This document shows positions 1-32,000 of a stretch of DNA of 32,000 nucleotides, in pieces. Origin of the DNA: Promethearchaeum syntrophicum (GTDB taxonomy: Archaea > Asgardarchaeota > Lokiarchaeia > Sigyniarchaeales > Promethearchaeaceae); assembly GCF_008000775.2 (NCBI RefSeq), contig NZ_CP042905.2, positions 1,380,001-1,412,000 on the forward strand, written 5' to 3'. Numbering within the stretch: position 1 is the stretch's first letter; the number at the start of each line of letters is the position of its first letter. The notes below the pieces were generated by a model. The model saw nothing but the letters and a program-made list of their open reading frames with translations. It did no database searches and had not been told where the DNA came from. The position numbers were made by a program, and so were the translations under genes.

Positions 1-804
1 TACATCTCCCATTGAATAATATGTGGACATATCTTCCTCTTTAACTAAACCAACAAAATTAACATCAGGATTTTCTTTTTTCCATTTCTCAACAGTATCT
101 TTCATTTTTAAAGTGGGTTTTCCTCCAATCACTAAATTCAATTTTGGAATTTCTTTTTTTGCATGATAATATGCTTCTATTATATGATCCACTCCTTTAT
201 AGAATGCAATTCTTCCCACATAATAAATAACCGGTCCTTCAATACCTAAATTCTGTTTCAATTCTTTTGCTCTTTTAGGTTGAGGTTTAAAACTTGGATC
301 ATAACCACAATAAACAGTATGGATCTTCTCCTTTGAACCACCCATGATTTCAATAATGCCCGTTTTTGTTATCTCTGAATTTGTAATTATTTGCTTCGCT
401 TTGTTTGCATTTCTACGCTCTAACCATTTTAAAATTGGAATCTTTGTAAAATCTGCTTCAAATGGTCCCATATCATGGATAAGAGTTATATACGGCTTTT
501 TAGTAAACATTACTGGAAGACTACCACGAGATCCATTCCCTTGTATAATATCAAAATCGTGTGTTTTTATATATTTCCGAAATTTAAAATAGAATTTTGG
601 AACCCATAAAATTCTTCGCTTCGGAACATCAACCGTAATAATATTTTTATCATTAAATCCATCTCCCCATTTTGCAGTTAGCATCGTTAGGTCATGACCA
701 CGGGATTTTAATGCATCGTATAGACCACGAATGTAATTTGCAGAACCATCTTTATGATCAGGAAAAGCACCCGCAGAAATAATACAAATTTTCAATTTCC
801 GCAT
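1..804 (-). CDS. Glycosyltransferase, GT4/group-1 (GT-B) family; N-terminal 268 codons, C-terminus lies beyond the window start
   Basis: Absent from the ORF track because there is no stop in the window. The reverse complement from ATG (complement 802..804) reads uninterrupted to position 1: MRKLKICIISAGAFPDHKDGSANYIRGLYDALKSRGHDLTMLT...LIHDMGPFE...VIYYVGRIAFYKGVDHIIEAY...LVIGGKP. This layout is typical of group-1 glycosyltransferases. The 344..592 plus-strand ORF is antisense to it. Confidence 0.8.
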   Translation of the reverse strand, partial: MRKLKICIISAGAFPDHKDGSANYIRGLYDALKSRGHDLTMLTAKWGDGFNDKNIITVDVPKRRILWVPKFYFKFRKYIKTHDFDIIQGNGSRGSLPVMFTKKPYITLIHDMGPFEADFTKIPILKWLERRNANKAKQIITNSEITKTGIIEIMGGSKEKIHTVYCGYDPSFKPQPKRAKELKQNLGIEGPVIYYVGRIAFYKGVDHIIEAYYHAKKEIPKLNLVIGGKPTLKMKDTVEKWKKENPDVNFVGLVKEEDMSTYYSMGDV

Positions 805-853
805 ACATTAATGAATGATATGATGTTTATTTTGTTTACGTATAGAATCAAGA

Positions 854-865
854 TTTTTTTTTTTT
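854..865. repeat. T12 homopolymer in the 104-bp divergent intergenic region between the GT4 gene and manC
   Basis: Read directly from the sequence. It lies 44 nt upstream of the manC ATG (909) and 50 nt upstream of the GT4 ATG on the other strand. Confidence 0.8.
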
Positions 866-908
866 GACCTCAATCTTTATTATTATTACAAAATTGATTA
901 TAACCACG

Positions 909-1925
909 ATGAAAATTGTTCCGGTAATTCTCGCTGGTGGCAAAGGAGAACGTTTTTGGCCACTTTCAACTCCCGAAAATCCTAAACAATGTTTACCCAT
1001 TGTTTCTGATCAACCCATGATCGTTGATACCTATAATCGATTGAAAGATTTCGATGATTTCTTCATCGTGGCAAATTCATTTTTATGTGATAAATTCAGA
1101 AAATTACTTCCCGAAAATGTAAACTATATTGAAGAACCAATTGCTCGGAACACGGCTCCTGCTATTGGATTAGCTTGTATAACCCTTTTACAAAAATATG
1201 GGGATTGCATTGTATTCTTTGAAACCGCAGATCATTATTATGAAGATATTTCGCATTACATTAAGGATATAAAAAATGCCTGCACTTTTGCTTCTAACCA
1301 CGATAAGATTGTTCTAATTGGAATAACACCCAAAAATCCACACACAGGTTATGGATACATAAAAAGCGGTTCCAATGTAGAAAATGACCTTTTTTTGGTT
1401 GATAGTTTTAAGGAAAAACCGGATTTACCTACTGCACAGAAATATGTAAAAGATGGTAAATATTCCTGGAATTCAGGCATGTTTATTGGAAAAAGCTCAG
1501 TTATATTACACGAAATAGAAAAATCATTACCGTCCTTATTTTCTGGTCTTCAAAATATAAAAGAAGGTGATTTCTCTAAAGAAATATTACATGATGAATT
1601 CAGTAAGTTTGAGAAGATTTCAATTGATTATGGCGTATTAGAAAGATCGAATGAAACAGTTGTGCTACAATCTACAATGCCATGGGATGATATTGGAGAT
1701 TTTAATGCTGTCTCGCGAATATTGAAACCTGATTCTGAAGGAAATTTCTCAAAAAATCCTATTCATTCACTGGATGCCCATGGAAATATCATAATCTCTA
1801 AAAAATTAGTTGCTTTAATTGATGTGGAGGAATTAATAATTGTAGATACTAAAGATGCCTTGTTAATTTGTAAAAGATCTGAGAGTCAAAAAATTAGAGA
1901 TATAATTAGGAAGTATAATAATTAA
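909..1925 (+). CDS. manC: Mannose-1-phosphate guanylyltransferase (short form, no C-terminal isomerase/cupin domain)
   Basis: The N-terminus MKIVPVILAGGKGERFWPLS is the nucleotidyltransferase G-rich loop of ManC/CpsB-type enzymes. The track ORF starts at a TTG at 864, but the ATG at 909 places the loop at the usual N-terminal position. Confidence 0.8.
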   Translation: MKIVPVILAGGKGERFWPLSTPENPKQCLPIVSDQPMIVDTYNRLKDFDDFFIVANSFLCDKFRKLLPENVNYIEEPIARNTAPAIGLACITLLQKYGDCIVFFETADHYYEDISHYIKDIKNACTFASNHDKIVLIGITPKNPHTGYGYIKSGSNVENDLFLVDSFKEKPDLPTAQKYVKDGKYSWNSGMFIGKSSVILHEIEKSLPSLFSGLQNIKEGDFSKEILHDEFSKFEKISIDYGVLERSNETVVLQSTMPWDDIGDFNAVSRILKPDSEGNFSKNPIHSLDAHGNIIISKKLVALIDVEELIIVDTKDALLICKRSESQKIRDIIRKYNN

Positions 1926-2067
1926 TTCACAAATCAATATTGAAAATACCACCCAAAGATCTTTCCCCTTAATTTGAGAAATAGTCTAAATATTGGTATT
2001 TTTCTTCTTTTTCCATATTTTTACCGATTTTATTCCTACGGAATTAAAAAAATTGACTAGATATATA

Positions 2068-2622
2068 TTATCCAAAGGGATTCTTATATTCCTTTAAGAA
2101 ATCCTCTAAAAATGGCATAATTTTGTCTCTATTTGATAAAATTGGATTTTTAATTTTCCAATTAACTCCAATATCTGGATCATTCCACCGAATTCCACTC
2201 TCTAATTTTGGATCATAATAAGAAGATACTTTATATTCGATTTCTGCAAAATCTGAAAGCACAGAAAATCCGTGGGCGAACCCGACCGGAATTAGAATCT
2301 GTTTGAAATTTTCTTCAGTTAACTCTATTCCAAACCATTTCTTAAAATTTGGTGAATTTTCTCTAATGTCTACCACGATATCCCAAATCTGTCCCTTTGT
2401 GCATCTAACTAGCTTCACTTGCCCCGGAAAAATTTGAAAATGCAATCCGCGAATTGTGTTTTTTCTTGATTTTGAATGATTATCTTGTATAAAATTCCAT
2501 GAAAAACCCACATCCTTATATTTTTTAATCGAATATGATTCAAGGAAAAAGCCACGTTCATCTTTGAACACATCAGGCTCAATTATCCATACTTCTGGAA
2601 ATATGGTGGGGATTTTCTTCAT
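2068..2622 (-). CDS. rmlC: dTDP-4-dehydrorhamnose 3,5-epimerase
   Basis: 184 aa cupin with FKDERGFF...IQDNHS...RGLHFQ...VGFAHGF motifs. It is the last gene of an rmlB-D-A-C string. Confidence 0.9.
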   Translation of the reverse strand: MKKIPTIFPEVWIIEPDVFKDERGFFLESYSIKKYKDVGFSWNFIQDNHSKSRKNTIRGLHFQIFPGQVKLVRCTKGQIWDIVVDIRENSPNFKKWFGIELTEENFKQILIPVGFAHGFSVLSDFAEIEYKVSSYYDPKLESGIRWNDPDIGVNWKIKNPILSNRDKIMPFLEDFLKEYKNPFG

Positions 2623-2642
2623 CGGTTTTATTCATCTCAATT

Positions 2643-3383
2643 TTATTGTTTCTGATTTTTAGATTTAATAAAATTACTTGATTTTAGTAAAGTTTCGAAT
2701 TTTCCCGCATCTGACCAGAACCCTTTAAGAAATACTGCTTTAACTTTTCCATCTTTTACATAAAGGTTATTAACGTCGGTAATTTCTAATTCTCCCCGGT
2801 TAGAATACCCGATTTTATCAATGACATTCTGAATCCTATCAAAAATATCCTTTCGATAAAAATATAAGCCCGTTACGCAATAATTACTCTTTGGTTTTTC
2901 AGGTTTTTCTACTATTGATAAAATTTTACCTTTATCCCCTACTTCTGCTACACCAAATCGTTTGGGATCGGGGACTTCCTTTAAAAACAGATAGCAATCA
3001 TTGCTTTTATCCAACTTAAATTCCTCCAGTTCCCTTTTAAATGCATCTTCAAAAATATTATCCCCCAAAATAACGGCAACATCATCTCCTTTTACAACTG
3101 GTGCGGTTAAACTGAGTGCTTGGGCAATACCTCCAGCTCCTTTTTGATAAACATACATTAACTTTACTCCAAACTCGGAACCATCTCCCAACAATCGCAC
3201 AAAATCTCCGACACTTTCACCTCCTAACACAATCACAATTTCCTTGATTCCCGAATTTTTTAAAGTTTTTAATACTTTGAAAATCATCGGCTCATCATAA
3301 ACTGGTAATAAATGTTTATTGGTTACCTTCGTTAAGGGAAGCATTCTGGAACCCGTCCCCCCCGCTAATATTACGCCTTTCAT
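2643..3383 (-). CDS. rmlA: Glucose-1-phosphate thymidylyltransferase (short ~245 aa form)
   Basis: MKGVILAGGTGSRMLPLTKVTNKHLLPV nucleotidyltransferase loop. It sits in an operon with rmlB, rmlD and rmlC. Confidence 0.85.
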   Translation of the reverse strand: MKGVILAGGTGSRMLPLTKVTNKHLLPVYDEPMIFKVLKTLKNSGIKEIVIVLGGESVGDFVRLLGDGSEFGVKLMYVYQKGAGGIAQALSLTAPVVKGDDVAVILGDNIFEDAFKRELEEFKLDKSNDCYLFLKEVPDPKRFGVAEVGDKGKILSIVEKPEKPKSNYCVTGLYFYRKDIFDRIQNVIDKIGYSNRGELEITDVNNLYVKDGKVKAVFLKGFWSDAGKFETLLKSSNFIKSKNQKQ

Positions 3384-3464
3384 AATTAGTCACTTTTTGA
3401 ATTTCTTCATTTTTTAAAAGAATTTTATTATCTATAACATTTTAGATTTCGATATTTTAATGGT

Positions 3465-4355
3465 TCATTTACTATTTTTGTTTTGTGATTTTAAGTATTG
3501 AAAGCTTTTATTAATATTTTTAAATTTCCAATTTCCAATTTGTTGAATCTTAGCGGTATTTAATGAAGAATTATTGGGCCGTTTCGCTTTTTGAGGGAGA
3601 AAATCTATTTCTTTTAGTAAGTTCTGATCAAAATTAAAAGTGCGAATTAGTTTTAAGATGAAATTATATCGAGAAATCGCTTCAGTCCCACATGTATGGT
3701 AGATCTCACTACGAGTAAAACCTGAAATTTGATATAAAAATTCAACCAAATCATTCACAAGTGTTGGTGTGGTAATTTGCCCACTAATTATCTTTAGTTC
3801 CTTCTTTTTTGAAAGATTTTCGTAAGCCCATGAGAAGAAATTATGTCTTTGATCTGCTTCTGGCCAACCGAATAGGACGCTCGTTCTACAAATTACCACT
3901 GGAATTTTTTGTTTTAAGATATTATTCTCACCTTCAAGTTTAGTTTTTCCATAAACACTGATAGGTTTGGGTATATCTTTTTCAGTATAATCCCCTTGTT
4001 CGCCGTCAAAAATGAAATCGGTAGAAATGTGGATTAACCTACCTCCAATATCTTTTAATGCTTGGGCTACAAATAATGGACCATCTGAATTAATCTTTTT
4101 AGCCTTCTCTGAAAAATCCTCGCAAGCATCAACATTTGTCATGGCTGCTGTTAAAATGGTTAAATTCGGCTTGATTATATTAATTAAATCATTAACAACG
4201 TTTTTTTTTGATATATCAATATAACTTGGATGATATACTTCCGGTATCCCTGTTGTTATTAAATCAGCTCCATATACATCAAATTTATCATGGAAGCGAT
4301 AAAGTAATTTTCTACCTAGGAATCCATTTGCCCCGATAATTAACAATTTTTCCAA
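3465..4355 (-). CDS. rmlD: dTDP-4-dehydrorhamnose reductase
   Basis: 296 aa SDR with a LLIIGANGFLG Rossmann loop and a YGKTK catalytic YxxxK. It is located between rmlB and rmlA. Confidence 0.85.
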   Translation of the reverse strand: MEKLLIIGANGFLGRKLLYRFHDKFDVYGADLITTGIPEVYHPSYIDISKKNVVNDLINIIKPNLTILTAAMTNVDACEDFSEKAKKINSDGPLFVAQALKDIGGRLIHISTDFIFDGEQGDYTEKDIPKPISVYGKTKLEGENNILKQKIPVVICRTSVLFGWPEADQRHNFFSWAYENLSKKKELKIISGQITTPTLVNDLVEFLYQISGFTRSEIYHTCGTEAISRYNFILKLIRTFNFDQNLLKEIDFLPQKAKRPNNSSLNTAKIQQIGNWKFKNINKSFQYLKSQNKNSK

Positions 4356-4392
4356 GTCAGTTCACTCTAAAGATTTAAATTGAATATTTCTA

Positions 4393-5406
4393 TTATGTGG
4401 CGCCATATTGATTCTTATAATAATCTAAATAAGCACCCGATGTAACATTATCCACCCATTCTTGATTTTCTAAATACCATTTTATTGTTTCTTTCATTCC
4501 GTGGTCAAATTCATATTTTGGCTTCCAGTTAAGTTCTCGAGTTGCTTTTGAAATATTCATTGCATATCGTAAATCATGTCCGGGGCGATCTCTCACAAAT
4601 GTAATTAAATCTTCGCCCTTTCTCAATTCTTTAAGCAAAAATTTCACCATATCAATGTTAGAAACCTCTGCATTTCCTCCAAAATTATAAATTTCTCCAA
4701 TTTCTCCTTTCAATATTGCATCATAAATCCCTTGGCAATGATCTAATACATGAATCCAATCACGAATATTCGATCCATCACCATAGACGGGAAGTGGTTT
4801 ATCTAATTGAATATTCCGAATCATTAAAGGGATTAATTTTTCAGGAAATTGATATGGCCCATAATTATTTGAACAACGCGTGATTATGACTGGTAGATGA
4901 TATGTATGATAATATGCTAAAACTAGCAAATCTGCAGATGTTTTACTTGAAGAATAGGGACTTCTGGGCCTTAGTGGATTGTCCTCTGTGAATTCTGGAT
5001 CTGTAAAGGAGAGAGAACCGTATACTTCATCAGTTGAAACTTGAAGGTATCGTTCTATCTTGTTCTTCTTTGCTGCATTAAGTAATGTTAGTGTTCCTTT
5101 AATATTTGTTTCAATAAAAATATCTGGATTGGAAATCGAACGATCTACATGTGATTCGGCGGCAAAATTGATTATGTGTGTGATTTTGAATTTTTTTAAG
5201 ATAAAATCAACCAATTCAAAATTGCATATATTTCCTGCAATAAAGTGGTAACGTGGGTTATTTTCGATATCTTTCAAATTTTCATGGTTTCCAGCATATG
5301 TCATGGAATCTAGATTAAATATGTCTGCATTTGTGTCTTCTTTTAGTAAAAATTTAATAAAATTACTACCAATAAACCCTAAACCACCTGTTATTAAAAA
5401 ATTCAT
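4393..5406 (-). CDS. rmlB: dTDP-glucose 4,6-dehydratase
   Basis: 337 aa extended SDR with MNFLITGGLGFIGSNF, HFAAESHVDRS-like AAESHVDRS, STDEVYG and YSSSK motifs. Confidence 0.9.
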   Translation of the reverse strand: MNFLITGGLGFIGSNFIKFLLKEDTNADIFNLDSMTYAGNHENLKDIENNPRYHFIAGNICNFELVDFILKKFKITHIINFAAESHVDRSISNPDIFIETNIKGTLTLLNAAKKNKIERYLQVSTDEVYGSLSFTDPEFTEDNPLRPRSPYSSSKTSADLLVLAYYHTYHLPVIITRCSNNYGPYQFPEKLIPLMIRNIQLDKPLPVYGDGSNIRDWIHVLDHCQGIYDAILKGEIGEIYNFGGNAEVSNIDMVKFLLKELRKGEDLITFVRDRPGHDLRYAMNISKATRELNWKPKYEFDHGMKETIKWYLENQEWVDNVTSGAYLDYYKNQYGAT

Positions 5407-6002
5407 ATTAATCTAAGATATTCATCTTTAGAATTAATTATTTTTCTTGGATAATTGTAATTTATAAAAGATCAAAAAGTGAAAAAAATCAAGAATTCTT
5501 CATAGATTTTAATGAAATATTTAACCAAAAAAGTGTAAATTACTTATTGCATTCAATTAAAATCAAGATATGAAAGATATAGGGGATTTTTTGATGAATT
5601 ACTTTTTTTTAAATAATTAGGTTCAAAGTAAAGAATAATCGACATTTATTTCCAAATTCTATGAATATTTTTGGAGATAATCTTGATATACTTTTTTTAT
5701 TTTTTCCACAATGTCAAATCTTAAAAATTTATAATATAATAATGAAAATTATAATTTTGTGGAAATTCTAAATAAATATCGAAAGATAATATGGGATAAA
5801 AGGAATCCTATGATAAATTGGAAGAATTAATGAATTAAAATTTAAATAAATATACCAAATAGGGGTATAAATAAACAATATCATCATTAGTTTTTTTATA
5901 GTAGAGATTATCTATTATTATTAACTCTGATATGTACTTAATGAAATTTATTATGAAATTGAGTTTAATTTAGATTAATATAATAGAAAAGTGGAGATAG
6001 GA
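5407..6002. promoter_or_regulatory. Long (~600 bp) extremely AT-rich divergent intergenic region between rmlB (minus) and gmd (plus); must contain both promoters
   Basis: No credible ORF on either strand. Divergent gene starts lie at 5406 and 6003. A GGAG lies 8-11 nt upstream of the gmd ATG. A 9-bp inverted repeat, TTTCCACAA (5703-5711) and TTGTGGAAA (5757-5765), lies inside the region. Confidence 0.4.
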
Positions 6003-7070
6003 ATGACAAAAATAGCACTTATCACAGGTATAACAGGACAAGATGGGTCATATCTTGCTGAATTCTTATTACAAAAAGAATATGAAGTGCATGGAATTAT
6101 TAGAAGAAGTTCTTCGTTTAATACTGGGAGAATTGAGCATCTATATATTAAAAAAGCAATAAGAAATATGAAATTGAAAAGAAAAATTGAACTACATTAT
6201 GGAGATATGACAGATTCAACAAATCTTATTCGTTTAATTAGAGAAATAAAACCTGATGAAATATATAACTTAGCTGCTCAATCTCATGTAAAAGTATCAT
6301 TTGAAGTTCCAGAATATACAGCTGATACAGATGGTATAGGAGTGCTAAGATTAATTGAAGCTGTAAGATTTTTAGGATATGAGAAGAAAACTAAAATTTA
6401 TCAAGCTTCCACTTCAGAATTATTTGGGAAGGTTCAAGAAGTCCCTCAAAGAGAAACTACTCCATTTTACCCTAGAAGTCCATATGCTGTTGCAAAACTT
6501 TATGCATATTGGATAGTAAAAAATTATAGAGAAGCTTATAACATGTTTGCAGTGAATGGAATATTATTTAATCACGAATCAGAAAGACGAGGAGAAACAT
6601 TCGTAACTAGAAAAATAACTTTAGCTGCTTCAAGAATTGCTCAAGGTAAACAGGAAAAATTATATCTCGGTAATATGGATGCTAGAAGAGATTGGGGACA
6701 TGCTAAAGATTACGTAGAATGTATGTGGCTGATGTTACAACACAAAAAACCAGAAGATTTTATAATTGCTACAGGGGAAATGCATACGGTTAGAGAGTTT
6801 TGCACACTAGCTTTTAAAGAAGCAGGCATTGAACTTAGATGGGAAGGCGTTGGAATTGAAGAAAAAGGTATTGACAAAAATACAGAGAAATTGTTGGTAG
6901 AAGTTGATCCGAAATACTTTAGGCCAACAGAAGTTGATCAGTTACAAGGAGATCCAAGTAAAGCGAAAAAGGTTTTGGGATGGAATCCTATGGCGACATC
7001 GTTTGAACTTTTGGTAAAATTAATGGTTAAATCAGATATGGAATTAGTTATGAAAGAGAATAAGTATTAA
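6003..7070 (+). CDS. gmd: GDP-mannose 4,6-dehydratase
   Basis: [23 protein letters not shown]...[18 protein letters not shown]...SHVKVSF...STSELFG...[12 protein letters not shown]...[12 protein letters not shown] is a near-canonical Gmd motif series. I prefer the ATG at 6003 (with a GGAG upstream) over the GTG at 5991 used in the ORF track. Confidence 0.92.
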
Positions 7071-7093
7071 TAAAATTTAATATTTATATAGAA

Positions 7094-7225
7094 AAAGGTG
7101 CTAAGAACTGTGTATCAGGCGACAATGGTTCTATAGGACTTGCATTAGTAAGAAATTTAAAAGAAAAAGCTTTTTTGGTTAATTTTATTAGTTCAAAATT
7201 CACTAAAGAACCATTACATTTTTTC
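7094..7225 (+). pseudogene. Remnant of the N-terminal Rossmann segment of a GDP-L-fucose synthase-like SDR (fcl fragment), directly downstream of gmd
   Basis: An open frame at 7064..7333 has no ATG, GTG or TTG start. It reads KGAKNCVSGDNGSIGLALVRNLKEKAFLVNFISSKFTKEPLHFF. The GxxGxxG loop and spacing resemble the intact fcl-like N-terminus at 18457 (IYVSGHDGMVGKRLIQYLTENGY...SVETFF). The rest of the frame is low-complexity with no further similarity. Confidence 0.4.
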
Positions 7226-7416
7226 CCTATAATTTATTACCATAAAAATATTCAAAAACCAATTATATCACGAAAATTCATCACATCAACCCATATCAAT
7301 AAGTTTGTAAAATTTTTCCAATTCAATTCATAAATAAGATTAGAAAATTGAAAGAAAAATGAAAATAGAGACAATATTTTTAATTTAAATCCTTCTTCAA
7401 AAAAAAAGAAATATAA

Positions 7417-7737
7417 AAATTTAAATATTTTCACCTTATTTTTTTATTCTTTTCATTTTTTAGCATATTCTCGAAACAAAATTCTATTTATACCTTGTTC
7501 TCAATTAAATTTTTAATTTATTATGGTATTTCTTTACTTCTAATTTTTATTTATGCCATTTTATAGCAACAAATTATTAAAAAATTTGATTTAACTTCCG
7601 CTAATTCATAAAAAAGAATAGTAATATTCTGGACATTTCTCTGGGCGGTTCTATTTTTCGAAGAAATTATTTCATTATCAAATATTATTAGAGAAATTTT
7701 ATTTATAGGTGGAATAATTATTTTTGGGAGAGAATAA
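7417..7737 (+). pseudogene. Decayed ArnE-like/EamA-SMR-type small membrane protein (paralogue of the 13681..14094 gene) with two in-frame stops and no start
   Basis: A single frame reads ...YYGISLLLIFIYAIL*QQIIKKFDLTSANS*KRIVIFWTFLWAVLFFEEIISLSNIIREILFIGGIIIFGRE*. It aligns with the intact protein: ...VLRGFIWLFVLKKFDLAFAYPFMSLSYIFILFISHFYFNEDINTYKIIGSVLITLGTFF. The TAG at 7564-7566 falls where the paralogue has Trp (TGG). A TAA lies at 7609-7611. The terminal TAA overlaps the ATG of the next gene (TAATG at 7735-7739), which mirrors the overlap in the intact pair. Confidence 0.65.
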
Positions 7738-8081
7738 TGATATTTTATTATATACTATTTACATTTTCTGTTTTTTTAGCTTCAATTGCTCAAATCCTTT
7801 TAAAAATCAGTGCCAATAAGAAATATTTGTCAAAAAAGGATGAATATATTTATCATTATGTTATTTTTTCATTTGGAATTTTCTTACTTACCACCTTTTT
7901 AACAATTTTTTCTTTTAATGGAGGGGTTCCCTTAAAATATGCCCCAATTATTGAATCGTCTCAATTTATTTTTGTTTTAATATTAGGAAAAATATTTCTA
8001 AAAGAGAAGTTATCAAAGATTAAAATTTTTGGAACTCTCCTAATTTTAATAGGTATTCTGGTATTCTGCCTAGATTTTTAA
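7737..8081 (+). CDS. Small 4-TM membrane protein, ArnF-like / EamA-SMR superfamily (putative lipid-linked sugar flippase subunit)
   Basis: 114 aa with four hydrophobic segments. Its C-terminal ...GKIFLKEKLSKIKIFGTLLILIGILVF matches ...GVIFFGEKINRYHVIGISLITIGLFF in the 14091..14441 paralogue. Confidence 0.6.
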   Translation: MIFYYILFTFSVFLASIAQILLKISANKKYLSKKDEYIYHYVIFSFGIFLLTTFLTIFSFNGGVPLKYAPIIESSQFIFVLILGKIFLKEKLSKIKIFGTLLILIGILVFCLDF

Positions 8082-8272
8082 ATATTATTAGTTCATTGTG
8101 TTTAATTATTAGTTTTTTAATTTTCGATAAAACTATTGAATTATTTTATTCATATATTCAAAATTTTGGCAAAATGTTTAATTCTATCAAGTTTTAACAT
8201 ATTTCATTAATTTCAAGAAAATGATTATTAACCAACAATGCAAACCTATTACAAGAAAAATCTGGGGATAAA

Positions 8273-10039
8273 ATGTCAAAGAATGAAAATTTTTTATTTA
8301 TTATTAAGAAGCTATTACCTGTATTGATCCTTTTATTTTATATCTTACCATATTTCATTTTAGCAAGAGATGGAAATATTTTAATTCATGATAATTTAGA
8401 TTCAAATGTTATTTGGTTCAAAATTTTAGCTGAAAGTGGGTCATTATTTTCGAATTCAAAAATAATAATTCCTAATATGATGAACGGATTACCAAGATCA
8501 TGTTTTGGTTCAGAATTTAATGTAATTCTATGGTTATATCTTATTTTGGACCCTTACTGGGCTTATGCAATAAATTTAACATTAATGCATATTATTGCTT
8601 ATATTGGAATGTATTTACTATTAAAGACTCATTTTATTCATAATAACAAAAAGAAATTAATTAGTATTGGAGTAGCTTTATGTTTTTCAATCATTCCTTT
8701 TTGGCCTTCAGGAGGGTTGAGTGTAGCTGGTTTGCCTTTAGCTCTATACTCTTTTTTAAATATTAGAAATAATAATTTTTCAAAAAAAGATTTGATAATA
8801 ATTACAATTCTTCCATTTTATTCATCAATTGTTTTATCCTTTGTTTTTTTTTTATTTTGTTTAGGAGTTATTTGGTTATGTGATTCATTCAAATCAAAAA
8901 AAATTAATTGGAAATTTTTCAGTGCAATCTTATTAATGCTATTAATATATCTCATCGTTGAATATAGATTAGTATATAGTTTGCTTTTTGATACTGGATT
9001 TATATCGCATCGAAATGAAATGATTTCCCCAAATTTTTCTATTAAGGACTCAGTTTTATTAGCTAAAGATAATTTTATCTATGGCCAATATCATGCTGCC
9101 AGTTTACATCATTTAATTATTCTTTATTCTGTTATTTTTTCTTTTATTTTGATTTTATATAGAAATTTTAAAATAATTTATCAAAAAGGTTCATGGAATA
9201 TTAAATGTTTATTAAAATCTGAAATTTATTTAATCTCGATTGTTATTCTTATTGGAATTATTTCAATTTGGTATGGTTTCTGGTCATCTTGGATATGGGA
9301 ATCTTTAAAAAGTAGATTTACCATTTTAAATAACTTTAATTTTTCAAGATTTCATTTCTTACATCCATTATTGTGGTATATTTCGTTTGCTATAGCCATA
9401 GATATTATTTATATTCATTTTAATTTTAAAGAAATAAAAAAGAATATACCAATGAAGAGTATTTTAATTTCTCTTATTATTTTATCTCAAATATTCTTCC
9501 TATTTTTTAATAATATTGCAATAAATCAAGATTTAGTTGACCCTGCAGGAAATAAAAATTCTTACAACGATTTTTATTCAATTGAATTATTTCAAGAAAT
9601 TTCTGAAGATATTGGTTTTCCCCAAAAGGATTATCGCATTGTTAGCATTGGATTGTATCCATCTATTGCTCAATTTAATGGTTTTTATACACTAGATGGT
9701 TATATGGCTAATTATCCCTTAGAATATAAGCACGAGTTCCGATATATTATTGAACCTGAATTAAATAAAAATGAAGAATTGAAAAATTATTTTGATAATT
9801 GGGGAAGTCGTTGCTATATATTTGTTGATGAATTGGGAAGAAATTATATGTATACCAAAGATATGGATAAAACTGTTCAAAATCTTAATCTTAATTTCAC
9901 TGCATTAAAAAATCTAGGAGGTAAATTCATTTTTTCAGCGGTTGAAATCCTAAATGAAAATGATATTGATATCAATTTGCTGAAAATATATGAAAATGAA
10001 TTTTCTATTTGGAGAATTTTCTTATATGAAGTGATTTAA
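8273..10039 (+). CDS. Large polytopic membrane protein (588 aa, ~12 predicted helices plus ~170 aa C-terminal soluble domain); candidate GT-C-type transferase, function unknown
   Basis: Long uninterrupted ORF with GGGGA upstream of the ATG. An acidic motif, ILIHDNLDSNVIW, lies in the loop after the first helix. The hydrophilic C-terminal domain includes YRIVSIGLYPSIAQFNGFYTLDGYMANYPLEYK. I recognise no soluble-enzyme motif. Confidence 0.75.
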   Translation: MSKNENFLFIIKKLLPVLILLFYILPYFILARDGNILIHDNLDSNVIWFKILAESGSLFSNSKIIIPNMMNGLPRSCFGSEFNVILWLYLILDPYWAYAINLTLMHIIAYIGMYLLLKTHFIHNNKKKLISIGVALCFSIIPFWPSGGLSVAGLPLALYSFLNIRNNNFSKKDLIIITILPFYSSIVLSFVFFLFCLGVIWLCDSFKSKKINWKFFSAILLMLLIYLIVEYRLVYSLLFDTGFISHRNEMISPNFSIKDSVLLAKDNFIYGQYHAASLHHLIILYSVIFSFILILYRNFKIIYQKGSWNIKCLLKSEIYLISIVILIGIISIWYGFWSSWIWESLKSRFTILNNFNFSRFHFLHPLLWYISFAIAIDIIYIHFNFKEIKKNIPMKSILISLIILSQIFFLFFNNIAINQDLVDPAGNKNSYNDFYSIELFQEISEDIGFPQKDYRIVSIGLYPSIAQFNGFYTLDGYMANYPLEYKHEFRYIIEPELNKNEELKNYFDNWGSRCYIFVDELGRNYMYTKDMDKTVQNLNLNFTALKNLGGKFIFSAVEILNENDIDINLLKIYENEFSIWRIFLYEVI

Positions 10040-10202
10040 AGTACTAAAATTTCATTCATAATTAAAGCATTTGCACCTATGATTGCTCCAGTTTCTATAT
10101 TCCCAAGTAAAAATCAGATCAATTATTGAATTCTATTTATCCTTTGCTATATATAGAGGGGGTTTATCTATGCAATAAACTGAAGAGCAAATTATATATA
10201 AT

Positions 10203-11486
10203 CTAATAATATCCCATTCCTGAAAAAATTCGATAAAAATATAGAAGACCAGAAAGAAGATGTAAAATTAACAATATCCAGCTTACTATTATTTTGATCT
10301 TTTCTTTATGATTTTTCATGAGTTTAAAGATAAACCACTCTTTTATTATTTCCTTATCCGTTTGCGAAGTTTCTTGTGGATAATTTTTAAGAATATTTTC
10401 ATCGTGGTGTTTACAATCAATTTTTTGTATTTTCAAAAATTCAATAATCGAAAACGTAAATAAAACAGGAATTACAATTTGTCTACCCCATCCAAAATTA
10501 ACATGCAAATATTTATTCCCGTCTTCAGCAAAAAAGTAAAAAGGAATTAAAGAAAATGCAAACGTAATCCAAGAAAACATAAGATATTGGTTTTTTCGCG
10601 ATTGTTTATAAAAAAGAAGAATGCTAAAGGGAAAAGCTATTAAAAGTATTAACGAAAATAATGGATCCTTTGAATAATTAGAACTCACACCAAAAAAATC
10701 AAAAATTATTTTCCTTTCATTTAGTGCAGTAGTTCCATTGTGTAATATTGAAAAGAATTGCATTGTCACTAATATAATAACTGGAATTAAAATTAATGAA
10801 AATTTAAGATATAATTTCCACTTTTTTGGATGATAATAAAGAATAAAACAACACGATGCAGGGAGAAATGCAATCATAAAATTGGGTTTTGCCAGAATAC
10901 TTAAAATTAAGGAGATAAAAAGAAAAAATAAATAAAAATTTTGTTTCTTACCTTTATTTTTTAAAATTTTTATTATTAAAAATGTCGATAAAAAAGCAAA
11001 TGGTATACTCATTATTGAAGTAGGATTATGCCACAAATTCGGAGAACCTTGGCCAAGATAAATGTTAACATTGAAAAAAGTGACATATATTGCCGAAATG
11101 AAAAATTGAATAATTGCTAAAAGCATACAAATTTTTTTTGAAATTTTATTTTCTAAGAAATAATTAAAAAAATTATAAATCAATAAAAAAGTGATCACTT
11201 TTTGTAGAGATAAAATAATAATTGCCGAGGTATTTAAAGAAATTAAAAAAATATTTGAAACTATATAGATTGTATAATGAAATAAGGGATAAGAAATAGG
11301 ATACCCCTCTTTAAAATGTATCTCAGTATAATAAATGTGGGGAAGTAAATCGGAGTCATATTTTAACGTTGTATTATCATTATATACTTGATTATAAAAA
11401 ATATATGATGAAATACAAAAGATTATGATAATAATCGAACAAAAAAATAAGATATCCAGAGCTTTTCTAATTAATTGATTTTTCAT
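10203..11486 (-). CDS. Polytopic membrane protein (427 aa, ~11-12 helices); candidate GT-C-type transferase or polymerase/ligase-like protein, function unknown
   Basis: Long ORF that is hydrophobic throughout. An Asp-rich loop, LKYDSDLLPHIYY, follows the first helix. A hydrophilic insertion, KIDCKHHDENILKNYPQETSQTDKE, precedes the last helix. Confidence 0.7.
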   Translation of the reverse strand: MKNQLIRKALDILFFCSIIIIIFCISSYIFYNQVYNDNTTLKYDSDLLPHIYYTEIHFKEGYPISYPLFHYTIYIVSNIFLISLNTSAIIILSLQKVITFLLIYNFFNYFLENKISKKICMLLAIIQFFISAIYVTFFNVNIYLGQGSPNLWHNPTSIMSIPFAFLSTFLIIKILKNKGKKQNFYLFFLFISLILSILAKPNFMIAFLPASCCFILYYHPKKWKLYLKFSLILIPVIILVTMQFFSILHNGTTALNERKIIFDFFGVSSNYSKDPLFSLILLIAFPFSILLFYKQSRKNQYLMFSWITFAFSLIPFYFFAEDGNKYLHVNFGWGRQIVIPVLFTFSIIEFLKIQKIDCKHHDENILKNYPQETSQTDKEIIKEWFIFKLMKNHKEKIKIIVSWILLILHLLSGLLYFYRIFSGMGYY

Positions 11487-11500
11487 GAGAAATCACATAG

Positions 11501-12286
11501 TTAAAGTCCAGTATATTTATTATTTTGGGGACTTTGAGTGATAATTATTTTCAATTTTTGAATTGTATCTTGTGTTATTTTTGAATTGAATGTTTCAAAA
11601 TTAAGTTTTATTATGCGATCTGGTAGGTTCCACCATTTTATTTTTATTAATTCTTGAATATTTTCATCAGAAAATCGGTATTTGATAATTTTTGCAGGAT
11701 TTCCACCTACTATGGCATAAGGAGGAATATTTTTATTCACTAGGGAATTAGCACCTATAATTGATCCCGTACCTATTGAAACCCCTCTTAAAATTGTAGA
11801 ATTTGCACCAATCCATACATCATGACCAATTTCGATATTCTTTTCGAATCTATTATACCATTCTTCATTTTCGGGTTTTAATCTATCTACATCAGTATAG
11901 AGAAACCTATGAGTTGTTACACGGGAAAAATCATGTTCTCCAGGTCCAATGGTAACTCCCCATGATATTGAACAAAAATTTCCAATTTTTATTCCCATTA
12001 TGATTGCATTTTGCCCAGTATAACTGTGTTTTCCAATTTGACATCCTGAAATATGATTATATCTACCTATATGAACTGATTTGTCTAAATATGAATTTAA
12101 AATTTTTGAATGATCTCCCACTGATGAATTCTTTTGAATTATTGAATTTTTTATAGTTGTAAATTTGTAAATCTTGGTATTTTGAGAAATCTCAGATTTG
12201 TCTATATTACTATAAATATCAAAAAAGCAATTTTTATCTATTTTTGAATCATTTATTCTTGGGTTCTGGGAATTATTCATTCTCAT
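11501..12286 (-). CDS. Left-handed beta-helix (hexapeptide-repeat) acetyltransferase, Vat/CatB-like; probable sugar N/O-acetyltransferase
   Basis: IEIGHDVWIGANSTILRGVSIGTGSIIGANSLVNKNIPPYAIVGGNPAKIIKYRF followed by ...IKWWNL is the signature C-terminal region of xenobiotic-type hexapeptide acetyltransferases. Confidence 0.8.
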   Translation of the reverse strand: MRMNNSQNPRINDSKIDKNCFFDIYSNIDKSEISQNTKIYKFTTIKNSIIQKNSSVGDHSKILNSYLDKSVHIGRYNHISGCQIGKHSYTGQNAIIMGIKIGNFCSISWGVTIGPGEHDFSRVTTHRFLYTDVDRLKPENEEWYNRFEKNIEIGHDVWIGANSTILRGVSIGTGSIIGANSLVNKNIPPYAIVGGNPAKIIKYRFSDENIQELIKIKWWNLPDRIIKLNFETFNSKITQDTIQKLKIIITQSPQNNKYTGL

Positions 12287-12309
12287 TGAATTTTCACTTC
12301 ATTACTTGA

Positions 12310-13533
12310 CTATTTTAATTCAATTTTAATCTTTTCTTTCACGAATTCTAAATTATTTAAAGATTCTTCCAAAGTATTTCCGGTTACAATTATCTGTCCG
12401 ATTCTGTCAGGACCTACATTAAATTTATTGATTTGATCATTTACTTTATAATCAAAACTTATGTCTTCAATATAAGGCTGTTTCATCAGATTCTCATTAG
12501 TTATTTTAGTAATTGTTCCAGACTGTGAAGATGTTAATAATTCACCTGCACAAGGAATTTTTTTATTTTTAAAATGCACTTCCATTTTGATTCCTAAACA
12601 ATTTTTAATTACATATTCAAAATAATCAAATCCAAAATGTATCCCTACCATTTCTGCCAAACATGTAGCTCCAGTTCTGGCTCCAATTTCAAGAACATAG
12701 ACTTTATTATCGCTTAGGATGAAATCAGCATTAATTGCACAATTATTCAGCTTTAATGCGTGAATTGAATATTTTAATTGAGTTTCTATATCCCTTTGAA
12801 TTTCTGTACTTAAATTATAAGGAACATAGTGTCCGATAGGAACTCCTGTGCTACCTTGAAATATCATGTCTCCATGAGGCATTATAAACTTAATTTCGTC
12901 ATTTAGAATAAAAGCTTGAGCTCCAAATTCTTCTCCAATAATAAATTCTTCGATTATAAAATAGTCTTTTTTTGTAGTCTCCATTACATAATCAAACGCT
13001 GCACTTATTTCACTTTCCTTATCAACACGAATTATTCCTCTGCTACCAGAGCTATCCACGGCTTTGAATATTGCAGGTTTATTTAATTTCTTAAATGCTT
13101 CATTAGATTGATCCAAAGTAGAAACATTGAAATATTTCGCTGTTCTTACATCGGAATTAATAAATGCATCTTTCATTTTTTTTTTATCAGTCGATAATTG
13201 GACTGCTTCAAAAGATGGCCCTGAGAGGTTTAATTCATCACAAATTTTTCCTAAAGTTATTAATGCAACATCTGTTCCAGCAGTGCATACCCCATCGATG
13301 TTTTCATTTTGAGCAATTTTTGCAACTTTTTCATAAGCTGTGGTATCTTCATAAATATTTTTATCTGAAAATTGAAATCCTGGATAATTTCCTTCATAAC
13401 TAACGACTAATGTCTCATACCCAAGTTCTTTAGATTTTTTTATTAATGGAACTTGATAAACTCCGGCTCCCAATATCATAATTTTTTTTTTCATAATTCT
13501 AACACTTTTTTCTATAGCAGATTTATATTTCAT
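12310..13533 (-). CDS. ATP-grasp domain carboxylate-amine ligase
   Basis: KIMILGAGVYQVPLIKKSKELGYETLVV forms the pre-ATP-grasp Rossmann-like domain. It is followed by ...KPAIFKAVDSSGSRGI...IIEEFIIGEEFGAQAF...INADFIL...VYVLEIGARTGA, the typical ATP-grasp core. The true start may be the internal MKKKIMILG (about 13494). A poly-A tract of ~10 nt follows that ATG. Confidence 0.8.
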   Translation of the reverse strand: MKYKSAIEKSVRIMKKKIMILGAGVYQVPLIKKSKELGYETLVVSYEGNYPGFQFSDKNIYEDTTAYEKVAKIAQNENIDGVCTAGTDVALITLGKICDELNLSGPSFEAVQLSTDKKKMKDAFINSDVRTAKYFNVSTLDQSNEAFKKLNKPAIFKAVDSSGSRGIIRVDKESEISAAFDYVMETTKKDYFIIEEFIIGEEFGAQAFILNDEIKFIMPHGDMIFQGSTGVPIGHYVPYNLSTEIQRDIETQLKYSIHALKLNNCAINADFILSDNKVYVLEIGARTGATCLAEMVGIHFGFDYFEYVIKNCLGIKMEVHFKNKKIPCAGELLTSSQSGTITKITNENLMKQPYIEDISFDYKVNDQINKFNVGPDRIGQIIVTGNTLEESLNNLEFVKEKIKIELK

Positions 13534-13680
13534 TGTAAGATAATTTTATTAATAAAAAAAAAAATTATCGCATTATCAATTGAATAGAACTATATATTTG
13601 ATATATGATTATTCATTCCAAATAATAATATCCCTTTTATCTAAAGGATGAATTTATAATGAAATTGTGGTTTACTTTTT

Positions 13681-14094
13681 ATGAAAAAATCAAAGAAATC
13701 ATATAATAAAGAATACATATTAATTTTAGTCCCAGTAACACTTCAAGTATTAGGAACTACATTTGGAAAGATTGGTGCTTCTAATATTTCTATTGAAGAT
13801 TTTCAAATAATACAATTTTTTAATTTTTTTACGATTATTGCTTGTATAGTTTTAGTTTTACGCGGTTTCATTTGGTTATTTGTTCTTAAAAAATTTGATC
13901 TTGCGTTTGCTTATCCTTTTATGAGTTTATCTTATATTTTTATCTTATTTATTTCTCATTTCTATTTTAACGAAGACATTAATACATACAAAATAATTGG
14001 TTCTGTATTAATTACATTAGGGACATTCTTCCTTTCTATTGGAGAACTAAAAAAAAATATTATGGTCCCCAAAAAAAAAGAGGTAAAGATATGA
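13681..14094 (+). CDS. Small 4-TM membrane protein, ArnE-like / EamA-SMR superfamily (putative lipid-linked sugar flippase subunit 1)
   Basis: 137 aa with four hydrophobic segments. It overlaps the next gene by 4 nt (ATGA). Size, pairing and proximity to an ArnC-like GT2 mirror ArnE/ArnF. Confidence 0.65.
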   Translation: MKKSKKSYNKEYILILVPVTLQVLGTTFGKIGASNISIEDFQIIQFFNFFTIIACIVLVLRGFIWLFVLKKFDLAFAYPFMSLSYIFILFISHFYFNEDINTYKIIGSVLITLGTFFLSIGELKKNIMVPKKKEVKI

Positions 14095-14441
14095 TTGAAT
14101 ATTTTCTTATATTAATTTCTGTATTTTCAACTGTAATTAGCCTTATCTTATTTAAAAAGGCTTCAGGAATTCTTAAATATGAAAACGGATTGTTAAAATT
14201 TATTAAATCACTCTTTAATTATTATTTAATTTCTGCAATATTCTTAGTTGGGGTGTCTGTTGTATCATATAATCTTGCGTTAAGCTCATTGGATCTAATA
14301 ATTGTTTTCTCCTTCAATAGTTTAACACCCTTGTTTGTTTTTTTTTCTGGTGTTATCTTTTTTGGTGAAAAAATCAATCGGTATCATGTTATAGGAATTA
14401 GTCTTATCACTATTGGATTATTCTTTATTAATGTTGCATAA
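14091..14441 (+). CDS. Small 4-TM membrane protein, ArnF-like / EamA-SMR superfamily (putative flippase subunit 2)
   Basis: 116 aa and translationally coupled to the 13681 gene. It is a paralogue of the 7737..8081 gene. Confidence 0.65.
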   Translation: MIEYFLILISVFSTVISLILFKKASGILKYENGLLKFIKSLFNYYLISAIFLVGVSVVSYNLALSSLDLIIVFSFNSLTPLFVFFSGVIFFGEKINRYHVIGISLITIGLFFINVA

Positions 14442-14681
14442 TTTTAATAATGAAATTAACTCCAAGTTATATTTTAATAGTTTAAAAACAACAACCCAAA
14501 AAGATATAATTTACAAAATCAGTGGACGAAAAAGTTTAATAAACCGAATTACTATTTTCAGTTAATCTAGAGGAATAACTTAAAAATAGTGAATTCTAAC
14601 AACACTAGATCCAAAAAAACTATAAGAATAATACAATCCTATTAATGAGATTAATTTATTATCCCTAATAAAAATGAAAAA

Positions 14682-15620
14682 TTAAATAATTTTTTCTCGA
14701 ATTGCATAAACTTGATTATTTTTAACAGTTTTAATAATTCGGATAAGATATTCCCCAATGAGTCCTAAAGAAAAGAGTATCATTCCAGATAAAAACAAAA
14801 TTGCCACGATTATGCTTGTCCAACCAGTTACTGATACACCATTAATAAAATATTTTAAAATCTTAATTACTCCTACTATAAAGCTTGCAATGGAAATGAT
14901 AAAGCCAAAAATACTTACAATTCTTAAAGGAAGAGTTGAGTTCATAAGAATATTGTCTAAAGCCATTTTTACATATTTTGTAAAAGTATAATTTGATTTT
15001 CCATATAAACGAGTGTCATGTTTCACAGAAACATTTTTAATTCTATTTGTTATGGTTAATAACTTTGGGCCTATTACCAAATTTGAATTATCAGAATTAA
15101 GGATCTCGTCAATAATGATCCTCCTAATAATACGAAAAGATCCTGATTTCAATTCTTTAGGTTTTTTAAAAAAATAAGAGTTCAAGAGATTGGCACATGA
15201 ACTTGCTAAATTTCTAAAAAAGCCATGTTTTTTCTTTTTTGGATAACCGACATATATATCAGTTTCAGGATCCATTTTTATAGCTGAAATTAAGACAGAA
15301 ATCTCTTCAGGAGGATGTTGAAGGTCATCATCCATTGTAATTATAAATTTTCCCTTTGAAAAATTGAATCCACATAGAATTGCATTGTGTTGTCCAGAAT
15401 TTTTCAACAACTGAATTATTTTAACTTTATGATCATCTAAATTTAGTTCTTTTAATATTTTCCAGCTATTATCTTTACTGCAATCATCTATAAAAATTAA
15501 TTCATAATTAGGAGTTATGGATTCAAAGGTTTTACTCAACCTTGAATGTAATTCTTTCAAAGATGTTTCCGAATTATACACGGGAATAACTACAGAATAT
15601 TCTATTATAGATTCAACCAT
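14682..15620 (-). CDS. GT2 polyprenyl-phosphate glycosyltransferase, ArnC/GtrB/DPM1-like, with two C-terminal TM helices
   Basis: YSVVIPVYNSETSLKELHSRL...YELIFIDDCSKDNS...LLKNSGQHNAILCGF...IITMDDDLQHPPEEI, then two C-terminal helices ending in LGLIGEYLIRI. The motif order and architecture match ArnC as I remember it (VIPVYNE...IDDGSSDNS...NYGQHSA...LDADLQNPPEEI...GEYIGRI). Confidence 0.85.
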   Translation of the reverse strand: MVESIIEYSVVIPVYNSETSLKELHSRLSKTFESITPNYELIFIDDCSKDNSWKILKELNLDDHKVKIIQLLKNSGQHNAILCGFNFSKGKFIITMDDDLQHPPEEISVLISAIKMDPETDIYVGYPKKKKHGFFRNLASSCANLLNSYFFKKPKELKSGSFRIIRRIIIDEILNSDNSNLVIGPKLLTITNRIKNVSVKHDTRLYGKSNYTFTKYVKMALDNILMNSTLPLRIVSIFGFIISIASFIVGVIKILKYFINGVSVTGWTSIIVAILFLSGMILFSLGLIGEYLIRIIKTVKNNQVYAIREKII

Positions 15621-16093
15621 ATTTCATCAAATTTTATGAATTATTTTATATTAATTTTTATTAATTAATGATAATTTAATAATTTCATTAGAGAAGTGAC
15701 ATTAGATCATAATTTAAATAAGGGAAATATATAAGATATCAAGATATGACAATTAAATTATCAAATATAGATAAAAACTTTATAATTTCAAAGTTGGAAT
15801 TGTTGGTGCACTTAGTATTAAAAGAATCTTAAAAATGTCCTAAAAATATATTGTTAATTTTTTAAGAAGTTAAAGTAGTGCGTTTAGCTTTGATTAGGAA
15901 TATTTATCTTGAATTATTACATCTATCAATATTTTTATATTAGAAATTAGTTTTATAGGTAAATGAATAATCTTATTCAAAAAAAGTAAAATTGATTATT
16001 CTTAATTTTATTTTTGTATCTTAAGGAAAAAAAAGGAGCAAATACAACAAAAAACATGATTACTATATTTTAGAAAAATGGAATTGATTTATA

Positions 16094-17101
16094 TTGAATA
16101 ATATAATAATTTGTAAGAGAAATGAAGGTTTAGATGTTTTAAAAGGAATTCTAATTATATTGATGATAATTGGTCATATATTTAGTTATAGTCTGGGTTA
16201 TAATGCTCTTAATCCTATTCGGTATGCAATTTATTCTTTCCACATGCCACTATTTATGGGTATATCAGGTTATTTATTAAATATTAATTTTCTCAAACAA
16301 GCTTCTATTATACAAATTCTAAAGAAATATTTTTTCCGCTTATTAATTCCTGTGATGATATCATGGATAATGTGGTATTTTTTCAAATTAAAGAAATATA
16401 ATAGTTTATTTGAAGATCCAAAATTATTCGAATTTATTTTTTTTCCACAAGTTTATCTCTGGTATATATATTCTCTTTTTGTTTATATTTTGATTATCTC
16501 CTTGTTTTTAAGAATTTCAACAAAATTTTATGTTCTCTTTCTATTTTCAATATTTCTAGCCCTATTTTTTGTTTATTTCATTGATTATTCATCAACAATT
16601 GTATCGAAAAGTGGAAAATTAGAATTATCATTCTATACTTATCGTCCTCATTTCTTCTGCTTTTTAATTCTTGGAATCTTAACAAAACAGAAAAATTGGA
16701 TGATAAAGTCTCATAAAATAAGCATTTTTACAATTATTATTCTAATTTTTGTCAGAATTTTGAATTATTATTATTTCAACGCTTATTTATATAATATCGA
16801 TTTTTATTTCTTAAATTTCTTTCTTATCCTATACCTTTTACCCCATGCAATTAATTGGAAATTCAAATATTCTACATTTCTTCAAGATATTGGAAAAAAA
16901 TCTATGCCAATATATCTTTATAATTTATTCTTAATTGTTGCATATACGGATAAAAGATTGTTTTCATGGTATTTAGTCACATTTTCTTGCGAGTTTATAC
17001 TAATTTTAGTAATTGTTCGACCAAAATTGATAAAAGATTATGTATATGGTAAGAAAAAAATAAAAATATCTTATAACAATGGAAATGAAAAATTTGACTG
17101 A
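16094..17101 (+). CDS. Membrane acyltransferase family 3 (OatA/WecH-like O-acetyltransferase)
   Basis: 335 aa with ~10 helices. The N-terminal LDVLKGILIILMIIGHIF with an early conserved His is typical of acyltransferase-3 proteins. The start codon is uncertain (TTG at 16094 in the track). Confidence 0.65.
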   Translation: MNNIIICKRNEGLDVLKGILIILMIIGHIFSYSLGYNALNPIRYAIYSFHMPLFMGISGYLLNINFLKQASIIQILKKYFFRLLIPVMISWIMWYFFKLKKYNSLFEDPKLFEFIFFPQVYLWYIYSLFVYILIISLFLRISTKFYVLFLFSIFLALFFVYFIDYSSTIVSKSGKLELSFYTYRPHFFCFLILGILTKQKNWMIKSHKISIFTIIILIFVRILNYYYFNAYLYNIDFYFLNFFLILYLLPHAINWKFKYSTFLQDIGKKSMPIYLYNLFLIVAYTDKRLFSWYLVTFSCEFILILVIVRPKLIKDYVYGKKKIKISYNNGNEKFD

Positions 17102-17277
17102 GTTCAAAAAAGATAATTTAAAAATATGATAGAGTTTTTTTTTAAGAAGGGTAATTATTAGAAAAATATTATTGAAAAGTATTTCAATAAATAAAAAATG
17201 AGAATTATATAAAATATAATTTTCACGTAAGAGATCTTGGAAAGTATTAAAATATAATAAAAGATAGAGATTTAAAA

Positions 17278-18444
17278 ATGAAATCGATGATCCCATTTAA
17301 TAAACCATATTATCCTCAAAATGGAATTAAATATGTGAAAGATACCTTTAAAAGAAGAAAAATATCTGGAGATGGCTACTATTCAAAAAGAATAAGTAAG
17401 TTCATTGAAGAAAAATTTGGAGTAAAAAAGGCATTATTTGTTACGTCAGGTAGTGCGGCACTTGATATGGCTGCAATTATATTAGATTTACAACCTCAAG
17501 ATGAAGTAATTATGCCTTCATATACTTTTGTATCTACAGCAAATTCAGTAATGTTAAGAAATGCCAAAGTTATATTTGTAGATATTGATCCAAAAACTAT
17601 GAATATTGATCCAATTGAAATTGAAAAATTTATAACTCCAAATACCAAGGCATTGTTTGTTGTACATTATGCTGGAATTTCATGTGATATGGGAAAGATT
17701 ATGGATATAGCAAAGAAATATAATATTAAAGTTATTGAAGACGCAGCTCAAGGAGTAAATTCAAAATATAAAGATAAATATCTTGGTTCTATTGGAGATA
17801 TTGGATGTTATAGCTTTCATGAGACAAAAAATTACGTTTGTGGTGAAGGGGGTGCTTTTTTGCTAAATGATGAATCTTTAATTGAAAGAGCAGAAATCAT
17901 TTGGGAAAAAGGGACAAATCGACGTAAATTTTTCAGAGGGGAGGTTGATAAATATTCATGGATTGACATTGGATCCAGTTTTTTGGGTTCTGATATGCTA
18001 GCTGCTTTTTTATATGCACAATTTGAAGCTTTAGAAAAAATAAACTTTCTGAGAAAAAATGTTTTTGAATATTATTATGAATTATTAGAACCATTGGAAA
18101 AACAAAATTTTCTTAAACTTCCATTTATTCCAAATAATTGCACACCAAATTATCATATGTTTTATATTATATTGAAAAATAACTATGAAAGAGATGAAAT
18201 GATGAATTTTTTAAAAAATTCAGGAATCCATGCTATTTTTCATTATATCCCGCTTCATTCTTCACCAATGGGGAGAAAATTAGGGTATAAATCCGAAGAT
18301 TTACCTTTAACTGAAGAATATGCTGGTAGATTATTGCGTTTACCAATGTATGCAGAATTAAAAAAAAGAGAAATTGAATATATTGTTCAAAAAATCTCCA
18401 AAATGATGAAATTATTACAACCAAGAAATATCGATAATATTTAG
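17278..18444 (+). CDS. wecE: dTDP-4-amino-4,6-dideoxyhexose (Fuc4N-type) transaminase, DegT/WecE family
   Basis: MIPFNKPYY...ISGDGYYSKR...LFVTSGSAALDMAAIILDLQPQDEVIMPSYTFVSTANSVMLRNAKVIFVDIDPKTMNID...SFHETKNYVCGEGG (PLP lysine)...FHYIPLHSSPMG...RLLRLPMY. This follows the E. coli WecE motif series closely, as recalled from memory. Confidence 0.8.
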   Translation: MKSMIPFNKPYYPQNGIKYVKDTFKRRKISGDGYYSKRISKFIEEKFGVKKALFVTSGSAALDMAAIILDLQPQDEVIMPSYTFVSTANSVMLRNAKVIFVDIDPKTMNIDPIEIEKFITPNTKALFVVHYAGISCDMGKIMDIAKKYNIKVIEDAAQGVNSKYKDKYLGSIGDIGCYSFHETKNYVCGEGGAFLLNDESLIERAEIIWEKGTNRRKFFRGEVDKYSWIDIGSSFLGSDMLAAFLYAQFEALEKINFLRKNVFEYYYELLEPLEKQNFLKLPFIPNNCTPNYHMFYIILKNNYERDEMMNFLKNSGIHAIFHYIPLHSSPMGRKLGYKSEDLPLTEEYAGRLLRLPMYAELKKREIEYIVQKISKMMKLLQPRNIDNI

Positions 18445-18456
18445 GATGAAATTTAA

Positions 18457-19395
18457 ATGGAATTTACAAAAAACAGCACTATATATGTATCTGGTCATGA
18501 CGGAATGGTAGGAAAACGATTAATACAATATTTAACTGAAAATGGATATTCAAAAATTATAACGGCGACCTTTCAAGAATTAGATCTTCGAAATCAAAAA
18601 TCTGTAGAAACTTTTTTCAATAAATATCAACCGGAAATCGTCATTCATATTGCAGCTAGAGTTGGAGGTATCTATGCAAATATTAAATCACCAGCAGAGT
18701 TCATTTATGATAATTTAATGATTCAGACGAATGTAATTCATTCGGCTTATAAAAATAAATGTCAAAAATTAGTATTTCTTGGAAGTTCTTGTATTTATCC
18801 AAAAGATTGTATTCAACCAATGAGTGAAGATTTTTTTATGACAGGAAAACTTGAACCTACCAACCAATCTTATGCAATTGCAAAAATCGCTGGTATTCAG
18901 ATGTGTCAATCATATAATAAACAATATAACACTAATTTTATCTCAATAATGCCAAGCAATCTATATGGACCTGGAGATCATTATAATAATAGAAATTCAC
19001 ATGTAATGGCAGCTCTTATAAGCCGATTCCACAATGCAATAAAAGAAAAAGAAGAAAAAGTGATAGTATGGGGAACAGGTAATCCGAGAAGAGAGTTTCT
19101 ATTTATTGATGATTTGATTTCTGCAATAATATTTCTATTAAAAAATTATAATGATTCATCGATAATTAACGTTGGTCCAGGATATGATATTTCAATAAAA
19201 AAACTTGCAGAAAAAATTAGTCGGATTTTAGGTTACACTGGATTAATTGAATTCGATAAAACTAAACCAGATGGTATGATGAAAAAGCTTCTTGATGTTT
19301 CGAAAATAAATGATTTGGGTTGGAAAACGAATATTGATTTAGATGAAGGAATAAGAAGGGCTTATAATGAATATAGAAAGATATTTAAAGAATAA
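18457..19395 (+). CDS. fcl: GDP-L-fucose synthase-like SDR (Fcl/WcaG); could equally be a ColC-type GDP-L-colitose synthase
   Basis: 312 aa with IYVSGHDGMVGKRL...IHIAARVGGIYAN...FLGSSCIYPK...YAIAKIAG...MPSNLYGPGD...REFLFIDDL, the canonical GDP-4-keto-6-deoxymannose epimerase/reductase motifs. An AGGA precedes the ATG. Confidence 0.85.
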   Translation: MEFTKNSTIYVSGHDGMVGKRLIQYLTENGYSKIITATFQELDLRNQKSVETFFNKYQPEIVIHIAARVGGIYANIKSPAEFIYDNLMIQTNVIHSAYKNKCQKLVFLGSSCIYPKDCIQPMSEDFFMTGKLEPTNQSYAIAKIAGIQMCQSYNKQYNTNFISIMPSNLYGPGDHYNNRNSHVMAALISRFHNAIKEKEEKVIVWGTGNPRREFLFIDDLISAIIFLLKNYNDSSIINVGPGYDISIKKLAEKISRILGYTGLIEFDKTKPDGMMKKLLDVSKINDLGWKTNIDLDEGIRRAYNEYRKIFKE

Positions 19396-19416
19396 GTCAA
19401 ATTTTGAGGAAATTCG

Positions 19417-21354
19417 ATGATAAACAAAAATTATTCTACTAAAACTAAGGTCATCTTTAACTCTATTTCTATTTTTTTGCTTATCATTAGTTATTTATTT
19501 AATATTAGCGACTCTTTCGCATTAGGCAAAATATTTATTAACATTTTTATTGAAAAAAAAATAGATACTATTCAAATTGTCTTTGTAGTACTTTCAGCTC
19601 TCATTCTTTTCATTAATATTTTATGTTTACTTTCCTATTCGTTAAAGAAATCTATCGAAATGAAATTGTTTCTTATTTTTTCATTTATATTATTTTATAT
19701 TATAATTATTGGTCCTGGTCTTAATACATTAAGAATCCATGACCATGATGCTATGCTTCATCTTTATATTGTCGAGGGGATTAATTCATCATTAGAATTT
19801 CCATATTATTCTCAATATTCAAATTATATCTTTCACCGGTTTCTTGCCTTCATATCCAGAATAACAAAAATAAATCCGCACAGTTTATTTTTATTTTTTC
19901 CACAATTTATTATGTACCTTTTATATTGTATTGGTGTAATACTGATTTTGAGATTATTAGTTGATAAAAACTCCATTTTTTATAAAAAAAATATCTATTT
20001 GGTAACAATGTGCAATCCTTTTTTGATTTCTGTTTTTGCAGGTGCAAAACCCATTTCATTCTTAATCTCAATTTTTCCTCTAATTTTATATCTTTCAATT
20101 AAAACAACAAAATTAAATCTCATTATCTTGTCAATCCTGTTATATATTTGTGTAGGTTCTCATGTACATGGTTATTTTATTTTAGTTATGATAATTTGTT
20201 TTTTAATCATAAAGTTGATTGTTAGAATTTATTTTAAAAAAGCAAATAATCTTAAGATTATTTCTTATTTAAAAGTAGGATTTTTCTTAATTTGCTTAAT
20301 ACCTTTTCTTTTTCCTTCACTATTATATAATTTGTTTAATTTTTTATCAGTAGATAATTTAATAATAGAAATTTTTGTGAATGAGTTTTATTCTGGTAGT
20401 TTCATAAAAAGATATGGTGTATTTCAGCATGAAAATTTTTTCTCCTTTCTTTATTTTAGCCACAGTATTATCGGAATGTCAATATTTTGTTATGTTATAC
20501 CGTTTTTTGTTGTTTTTTTAAACCAATTCAGTTTTTATTACATTAAAAATAGTAAAACAATTTTGTTTGATAATAAAATGCAATTACGTTTTTTTTGTGA
20601 CTTTTATTTCATTTTCATTATAATTAGTTTATTTTTTGGATCTAGTATTGATTTTTGGAGATTTTCTTGGATGGCTTGTAGTATATATTTCATAATTTTT
20701 ATCTATTTTTGGTTAGTTTTTTTAAAAGAACAGAAAAGTATTTTTTCCAATATTAAAAACCAATTTATTTTAAGAACTTATACAAAATTTCAAGATAGAA
20801 TACAAAACATGAAAAATAAATTAATAAGAAAGGTTTCGCTTATTGAATTTAAAAAAAAAATTGACGCATTATGTTTAATAATTGTTTTATTATTTTCTTT
20901 GCTAAATTTCTCCTTTTTTTCAGTACTTCCTTATTCAAATGAACAATATAATACTTCAGAATGGATTAATGAAAATACGCCTACTGATTCCATTTTTTTA
21001 CTTCATCCTTATTTTGAAAATTTTATTAAAGGAATGACGTTGAGAGATACTACTGAAAATTGCTCTAAATTATTTGATCTTAATTTGAATTCTTCAGAAA
21101 GATCAAAATCATTTTTCTTATTGAATAATTCCGATTTTAGATTTAGTAACCATTCAAAAGGTTACTTATCTTTAGATATGAATTATATCAATAGATTAAA
21201 AATGGAGATTTTATGGATAGGAGAGCCTTGCGTTGGTAATGGAGAAGAGTGTGTTCCGTTAAATGTGCTCTATAATGAATTATACAATTCAGATTTATTT
21301 AAATTAGTTTATAATCAAACGAATATTTTAATATATGAAATAAATATCATTTGA
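19417..21354 (+). CDS. Large polytopic membrane protein (645 aa, ~14 helices plus ~140 aa C-terminal soluble domain); candidate GT-C-type transferase, function unknown
   Basis: Long ORF with GAGG upstream. A His/Asp-rich loop, LRIHDHDAMLHLY, follows the third helix. The C-terminal hydrophilic domain reads NTSEWINENTPTDSIFLLHPYFENFIKG.... Confidence 0.75.
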   Translation: MINKNYSTKTKVIFNSISIFLLIISYLFNISDSFALGKIFINIFIEKKIDTIQIVFVVLSALILFINILCLLSYSLKKSIEMKLFLIFSFILFYIIIIGPGLNTLRIHDHDAMLHLYIVEGINSSLEFPYYSQYSNYIFHRFLAFISRITKINPHSLFLFFPQFIMYLLYCIGVILILRLLVDKNSIFYKKNIYLVTMCNPFLISVFAGAKPISFLISIFPLILYLSIKTTKLNLIILSILLYICVGSHVHGYFILVMIICFLIIKLIVRIYFKKANNLKIISYLKVGFFLICLIPFLFPSLLYNLFNFLSVDNLIIEIFVNEFYSGSFIKRYGVFQHENFFSFLYFSHSIIGMSIFCYVIPFFVVFLNQFSFYYIKNSKTILFDNKMQLRFFCDFYFIFIIISLFFGSSIDFWRFSWMACSIYFIIFIYFWLVFLKEQKSIFSNIKNQFILRTYTKFQDRIQNMKNKLIRKVSLIEFKKKIDALCLIIVLLFSLLNFSFFSVLPYSNEQYNTSEWINENTPTDSIFLLHPYFENFIKGMTLRDTTENCSKLFDLNLNSSERSKSFFLLNNSDFRFSNHSKGYLSLDMNYINRLKMEILWIGEPCVGNGEECVPLNVLYNELYNSDLFKLVYNQTNILIYEINII

Positions 21355-21387
21355 ATCACACTATCATCCAAAGCGTTATATAGATCT

Positions 21388-22818
21388 TTATTGATTTATA
21401 CTCTCTAAGATCTTCCGAATCTCTTCCTTCTGGTTTTGTATTGCATATTTTTTAAAGTAATAATCAACATTAATAGGGCTTCTTTCACTTTTATTGAGAT
21501 TTTCAATTCTTTCATTTAATTCTATAGGACTATTTATTAATTCCATTATTCCTTGATTAATGAATTCCTCAAAAAATTCCCATTCAGTTAATTTAATAAT
21601 AAAAATTGGTTTATTAAACATCATACTTTCAAAAATAGCAGTCGAATTAACGCCAATGATTGTTTTTGCTTCAGAAAATAACTTATATAATGGAAATTCC
21701 TCGTCATTATCAATTACAATTATTTTTGGATTCATATTGATATTATATTCTTTTTTCCATCTTTTGTATTCCTTTGGATGAAGTTTGATATATATTCTCT
21801 TATCTGTTATATCTACAAATTCTTTTGCAAATTTACATAATTCAAATCCAATCGTTGGGGAAGAAATAAATAAAATCTTATTTTGTTTGTTTTGATTTTG
21901 ATATTTATTAAACTCATGTTCAAAATAAGGAAATCCGACTGTTTTAATATTACTTTTTGGAAAAGGTAGTTGAAGTACTTCTTCCCAATATTTCCCGAAT
22001 GTAAAAAAATAGTCCGGAAGTACATCAGGTTTTACATTTTTTGGAAAATTATATGCTAATTGAATCGGATTAATCGCACCATGTTGGAATTCAATAGTTG
22101 GTATTCCCTTCTTTTTACACATTTCGTTCATTAACATTAATACTTGAATATTATTGAAAACATATATAATCAGTTTGGGTTGGTAGAAATCTATAAGTTT
22201 TTCGAGAACTTTATTATAAGAATATCTAAACTTTATTTTTTTTTTTACTTCTTTGATAAAATTAATTTTGATATTGAAATCTTGATTTATCCGTTCATTC
22301 ACCTTATTTAATTTCATAATATCTTCTTTTGTGAATTCGACTTTGATGAATTTTTCTAGAAGAAATCCCAATCCATAGAAATAATTTAGATAAAGAGTAT
22401 CCTTTATCTTTGGAATTTTAACATCATCATAAAGTTGTTCAATGACTTGATATTGAAAATTTACATCTTTTAATAAAAAGTCAGTAAATATATCCCAATT
22501 CTCATTATCAATTCTTTTTTTTCTAGGAAAGCTAAAAATTAAAACTTCTGTTTTCTTTTTTTTGCCAATCATAGCTTCTTTTTTATAGAAAATATTTTTT
22601 ATTGTTCTAATGATTTTTTTTAGAATTCCGTAAAGGCTTTGATCGATATCACCACTTGAAACATTACCTATTATATTTAATTTTTCTAGAATTAACGCAA
22701 AAAGATATGGTCTTATGTGTGCCCAAATTTTTACTCCACAAATATTTAATTCAAATAAATTTAATTCTTTTTCAATTCGATCGAATTGGGATTTTATTTC
22801 TTTTAGATCTATTGTCAT
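21388..22818 (-). CDS. Putative GT-B-fold transferase with TagF / KpsS / bacterial-sialyltransferase-like His motifs (CMP/CDP-donor family); function unknown
   Basis: 476 aa soluble protein with ...IPTIEFQHGAINP..., ...NKILFISSPTIG..., ...RIYIKLHPKEY... and ...AKTIIGVNSTAIFESMMFNKPIFII. The order resembles the WHG / APT / HP / ITDYSS...KPi series of CDP-glycerol glycerophosphotransferase-like enzymes and the HP motif of sialyl/Kdo transferases. This is a family-level guess only. Confidence 0.5.
   Translation of the reverse strand: MTIDLKEIKSQFDRIEKELNLFELNICGVKIWAHIRPYLFALILEKLNIIGNVSSGDIDQSLYGILKKIIRTIKNIFYKKEAMIGKKKKTEVLIFSFPRKKRIDNENWDIFTDFLLKDVNFQYQVIEQLYDDVKIPKIKDTLYLNYFYGLGFLLEKFIKVEFTKEDIMKLNKVNERINQDFNIKINFIKEVKKKIKFRYSYNKVLEKLIDFYQPKLIIYVFNNIQVLMLMNEMCKKKGIPTIEFQHGAINPIQLAYNFPKNVKPDVLPDYFFTFGKYWEEVLQLPFPKSNIKTVGFPYFEHEFNKYQNQNKQNKILFISSPTIGFELCKFAKEFVDITDKRIYIKLHPKEYKRWKKEYNINMNPKIIVIDNDEEFPLYKLFSEAKTIIGVNSTAIFESMMFNKPIFIIKLTEWEFFEEFINQGIMELINSPIELNERIENLNKSERSPINVDYYFKKYAIQNQKEEIRKILESINQ
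22236..22246. repeat. 11-nt homopolymer (T11 on plus strand, A11 in the coding strand) inside the 21388..22818 CDS
   Basis: Read directly from the sequence. It encodes VKKKI, and the frame was checked against the ORF-track translation. Confidence 0.8.
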
Positions 22819-23262
22819 ATAGGGTCACTAAAATAAACTAATTAGTATACTGATTCTCTTAATAAATTAAATTTTTTATTTCCTATAGAAATTGTGTCTT
22901 AACTAAAGGAATTTCTTAGATTAGTTAAACAAATTTGTATCTATTCCTTATAGAATATCTATTATTAAAAATCTATATAATTGAAATTTTTAGAAGTCAT
23001 TTTATAAGATATTATAATTCTTAAATCAAAAATGTTATTTTTCTAATTAATTTATGAATTTTATTGAAAATAAGTATAGAAATTGCATAATTTTAAAATG
23101 CGATTAAAACAGAATTATAATGAAAAATGAATCTTATGTTTGATTTCATGAATATAAATTTCCAAAAAACCATATTTTCCTTCATAAAATACTATTCAAG
23201 AAAAATCGAAAAAAATTAAAATTCTTAGTTATTTATTTTTTCTATATAATTCAATAAGATGT

Positions 23263-24450
23263 ATGATAAAAATGAGAGAATATAAATTATCGGATGACAA
23301 TTGGGATGAATTTGAATTAAATGCTATCCAAAAAGTAATAAAATCTAACAGGTTTTCTATGGGACAAGAAGTAAAAAACTTCGAAAAAGAATTCGCAGAA
23401 AAATTTCGTGTTAAATATGCGGTCATGGTAAATTCAGGTTCTTCTGCAAACTTATTGGCTGTTGCTTCTCTATTTTATTCCGGTAAATTGAATAAAGGAG
23501 ATGAAATCATCGTTCCTGCTGTTTCGTGGAGTACAACATATTTTCCCCTTCAACAGTATGGTTTGAAAGTAAAATTTGTAGATATTAATTTAGAAACTTT
23601 AAATTTAGATATAAATCTCTTTAAAAAGAGTATTTCAGAAAAAACTAAGGCTGTTTTTATCGTGAATTTACTCGGAAACCCAAATAATTTTAATGCTTTA
23701 GAAGAAATAACTCAAGAGAAAAACATTATTATTTTAGAAGATAATTGTGAAGCAATGGGTGCTACATATAATGGAAAACAACTTGGAACATTTGGTTTAA
23801 TAGGCACTTATTCTACTTTTTATTCACATCATCTTTGCACAATGGAAGGTGGTGTTTGTGTTACAAACGATGAAGAATTATATCATTACATGTTATCTAT
23901 AAGAGCTCATGGATGGACTCGAAACTTACCTAGAAATAGTAAAATTTATCATAAAAAATTAAATGAATTCTATGAAAGTTTTAACTTTATTTTACCTGGG
24001 TATAATTTAAGACCTCTTGAAATTGAAGCTGCAATTGGTAGAGAGCAATTAAAAAAGTTAGATAGTATAATATACCAGAGGAAGGAAAATGCAAAATTTT
24101 TCAAACAAAAGATGAGTCAAATTCCAGATATTTTAATACAAAAGGAAATTGGTGAGAGCTCTTGGTTTGGATTTTCAATTATCTTAATTGGCAATAATAA
24201 AGGAAGAAGAGATTCAATTATTCAAGTGCTTAGAAAAAATAATATTGAAGTTAGACCAATCGTAGCAGGGAATTTTACTAAGAACGAAGTAATCAAGTAT
24301 TTCAATTACGAAATATATGATAAATTAATAAATGCTGATAATATACATGAAAACGGTTTTTTTGTTGGAAACCATTCTAAATCAAACAAAGAGCAAGTTG
24401 AATTTTTATATGAAGTATTAACTAATGCAATTTTGGAAAACAAAGAATAA
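23263..24450 (+). CDS. colD: GDP-4-keto-6-deoxy-D-mannose 3-dehydratase, ColD-type (DegT-fold enzyme with His replacing the PLP lysine)
   Basis: WDEFELNAIQKVIKSNRFSMGQEVKNFEKEFAEKF..YAVMVNSGSSANLLAV...GDEIIVPAVSWSTTYFPLQQYGLKVKFVDIN...NLLGNPNNF...LEDNCEAMGA...YSTFYSHHLCTMEGG...IRAHGWTRNLP...LPGYNLRPLE...GESSWFGFSII...RPIVAGNF. The position occupied by Lys in the WecE-like paralogue (SFHETKNY) is His-His here. That substitution is the hallmark of ColD. Confidence 0.8.
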   Translation: MIKMREYKLSDDNWDEFELNAIQKVIKSNRFSMGQEVKNFEKEFAEKFRVKYAVMVNSGSSANLLAVASLFYSGKLNKGDEIIVPAVSWSTTYFPLQQYGLKVKFVDINLETLNLDINLFKKSISEKTKAVFIVNLLGNPNNFNALEEITQEKNIIILEDNCEAMGATYNGKQLGTFGLIGTYSTFYSHHLCTMEGGVCVTNDEELYHYMLSIRAHGWTRNLPRNSKIYHKKLNEFYESFNFILPGYNLRPLEIEAAIGREQLKKLDSIIYQRKENAKFFKQKMSQIPDILIQKEIGESSWFGFSIILIGNNKGRRDSIIQVLRKNNIEVRPIVAGNFTKNEVIKYFNYEIYDKLINADNIHENGFFVGNHSKSNKEQVEFLYEVLTNAILENKE

Positions 24451-24562
24451 AGTGTGACTTAATAAGATATTACCTACAGAATTATCTTCAAATATTTGTT
24501 GATTTCATATAATGAGCCCATTGTTTGGAACCACATTCTACATCCAATATTGCTTCACCTTT

Positions 24563-25582
24563 TTAATAATCTTTAAACTTTTTTAGAATGCATTTACAAA
24601 TACGATACACACCATTACCATCAAAATTCGAGTAAAGATGTTCAATTTTAGAATGATATGAAGCTAAATTTAAATACAAATTGGAAACAACACTCTCTAG
24701 ATCTTCCCATTTAATTTGCTTTTGATTACCTAAGAATAAAACATTGTGATTTTTTAAAAGAAGTGCACAATCTTCTTGATTCTCAGCGATAGTAAAAATA
24801 ATTATGGGTTTATTTAGGGCCAAAACTTCATAAACTGTTGATCCTGCAGCTGATATAATGATAGCCGAAGATAAAATTATTTCTTTCAAACTTTCAGGAG
24901 CGTGAATCAAACATTCATTTTTTTTTTTTTTCTTCGATAATTCTTCTACAATATCATCAGTAAAAGCAGGACCTATTATATAATTAATTGGCAAATCAAG
25001 ATTCTTCAAATATTTTTGAAATTTTGGAAGAATTCTATAAAAATCTGCAGCTCCTGAAGTGATTGTAATGAAAATATCTTTATTTAATGGTTTGATAATT
25101 TGCTGATCATGTGAAAATGATGTCCAATACTCTCTTTTCATAGGTAAATATTCGGGTCCTAAAAGATATAATGTACTCTCATGATATTTTGGATAGAATT
25201 TTCTATTCGCATAGATATTTCCGTTGATAAGTACTCTTGGATTGATTTTTTTATAGAGATTATTATCATCTAATAATACAAGAAAGAAATTTTTTATCAT
25301 TAATTTTAAATAATGATTAGTTGCCAAATAAGAATCAAAAAATACTATATCAGGATCTAATGATTTAATGATAGAAATATCATAATCATCAAATTTTTCA
25401 GAAGAAATTGTTTTGTAAGATTCACAAAAAGCTTCACCTTCTTTATTGACAATGAAAAAAATATTTAAATGCAAATTTGGGTAGTAATAAGTAAAACCAG
25501 AAGCAATACTTAAACAACGATTTAGATGTCCTAATCCAATATTTTTTCCCGCATTTGTTCTAAAAACTATTTTCATGGTCAA
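24563..25582 (-). CDS. pseG: PseG-like UDP-2,4-diacetamido-2,4,6-trideoxyhexose hydrolase (GT28-C/SpsG family)
   Basis: MKIVFRTNAGKNIGLGHLNRCLSIA matches the PseG/SpsG N-terminal signature (RaDa...iG.GH..R). The C-terminal ...IISAAGSTVYEVLALNKPII is GT-B-like. The gene is divergent from a pseH-like gene. Confidence 0.75.
   Translation of the reverse strand: MTMKIVFRTNAGKNIGLGHLNRCLSIASGFTYYYPNLHLNIFFIVNKEGEAFCESYKTISSEKFDDYDISIIKSLDPDIVFFDSYLATNHYLKLMIKNFFLVLLDDNNLYKKINPRVLINGNIYANRKFYPKYHESTLYLLGPEYLPMKREYWTSFSHDQQIIKPLNKDIFITITSGAADFYRILPKFQKYLKNLDLPINYIIGPAFTDDIVEELSKKKKKNECLIHAPESLKEIILSSAIIISAAGSTVYEVLALNKPIIIFTIAENQEDCALLLKNHNVLFLGNQKQIKWEDLESVVSNLYLNLASYHSKIEHLYSNFDGNGVYRICKCILKKFKDY
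24918..24931. repeat. 14-nt homopolymer (T14 on plus strand, A14 in the coding strand) inside the pseG-like CDS
   Basis: Read directly from the sequence. The coding strand reads AAG AAA AAA AAA AAA AAT (KKKKKN), and the frame is consistent with the ORF-track protein ...ELSKKKKKNECLIH.... Confidence 0.85.
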
Positions 25583-25677
25583 TGATTAGAATAAAATGAG
25601 ATTATTCTAAAATGTAATGCATTTTCAAAAATTATTGGTCAAAGTTTTAATTGAATAGATGATTTGAGAAAGCAATT

Positions 25678-26226
25678 ATGGATCTTCAATTTAAGAGATT
25701 AAATGAAAAATACCTTGAAAAAGTAAGAAATTGGAGAAATAATTCAGAAATTTCACAATATATGTATACAAATCATGAAATAACCAAAGAAGAACATTTA
25801 AATTGGTATCATAATTACGTTCAAAAAGGAAAAATTCATTTTTGGATTGTAATCCTAAATGGAATTCCTATTGGAGCTATAAATATATCTAATATTGATA
25901 AAGTGAATAAAAGATGCTTTTGGGCATATTATTTAGCAGATAGTAGTGTTCGAGGTAAAGGTTTAGGAAAAATAATTGAATTAAATGTATATAAGTATGT
26001 TTTTGAAGAAATGAAAATGAATAAATTATGCTGTGAAGTCTTAAAATCAAATGATATTGTAGTGAAAATTCATCAAAAATATGGTTCCGTTATCGAAGGT
26101 GTATTTAAACAACATATTTTTAAAAATGGTCATTTTCAAGATATTGTTTGTATGGCTATTATTCAATCAAGTTGGGAAGAGAAAAAAATTTTTTTTAATT
26201 TTCCAATTATAGCTTTTGAGAAATGA
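25678..26226 (+). CDS. pseH: PseH-like GNAT N-acetyltransferase
   Basis: 182 aa. LQFKRLNEKYLEKVRNWRNNSEISQYMYTNHEITKEEHLNWY matches the PseH family opening (WRN...i...m......I..eeH..W). GNAT core: RGKGLGKIIE. Confidence 0.75.
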   Translation: MDLQFKRLNEKYLEKVRNWRNNSEISQYMYTNHEITKEEHLNWYHNYVQKGKIHFWIVILNGIPIGAINISNIDKVNKRCFWAYYLADSSVRGKGLGKIIELNVYKYVFEEMKMNKLCCEVLKSNDIVVKIHQKYGSVIEGVFKQHIFKNGHFQDIVCMAIIQSSWEEKKIFFNFPIIAFEK

Positions 26227-26232
26227 GAGATT

Positions 26233-26990
26233 ATGAAAATTGGAGAAATAATTCAAGCATTAAAGTCAACTACAAGACTCTCCCAATCAATTCAAATAAT
26301 ATGGTTATTGATCATGTTATTAATCGGTTTAAAAAATCTATTAAGATAAATAAAATTATATTAGCGGCTTCTAATCATCCTGAAGATTATGAATTAAAAC
26401 ATAATGTAAAAGAATTAGATTTTCTTTTTTCAAGGTGATTTAGAAGATGAGCTAGCCCGATATTATGAATGTGCAAAATTTTATAATTTAGATCACATTT
26501 TAAGAATAAAAAACGATTGTCTTCGTATTAATCATCAAATTATAAACAAAGGAATTGAATTTATTTTTGAATCCAAAGTCGATTACATATCTACAGAAAC
26601 TGGTTCCGAGAGAATATTTCCACTTGGAATAAATTTTGAAGTTTTTTTTTTAATACTCTTAATAAAGAACACATAAATATAACAGAAAAGAAAAACAGAG
26701 ATCATGTATGTACCTATATTTACCAAAACTATCCAAGCAAATTTAAAATTGCAAAATTAGAGGCAGAACAAAAAGAATATTGTCCAGATATTCGATTTAC
26801 ACTTAATATAAGTCCAGATTATATCATATTAAACTCAGTTTTTAGGTATTTGTATGGGAATTTTGTTGATTTCAGATGCTCATTGCTAGTATCTATTTTA
26901 AAAAATTATCCATAGCTGAAACTACTTAATCCTCAGATTTATGAAATTAAAACCTTAAAAATGAAAAAGATGAGATTGAAAGCTCAATAA
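26233..26990 (+). pseudogene. Multiply frameshifted paralogue of the SpsF-type cytidylyltransferase at 28389..29150
   Basis: Homology to the intact gene can be followed through four frame segments. Segment 1: MKIGEIIQALKSTTRL (compare MKKIIVVVQARLGSTRLPGK). Segment 2: PINSNNMVIDHVINRFKK..KIILAASNHPEDYELKHNVKELDFLF (compare LLWYLFERLRAL..TLLLATSD...EKFAKENDILIY). Segment 3: FQGDLEDELARYYECAKFYNLDHILRIKNDCLRINHQIINKGIEFIFESKVDYIS (compare YRGSENDVLDRFYQASKEFKADIIVRITGDCPLIDPKVIDRGLDLYLHNKYHYIS). Segment 4: EKKNRDHVCTYIYQNYPSKFKI...IRFTLNISPDYIILNSVFRYL (compare SEREHVTPFIYNNPEIFKRF...YRLTVDEPEDFVVISEILKHF). Shifts lie near 26280, 26430 and the T10 tract at ~26642-26651. An in-frame TAG lies at 26913-26915. 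The track ORF 26223..26438 is one of these fragments. Confidence 0.8.
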
Positions 26991-27042
26991 AAATATTAGA
27001 TTTGCAATGGGCAAACGGAATCTTAAAAAAACTAGCATGAAA

Positions 27043-28092
27043 TTATTCCAACATTTCCCATGATAATGGCAATCCTTTTGTCAATTTGTAACGAGTTTTT
27101 TTATTTAACACGTCGTTGTAATACTTGGGTGCTAAACCATCTGCGGGTCTTATTATTTTTATATTTTTACTGGTAATTATTTCTCCCTTCTCAATATCTT
27201 TCGATATAAATATTGATCTTCTTTTTGCCCTATTCATTTTTTCCTGAGATGATAAATCAAAACTTATTTTTCCAATTGCTTTTTCTGCTAATCTAATATT
27301 ATTGACCATTTCTTTGAATTCATGAGGTTCCATTGAGAAAAACGAATCTGGAGTTTTAAACTCACGAGTTAAACAAAAATGTTTCTCAATAACATTAGCC
27401 CCCAAAACCACAGCAGTGATAGCTGCAACATCACCCATAGAATGATCAGAAAAACCAATAGGAAGATTAAACATTTTTTTTAAAGCAAGTATAGTTTTTA
27501 AATTTAGATTTTCTGATACTGCAGGATATGTACTAGAACATTTCAACAAACATACTTGATCGTTTTTTTGTTGTTTAATAACATTTAAAGCTTCTTCGAT
27601 TTCTCCAAGAGTCGCCATTCCTGTAGAAATAATAATTGGTTTTCCTTTTTCAGCAATATATTTTATTAGTGGAAGATCGTTCAATTCAAAAGAAGCAATC
27701 TTATAAAATTCGATATTGATAGATTCTAAGAAGTCAACTGCTGATATATCAAATGGAGTTGAAAAAAAATCAATTCCTACTTTTTCTGCTTCTTTTTTTA
27801 AATCAGATTGCCATTTCCAAGGAGTATGTGCTTGTTGATATAAATTGTATAGATATTGTCCTTTCCAGGCTCCAGAAGATAATTGGAAATATTTTTTATT
27901 CGAATCCAAAGTCATTGTTTCTGCTGTATAAGTTTGTAATTTTATACAGTCTGCACCCGCTTTAGCTGCTGCATGAATAATTTCAATCGCTTTTTGATAT
28001 GAACCACCGTGATTTGCAGACATTTCTGCGATTATATAAGAAGAATGTCCTTCCCCAATAATATTATTACCCACTTTGAAAGAGTTTTTCAT
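27043..28092 (-). CDS. pseI: Pseudaminic acid synthase-like nonulosonate synthase (NeuB/PseI family)
   Basis: IIAEMSANHGGSYQKAIEIIHAAAKAGADCIKLQTYTAETMTL. The E-x-SANH variant is the one I associate with PseI rather than NeuB/LegI (AE.G.NH.G). A C-terminal SAF/antifreeze-like domain is present (GEIITSKNIKIIRP). I prefer the ATG at 28092 over the GTG at 28101 used in the track. Confidence 0.8.
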   Translation of the reverse strand: MKNSFKVGNNIIGEGHSSYIIAEMSANHGGSYQKAIEIIHAAAKAGADCIKLQTYTAETMTLDSNKKYFQLSSGAWKGQYLYNLYQQAHTPWKWQSDLKKEAEKVGIDFFSTPFDISAVDFLESINIEFYKIASFELNDLPLIKYIAEKGKPIIISTGMATLGEIEEALNVIKQQKNDQVCLLKCSSTYPAVSENLNLKTILALKKMFNLPIGFSDHSMGDVAAITAVVLGANVIEKHFCLTREFKTPDSFFSMEPHEFKEMVNNIRLAEKAIGKISFDLSSQEKMNRAKRRSIFISKDIEKGEIITSKNIKIIRPADGLAPKYYNDVLNKKTRYKLTKGLPLSWEMLE

Positions 28093-28242
28093 TAGATTCA
28101 CATTTTTTTCATTTGTTTTTAAAGAATTTTTTTTTCAATTATTTTTTTTACATCAATTCAAAAAAAGAACATTTCACCTTCTATTAATAATTGTTATTAT
28201 AACCATCAGTAGAATATATAATAATAATAATAATTGAAAATG

Positions 28243-28254
28243 AAATCATGATTT
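28243..28254. promoter_or_regulatory. Perfect 12-nt palindrome AAATCATGATTT in the divergent pseI / cytidylyltransferase intergenic region; candidate operator
   Basis: Read directly from the sequence. It is nested in a wider inverted repeat, AATGAAAT...ATTTCATT (28239-28265), and lies ~150 nt from the pseI start and ~135 nt from the 28389 start. Confidence 0.3.
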
Positions 28255-28388
28255 GTAATTTCATTAGTTATTTTACGATATTAATAAAAATTTCTTCCTA
28301 TTATATCTACTTTCCGAAATCAACAAACATATTTGATTAAATGAATTAATTCTAAAATATTAAAAACTTTTAGAAATTTTAAATCATT

Positions 28389-29150
28389 GTGAAGAAAATA
28401 ATTGTAGTTGTACAAGCTCGATTAGGCTCAACTCGACTCCCGGGTAAAGTTTTAAAAGAAGTTGAAGGTAAACCACTTCTTTGGTATCTATTTGAAAGAT
28501 TAAGGGCATTAAAACATGAAGTTACTTTATTGTTGGCAACATCAGACGCTCTCATAAACAAACCTTTAGAGAAATTTGCCAAAGAAAATGACATTTTAAT
28601 CTATAGAGGAAGCGAAAATGATGTTTTAGATCGATTTTATCAAGCCTCGAAAGAATTTAAAGCTGATATAATAGTCAGAATAACAGGAGATTGTCCATTA
28701 ATCGACCCTAAAGTAATCGACCGTGGATTAGATTTGTATTTGCATAATAAATATCATTATATTAGTAATGGACATCCTCCCACTTATCCTGATGGATATG
28801 ATACCGAAATATTTTCATTTGAGGTATTGGAAAATATGTGGAAGAATGCTTTGAAAAATTCTGAAAGAGAACATGTAACTCCTTTTATTTATAATAATCC
28901 GGAGATTTTTAAAAGATTTAATATTGAATATAAGGAAGACTGGTCGAAATACAGACTAACAGTTGATGAACCCGAGGATTTTGTTGTTATATCAGAAATT
29001 TTAAAACATTTCAAGAAAGATTGGCCAATCGCTTCAATGGAAGATATTATTGAATACTTAAATAATAATGAACATTTATTAAATGCTAACGAAAATATTA
29101 AGAGAAATGAAGGTTATGAAAAATCATTAAATATTGATTTTAAAATTTAG
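28389..29150 (+). CDS. SpsF-type cytidylyltransferase-family protein (acylneuraminate cytidylyltransferase superfamily)
   Basis: (GTG start) MKKIIVVVQARLGSTRLPGKVL...RGSENDVLDRFY...IVRITGDCPLIDP are the SpsF/COG1861-style motifs. It is distinct from NeuA/PseF-type openings (PARGGSK). Confidence 0.75.
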   Translation: MKKIIVVVQARLGSTRLPGKVLKEVEGKPLLWYLFERLRALKHEVTLLLATSDALINKPLEKFAKENDILIYRGSENDVLDRFYQASKEFKADIIVRITGDCPLIDPKVIDRGLDLYLHNKYHYISNGHPPTYPDGYDTEIFSFEVLENMWKNALKNSEREHVTPFIYNNPEIFKRFNIEYKEDWSKYRLTVDEPEDFVVISEILKHFKKDWPIASMEDIIEYLNNNEHLLNANENIKRNEGYEKSLNIDFKI

Positions 29151-29163
29151 AATGGGAATCAAA

Positions 29164-30477
29164 ATGAAGACAATTAGTCAAGAATTGTATAAAAAAGCTA
29201 AAAAAATAATCCCAGGAGGAACTCAACTTTTGAGTAAAAGACCTGAAATATACCTTCCTGAGTTATGGCCTGCATATTTTGAAAAGGCAAAAGGTGTAGA
29301 GATTTGGGACTTAGATGGAAATAAATATGTAGATATGACAAATATGAGTGTTGGGGCCTGTACTTTAGGATATTCAGACGAAGATGTTGATAATGCAGTT
29401 ATAAATAGTATTAAAAAGGGTACAATGTCTACTTTAAATTGCCCTGAAGAAGTTGAATTGGCAGAATTGTTATTGAAAATCCACCCTTGGGCAGAATCAG
29501 TAAGATTTGCTCGGACGGGAGGTGAAATAGCTGCAATCGCCATACGAATTGCACGAGCTTATTCTAAAAAGGATAAAATCGCATTCTGTGGTTATCACGG
29601 ATGGCATGATTGGTATTTAGCAAGTAATTTATCAAAAGACAGTAATTTAGATGGTCATCTGCTTCCAGGTTTAAAGCCTACAGGCGTACCTAGATCATTA
29701 ATTGAATCAGCAATACCCTTTGAATTTAATAAAATTGAACAACTTGAAAAGATAGTAGAAAAAAACGATGATATAGGTGTGATTATTTTAGAACCTATGA
29801 GACATGATAAACCAGAAAATGGTTTTCTAGAAAAAATTAGAGATATTTCTACTAAAATAAATGCAGTTCTTATATTCGATGAAATTTCTATTGGATGGCG
29901 AATAAATGTTGGGGGAGTTCATTCAAAATTTGGAGTTAATCCTGATATAGCCATCTTTGCAAAAGCTATGGGAAATGGATATCCAATTGCAGCGGTAATA
30001 GGAAATAGAAAAGTCATGAATGCTACTCAAGATACTTTTATAAGTAGTACTTATTGGACTGGAAGAGTAGGTCCTACTGCAGCAATTGCTACAATCAAGA
30101 AGATGCAAAATCTTAATGTTCCTGCACATTTAGACAAAATTGGGAAATTAATTGGAGAAGGCTGGCAAAAAATTGCAAGAAAAAATGAAATAGATATTAC
30201 AATTCATAAACCAAATTGTTTAATTAGCTTTACCTTTGAATATCCAAATACAAAAGAATTAATGACTCTTTTTATTCAAGAAATGTTGAAGCGGAATTAT
30301 CTTGCAGGAACATGTGTTTATGTAAGTTATGCTCATACTGAACAAGTTGTTTCAGCATATCTCAAAGTAATTGATGAAGTATTTGGAATTCTTTCAACAG
30401 CAATAAAAAATGGTAACATCTTAAAATTAATCGAAGGACCTTTAAAGCATGATGGATTCCAACGATTAGTCTCTTAA
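29164..30477 (+). CDS. Class-III PLP aminotransferase, glutamate-1-semialdehyde aminomutase (HemL)-like
   Basis: AKKIIPGGTQLLSKRP...RFARTGGEIAAIAIRIARAY...ILEPM...LIFDEISIGWR...PDIAIFAKAMGNGYPIAAV (PLP Lys). The start could also be the ATG at 29152, and the TTG at 29134 in the track overlaps the upstream gene. Confidence 0.8.
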   Translation: MKTISQELYKKAKKIIPGGTQLLSKRPEIYLPELWPAYFEKAKGVEIWDLDGNKYVDMTNMSVGACTLGYSDEDVDNAVINSIKKGTMSTLNCPEEVELAELLLKIHPWAESVRFARTGGEIAAIAIRIARAYSKKDKIAFCGYHGWHDWYLASNLSKDSNLDGHLLPGLKPTGVPRSLIESAIPFEFNKIEQLEKIVEKNDDIGVIILEPMRHDKPENGFLEKIRDISTKINAVLIFDEISIGWRINVGGVHSKFGVNPDIAIFAKAMGNGYPIAAVIGNRKVMNATQDTFISSTYWTGRVGPTAAIATIKKMQNLNVPAHLDKIGKLIGEGWQKIARKNEIDITIHKPNCLISFTFEYPNTKELMTLFIQEMLKRNYLAGTCVYVSYAHTEQVVSAYLKVIDEVFGILSTAIKNGNILKLIEGPLKHDGFQRLVS

Positions 30478-30479
30478 TT

Positions 30480-31433
30480 TTAAACAACCCATTTTGAGGG
30501 GTTTACAATTTTTTCTTCTACTTCAGTAAAAGCATTCAAAATCTCTATTTTTACTTTTTCTCCTAAGGGAGGGAGATTTAAATAATTCAAATTTTCTTTT
30601 AACTGATCTAAATTGTCAACACCCATGATTATGCTTGAGATTTCTTTCATATCTCGAACAAAACAAAATGAAAGTTGAGCAATAGATAAATCGGCCCTTT
30701 TAGCAATTTCTGCAAGTTTGTGTAAATGATGTGCTGCGATTTTTAGTGTATCGGGGAGTTCCTTTGGGTTCATAAATATAAGTCCTTGTAAGAAAACACT
30801 TCGTGCAAAAATAATTTTGTTTTTGAAATGAAGTTCCTTTAATAATCCAGTTTTAATTAGACGGTGATCCAAGATATTTATTGGTATTTGTATCACATCT
30901 AATTCTTCTTTCTCCAAAAATAGCTTCACTTCATCAGGATTATAAATTGATACACCAATATGATTAAGATAACCTTCTTCTCTAAGTCTAATTAATGCTT
31001 CTACAATTTTTCCATTTAATTTATGGATATCCTCTGCGTTATGTAATAGGAAATAAGGAATTTTATCAAGATGAAGTCTATTAAGGGATTCAATCACAGA
31101 GTTTTTAATTTTTTTAAAAATTTCATCTTCATTTCCCAAGATCTCAAAAGGAGATAATTTTGTTATGATTTCTGGGGTATTTTGAGATTTATCTGATGAA
31201 AAATTTCTTATAAAATTACCAATAATTACTTCAGAATTTCCATAAGCTGGAGCAGTATCAAACATATTAATTCCTTGATCATAAGCGAATTCTAAGATTT
31301 TTTGCGAATCTTTTTCTGTTGGTTTTCCCGTACGATTAGCGATTCCATATTTAATTCCCAATTGAACAGTTCCCAAAGTTATTTTTGATATTGAAGTTTT
31401 GGAAACATTATTCCTTCTTAAATCCATATCCAT
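30480..31433 (-). CDS. Aldo/keto reductase family oxidoreductase
   Basis: ITLGTVQLGIKYG...ILEFAYDQGINMFDTAPAYGNSE...LLHNAED...IGVSIY is the classic AKR motif series. It is convergent with the aminotransferase, with only 2 nt between the two stop codons. Confidence 0.8.
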   Translation of the reverse strand: MDMDLRRNNVSKTSISKITLGTVQLGIKYGIANRTGKPTEKDSQKILEFAYDQGINMFDTAPAYGNSEVIIGNFIRNFSSDKSQNTPEIITKLSPFEILGNEDEIFKKIKNSVIESLNRLHLDKIPYFLLHNAEDIHKLNGKIVEALIRLREEGYLNHIGVSIYNPDEVKLFLEKEELDVIQIPINILDHRLIKTGLLKELHFKNKIIFARSVFLQGLIFMNPKELPDTLKIAAHHLHKLAEIAKRADLSIAQLSFCFVRDMKEISSIIMGVDNLDQLKENLNYLNLPPLGEKVKIEILNAFTEVEEKIVNPSKWVV

Positions 31434-31551
31434 ATTTGCAATACTTAAAAATTAAATGTTGGTATTTTTGAAAGGATTGAAATTTTCTTGTAAAAAATAT
31501 ATTTCAACAACAAATATAAACTTTAATTTGATTCAGATATAGTATTTTAAT

Positions 31552-32000
31552 ATGAATAAAAAAGATATCAGAATTAATGGAGAAAGAATTTATCTTGTTC
31601 CTTTAACAGTTGAATATGCCAGTGAAAAATATTGTTCTTGGCTTAATGATCCAGTTGTAAACAAATATCTGGATACAAAAAATGCAACGATTGAAAACTT
31701 GCAAAAATATATTAAATCGAAATATGAAGATCCAAATTGTTTATTCTTTGGAATATTTGATAAAAAAACTAATAAACATATAGGAAACGTTAAGTTAGAA
31801 CCCATAGATTTCAATTTAAAAACTGCTGTTTTAGGTACACTTATTGGAGAAAAAAATTATTGGGGGATGGGAATTGCCCCAGAAGTTTATAAATATTTAT
31901 TGAAATATGCTTTTGATGAATTAAAACTAGAAACTATTACTGCAGGTATGTATAAAGGCATTGTTGGTGCTCTTAAAGCGGTTAAAAAAGTAGGTTTTAA
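31552..32000 (+). CDS. GNAT (RimJ/RimL-like) N-acetyltransferase, 3' end beyond the window
   Basis: Absent from the ORF track because there is no stop in the window. ATG at 31552: MNKKDIRINGERIYLVPLTVEYASEKYCSWLNDPVVNKYLDTK...HIGNVKLEPIDFNLKTAVLGTLIGEKNYWGMGIAPEVYKYLLKYAFDELKLETI. The 31590..31814 minus-strand ORF is antisense to it. Confidence 0.75.
   Translation, partial: MNKKDIRINGERIYLVPLTVEYASEKYCSWLNDPVVNKYLDTKNATIENLQKYIKSKYEDPNCLFFGIFDKKTNKHIGNVKLEPIDFNLKTAVLGTLIGEKNYWGMGIAPEVYKYLLKYAFDELKLETITAGMYKGIVGALKAVKKVGF

Follow-up and report, generated by a model that had tools for sequence, protein, structure and literature searches.

Introduction

Among related systems, ArnC uses UDP-L-Ara4FN as its donor and acts on the amino sugar only in its N-formylated form (bioRxiv 10.1101/2025.01.29.634835), and GtlA uses UDP-galactose (PMC8035078). 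YkoS and GtlB are predicted to be GT-C partners of GT2 enzymes, and galactosylation of LTA requires GtlB (PMC5836110; PMC8035078), a member of the DUF6044 family that uses C55-P-galactose (PMC8035078).

The stretch analysed here, hereafter the window, is 32,000 nucleotides of DNA from Promethearchaeum syntrophicum MK-D1. A sequence-only reading had proposed an Arn-like module at 13681-18444, made up of a coupled pair of small membrane proteins, a GT2, a membrane acyltransferase and a WecE-type transaminase. All five open reading frames are present at the coordinates given below, and the E-value of every one of their family assignments lies far beyond chance. On balance, we favor the view that positions 7737-18444, together with rmlA and rmlB at 2643-5406, form a multi-component ('three-component') transmembrane glycosylation system. 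We infer its donor, flipping and acceptor, and the system would probably be fed by an N-acylated dTDP-4-amino-4,6-dideoxyhexose.

Results

The precursor genes rmlA and rmlB had been read as a source of dTDP-4-keto-6-deoxyglucose, and their family assignments stand. The dTDP-glucose 4,6-dehydratase RmlB (4393..5406, minus strand) scores 468 bits against TIGR01181, above the cut-off of 365, and is the predicted maker of WecE's 4-keto-6-deoxy substrate. The RmlA-type glucose-1-phosphate thymidylyltransferase, a short form predicted to supply dTDP-glucose (2643..3383, minus strand; the aglF homologue DSAG12_01835 of PMC11284389), scores high against TIGR01207 but, at 230 bits, below the cut-off of 361. 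RmlC in the window lies above its model cut-off; RmlD has a high score, yet falls under its own. The transaminase (17278..18444, plus strand) is a WecE-type dTDP-4-keto-6-deoxy-D-glucose 4-aminotransferase, with 562 bits against NF008687 (cut-off 375) and 515 bits against TIGR02379 (cut-off 435). Its sequence shares 54% identity with that of E. coli WecE, the HETKN motif being conserved; the two models and the identity place it with the dTDP-specific WecE type rather than with UDP-sugar-specific enzymes.

The GT2 (DSAG12_01846; 14682..15620, minus strand; PF00535, 112 bits) is a membrane-anchored polyprenyl-phosphate glycosyltransferase of the ArnC/GtrB/DPMS architecture, with two C-terminal transmembrane helices at about residues 231-249 and 264-282. 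The likeness of its motifs to those of ArnC was borne out, as it and E. coli ArnC are 35% identical over their full length (DDDLQHPPEEI and DADLQNPPEEI in the two proteins), and in the PDB it matches ArnC (E 2e-43) and GtrB sll0501 (E 5e-40) best. In a neighbor-joining tree without support values, the GT2 does not group with GtrB or DPMS and falls inside a clade in which linkage to WecE-like genes and DUF6044 recurs, with ArnC outside this clade and GtrB farther away. Among the non-redundant loci retrieved with the GT2, a WecE-like gene of at least 200 bits occurs in 8 of the 20 with a GT2 of at least 170 bits versus 3 of the 98 with a weaker one (Fisher p = 2e-5). Donor specificity is not readable from the sequence of the GT2; the proposed dTDP donor is drawn from synteny.

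The window is not arranged as a single operon, which counts against our explanation. The parts of the module are spread over both strands in four or more transcription units, and WecE, co-oriented with the AT3, Fcl and Mem645 genes described below, lies in a different unit from the GT2. The window also carries genes for GDP-fucose, dTDP-rhamnose and pseudaminic acid, and a published survey lists the GT2 as an aglD homologue (PMC11284389). These observations would suit independent genes of a mixed surface-glycan island, in which the GT2 is an AglD/AglJ-type Dol-P-hexose (mannose/glucose) synthase that helps to complete N-glycans, and dTDP-Fuc4N(Ac) from the WecE route goes to a cytoplasmic glycosyltransferase. 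We consider this unlikely: the cut-off of the AglJ model is 325 bits and the GT2 reaches only 28, no obvious WecF-like cytoplasmic glycosyltransferase for Fuc4NAc transfer is found in the window, and the clade of the GT2 is enriched for WecE linkage. Also against it, tight operons in unrelated bacteria and archaea bring together rmlAB, GT2 and DUF6044 with a WecE-like gene, an acyltransferase gene and small EamA genes.

These operons came from some 30 related loci retrieved by pattern matching, those centered on DUF6044 being sampled independently of those centered on the GT2. The genes that recur near the closest GT2 relatives and near DUF6044 are rmlA/rmlB and those for a WecE-like transaminase, an enzyme that forms an N-acyl group, the GT2, a candidate small flippase and DUF6044 itself; this set was observed for Lokiarchaeal-like contigs and for Methanosarcina, Methanothrix, Methanogenium and Virgibacillus. 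In the loci of the three nearest GT2 relatives (54-61% identity), WecE, ATP-grasp, long and short EamA-half and DUF6044 genes adjoin the GT2 in varying order. WecE orthologues (380-532 bits) are linked to GT2 or DUF6044 in at least 11 loci, DUF6044 is linked to GT2 in ten, and rmlA accompanies the module in seven. The order is DegT-GT2-hexapeptide-ATP-grasp...DUF6044 in Methanosarcina, rmlB-MT-rmlA-DegT-GNAT-GT2-EamA-EamA / DUF6044 in Methanothrix and one further locus (L135), rmlA-rmlB-GT2-x-EamA-DegT-DUF6044 in Virgibacillus and rmlA-DegT-DUF6044 in Tuberibacillus; one Firmicute DUF6044 locus has the Fdt (3-amino) route and GtrA. An EamA-half pair, GtrA and LPG_synthase_TM replace one another in the flippase position, as ATP-grasp, GNAT and hexapeptide enzymes do in the N-acyl position, a non-orthologous displacement that is expected for functional slots. 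This recurrence of the set in archaea and bacteria supports the core idea of the sequence-only reading.

In the window, the N-acyl position is likely held by two enzymes outside the original list. The first is an ATP-grasp carboxylate-amine ligase with an L-amino-acid-ligase C-terminal domain (12310..13533, minus strand; ATP-grasp_4 and LAL_C2), which may aminoacylate the 4-amino group of the sugar. Its PDB matches are 4dim (1e-81) and BacD/BL00235 (1e-14), and its orthologues (145-304 bits) adjoin the GT2 in six loci. The second is a hexapeptide-repeat acetyltransferase (11501..12286, minus strand; Hexapep, 62 bits), whose PDB matches are CatB/Vat at 1e-28 and which may acetylate either the amino sugar or the aminoacyl group on it; in one Methanosarcina locus its homologue lies between the GT2 and ATP-grasp genes. 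The AT3 membrane acyltransferase (16094..17101, plus strand; TTG start; PF01757, 96.5 bits) had been counted in the module. Its family and coordinates stand and its membership does not, as none of the related loci has a homologue. It was rejected as the N-acylating step, since it belongs to an O-acyltransferase family and is unconserved in these loci, and it probably O-acetylates a surface glycan of some kind and lies outside the conserved module. Fcl is likewise not a conserved partner.

The small membrane proteins had been read as an ArnE/ArnF-like flippase. The long subunit (13681..14094, plus strand; 137 aa; PF00892, 32.8 bits) and the short subunit (14091..14441, plus strand; 116 aa; 38.8 bits) both exceed the Pfam EamA gathering score of 28.2. 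They are 30% identical paralogues with about four hydrophobic helices each, translationally coupled through a 4-nt overlap (ATGA). The likeness is real and weak: the pair scores 38 bits for ArnF (the long subunit; cut-off 99) and 25-30 bits for ArnE (cut-off 92), and BLASTP gives a 30-residue match to E. coli ArnF and no match to E. coli ArnE. A third EamA-half protein of four transmembrane helices (7737..8081, plus strand; 114 aa; PF00892, 33.0 bits) lies directly upstream of DUF6044 and is a candidate short subunit, as it clusters with short subunits adjoining DUF6044 in four loci. Its original GenBank name is ArnE. It is very unlikely that these proteins export metabolites or drugs (SMR/DMT-like) or transport nucleotide sugars while another protein flips the lipid-linked sugar. 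The generic EamA/DMT transporter is their only family above threshold and they weakly match the SMR protein EbrA (20 bits), but ArnF and ArnE are their best specific models, and in global alignment they have the AYP...S(L/M)S motif in common with ArnE/F. The long subunit is kept in tandem with the short in six loci, the tandem adjoins GT2 and DUF6044 across distant taxa, and GtrA or LPG_synthase_TM takes its position elsewhere; its companions are GT2 and GT-C enzymes, not drug pumps.

The "ArnT-like" enzyme missing from the original list is probably the DUF6044 protein (8273..10039, plus strand), a member of the YkoS-GtlB family (PF19510, 685 bits) and the proposed terminal extracytoplasmic transferase. 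Its AF2 model (pLDDT 89, pTM 0.91) has a GT-C fold with PglB, STT3, AftD, Pmt4 and ArnT as top Foldseek matches, and D40 and D43 in the first loop are invariant. Membership of DUF6044 does not fix the sugar, because GtlB uses C55-P-galactose. Two other membrane proteins were considered for this role. Mem645 (DSAG12_01850; 19417..21354, plus strand), from a rare family and with D111 and H115 invariant, is the last gene of the AT3-WecE-Fcl unit. Its AF2 model (pLDDT 78) is also of GT-C fold, matching STT3, PglB, AglB, DPY19 and ArnT (E 1e-6 to 3e-3). An orphan polytopic protein (10203..11486, minus strand; 427 aa, about nine transmembrane helices) ends the ATP-grasp operon, its place in the module being uncertain; neither Pfam nor NCBIfam matches it, the related loci lack a homologue, and its UniRef label 'RgtA/B/C/D-like GT domain' was not reproduced. 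One lipid-linked donor can supply several GT-C enzymes in known systems (PMC8035078), and either protein might serve instead of or besides DUF6044. This is quite unlikely, as the recurrent partner is DUF6044, and Mem645 is absent from related loci, has only 16 homologues in a set of 1.8 billion representatives, and shows no significant relation of its family to DUF6044 by hhalign (17.8% probability).

Discussion

The family assignments suggest that RmlA and RmlB would make dTDP-4-keto-6-deoxyglucose and that WecE would convert it to a dTDP-4-amino-4,6-dideoxyhexose, most likely Fuc4N if C4 has the configuration we suppose. In the cytoplasm, the ATP-grasp ligase (through aminoacylation), the hexapeptide acetyltransferase or the two together would then N-acylate the amine, a step suggested by the conserved slot adjoining the GT2. 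Judging by its architecture, the GT2 would place the sugar on polyprenyl phosphate, long and short EamA-half proteins may act as a heterodimer to flip the lipid-linked sugar, and DUF6044, given its fold, may transfer it to an extracytoplasmic acceptor. The carrier had been taken as undecaprenyl phosphate; since the host is an archaeon, it is presumably dolichyl phosphate. In published N-glycans of P. syntrophicum, residues of 304.13, 311.08 and 303.10 Da are left unassigned, and simple N-acyl or aminoacyl Fuc4N masses do not match these within 0.015 Da, which counts against our explanation.

The core logic of the sequence-only reading, a dTDP-linked amino-6-deoxyhexose served by an ArnC-like GT2, a small flippase and an outside GT-C enzyme, survives the refuting conditions proposed with it; its composition and boundaries call for revision, as both DUF6044 and the third EamA-half gene lie outside 13681-18444. 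The gene set is common to an Asgard archaeon, methanogens and Bacillus relatives. That an amino sugar is attached to a membrane lipid, flipped and delivered to a surface target is a known scheme, and the general outline is not new. The proposed N-acylation parallels the formylation by ArnA in the Arn system, which ArnC requires. In contrast to the proposed dTDP donor, the GT2 relatives for which we found donors use UDP-sugars (ArnC, GtlA) or GDP-mannose (DPMS). What is new is the proposed combination of sugar and enzymes, which has not been described before.

A predicted GT-C transferase of the DUF6044/YkoS family

The sequence-only reading of 13681-18444 had outlined an Arn-like pathway that ends with transfer outside the membrane by an ArnT-like GT-C enzyme, a component it could not find. 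Our data place a candidate for this step outside those coordinates, at 8273-10039, where the encoded protein matches PF19510 (DUF6044) at 685 bits over nearly its full length (gathering score 27). Its homologues, several of them labelled YkoS by database sources, come from Bacillales, Syntrophomonas, methanogens and Thorarchaeota. The AlphaFold model of the protein, made from a 42-sequence alignment, reached a pLDDT of 89 and a pTM of 0.91, and the only significant structural neighbours that Foldseek returned for it are GT-C enzymes (PglB, STT3, AftD, Pmt4 and ArnT; probability 0.99-1.00, TM-scores 0.36-0.51). The model shows a polytopic N-terminal module with a GT-C core and an extracytoplasmic domain, and the first external loop carries an acidic motif (HDNLDS) in which D40 and D43 are invariant in the 42 sequences. 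Because of its family, its modelled fold and these two residues, we take DUF6044 to be the predicted ArnT-like component of the pathway.

PDB sequence searches with DUF6044 were empty, and a literature search found no paper under that name. YkoS of B. subtilis has been predicted to be the GT-C partner of the GT2 YkoT, with a target that is not known, and Listeria GtlB (49% identity to YkoS) is the GT-C required for LTA galactosylation (PMC5836110; PMC8035078; PMC11081497). Overexpression of YkoT has been seen to produce a phenotype of lipid-carrier sequestration (PMC11081497).

An ArnC-like GT2 that groups outside GtrB

The GT2 (14682-15620, minus strand) had been described as closely following ArnC. 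It carries PF00535 and two C-terminal TM helices (231-249 and 264-282), and it aligns with E. coli ArnC along the full length (residues 9-311) at 35% identity, with MDDDLQHPPEE where ArnC has LDADLQNPPEE. The layout is of the ArnC type, with a GT-A domain, a DxD motif and juxtamembrane helices ahead of the two C-terminal ones, and ArnC is the top match in the PDB (2e-43), followed by Synechocystis GtrB sll0501 (5e-40) and Pyrococcus DPMS (2e-23); identity to phage GtrB is 30-34%. The resemblance to ArnC is upheld by these comparisons, but the name is not, as the GT2 scores 182 bits on the ArnC equivalog NF007986 against a cut-off of 529, a margin wide enough that we rejected its filing as ArnC. 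It also misses the AglJ model TIGR04182 (28 bits against a cut-off of 325) and the equivalog cut-offs of PgfS and PpgS. No protein in the window matches the models of ArnA, ArnD or ArnT, and the transaminase of the window is WecE. The published glycoproteome lists the GT2 (DSAG12_01846) merely as an aglD homologue, a label that rests on BLASTP only (PMC11284389).

An alternative is that the GT2 belongs with the GtrB proteins and has no tie to amino-sugar genes in its relatives. In a neighbour-joining tree of 38 GT2 sequences, which lacks support values and is indicative only, the protein groups with Lokiarchaeal-like, Methanosarcina and L004 proteins (L004 being one of the related loci retrieved via GT2 or DUF6044). 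The next groups outward are proteins linked to ATP-grasp or GNAT genes and then a group from Methanogenium, L135 and L052; E. coli ArnC lies outside all of these, and Synechocystis and phage GtrB lie further out, together with Leptospira and Listeria proteins. The tree sets the GT2 outside GtrB, and its relatives do carry amino-sugar genes, which does not fit the alternative. Nor did the other outcome that would have counted against the module, namely small proteins of the drug-efflux SMR type or an unrelated transaminase for UDP-sugars, come about. The text describing the ArnC structures offers no residue-level handle for dTDP versus UDP specificity.

Paired EamA-half proteins in the proposed flippase position

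The proposed ArnE/ArnF-like pair is encoded by a long gene (13681-14094, 137 aa) and a short one (14091-14441, 116 aa) that overlap by ATGA, and the two products, each with about four hydrophobic helices, are 30% identical paralogues. A third small protein, also short (7737-8081, plus strand, 114 aa), is encoded directly upstream of DUF6044, and all three pass PF00892 EamA (32.8, 38.8 and 33.0 bits; gathering score 28.2). The arrangement is that of ArnE/F, namely tandem, overlapping, paralogous 4-TM genes of roughly 110-130 aa near a polyprenyl-phosphate GT2 and a GT-C, and global alignment with ArnE/F reveals a common four-helix register with an AYP...S(L/M)S motif. ArnF and ArnE are also the best specific models of the pair, but at 25-38 bits, well short of their cut-offs of 99 (NF002816) and 92 (NF011625), and pairwise BLASTP gave a 30-residue match to E. 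coli ArnF and none to E. coli ArnE. With curated cut-offs missed by such margins, we rejected filing the small proteins as ArnE/ArnF. The gene at 7737-8081 was called ArnE in the first GenBank annotation.

Across related loci the small proteins form two subfamilies, long and short, and each operon has members of both, as in L001, L006, L052, L132, L135 and L142. The window encodes one long subunit and two short ones, the 116-aa one coupled to the long and the 114-aa one clustering with short subunits from L052, L132 and L135, which raises the possibility of alternative heterodimers. The window holds no protein of the GtrA family (PF04138, GtrA_DPMS_TM), and in L137 and L134 a GtrA stands in place of the EamA pair. 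An LPG_synthase_TM protein recurs in DUF6044/GT2 loci that have neither the EamA pair nor GtrA, which suggests that such systems have a third type of flippase. The small-transporter position is filled across loci by an EamA-half pair, a GtrA or an LPG_synthase_TM protein. Proteins of this last type, which corresponds to the flippase domain of MprF, are encoded at 6817-7677 of L131, 13681-14673 of L004 and 10814-11881 of L136.

Amino-sugar supply and proposed N-acylation

The WecE-type transaminase (17278-18444) proved to be what it had been called. It passes both curated models (score against cut-off, 562 vs 375 for NF008687 and 515 vs 435 for TIGR02379), is 54% identical to E. coli WecE and keeps the PLP-lysine motif SFHETKNY, while on the ArnB model it scores 210 vs 631. 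The two models that it passes carry the names of different C4 epimers (galacto vs gluco). The rmlA (2643-3383) and rmlB (4393-5406) genes are likewise confirmed: RmlB passes its model, and RmlA is present together with RmlC and RmlD. Neither WecF nor WecD is present in the window.

Two enzymes of the window could form an N-acyl group, an ATP-grasp ligase (12310-13533, minus strand) that is most closely related, among characterised enzymes, to the L-amino-acid ligases BacD and BL00235, and a CatB-like hexapeptide transferase (11501-12286, minus strand). The position next to the GT2 is taken in different loci by an ATP-grasp ligase, a GNAT or a hexapeptide transferase, and this N-acyl position and that of the small transporter both behave as functional slots. 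The membrane acyltransferase at 16094-17101 (AT3), which the sequence-only reading had counted as part of the module, is a true PF01757 protein (96.5 bits vs a gathering score of 31), but its membership is unsupported, as none of about 30 related loci has a homologue. AT3 enzymes are O-acyltransferases, and the nearest model to this one is the fucose O-acetyltransferase NolL; on these three grounds we rejected it as the N-acylating enzyme.

Conservation of the gene set in other genomes

The closest relatives of the GT2 (54-61% identity) come from three informative, non-redundant metagenomic loci that are probably Lokiarchaeal, judging by a GC content of about 25% in two and by the synteny of one with other parts of the window. 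All three carry a WecE orthologue (478-532 bits) as well as an ATP-grasp ligase, and two of them also the long and short EamA-half pair and DUF6044; the partner genes adjoin the GT2 in varying order and orientation. AT3, Fcl (18457-19395) and the 645-aa membrane protein Mem645 (19417-21354) are absent from all of them. More distant relatives were collected by scanning one-genome-per-species and metagenome collections, with duplicates removed. A WecE-like gene (at least 200 bits) is present in 8 of 20 loci whose GT2 scores at least 170 bits, compared to 3 of 98 with a weaker GT2 (Fisher p = 2e-5). On this scale ArnC of E. coli reaches 152 bits. Either WecE or an N-acyl-forming enzyme is found in 15 of the 20 strong-GT2 loci. 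A compact arrangement, GT2-EamA-EamA-DUF6044, is seen in L052.

An independent test started from DUF6044, using nine loci chosen only on contig size and taxon. Methanosarcina sp. WWM596 has the order DegT-GT2-hexapeptide-ATP-grasp-PGA_cap-LPG_synthase_TM-DUF6044, with matches to the window proteins of 477 bits (WecE), 323 (GT2), 304 (ATP-grasp) and 66 (hexapeptide). In Methanothrix and a related contig, rmlB-methyltransferase-rmlA-DegT-GNAT-GT2-EamA-EamA faces DUF6044, and in Methanogenium DUF6044 faces EamA-EamA-GT2-GNAT. Among bacteria, Tuberibacillus has rmlA-DegT-DUF6044, and Virgibacillus necropolis has rmlA-rmlB-GT2-x-EamA-DegT-DUF6044 on a single strand. The x of this last locus (L141, 3844-4530) encodes a 228-aa protein without a Pfam match, between the GT2 and the single EamA gene, in the place that an N-acyl enzyme or a second EamA subunit occupies in other loci. 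A Thorarchaeote locus has a GT2 plus a GtrA fusion, and one sampled locus has DUF6044 alone. With the window included, DegT is present in 7 of 10 DUF6044 loci and a GT2 lies within 8 kb in 8 of 10. In a Firmicute locus (L137, 1956-9680), DUF6044 accompanies GtrA and an FdtA/hexapeptide/DegT route, which is a 3-amino route (3-acetamido-3,6-dideoxyhexose), and several dTDP-derived amino-deoxy sugars may therefore be within the reach of DUF6044 systems. In the window a polyprenyl-phosphate GT-A is genetically linked to a GT-C and to a candidate small flippase, and the linkage is kept in other genomes.

The surrounding glycan island

The open reading frames of the sequence-only reading were all recovered, and by exact look-ups those of the window correspond to DSAG12_01839 through DSAG12_01850. 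They lie in a low-GC surface-glycan island (22-27% GC across 7-27 kb, 30-33% at either end of the window), several of whose proteins are nearest to bacterial or methanogen ones, WecE with its likeness to the E. coli enzyme being an example. Both features are consistent with horizontal acquisition. A 96-aa antisense ORF at 17006-17296 (minus strand) is almost certainly not a gene, because it is of low complexity and overlaps both AT3 and WecE across their junction.

A second protein with a modelled GT-C fold is Mem645 (DSAG12_01850, 19417-21354, plus strand), co-oriented with WecE, AT3 and Fcl. It belongs to a rare family: an exhaustive HMMER scan of 1.8 billion representatives gave 16 matches, a word-indexed homologue search nothing, and PDB sequence searches were empty. 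Its closest structures are STT3, PglB, AglB and DPY19, D111 and H115 are invariant, and profile-profile comparison with DUF6044 was not significant (17.8% probability). Mem645 may use the lipid-linked sugar instead of DUF6044 or alongside it. In the RefSeq re-annotation (WP_147662912.1) just the final 181 residues of Mem645 are kept, and the full-length gene may thus be under-annotated. Mem427 (DSAG12_01841, 10203-11486, minus strand), an orphan membrane protein with about nine TM helices, is encoded at the end of the ATP-grasp/hexapeptide unit, as its last gene. It has no Pfam or NCBIfam match, no homologue in the related loci and no profile-profile match to the Mem645 family or DUF6044; its UniRef label, 'RgtA/B/C/D-like glycosyltransferase domain', was not reproduced with Pfam.

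The island also contains a pseudaminic-acid-type nonulosonate cluster (23263-29150) with an RfbH/PseC-like aminotransferase, a PseG-like protein (115 vs 154), PseH (153 vs 93), PseI (460 vs 340) and a CMP-sugar cytidylyltransferase, after which come genes for a class-III aminotransferase and an aldo-keto reductase; L001 shows synteny with the last four genes. Genes for GDP-L-fucose supply are dispersed at 864-1925, 5991-7070 and 18457-19395 (ManC, Gmd at 589 vs 415, and an Fcl-like protein at 437 vs 500), the Fcl gene lying between WecE and Mem645, and no obvious fucosyltransferase was seen in the window. A 476-aa protein at 21388-22818 (minus strand), with faint matches to TIGR04396 'surface carbohydrate biosynthesis protein' (26 bits) and to the C-terminus of Epimerase_2, may be a glycosyl- or glycerophospho-transferase.

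Proposed mechanism and significance

Given the families and folds observed here, we infer the donor, the order of the steps, the flipping and the acceptor from synteny, the parts themselves being spread over several transcription units. RmlA, RmlB and WecE would make dTDP-4-amino-4,6-dideoxyhexose, which the ATP-grasp ligase and/or the CatB-like hexapeptide transferase would N-acylate. The GT2 would put the sugar onto dolichyl or polyprenyl phosphate, the long and short EamA-half dimer would flip it, and DUF6044 would hand it to an extracytoplasmic acceptor. There is precedent for N-acylation ahead of lipid loading in ArnC, which needs an N-acylated amino sugar (bioRxiv 10.1101/2025.01.29.634835).

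The published N-glycans of P. syntrophicum (304.13-Pen-Hex-HexNAc, -311.08 and -311.08-303.10) contain three residues that were left unassigned (PMC11284389). We enumerated the masses of Fuc4N with an amino acid and acetyl, methyl, formyl, carbamoyl, phosphate or sulfate groups against 304.127, 311.08 and 303.10 Da; no simple Fuc4N derivative matched, and only contrived carbamoyl combinations fit 303.10. The product would therefore be found elsewhere, on other proteins, lipids or polymers, or was not made under those culture conditions.

Taken together, we tentatively propose, as a reading somewhat short of probable, that DUF6044/YkoS GT-C proteins and ArnC-like GT2s make up a widespread but hitherto unrecognised class of three-component systems, common to Bacillaceae, methanogens and Asgard archaea, that decorate cell surfaces with N-acyl or N-aminoacyl amino-6-deoxyhexoses. 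The same tentative reading has the GT2 as the first polyprenyl-phosphate glycosyltransferase known to use a dTDP-sugar, the ATP-grasp enzyme as a sugar-amine:amino-acid ligase, and the P. syntrophicum product as Dol-P-linked (aminoacyl)Fuc4N destined for a surface protein, glycan or lipid. If true, it would give the orphan DUF6044/YkoS family a testable function class, the target of B. subtilis YkoST having been open since at least 2018. It would also add dTDP-amino-deoxy sugars to the UDP- and GDP-sugars that serve polyprenyl-phosphate glycosyltransferases as donors, and make a bacterial type of three-component surface decoration common to methanogens and an Asgard archaeon, probably by horizontal transfer. 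P. syntrophicum is the only well-studied cultured Asgard archaeon, and its cell surface matters for models of eukaryogenesis.

The combination had been suspected to be uncharacterised, and a literature search for a GT-C with aminotransferase, dTDP and flippase together found no paper. In the literature that could be searched, no description appears to exist of a dTDP-amino-dideoxyhexose supply coupled to an ArnC-like GT2 and a DUF6044/YkoS-type GT-C, of the ATP-grasp/GNAT/hexapeptide N-acyl slot, of the EamA-half heterodimer or of such a system in methanogens and an Asgard archaeon. As a mechanism the scheme is textbook, and the advance is a variant with family-level annotation instead of a fresh principle, though it provides a useful and testable lead on the long-orphan YkoST-type systems.

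Comparison with known systems

Three-component transmembrane glycosylation is a well-known scheme (PMC8035078; PMC11127046). The Gram-positive systems GtlA/GtcA/GtlB (Listeria LTA galactosylation), CsbB/GtcA/YfhO and the orphan YkoT/YkoS of B. subtilis share with the window a membrane-anchored GT-A that has a pair of TM helices at its C-terminus, a small flippase candidate with four TM helices and a polytopic GT-C; the GT-C of the window belongs to the Pfam family (DUF6044) that database sources call YkoS. The window differs in its host, an archaeon without teichoic acids, in having an EamA-half heterodimer and not GtrA/GtcA as flippase candidate, and in its coupling to rmlAB, WecE and an N-acylating enzyme, which implies an N-acyl-4-amino-4,6-dideoxyhexose from a dTDP donor, whereas the Gram-positive systems use Gal or GlcNAc from UDP-sugars. 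The GtrA/GtrB/GtrC systems for O-antigen glucosylation (Shigella and Salmonella phages; Synechocystis sll0501) likewise share the three-component layout and the GT2 architecture, but the window has no GtrA, a GT2 placed elsewhere in the tree and linked amino-sugar genes.

The Arn pathway (PmrHFIJKLM; ArnB/A/C/D/E/F/T) has 4-transamination, N-acylation, an ArnC-like GT2, a tandem overlapping 4-TM pair and a GT-C in common with the window. It works on UDP-Ara4N and not a dTDP-6-deoxyhexose, with ArnB in place of a WecE-type transaminase and ArnT/PMT_2 in place of DUF6044; the ArnA formyltransferase/decarboxylase and ArnD were not found in the window, and archaea have no lipid A. The Fuc4NAc branch of enterobacterial common antigen, or ECA (RffG/RffH/WecE/WecD/WecF), shares the RmlA/RmlB/WecE chemistry to dTDP-Fuc4N; there, however, WecF transfers the sugar from dTDP-Fuc4NAc onto Und-PP-linked lipid II in the cytoplasm, whereas in the window a polyprenyl-phosphate GT2 and a GT-C stand where WecF and WecD act in ECA. 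In the Haloferax route of AglD/AglJ with AglR and AglS, a GT2-made Dol-P-monosaccharide is flipped and then added outside by a GT-C-like enzyme. The window resembles these archaeal N-glycosylation steps in its predicted Dol-P-sugar GT2, flipping and outside GT-C-like transfer, and differs from them in its flippase and GT-C families and in the amino-sugar supply genes attached to it.

What the first reader, a model, noticed from the sequence alone, without database searches (positions are those of the whole stretch)
27043..32000. Variant nonulosonic-acid module: pseI/pseG/pseH with SpsF-type cytidylyltransferase, HemL-like aminotransferase, aldo/keto reductase and extra GNAT, but no pseB/pseC/pseF
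The canonical pseudaminic acid route needs PseB (4,6-dehydratase/5-epimerase), PseC (DegT aminotransferase), PseH, PseG, PseI and PseF (NeuA-type). The window has good G, H and I candidates. The only DegT-fold neighbour is ColD-like, no PseB-like SDR is present, and the cytidylyltransferase is SpsF-type rather than NeuA-type. Instead a class-III (HemL-like) aminotransferase is nearly coupled to the cytidylyltransferase (a gap of 1-13 nt). An AKR abuts it tail-to-tail (2 nt between stops), followed by another GNAT. The biochemical role of this recurring trio has not, to my knowledge, been established. It could provide an alternative amination/reduction route to the hexose precursor. It could also build a modified N-acyl or side-chain substituent on the nonulosonate.
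Basis: partly seen in the sequence, partly recalled or inferred. Interest (0 to 1): 0.65.

Follow-up and report, generated by a model that had tools for sequence, protein, structure and literature searches.

The report
Pseudaminic-acid cluster with extra amination module
An Asgard archaeon carries a complete, transcribed gene set for the sialic-acid-like sugar pseudaminic acid (the two 'missing' genes lie just past the window edge), plus a widespread but untested add-on of four genes that most likely puts a third amino group on that sugar.

Summary
The genes are real and mostly as described: pseG-like, pseH, pseI, an SpsF-type cytidylyltransferase (CT), a class-III aminotransferase (AT), an aldo/keto reductase (AKR) and a second GNAT.

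The claim "no pseB/pseC" is a window-edge artefact. pseC and pseB start 121 nt beyond base 32000.

No NeuA-type pseF exists in the genome. The SpsF-type CT is its only CTP_transf_3 protein, so it probably activates the sugar, as FlmC does in Caulobacter.

The AT is not hemL, because the genome has no ALAD gene.

I surveyed 83 loci from many phyla. The usual order is PseB-PseC-[Gfo/Idh/MocA or AKR]-CT-AT-PseG-(GNAT)-NeuB. The two oxidoreductase types never both lie within 2.6 kb of the AT. Fusions CT::AT, CT::AKR, CT::GFO and GNAT::CT::AT exist.

The characterised ElaABC and EpaAB systems pair the same oxidoreductase and CT types, followed by an SDR, to epimerise C8 of CMP-legionaminic and pseudaminic acid through an 8-keto intermediate. 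Here an AT replaces that SDR.

Best reading, about 50% confidence and inferred only: oxidation, transamination and optional N-acetylation give an 8-amino pseudaminic acid. Such a sugar is known in Tenacibaculum maritimum, with no genes assigned. This is a new variant of a known pathway.

The parts
24563..25582 (-). pseG-like UDP-sugar hydrolase (GT-B, Glyco_tran_28_C)
   Evidence: TIGR03590 PseG scores 114.9 bits, below the 153.55 cut-off but the best family. PF04101 E-value is 2.6e-7. An RNA contig covers 24580-25374.
25678..26226 (+). pseH, the N-acetyltransferase for the 4-amino group of the hexose (N7 of Pse)
   Evidence: TIGR03585 PseH scores 153.1 bits against a cut-off of 93.1.
26223..26990 (+). 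Decayed second SpsF-type cytidylyltransferase gene (pseudogene), start overlapping the pseH stop
   Evidence: Three-frame translation shows homology to the intact CT running through at least three frame changes. tblastn gives about 28% amino-acid identity over about 210 residues and no nucleotide similarity, so it is an old paralogue and not a recent copy. An RNA-seq contig matches 26385-26928 with no differences or gaps, so over that stretch, about 70% of the pseudogene, the sequence is not an assembly error; the frame changes before 26385 are not covered.
27043..28101 (-). pseI, pseudaminic acid synthase (NeuB + SAF domains); the only strong NeuB in the genome
   Evidence: TIGR03586 scores 459.9 bits against 340.25. 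PF03102 E-value is 7.9e-93. The genome-wide NeuB search finds one strong match. An RNA contig covers 27080-28144.
28389..29150 (+). SpsF/FlmC-type cytidylyltransferase, inferred CMP-nonulosonate synthetase
   Evidence: PF02348 scores 119 bits. TIGR03584 PseF scores only 18 bits. It is the only CTP_transf_3 match in the 4.32 Mb genome. The closest solved structure is 6oew 'Cytidylyltransferase' at 5e-48, followed by KdsB enzymes. Homologues are named SpsF by JGI.
29164..30477 (+). Class-III (GSA-aminomutase-like) PLP aminotransferase, inferred transaminase of a keto-nonulosonate
   Evidence: PF00202 scores 141.6 bits. hemL TIGR00713 scores 212.5 against 527.3. The PLP lysine (FAKAMGNG) and the Asp of FDEI align with GSAM Lys and Asp. 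Orthologues are 52-69% identical in at least 588 species genomes. Alternative starts are ATG 29152 and TTG 29134.
30480..31433 (-). Aldo/keto reductase, inferred NAD(P)-dependent oxidoreductase acting on the nonulosonate (probably at C8)
   Evidence: PF00248 scores 122.8 bits. Tetrad residues D59, Y64, K92 and H131 are present, each within an aligned block of the solved AKRs. It sits in the same slot as Gfo/Idh/MocA enzymes in other loci, and AKR::CT fusions exist.
31552..32000 (+). Second GNAT (Acetyltransf_3), running on to base 32064; candidate N-acyltransferase for the extra amine
   Evidence: PF13302 E-value is 1.4e-18. The PseH model scores only 38.6 bits against 93.1. A GNAT of this type is fused to CT and a class-III AT in P0230: 38.5% identity to this GNAT and no hit to PseH. 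pseC (32121-33263, -) and pseB (33263-34285, -) follow just outside the window.

Best explanation
The region is one half of a complete, expressed pseudaminic acid (Pse) locus of an Asgard archaeon.

Core pathway. PseB and PseC lie just outside the window. PseH, a PseG-like hydrolase and PseI lie inside it. Together they build Pse5Ac7Ac from UDP-GlcNAc by the canonical route.

Activation. The SpsF/FlmC-type cytidylyltransferase replaces PseF and makes the CMP-sugar.

Tailoring. The CT works as a unit with the AKR, the class-III aminotransferase and, in this genome, the second GNAT.
1. The AKR oxidises a secondary hydroxyl of the (CMP-)nonulosonate to a ketone, most likely C8-OH. In other organisms a Gfo/Idh/MocA dehydrogenase does this step.
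2. The aminotransferase converts the ketone to an amine.
3. The GNAT may acylate the new amine.
The product would be a CMP-5,7,8-triamino-3,5,7,8,9-pentadeoxy-nonulosonate ('Pse8N' or Pse8NAc).

Shown: gene identities, genome-wide absence of PseF and hemB, synteny, fusions, oxidoreductase swapping, and transcription.
Inferred: the reaction sequence, the position (C8), and whether the steps act on the free sugar or the CMP-sugar.
For: Complete core pathway:
- Family scores support PseC, PseH and PseI above their cut-offs, and PseB and PseG as best families below cut-off.
- The genome has a single strong NeuB and a single CTP_transf_3 match.

A non-PseF cytidylyltransferase can serve:
- FlmC plus five other enzymes suffices for Pse glycosylation in E. 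coli (PMC7591256).
- B. subtilis SpsF is needed for transfer of Leg but not for its synthesis (PMC7439481).
- The older SpsF-type gene beside pseH has decayed. That fits the cassette CT having taken over activation.

The genes form a module:
- In 83 loci the AT has a CT within 2.6 kb in 55. It has a Gfo/Idh/MocA gene (29 loci) or an AKR gene (19 loci) within 2.6 kb in 48, and never both.
- The usual order is PseB-PseC-[GFO|AKR]-CT-AT-PseG-(GNAT)-NeuB.
- GFO-linked and AKR-linked ATs interleave in the tree, with at least 12 switches forced by well-supported branches.
- Fusions CT::AT, CT::AKR, AKR::CT, CT::GFO and GNAT::CT::AT exist.
- The trio is 89% identical in DNA in a congener with different flanks.

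The module is optional: 3 of 40 relatives carry the AT orthologue, while NeuB is present in 7 of the 8 relatives checked.

Chemistry precedent:
- ElaA (Gfo/Idh/MocA), ElaB (CT) and ElaC (SDR) epimerise C8 of CMP-Leg through an 8-keto intermediate (PMC13656337).
- EpaA (a CT::AKR fusion) with EpaB (an SDR) converts Pse to 8-epi-Pse, shown by NMR (PMC12053666).
- Here an AT stands where the SDR stands in those systems.
- The GFO family's best named relatives are UDP-GlcNAc 3-dehydrogenase and inositol 2-dehydrogenase.
- Related class-III enzymes aminate oxidised sugar carbons, for example the C-6' aminotransferases 7lm0 and 7lld.
- The AT and AKR catalytic residues are intact.
- An 8-amino manno-nonulosonic acid occurs naturally in the Tenacibaculum maritimum O-antigen (PMC3210612). 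Its genes are unassigned (PMC9796276).

Transcription: RNA-seq contigs cover the whole cluster.
Against: - Nothing here is biochemical. The substrate, the position and the direction of the AKR and AT reactions are inferred from context and analogy.
- AKRs usually reduce, and the window holds no obvious dedicated oxidant other than the AKR. The sequence 'AT deaminates, AKR reduces' cannot be excluded.
- I could not obtain EpaA or ElaA sequences. The link to them rests on domain architecture and gene order, not measured homology. The Gfo/Idh/MocA proteins of the surveyed loci found no Ela structure in the PDB copy.
- About 7 of 39 fully flanked loci have the AT without NeuB or a CT within 9 kb. 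Some of these have an Amidohydro_2 gene instead.
- The second GNAT is present in only a minority of loci.
- The T. maritimum genome could not be checked for the module.
- RNA contigs may contain DNA carry-over.
Confidence: 0.5

Rival explanations
1. Deamination or epimerisation module. The aminotransferase removes an amino group from the nonulosonate or its precursor to give a ketone. The AKR (or GFO) then reduces it, giving a hydroxy or epimeric sugar rather than an extra amine.
For: AKRs normally work as reductases. EpaA's AKR domain was proposed to be a reductase. Transaminations are reversible. The window has no separate dehydrogenase to make the ketone.
Against: It would undo the work of PseC, or of GlcNAc's own amine, which is wasteful. 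In most loci the partner is a Gfo/Idh/MocA enzyme, and the characterised analogue ElaA is the oxidant. A recurrent GNAT, and a GNAT::CT::AT fusion, fit a newly made amine better. The closest solved AKR relatives include L-galactose dehydrogenase, which is an oxidant.
Confidence: 0.12
2. Side-chain supply. The AT and the oxidoreductase make an unusual N-acyl donor, such as a 3-amino- or 3-hydroxy-acyl-CoA. A GNAT then puts this on N5 or N7 of Pse in place of acetyl.
For: Class-III enzymes include acyl-CoA beta-transaminases (title of PMC3149608). Pse and Leg often carry 3-hydroxybutyryl and other acyl groups. A second GNAT is present. Some related loci carry CoA-ligase-like genes.
Against: Repeated fusion of the AT, AKR and GFO to the cytidylyltransferase, and the fixed slot between PseC and PseG, point to a nucleotide-sugar or nonulosonate substrate. 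No acyl-CoA or ACP genes lie in this window. EpaA shows that a CT::AKR protein acts on the sugar itself.
Confidence: 0.1
3. One reading: the trio is an alternative amination/reduction route to the hexose precursor, standing in for the missing PseB and PseC. The CT would act on a sugar phosphate.
For: Within the window alone no PseB or PseC is visible. A few loci show the AT without a nearby DegT gene, for example L046.
Against: PseC and PseB lie 121 nt and 1.26 kb beyond the window end. They also precede the module in the dominant gene order across phyla. SpsF-type enzymes act after the nonulosonate is made. The CT's nearest characterised relatives are CMP-Kdo synthetases.
Confidence: 0.04
4. 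The aminotransferase is the organism's housekeeping glutamate-1-semialdehyde aminomutase (hemL), placed here by chance.
For: GSAM families are its best named matches.
Against: It scores far below every hemL cut-off. The genome has no ALAD (hemB) at all. Four further stretches match the hemL model, one scoring higher than this AT, all below the cut-off. True orthologues occur in only 3 of 40 relatives. They are syntenic with NeuB and CT across phyla.
Confidence: 0.01

Closest known systems
Canonical CMP-pseudaminic acid pathway (PseB, PseC, PseH, PseG, PseI, PseF) of Helicobacter pylori and Campylobacter jejuni
   Same: Five of the six steps have recognisable genes here. PseC, PseH and PseI score above the curated cut-offs. 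PseB and PseG are the best families for their genes but score below cut-off.
   Different: No PseF/NeuA-type synthetase exists anywhere in the genome. Four extra genes (CT, AT, AKR, GNAT2) are embedded between pseI and pseC.
FlmC of Caulobacter crescentus and SpsF of Bacillus subtilis (non-PseF cytidylyltransferases of nonulosonate pathways)
   Same: A CTP_transf_3 enzyme unrelated to PseF does the CMP activation. FlmC completes a six-enzyme Pse pathway in E. coli. SpsF is needed only after Leg is made. Homologues of the window's CT are named SpsF by JGI.
   Different: Those systems have no partner aminotransferase or AKR. I did not align FlmC or SpsF with the window protein directly.
ElaA-ElaB-ElaC of Acinetobacter baumannii KL49 (CMP-Leg5,7Ac2 C8 epimerisation)
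   Same: It is a three-gene unit. A Gfo/Idh/MocA dehydrogenase oxidises C8-OH, a cytidylyltransferase activates the sugar, and a third enzyme acts on the 8-keto intermediate. The surveyed loci show GFO-CT-AT in the same order.
   Different: The third enzyme there is an SDR that reduces the ketone to the epimer. Here it is a PLP aminotransferase, and in this window the oxidoreductase is an AKR. Sequence homology to the Ela proteins could not be measured.
EpaA-EpaB of A. baumannii prophages (Pse5Ac7Ac to 8-epi-Pse5Ac7Ac)
   Same: EpaA is a CTP_transf_3::Aldo_ket_red fusion acting on pseudaminic acid. The same architecture occurs in this family, as CT::AKR in L054 and many proteins, and as AKR::CT in L026 and L082.
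   Different: EpaB is an SDR and no aminotransferase is involved. In the window the CT and AKR are separate genes.
Aeromonas group I polar-flagellin glycosylation islands; Legionella pneumophila Sg6/Sg12 O-antigen locus; Vibrio B9-25K2 Pse cluster
   Same: The published gene orders match the dominant order found here: pseB-pseC-[aldo/keto reductase]-pseF-[class III aminotransferase]-pseG-(pseH)-pseI; GNAT-PseG-HemL-like-cytidylyltransferase; and an SpsF::AKR fusion without NeuA.
   Different: Those are bacterial flagellin or LPS loci. The papers describe the genes but assign them no function. The host here is an Asgard archaeon and the glycan target is unknown.
Oxidise-then-transaminate installation of amino groups on finished sugars: Kdo8N (KdnB/KdnA, Shewanella) and aminoglycoside C-6' amination (for example GenB-type class-III aminotransferases)
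   Same: The logic is the same: a dehydrogenase plus a PLP aminotransferase. The C-6' aminotransferases are detectable homologues of the window AT (7lm0 and 7lld, about 1e-34). Kdo8N shows that an ulosonic acid can be aminated at its tail (the enzyme names are from my own knowledge).
   Different: The substrates and the oxidant families differ. The AT here is no closer to them than to GSAM.

Membership tests
Canonical CMP-pseudaminic acid pathway | PseB, inverting UDP-GlcNAc 4,6-dehydratase | tested here: inconclusive
   Window-relative 33263-34285(-). TIGR03589 scores 349.1 bits, below the 407.75 cut-off. The next family (FnlA) scores only 227.8.
Canonical CMP-pseudaminic acid pathway | PseC, DegT-type aminotransferase | tested here: met
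   Window-relative 32121-33263(-). TIGR03588 scores 541.6 against 423.5.
Canonical CMP-pseudaminic acid pathway | PseH N-acetyltransferase | tested here: met
   25678-26226(+). TIGR03585 scores 153.1 against 93.1.
Canonical CMP-pseudaminic acid pathway | PseG UDP-sugar hydrolase | tested here: inconclusive
   24563-25582(-). TIGR03590 scores 114.9, below 153.55, but is the best family and covers the full length.
Canonical CMP-pseudaminic acid pathway | PseI synthase | tested here: met
   TIGR03586 scores 459.9 against 340.25.
Canonical CMP-pseudaminic acid pathway | PseF (NeuA-type) CMP-Pse synthetase | tested here: not met
   TIGR03584 scores 18 bits against 205.7 for the window CT. The whole genome has no other CTP_transf_3 match.
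SpsF/FlmC-type cytidylyltransferases (CTP_transf_3, COG1861-like) | CTP_transf_3 fold with a KdsB-like N-terminal nucleotide-binding region, found in a nonulosonate locus | tested here: met
   PF02348 scores 119 bits against 22.6. 6oew matches at 5e-48 and KdsB enzymes at 1e-12. Homologues are named SpsF by JGI. It is adjacent to NeuB genes in 25 loci. COG and CDD models were not available.
Glutamate-1-semialdehyde 2,1-aminomutase (HemL) | Scores above the hemL equivalog cut-off and sits in a genome with a C5 tetrapyrrole pathway | tested here: not met
   TIGR00713 scores 212.5 against 527.3. No ALAD in the genome. A higher-scoring stretch, also below the cut-off, lies elsewhere in the genome.
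Class-III PLP aminotransferases | Aminotran_3 domain with the Schiff-base lysine and the pyridine-N aspartate | tested here: met
   PF00202 scores 141.6 bits. The Lys in FAKAMGNG and the Asp in FDEI align with GSAM 'LGKIIGGG' and 'FDEV'. Both are invariant in 17 orthologues.
Aldo/keto reductases | (alpha/beta)8 AKR domain with the Asp-Tyr-Lys-His tetrad | tested here: met
   PF00248 scores 122.8 bits. D59, Y64, K92 and H131 are present, each within an aligned block of 3n2t, 1ynp and 1pyf. The tetrad positions in those structures were taken from general knowledge of the family, not checked residue by residue.
ElaABC / EpaAB-type nonulosonate C8 redox modules | NAD(P) oxidoreductase (Gfo/Idh/MocA or AKR) adjacent or fused to the cytidylyltransferase | tested here: met
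   In the window the AKR lies one gene from the CT. Across loci GFO (29) or AKR (19) lies within 2.6 kb of the AT, next to the CT in the usual gene order. CT::AKR, AKR::CT and CT::GFO fusions exist.
ElaABC / EpaAB-type nonulosonate C8 redox modules | Second oxidoreductase (SDR: ElaC or EpaB) that reduces the 8-keto intermediate to the epimer | tested here: not met
   No adh_short gene lies in the window cluster. The aminotransferase occupies that slot. So this is not an epimerase system, though it may share the first step.
ElaABC / EpaAB-type nonulosonate C8 redox modules | Sequence homology of the oxidoreductase to ElaA or to the EpaA AKR domain, and action at C8 | not testable with these tools
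   The EpaA and ElaA sequences could not be retrieved. The phage collection and the PDB copy gave no such entries.

The most novel reading that the evidence does not exclude
The [Gfo/Idh/MocA or AKR]-cytidylyltransferase-class-III aminotransferase unit, with an optional GNAT or methyltransferase, is the so far unassigned genetic basis of 8-amino-8-deoxy nonulosonic acids (5,7,8-triamino sugars of the Pse and Leg series). These sugars are known chemically only from Tenacibaculum maritimum. If so, such triamino 'sialic-acid-like' sugars are not a curiosity. They would be made by hundreds of species in both domains: at least 588 species genomes hold the AT. They would include Asgard archaea, Patescibacteria, Aeromonas flagellin islands and Legionella O-antigens.
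Probability: 0.4. Interest if true: 0.7.

Novelty: new variant of a known kind. Interest (0 to 1): 0.5.

Why it matters
Nonulosonic acids decorate flagella, capsules, LPS and archaeal glycoproteins, and they shape recognition by phages and immune systems.

The module studied here sits in many published pathogen loci, including Aeromonas flagellin islands and the Legionella Sg6/12 O-antigen locus. It also occurs in hundreds of uncultured lineages. No function has been assigned to it.

Reading it as the aminating counterpart of the recently solved ElaABC/EpaAB C8-epimerisation systems gives a concrete prediction about the reaction. The prediction can be tested cheaply with CMP-Pse5Ac7Ac, which can already be made enzymatically, and simple mass shifts.

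It would also explain the orphan 8-amino sugar of Tenacibaculum maritimum.

For the Asgard host, it shows a complete, transcribed pathway for a bacterial-type sialic-acid-like sugar inside a large, mosaic glycosylation island. That bears on what the cell surface of these archaea looks like.

Tried and rejected
1. I looked for EpaA by tblastn of the window AKR against the phage collection. Only generic AKRs at about 25% identity came back.
2. I looked for ElaA among solved structures, using two Gfo/Idh/MocA proteins from the surveyed loci. Only structural-genomics dehydrogenases appeared.
3. I tried to name candidate EpaA-like 540-546 aa fusions by cluster look-up. None carries a name or accession.
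4. I wanted to test whether Tenacibaculum maritimum carries the module.
5. Literature searches for a characterised function of the trio, or for 8-amino Pse/Leg biosynthesis, found descriptions of the genes but no assays.
6. I rejected the housekeeping hemL reading.
7. I rejected the idea that the pseudogene is an assembly error, at least for 26385-26928.
8. I rejected the idea that the pseudogene is a recent duplicate of the intact CT.
9. I did not run structure prediction. It would not settle the substrate or the position.

Full report
**Where the window lies.** The window is bases 1,380,001-1,412,000 of a single 4.32 Mb contig with 31% G+C. The closest homologues of its proteins come from Promethearchaeota, Lokiarchaeota and Hodarchaeota assemblies. 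The host is therefore an Asgard archaeon. An RNA-seq run from 2020 holds the region.

**Checking the observation.** Family scans give the following:
- A PseG-like GT-B protein at 24563-25582(-). TIGR03590 scores 114.9 bits, below the cut-off of 153.55.
- PseH at 25678-26226(+). The score is 153.1 against 93.1.
- PseI at 27043-28101(-). The score is 459.9 against 340.25.
- A CTP_transf_3 cytidylyltransferase at 28389-29150(+). It scores 18 bits on the PseF model, against a cut-off of 205.7.
- A class-III aminotransferase. Its database gene call starts at ATG 29164 and ends at 30477 (437 aa, P0001). ATG 29152 and TTG 29134 are alternative starts.
- An aldo/keto reductase at 30480-31433(-).
- A second GNAT at 31552-32064(+).

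**What lies just outside.** The contig continues past base 32000. A 380-aa protein at window-relative 32121-33263(-) scores 541.6 bits on the PseC model (cut-off 423.5). It overlaps by one base a 340-aa protein at 33263-34285(-). That protein's best family is PseB: 349.1 bits, below the 407.75 cut-off, with the next family at 227.8.

The other half is not met. The whole genome holds exactly one CTP_transf_3 match, the SpsF-type gene in the window. It holds one strong NeuB, the pseI in the window. It has no ALAD (hemB) gene. No stretch of the genome reaches the hemL cut-off, and another stretch scores higher on that model than the window AT. The AT is therefore not a housekeeping hemL.

**A decayed second cytidylyltransferase.** The 820 nt between pseH and pseI hold the remains of another SpsF-type gene. 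Its start overlaps the pseH stop. Homology to the intact CT runs through at least three frame changes. The two share only about 28% amino-acid identity and no nucleotide similarity, so this is an old paralogue and not a recent copy. An RNA-seq contig matches 26385-26928 without a single difference or gap, so that stretch is not an assembly error.

I read this as follows. The local pseG/pseH/CT'/pseI block once had its own activating enzyme. That enzyme became dispensable when the CT-AT-AKR cassette arrived. This fits the cassette CT being a CMP-pseudaminate synthetase.

**Is an SpsF-type enzyme a plausible PseF substitute?** Yes, and this part is already known.
- In Caulobacter, FlmC is a cytidylyltransferase with no detectable homology to PseF. 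With FlmA, FlmB, FlmH, FlmD and NeuB it is sufficient to reconstitute pseudaminic-acid glycosylation of flagellin in E. coli (PMC7591256).
- In B. subtilis, spsF mutants still make legionaminic acid but cannot transfer it (PMC7439481).
- The nearest solved structure to the window CT is an uncharacterised 'Cytidylyltransferase' (6oew, 5e-48). CMP-Kdo synthetases follow.

**How the extra genes behave elsewhere.** The AT family is very well conserved, at 52-69% identity from Asgard archaea to Patescibacteria, Chloroflexota, Planctomycetota and Campylobacterota. It is found in at least 588 species-representative genomes. I annotated 83 loci with the window's proteins and by de novo clustering. The findings are:
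- The dominant order is PseB-PseC-[X]-CT-AT-PseG-(GNAT)-NeuB.
- X is either a Gfo/Idh/MocA oxidoreductase (29 loci within 2.6 kb of the AT; Pfam) or an AKR (19 loci). It is never both.
- Of 39 loci with at least 8 kb on both sides, 29 hold NeuB, 30 hold a cytidylyltransferase, and 31 hold an oxidoreductase.
- In legionaminic-type clusters (NeuC-like epimerase, hexapeptide acetyltransferase), a NeuA-type CT and a PtmA-like SDR accompany the AT instead.
- In a maximum-likelihood tree of the ATs, the GFO-linked and AKR-linked sequences interleave. Sister pairs such as L049 (GFO) and L062 (AKR) differ in the oxidoreductase and are otherwise the same cluster. At least 12 switches are forced by well-supported branches. 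The two oxidoreductase families therefore replace each other in one role.

**Gene fusions tie the parts together.**
- CT::AT occurs in L009, L020, L051, L073, P0103, P0115 and P0225.
- AKR::CT occurs in L026 and L082.
- CT::AKR occurs in L054 and in dozens of proteins.
- CT::GFO lies directly after the AT in L107 and L109.
- One GNAT::CT::AT protein exists (P0230). Its GNAT is 38.5% identical to the window's second GNAT and does not match PseH.

**Behaviour among relatives.** The AT orthologue is present in only 3 of 40 genomes, while NeuB is present in 7 of the 8 I checked. The module is thus an optional add-on and not a core step. In the one congener that has it, the CT-AT-AKR segment is 89% identical in DNA to window 28222-31568, but the flanks differ. 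That genome's PseI, PseB and PseC are only 63-69% identical in protein. The trio therefore moves as a cassette.

**What is published.** The same gene order is described without functional assignment in three places:
- Aeromonas group I flagellin glycosylation islands: pseB, pseC, aldo/keto reductase, pseF, class III aminotransferase, pseG, (pseH), pseI (PMC7874193).
- The Legionella pneumophila Sg6/Sg12 O-antigen locus (PMC3694923).
- A Vibrio Pse cluster with an SpsF::AKR fusion and no NeuA (PMC7371886).

Searches for a tested function found nothing.

Two recently characterised systems supply the mechanistic lead.
- In A. baumannii KL49, ElaA (Gfo/Idh/MocA) oxidises C8-OH of CMP-Leg5,7Ac2. 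ElaB is the cytidylyltransferase. ElaC (SDR) reduces the 8-keto intermediate to the 8-epimer (PMC13656337).
- Prophage-borne EpaA is a CTP_transf_3::Aldo_ket_red fusion. With the SDR EpaB it converts Pse5Ac7Ac to 8-epi-Pse5Ac7Ac, as shown by NMR (PMC12053666).

The unit studied here has the same first two components, GFO or AKR plus CT. A PLP aminotransferase stands where those systems have the SDR.

**Proposed mechanism.** All steps are inferred. The oxidoreductase makes a keto-nonulosonate, most likely at C8. The AT turns the ketone into an amine. Where present, the second GNAT acylates it. In some loci a methyltransferase lies beside the AT and could instead act on the new amine, but I did not test this.

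Supporting points:
- Both enzymes have intact catalytic residues.
- The GFO family's nearest named relatives are keto-sugar-forming dehydrogenases that feed aminotransferases, such as UDP-GlcNAc 3-dehydrogenase.
- Class-III homologues of the AT aminate oxidised sugar carbons, for example the C-6' aminotransferases.
- A third aminotransferase in a pathway whose product has two amino groups points to a third amine.
- A matching natural product exists: 5,7-diacylamido-8-amino-3,5,7,8,9-pentadeoxy-manno-nonulosonic acid in the Tenacibaculum maritimum O-antigen (PMC3210612). [quoted passage not shown]

**Weak points.**
- There is no biochemistry.
- AKRs usually reduce. The reverse order, in which the AT deaminates and the AKR reduces, is not excluded.
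- C4 is a possible alternative position.
- The order of CMP activation relative to the redox and amination steps is open.
- Homology to EpaA and ElaA could not be measured.
- Some loci have the AT without NeuB or a CT nearby.
- The T. maritimum genome could not be examined.

I put about 0.8 on 'complete Pse pathway with an SpsF-type activating enzyme'. I put about 0.5 on 'the module adds an amino group', and about 0.4 on C8 specifically.

**Expression.** Contigs of the RNA-seq run lie on pseG, the pseudogene, pseI, the CT, the AT, the AKR and the second GNAT at 100% or near-100% identity. The cluster appears to be transcribed. The caveats are that contig depth is a poor measure of expression and that DNA carry-over is possible.

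**Verdict.** The thing itself is a new variant of a known pathway. It is already visible in published loci and repeatedly met in this scan, but it is functionally untested. It now has a specific and cheaply testable mechanistic prediction.

Noticed in passing
window 26223-26990 (+): Frameshifted remnant of a second, divergent SpsF-type cytidylyltransferase directly after pseH. It is about 28% identical to the intact copy and shows no DNA similarity. RNA contigs confirm the sequence of 26385-26928.
   Followed up: yes
L102 (G003:C107) 5748-9098 versus window 28222-31568; L113 (G003:C307): In a congener, the CT-AT-AKR trio is 89% identical in DNA but sits in different flanks. That genome's PseI, PseB and PseC are only 63-69% identical in protein. 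The trio seems to be exchanged as a cassette, independently of the core pse genes.
   Followed up: partly
L110 (G012:C1:5070001-5090000): A 6.0 Mb relative of the same family has a legionaminic-type cluster: NeuB, a NeuC-like epimerase and a NeuA-type CT. Next to it lie a Gfo/Idh/MocA gene and a PtmA-like SDR. This is an ElaABC-like arrangement, which suggests 8-epimerised legionaminic acid in another Asgard archaeon.
   Followed up: no
window 21388-22818 (-): A 476-aa protein with no firm Pfam family. Its C-terminal half weakly matches TIGR04396 'surface carbohydrate biosynthesis protein' (25.7 bits) and Epimerase_2, hinting at a GT-B-like fold. It is a candidate transferase for the CMP-sugar.
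   Followed up: partly
whole genome (G000): The genome has no ALAD (hemB), so it probably has no tetrapyrrole synthesis. Yet five stretches match the hemL model, all below its cut-off. The best is at C1:2718305-2719381, in a 492-aa open frame. Orthologues of that one, not of the window AT, are what most relatives carry (about 35-37% identity to the window AT).
   Followed up: partly
L107 10222-10791; L109 10262-10819; proteins P0151-P0194: DUF218 (ElyC/SanA/YdcF family) genes sit between the CT and NeuB in clusters that lack a PseG-like gene. DUF218 is also often fused to the SpsF-type CT, mostly in Patescibacteria. It may stand in for the UDP-sugar hydrolase.
   Followed up: no
L107 2921-5558; L109 3971-6622: Three genes that resemble ATP-citrate lyase or succinyl-CoA synthetase lie between PseC and the AT in two clusters. 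Their domains are ATP-grasp_2/Citrate_bind, CoA_binding/Ligase_CoA, and a short Citrate_synt. They may supply an unusual acyl-CoA for N-acylation.
   Followed up: no
L015, L018, L054, L064, L068, L079 (genes next to the AT): Small SAM-methyltransferase genes (Methyltransf_11/25) lie directly beside the AT in several Patescibacteria, Micrarchaeota and Spirochaetota loci. They are possible N-methylases of the new amine.
   Followed up: no
L029, L032, L041, L050, L071, L080: In several loci (Chloroflexota, Acidobacteriota, Spirochaetota and Vermiphilus), the AT lies with an Amidohydro_2 gene, and in some also an AKR, with no NeuB or CT within 9 kb. The same AT may be used in a second context.
   Followed up: no
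window 25280 and 31958: The RNA-seq contigs differ from the genome at two bases: A>G at 25280 inside pseG, and G>A at 31958 inside the second GNAT. These may be strain variants or errors. There are too few data to call editing.
   Followed up: no
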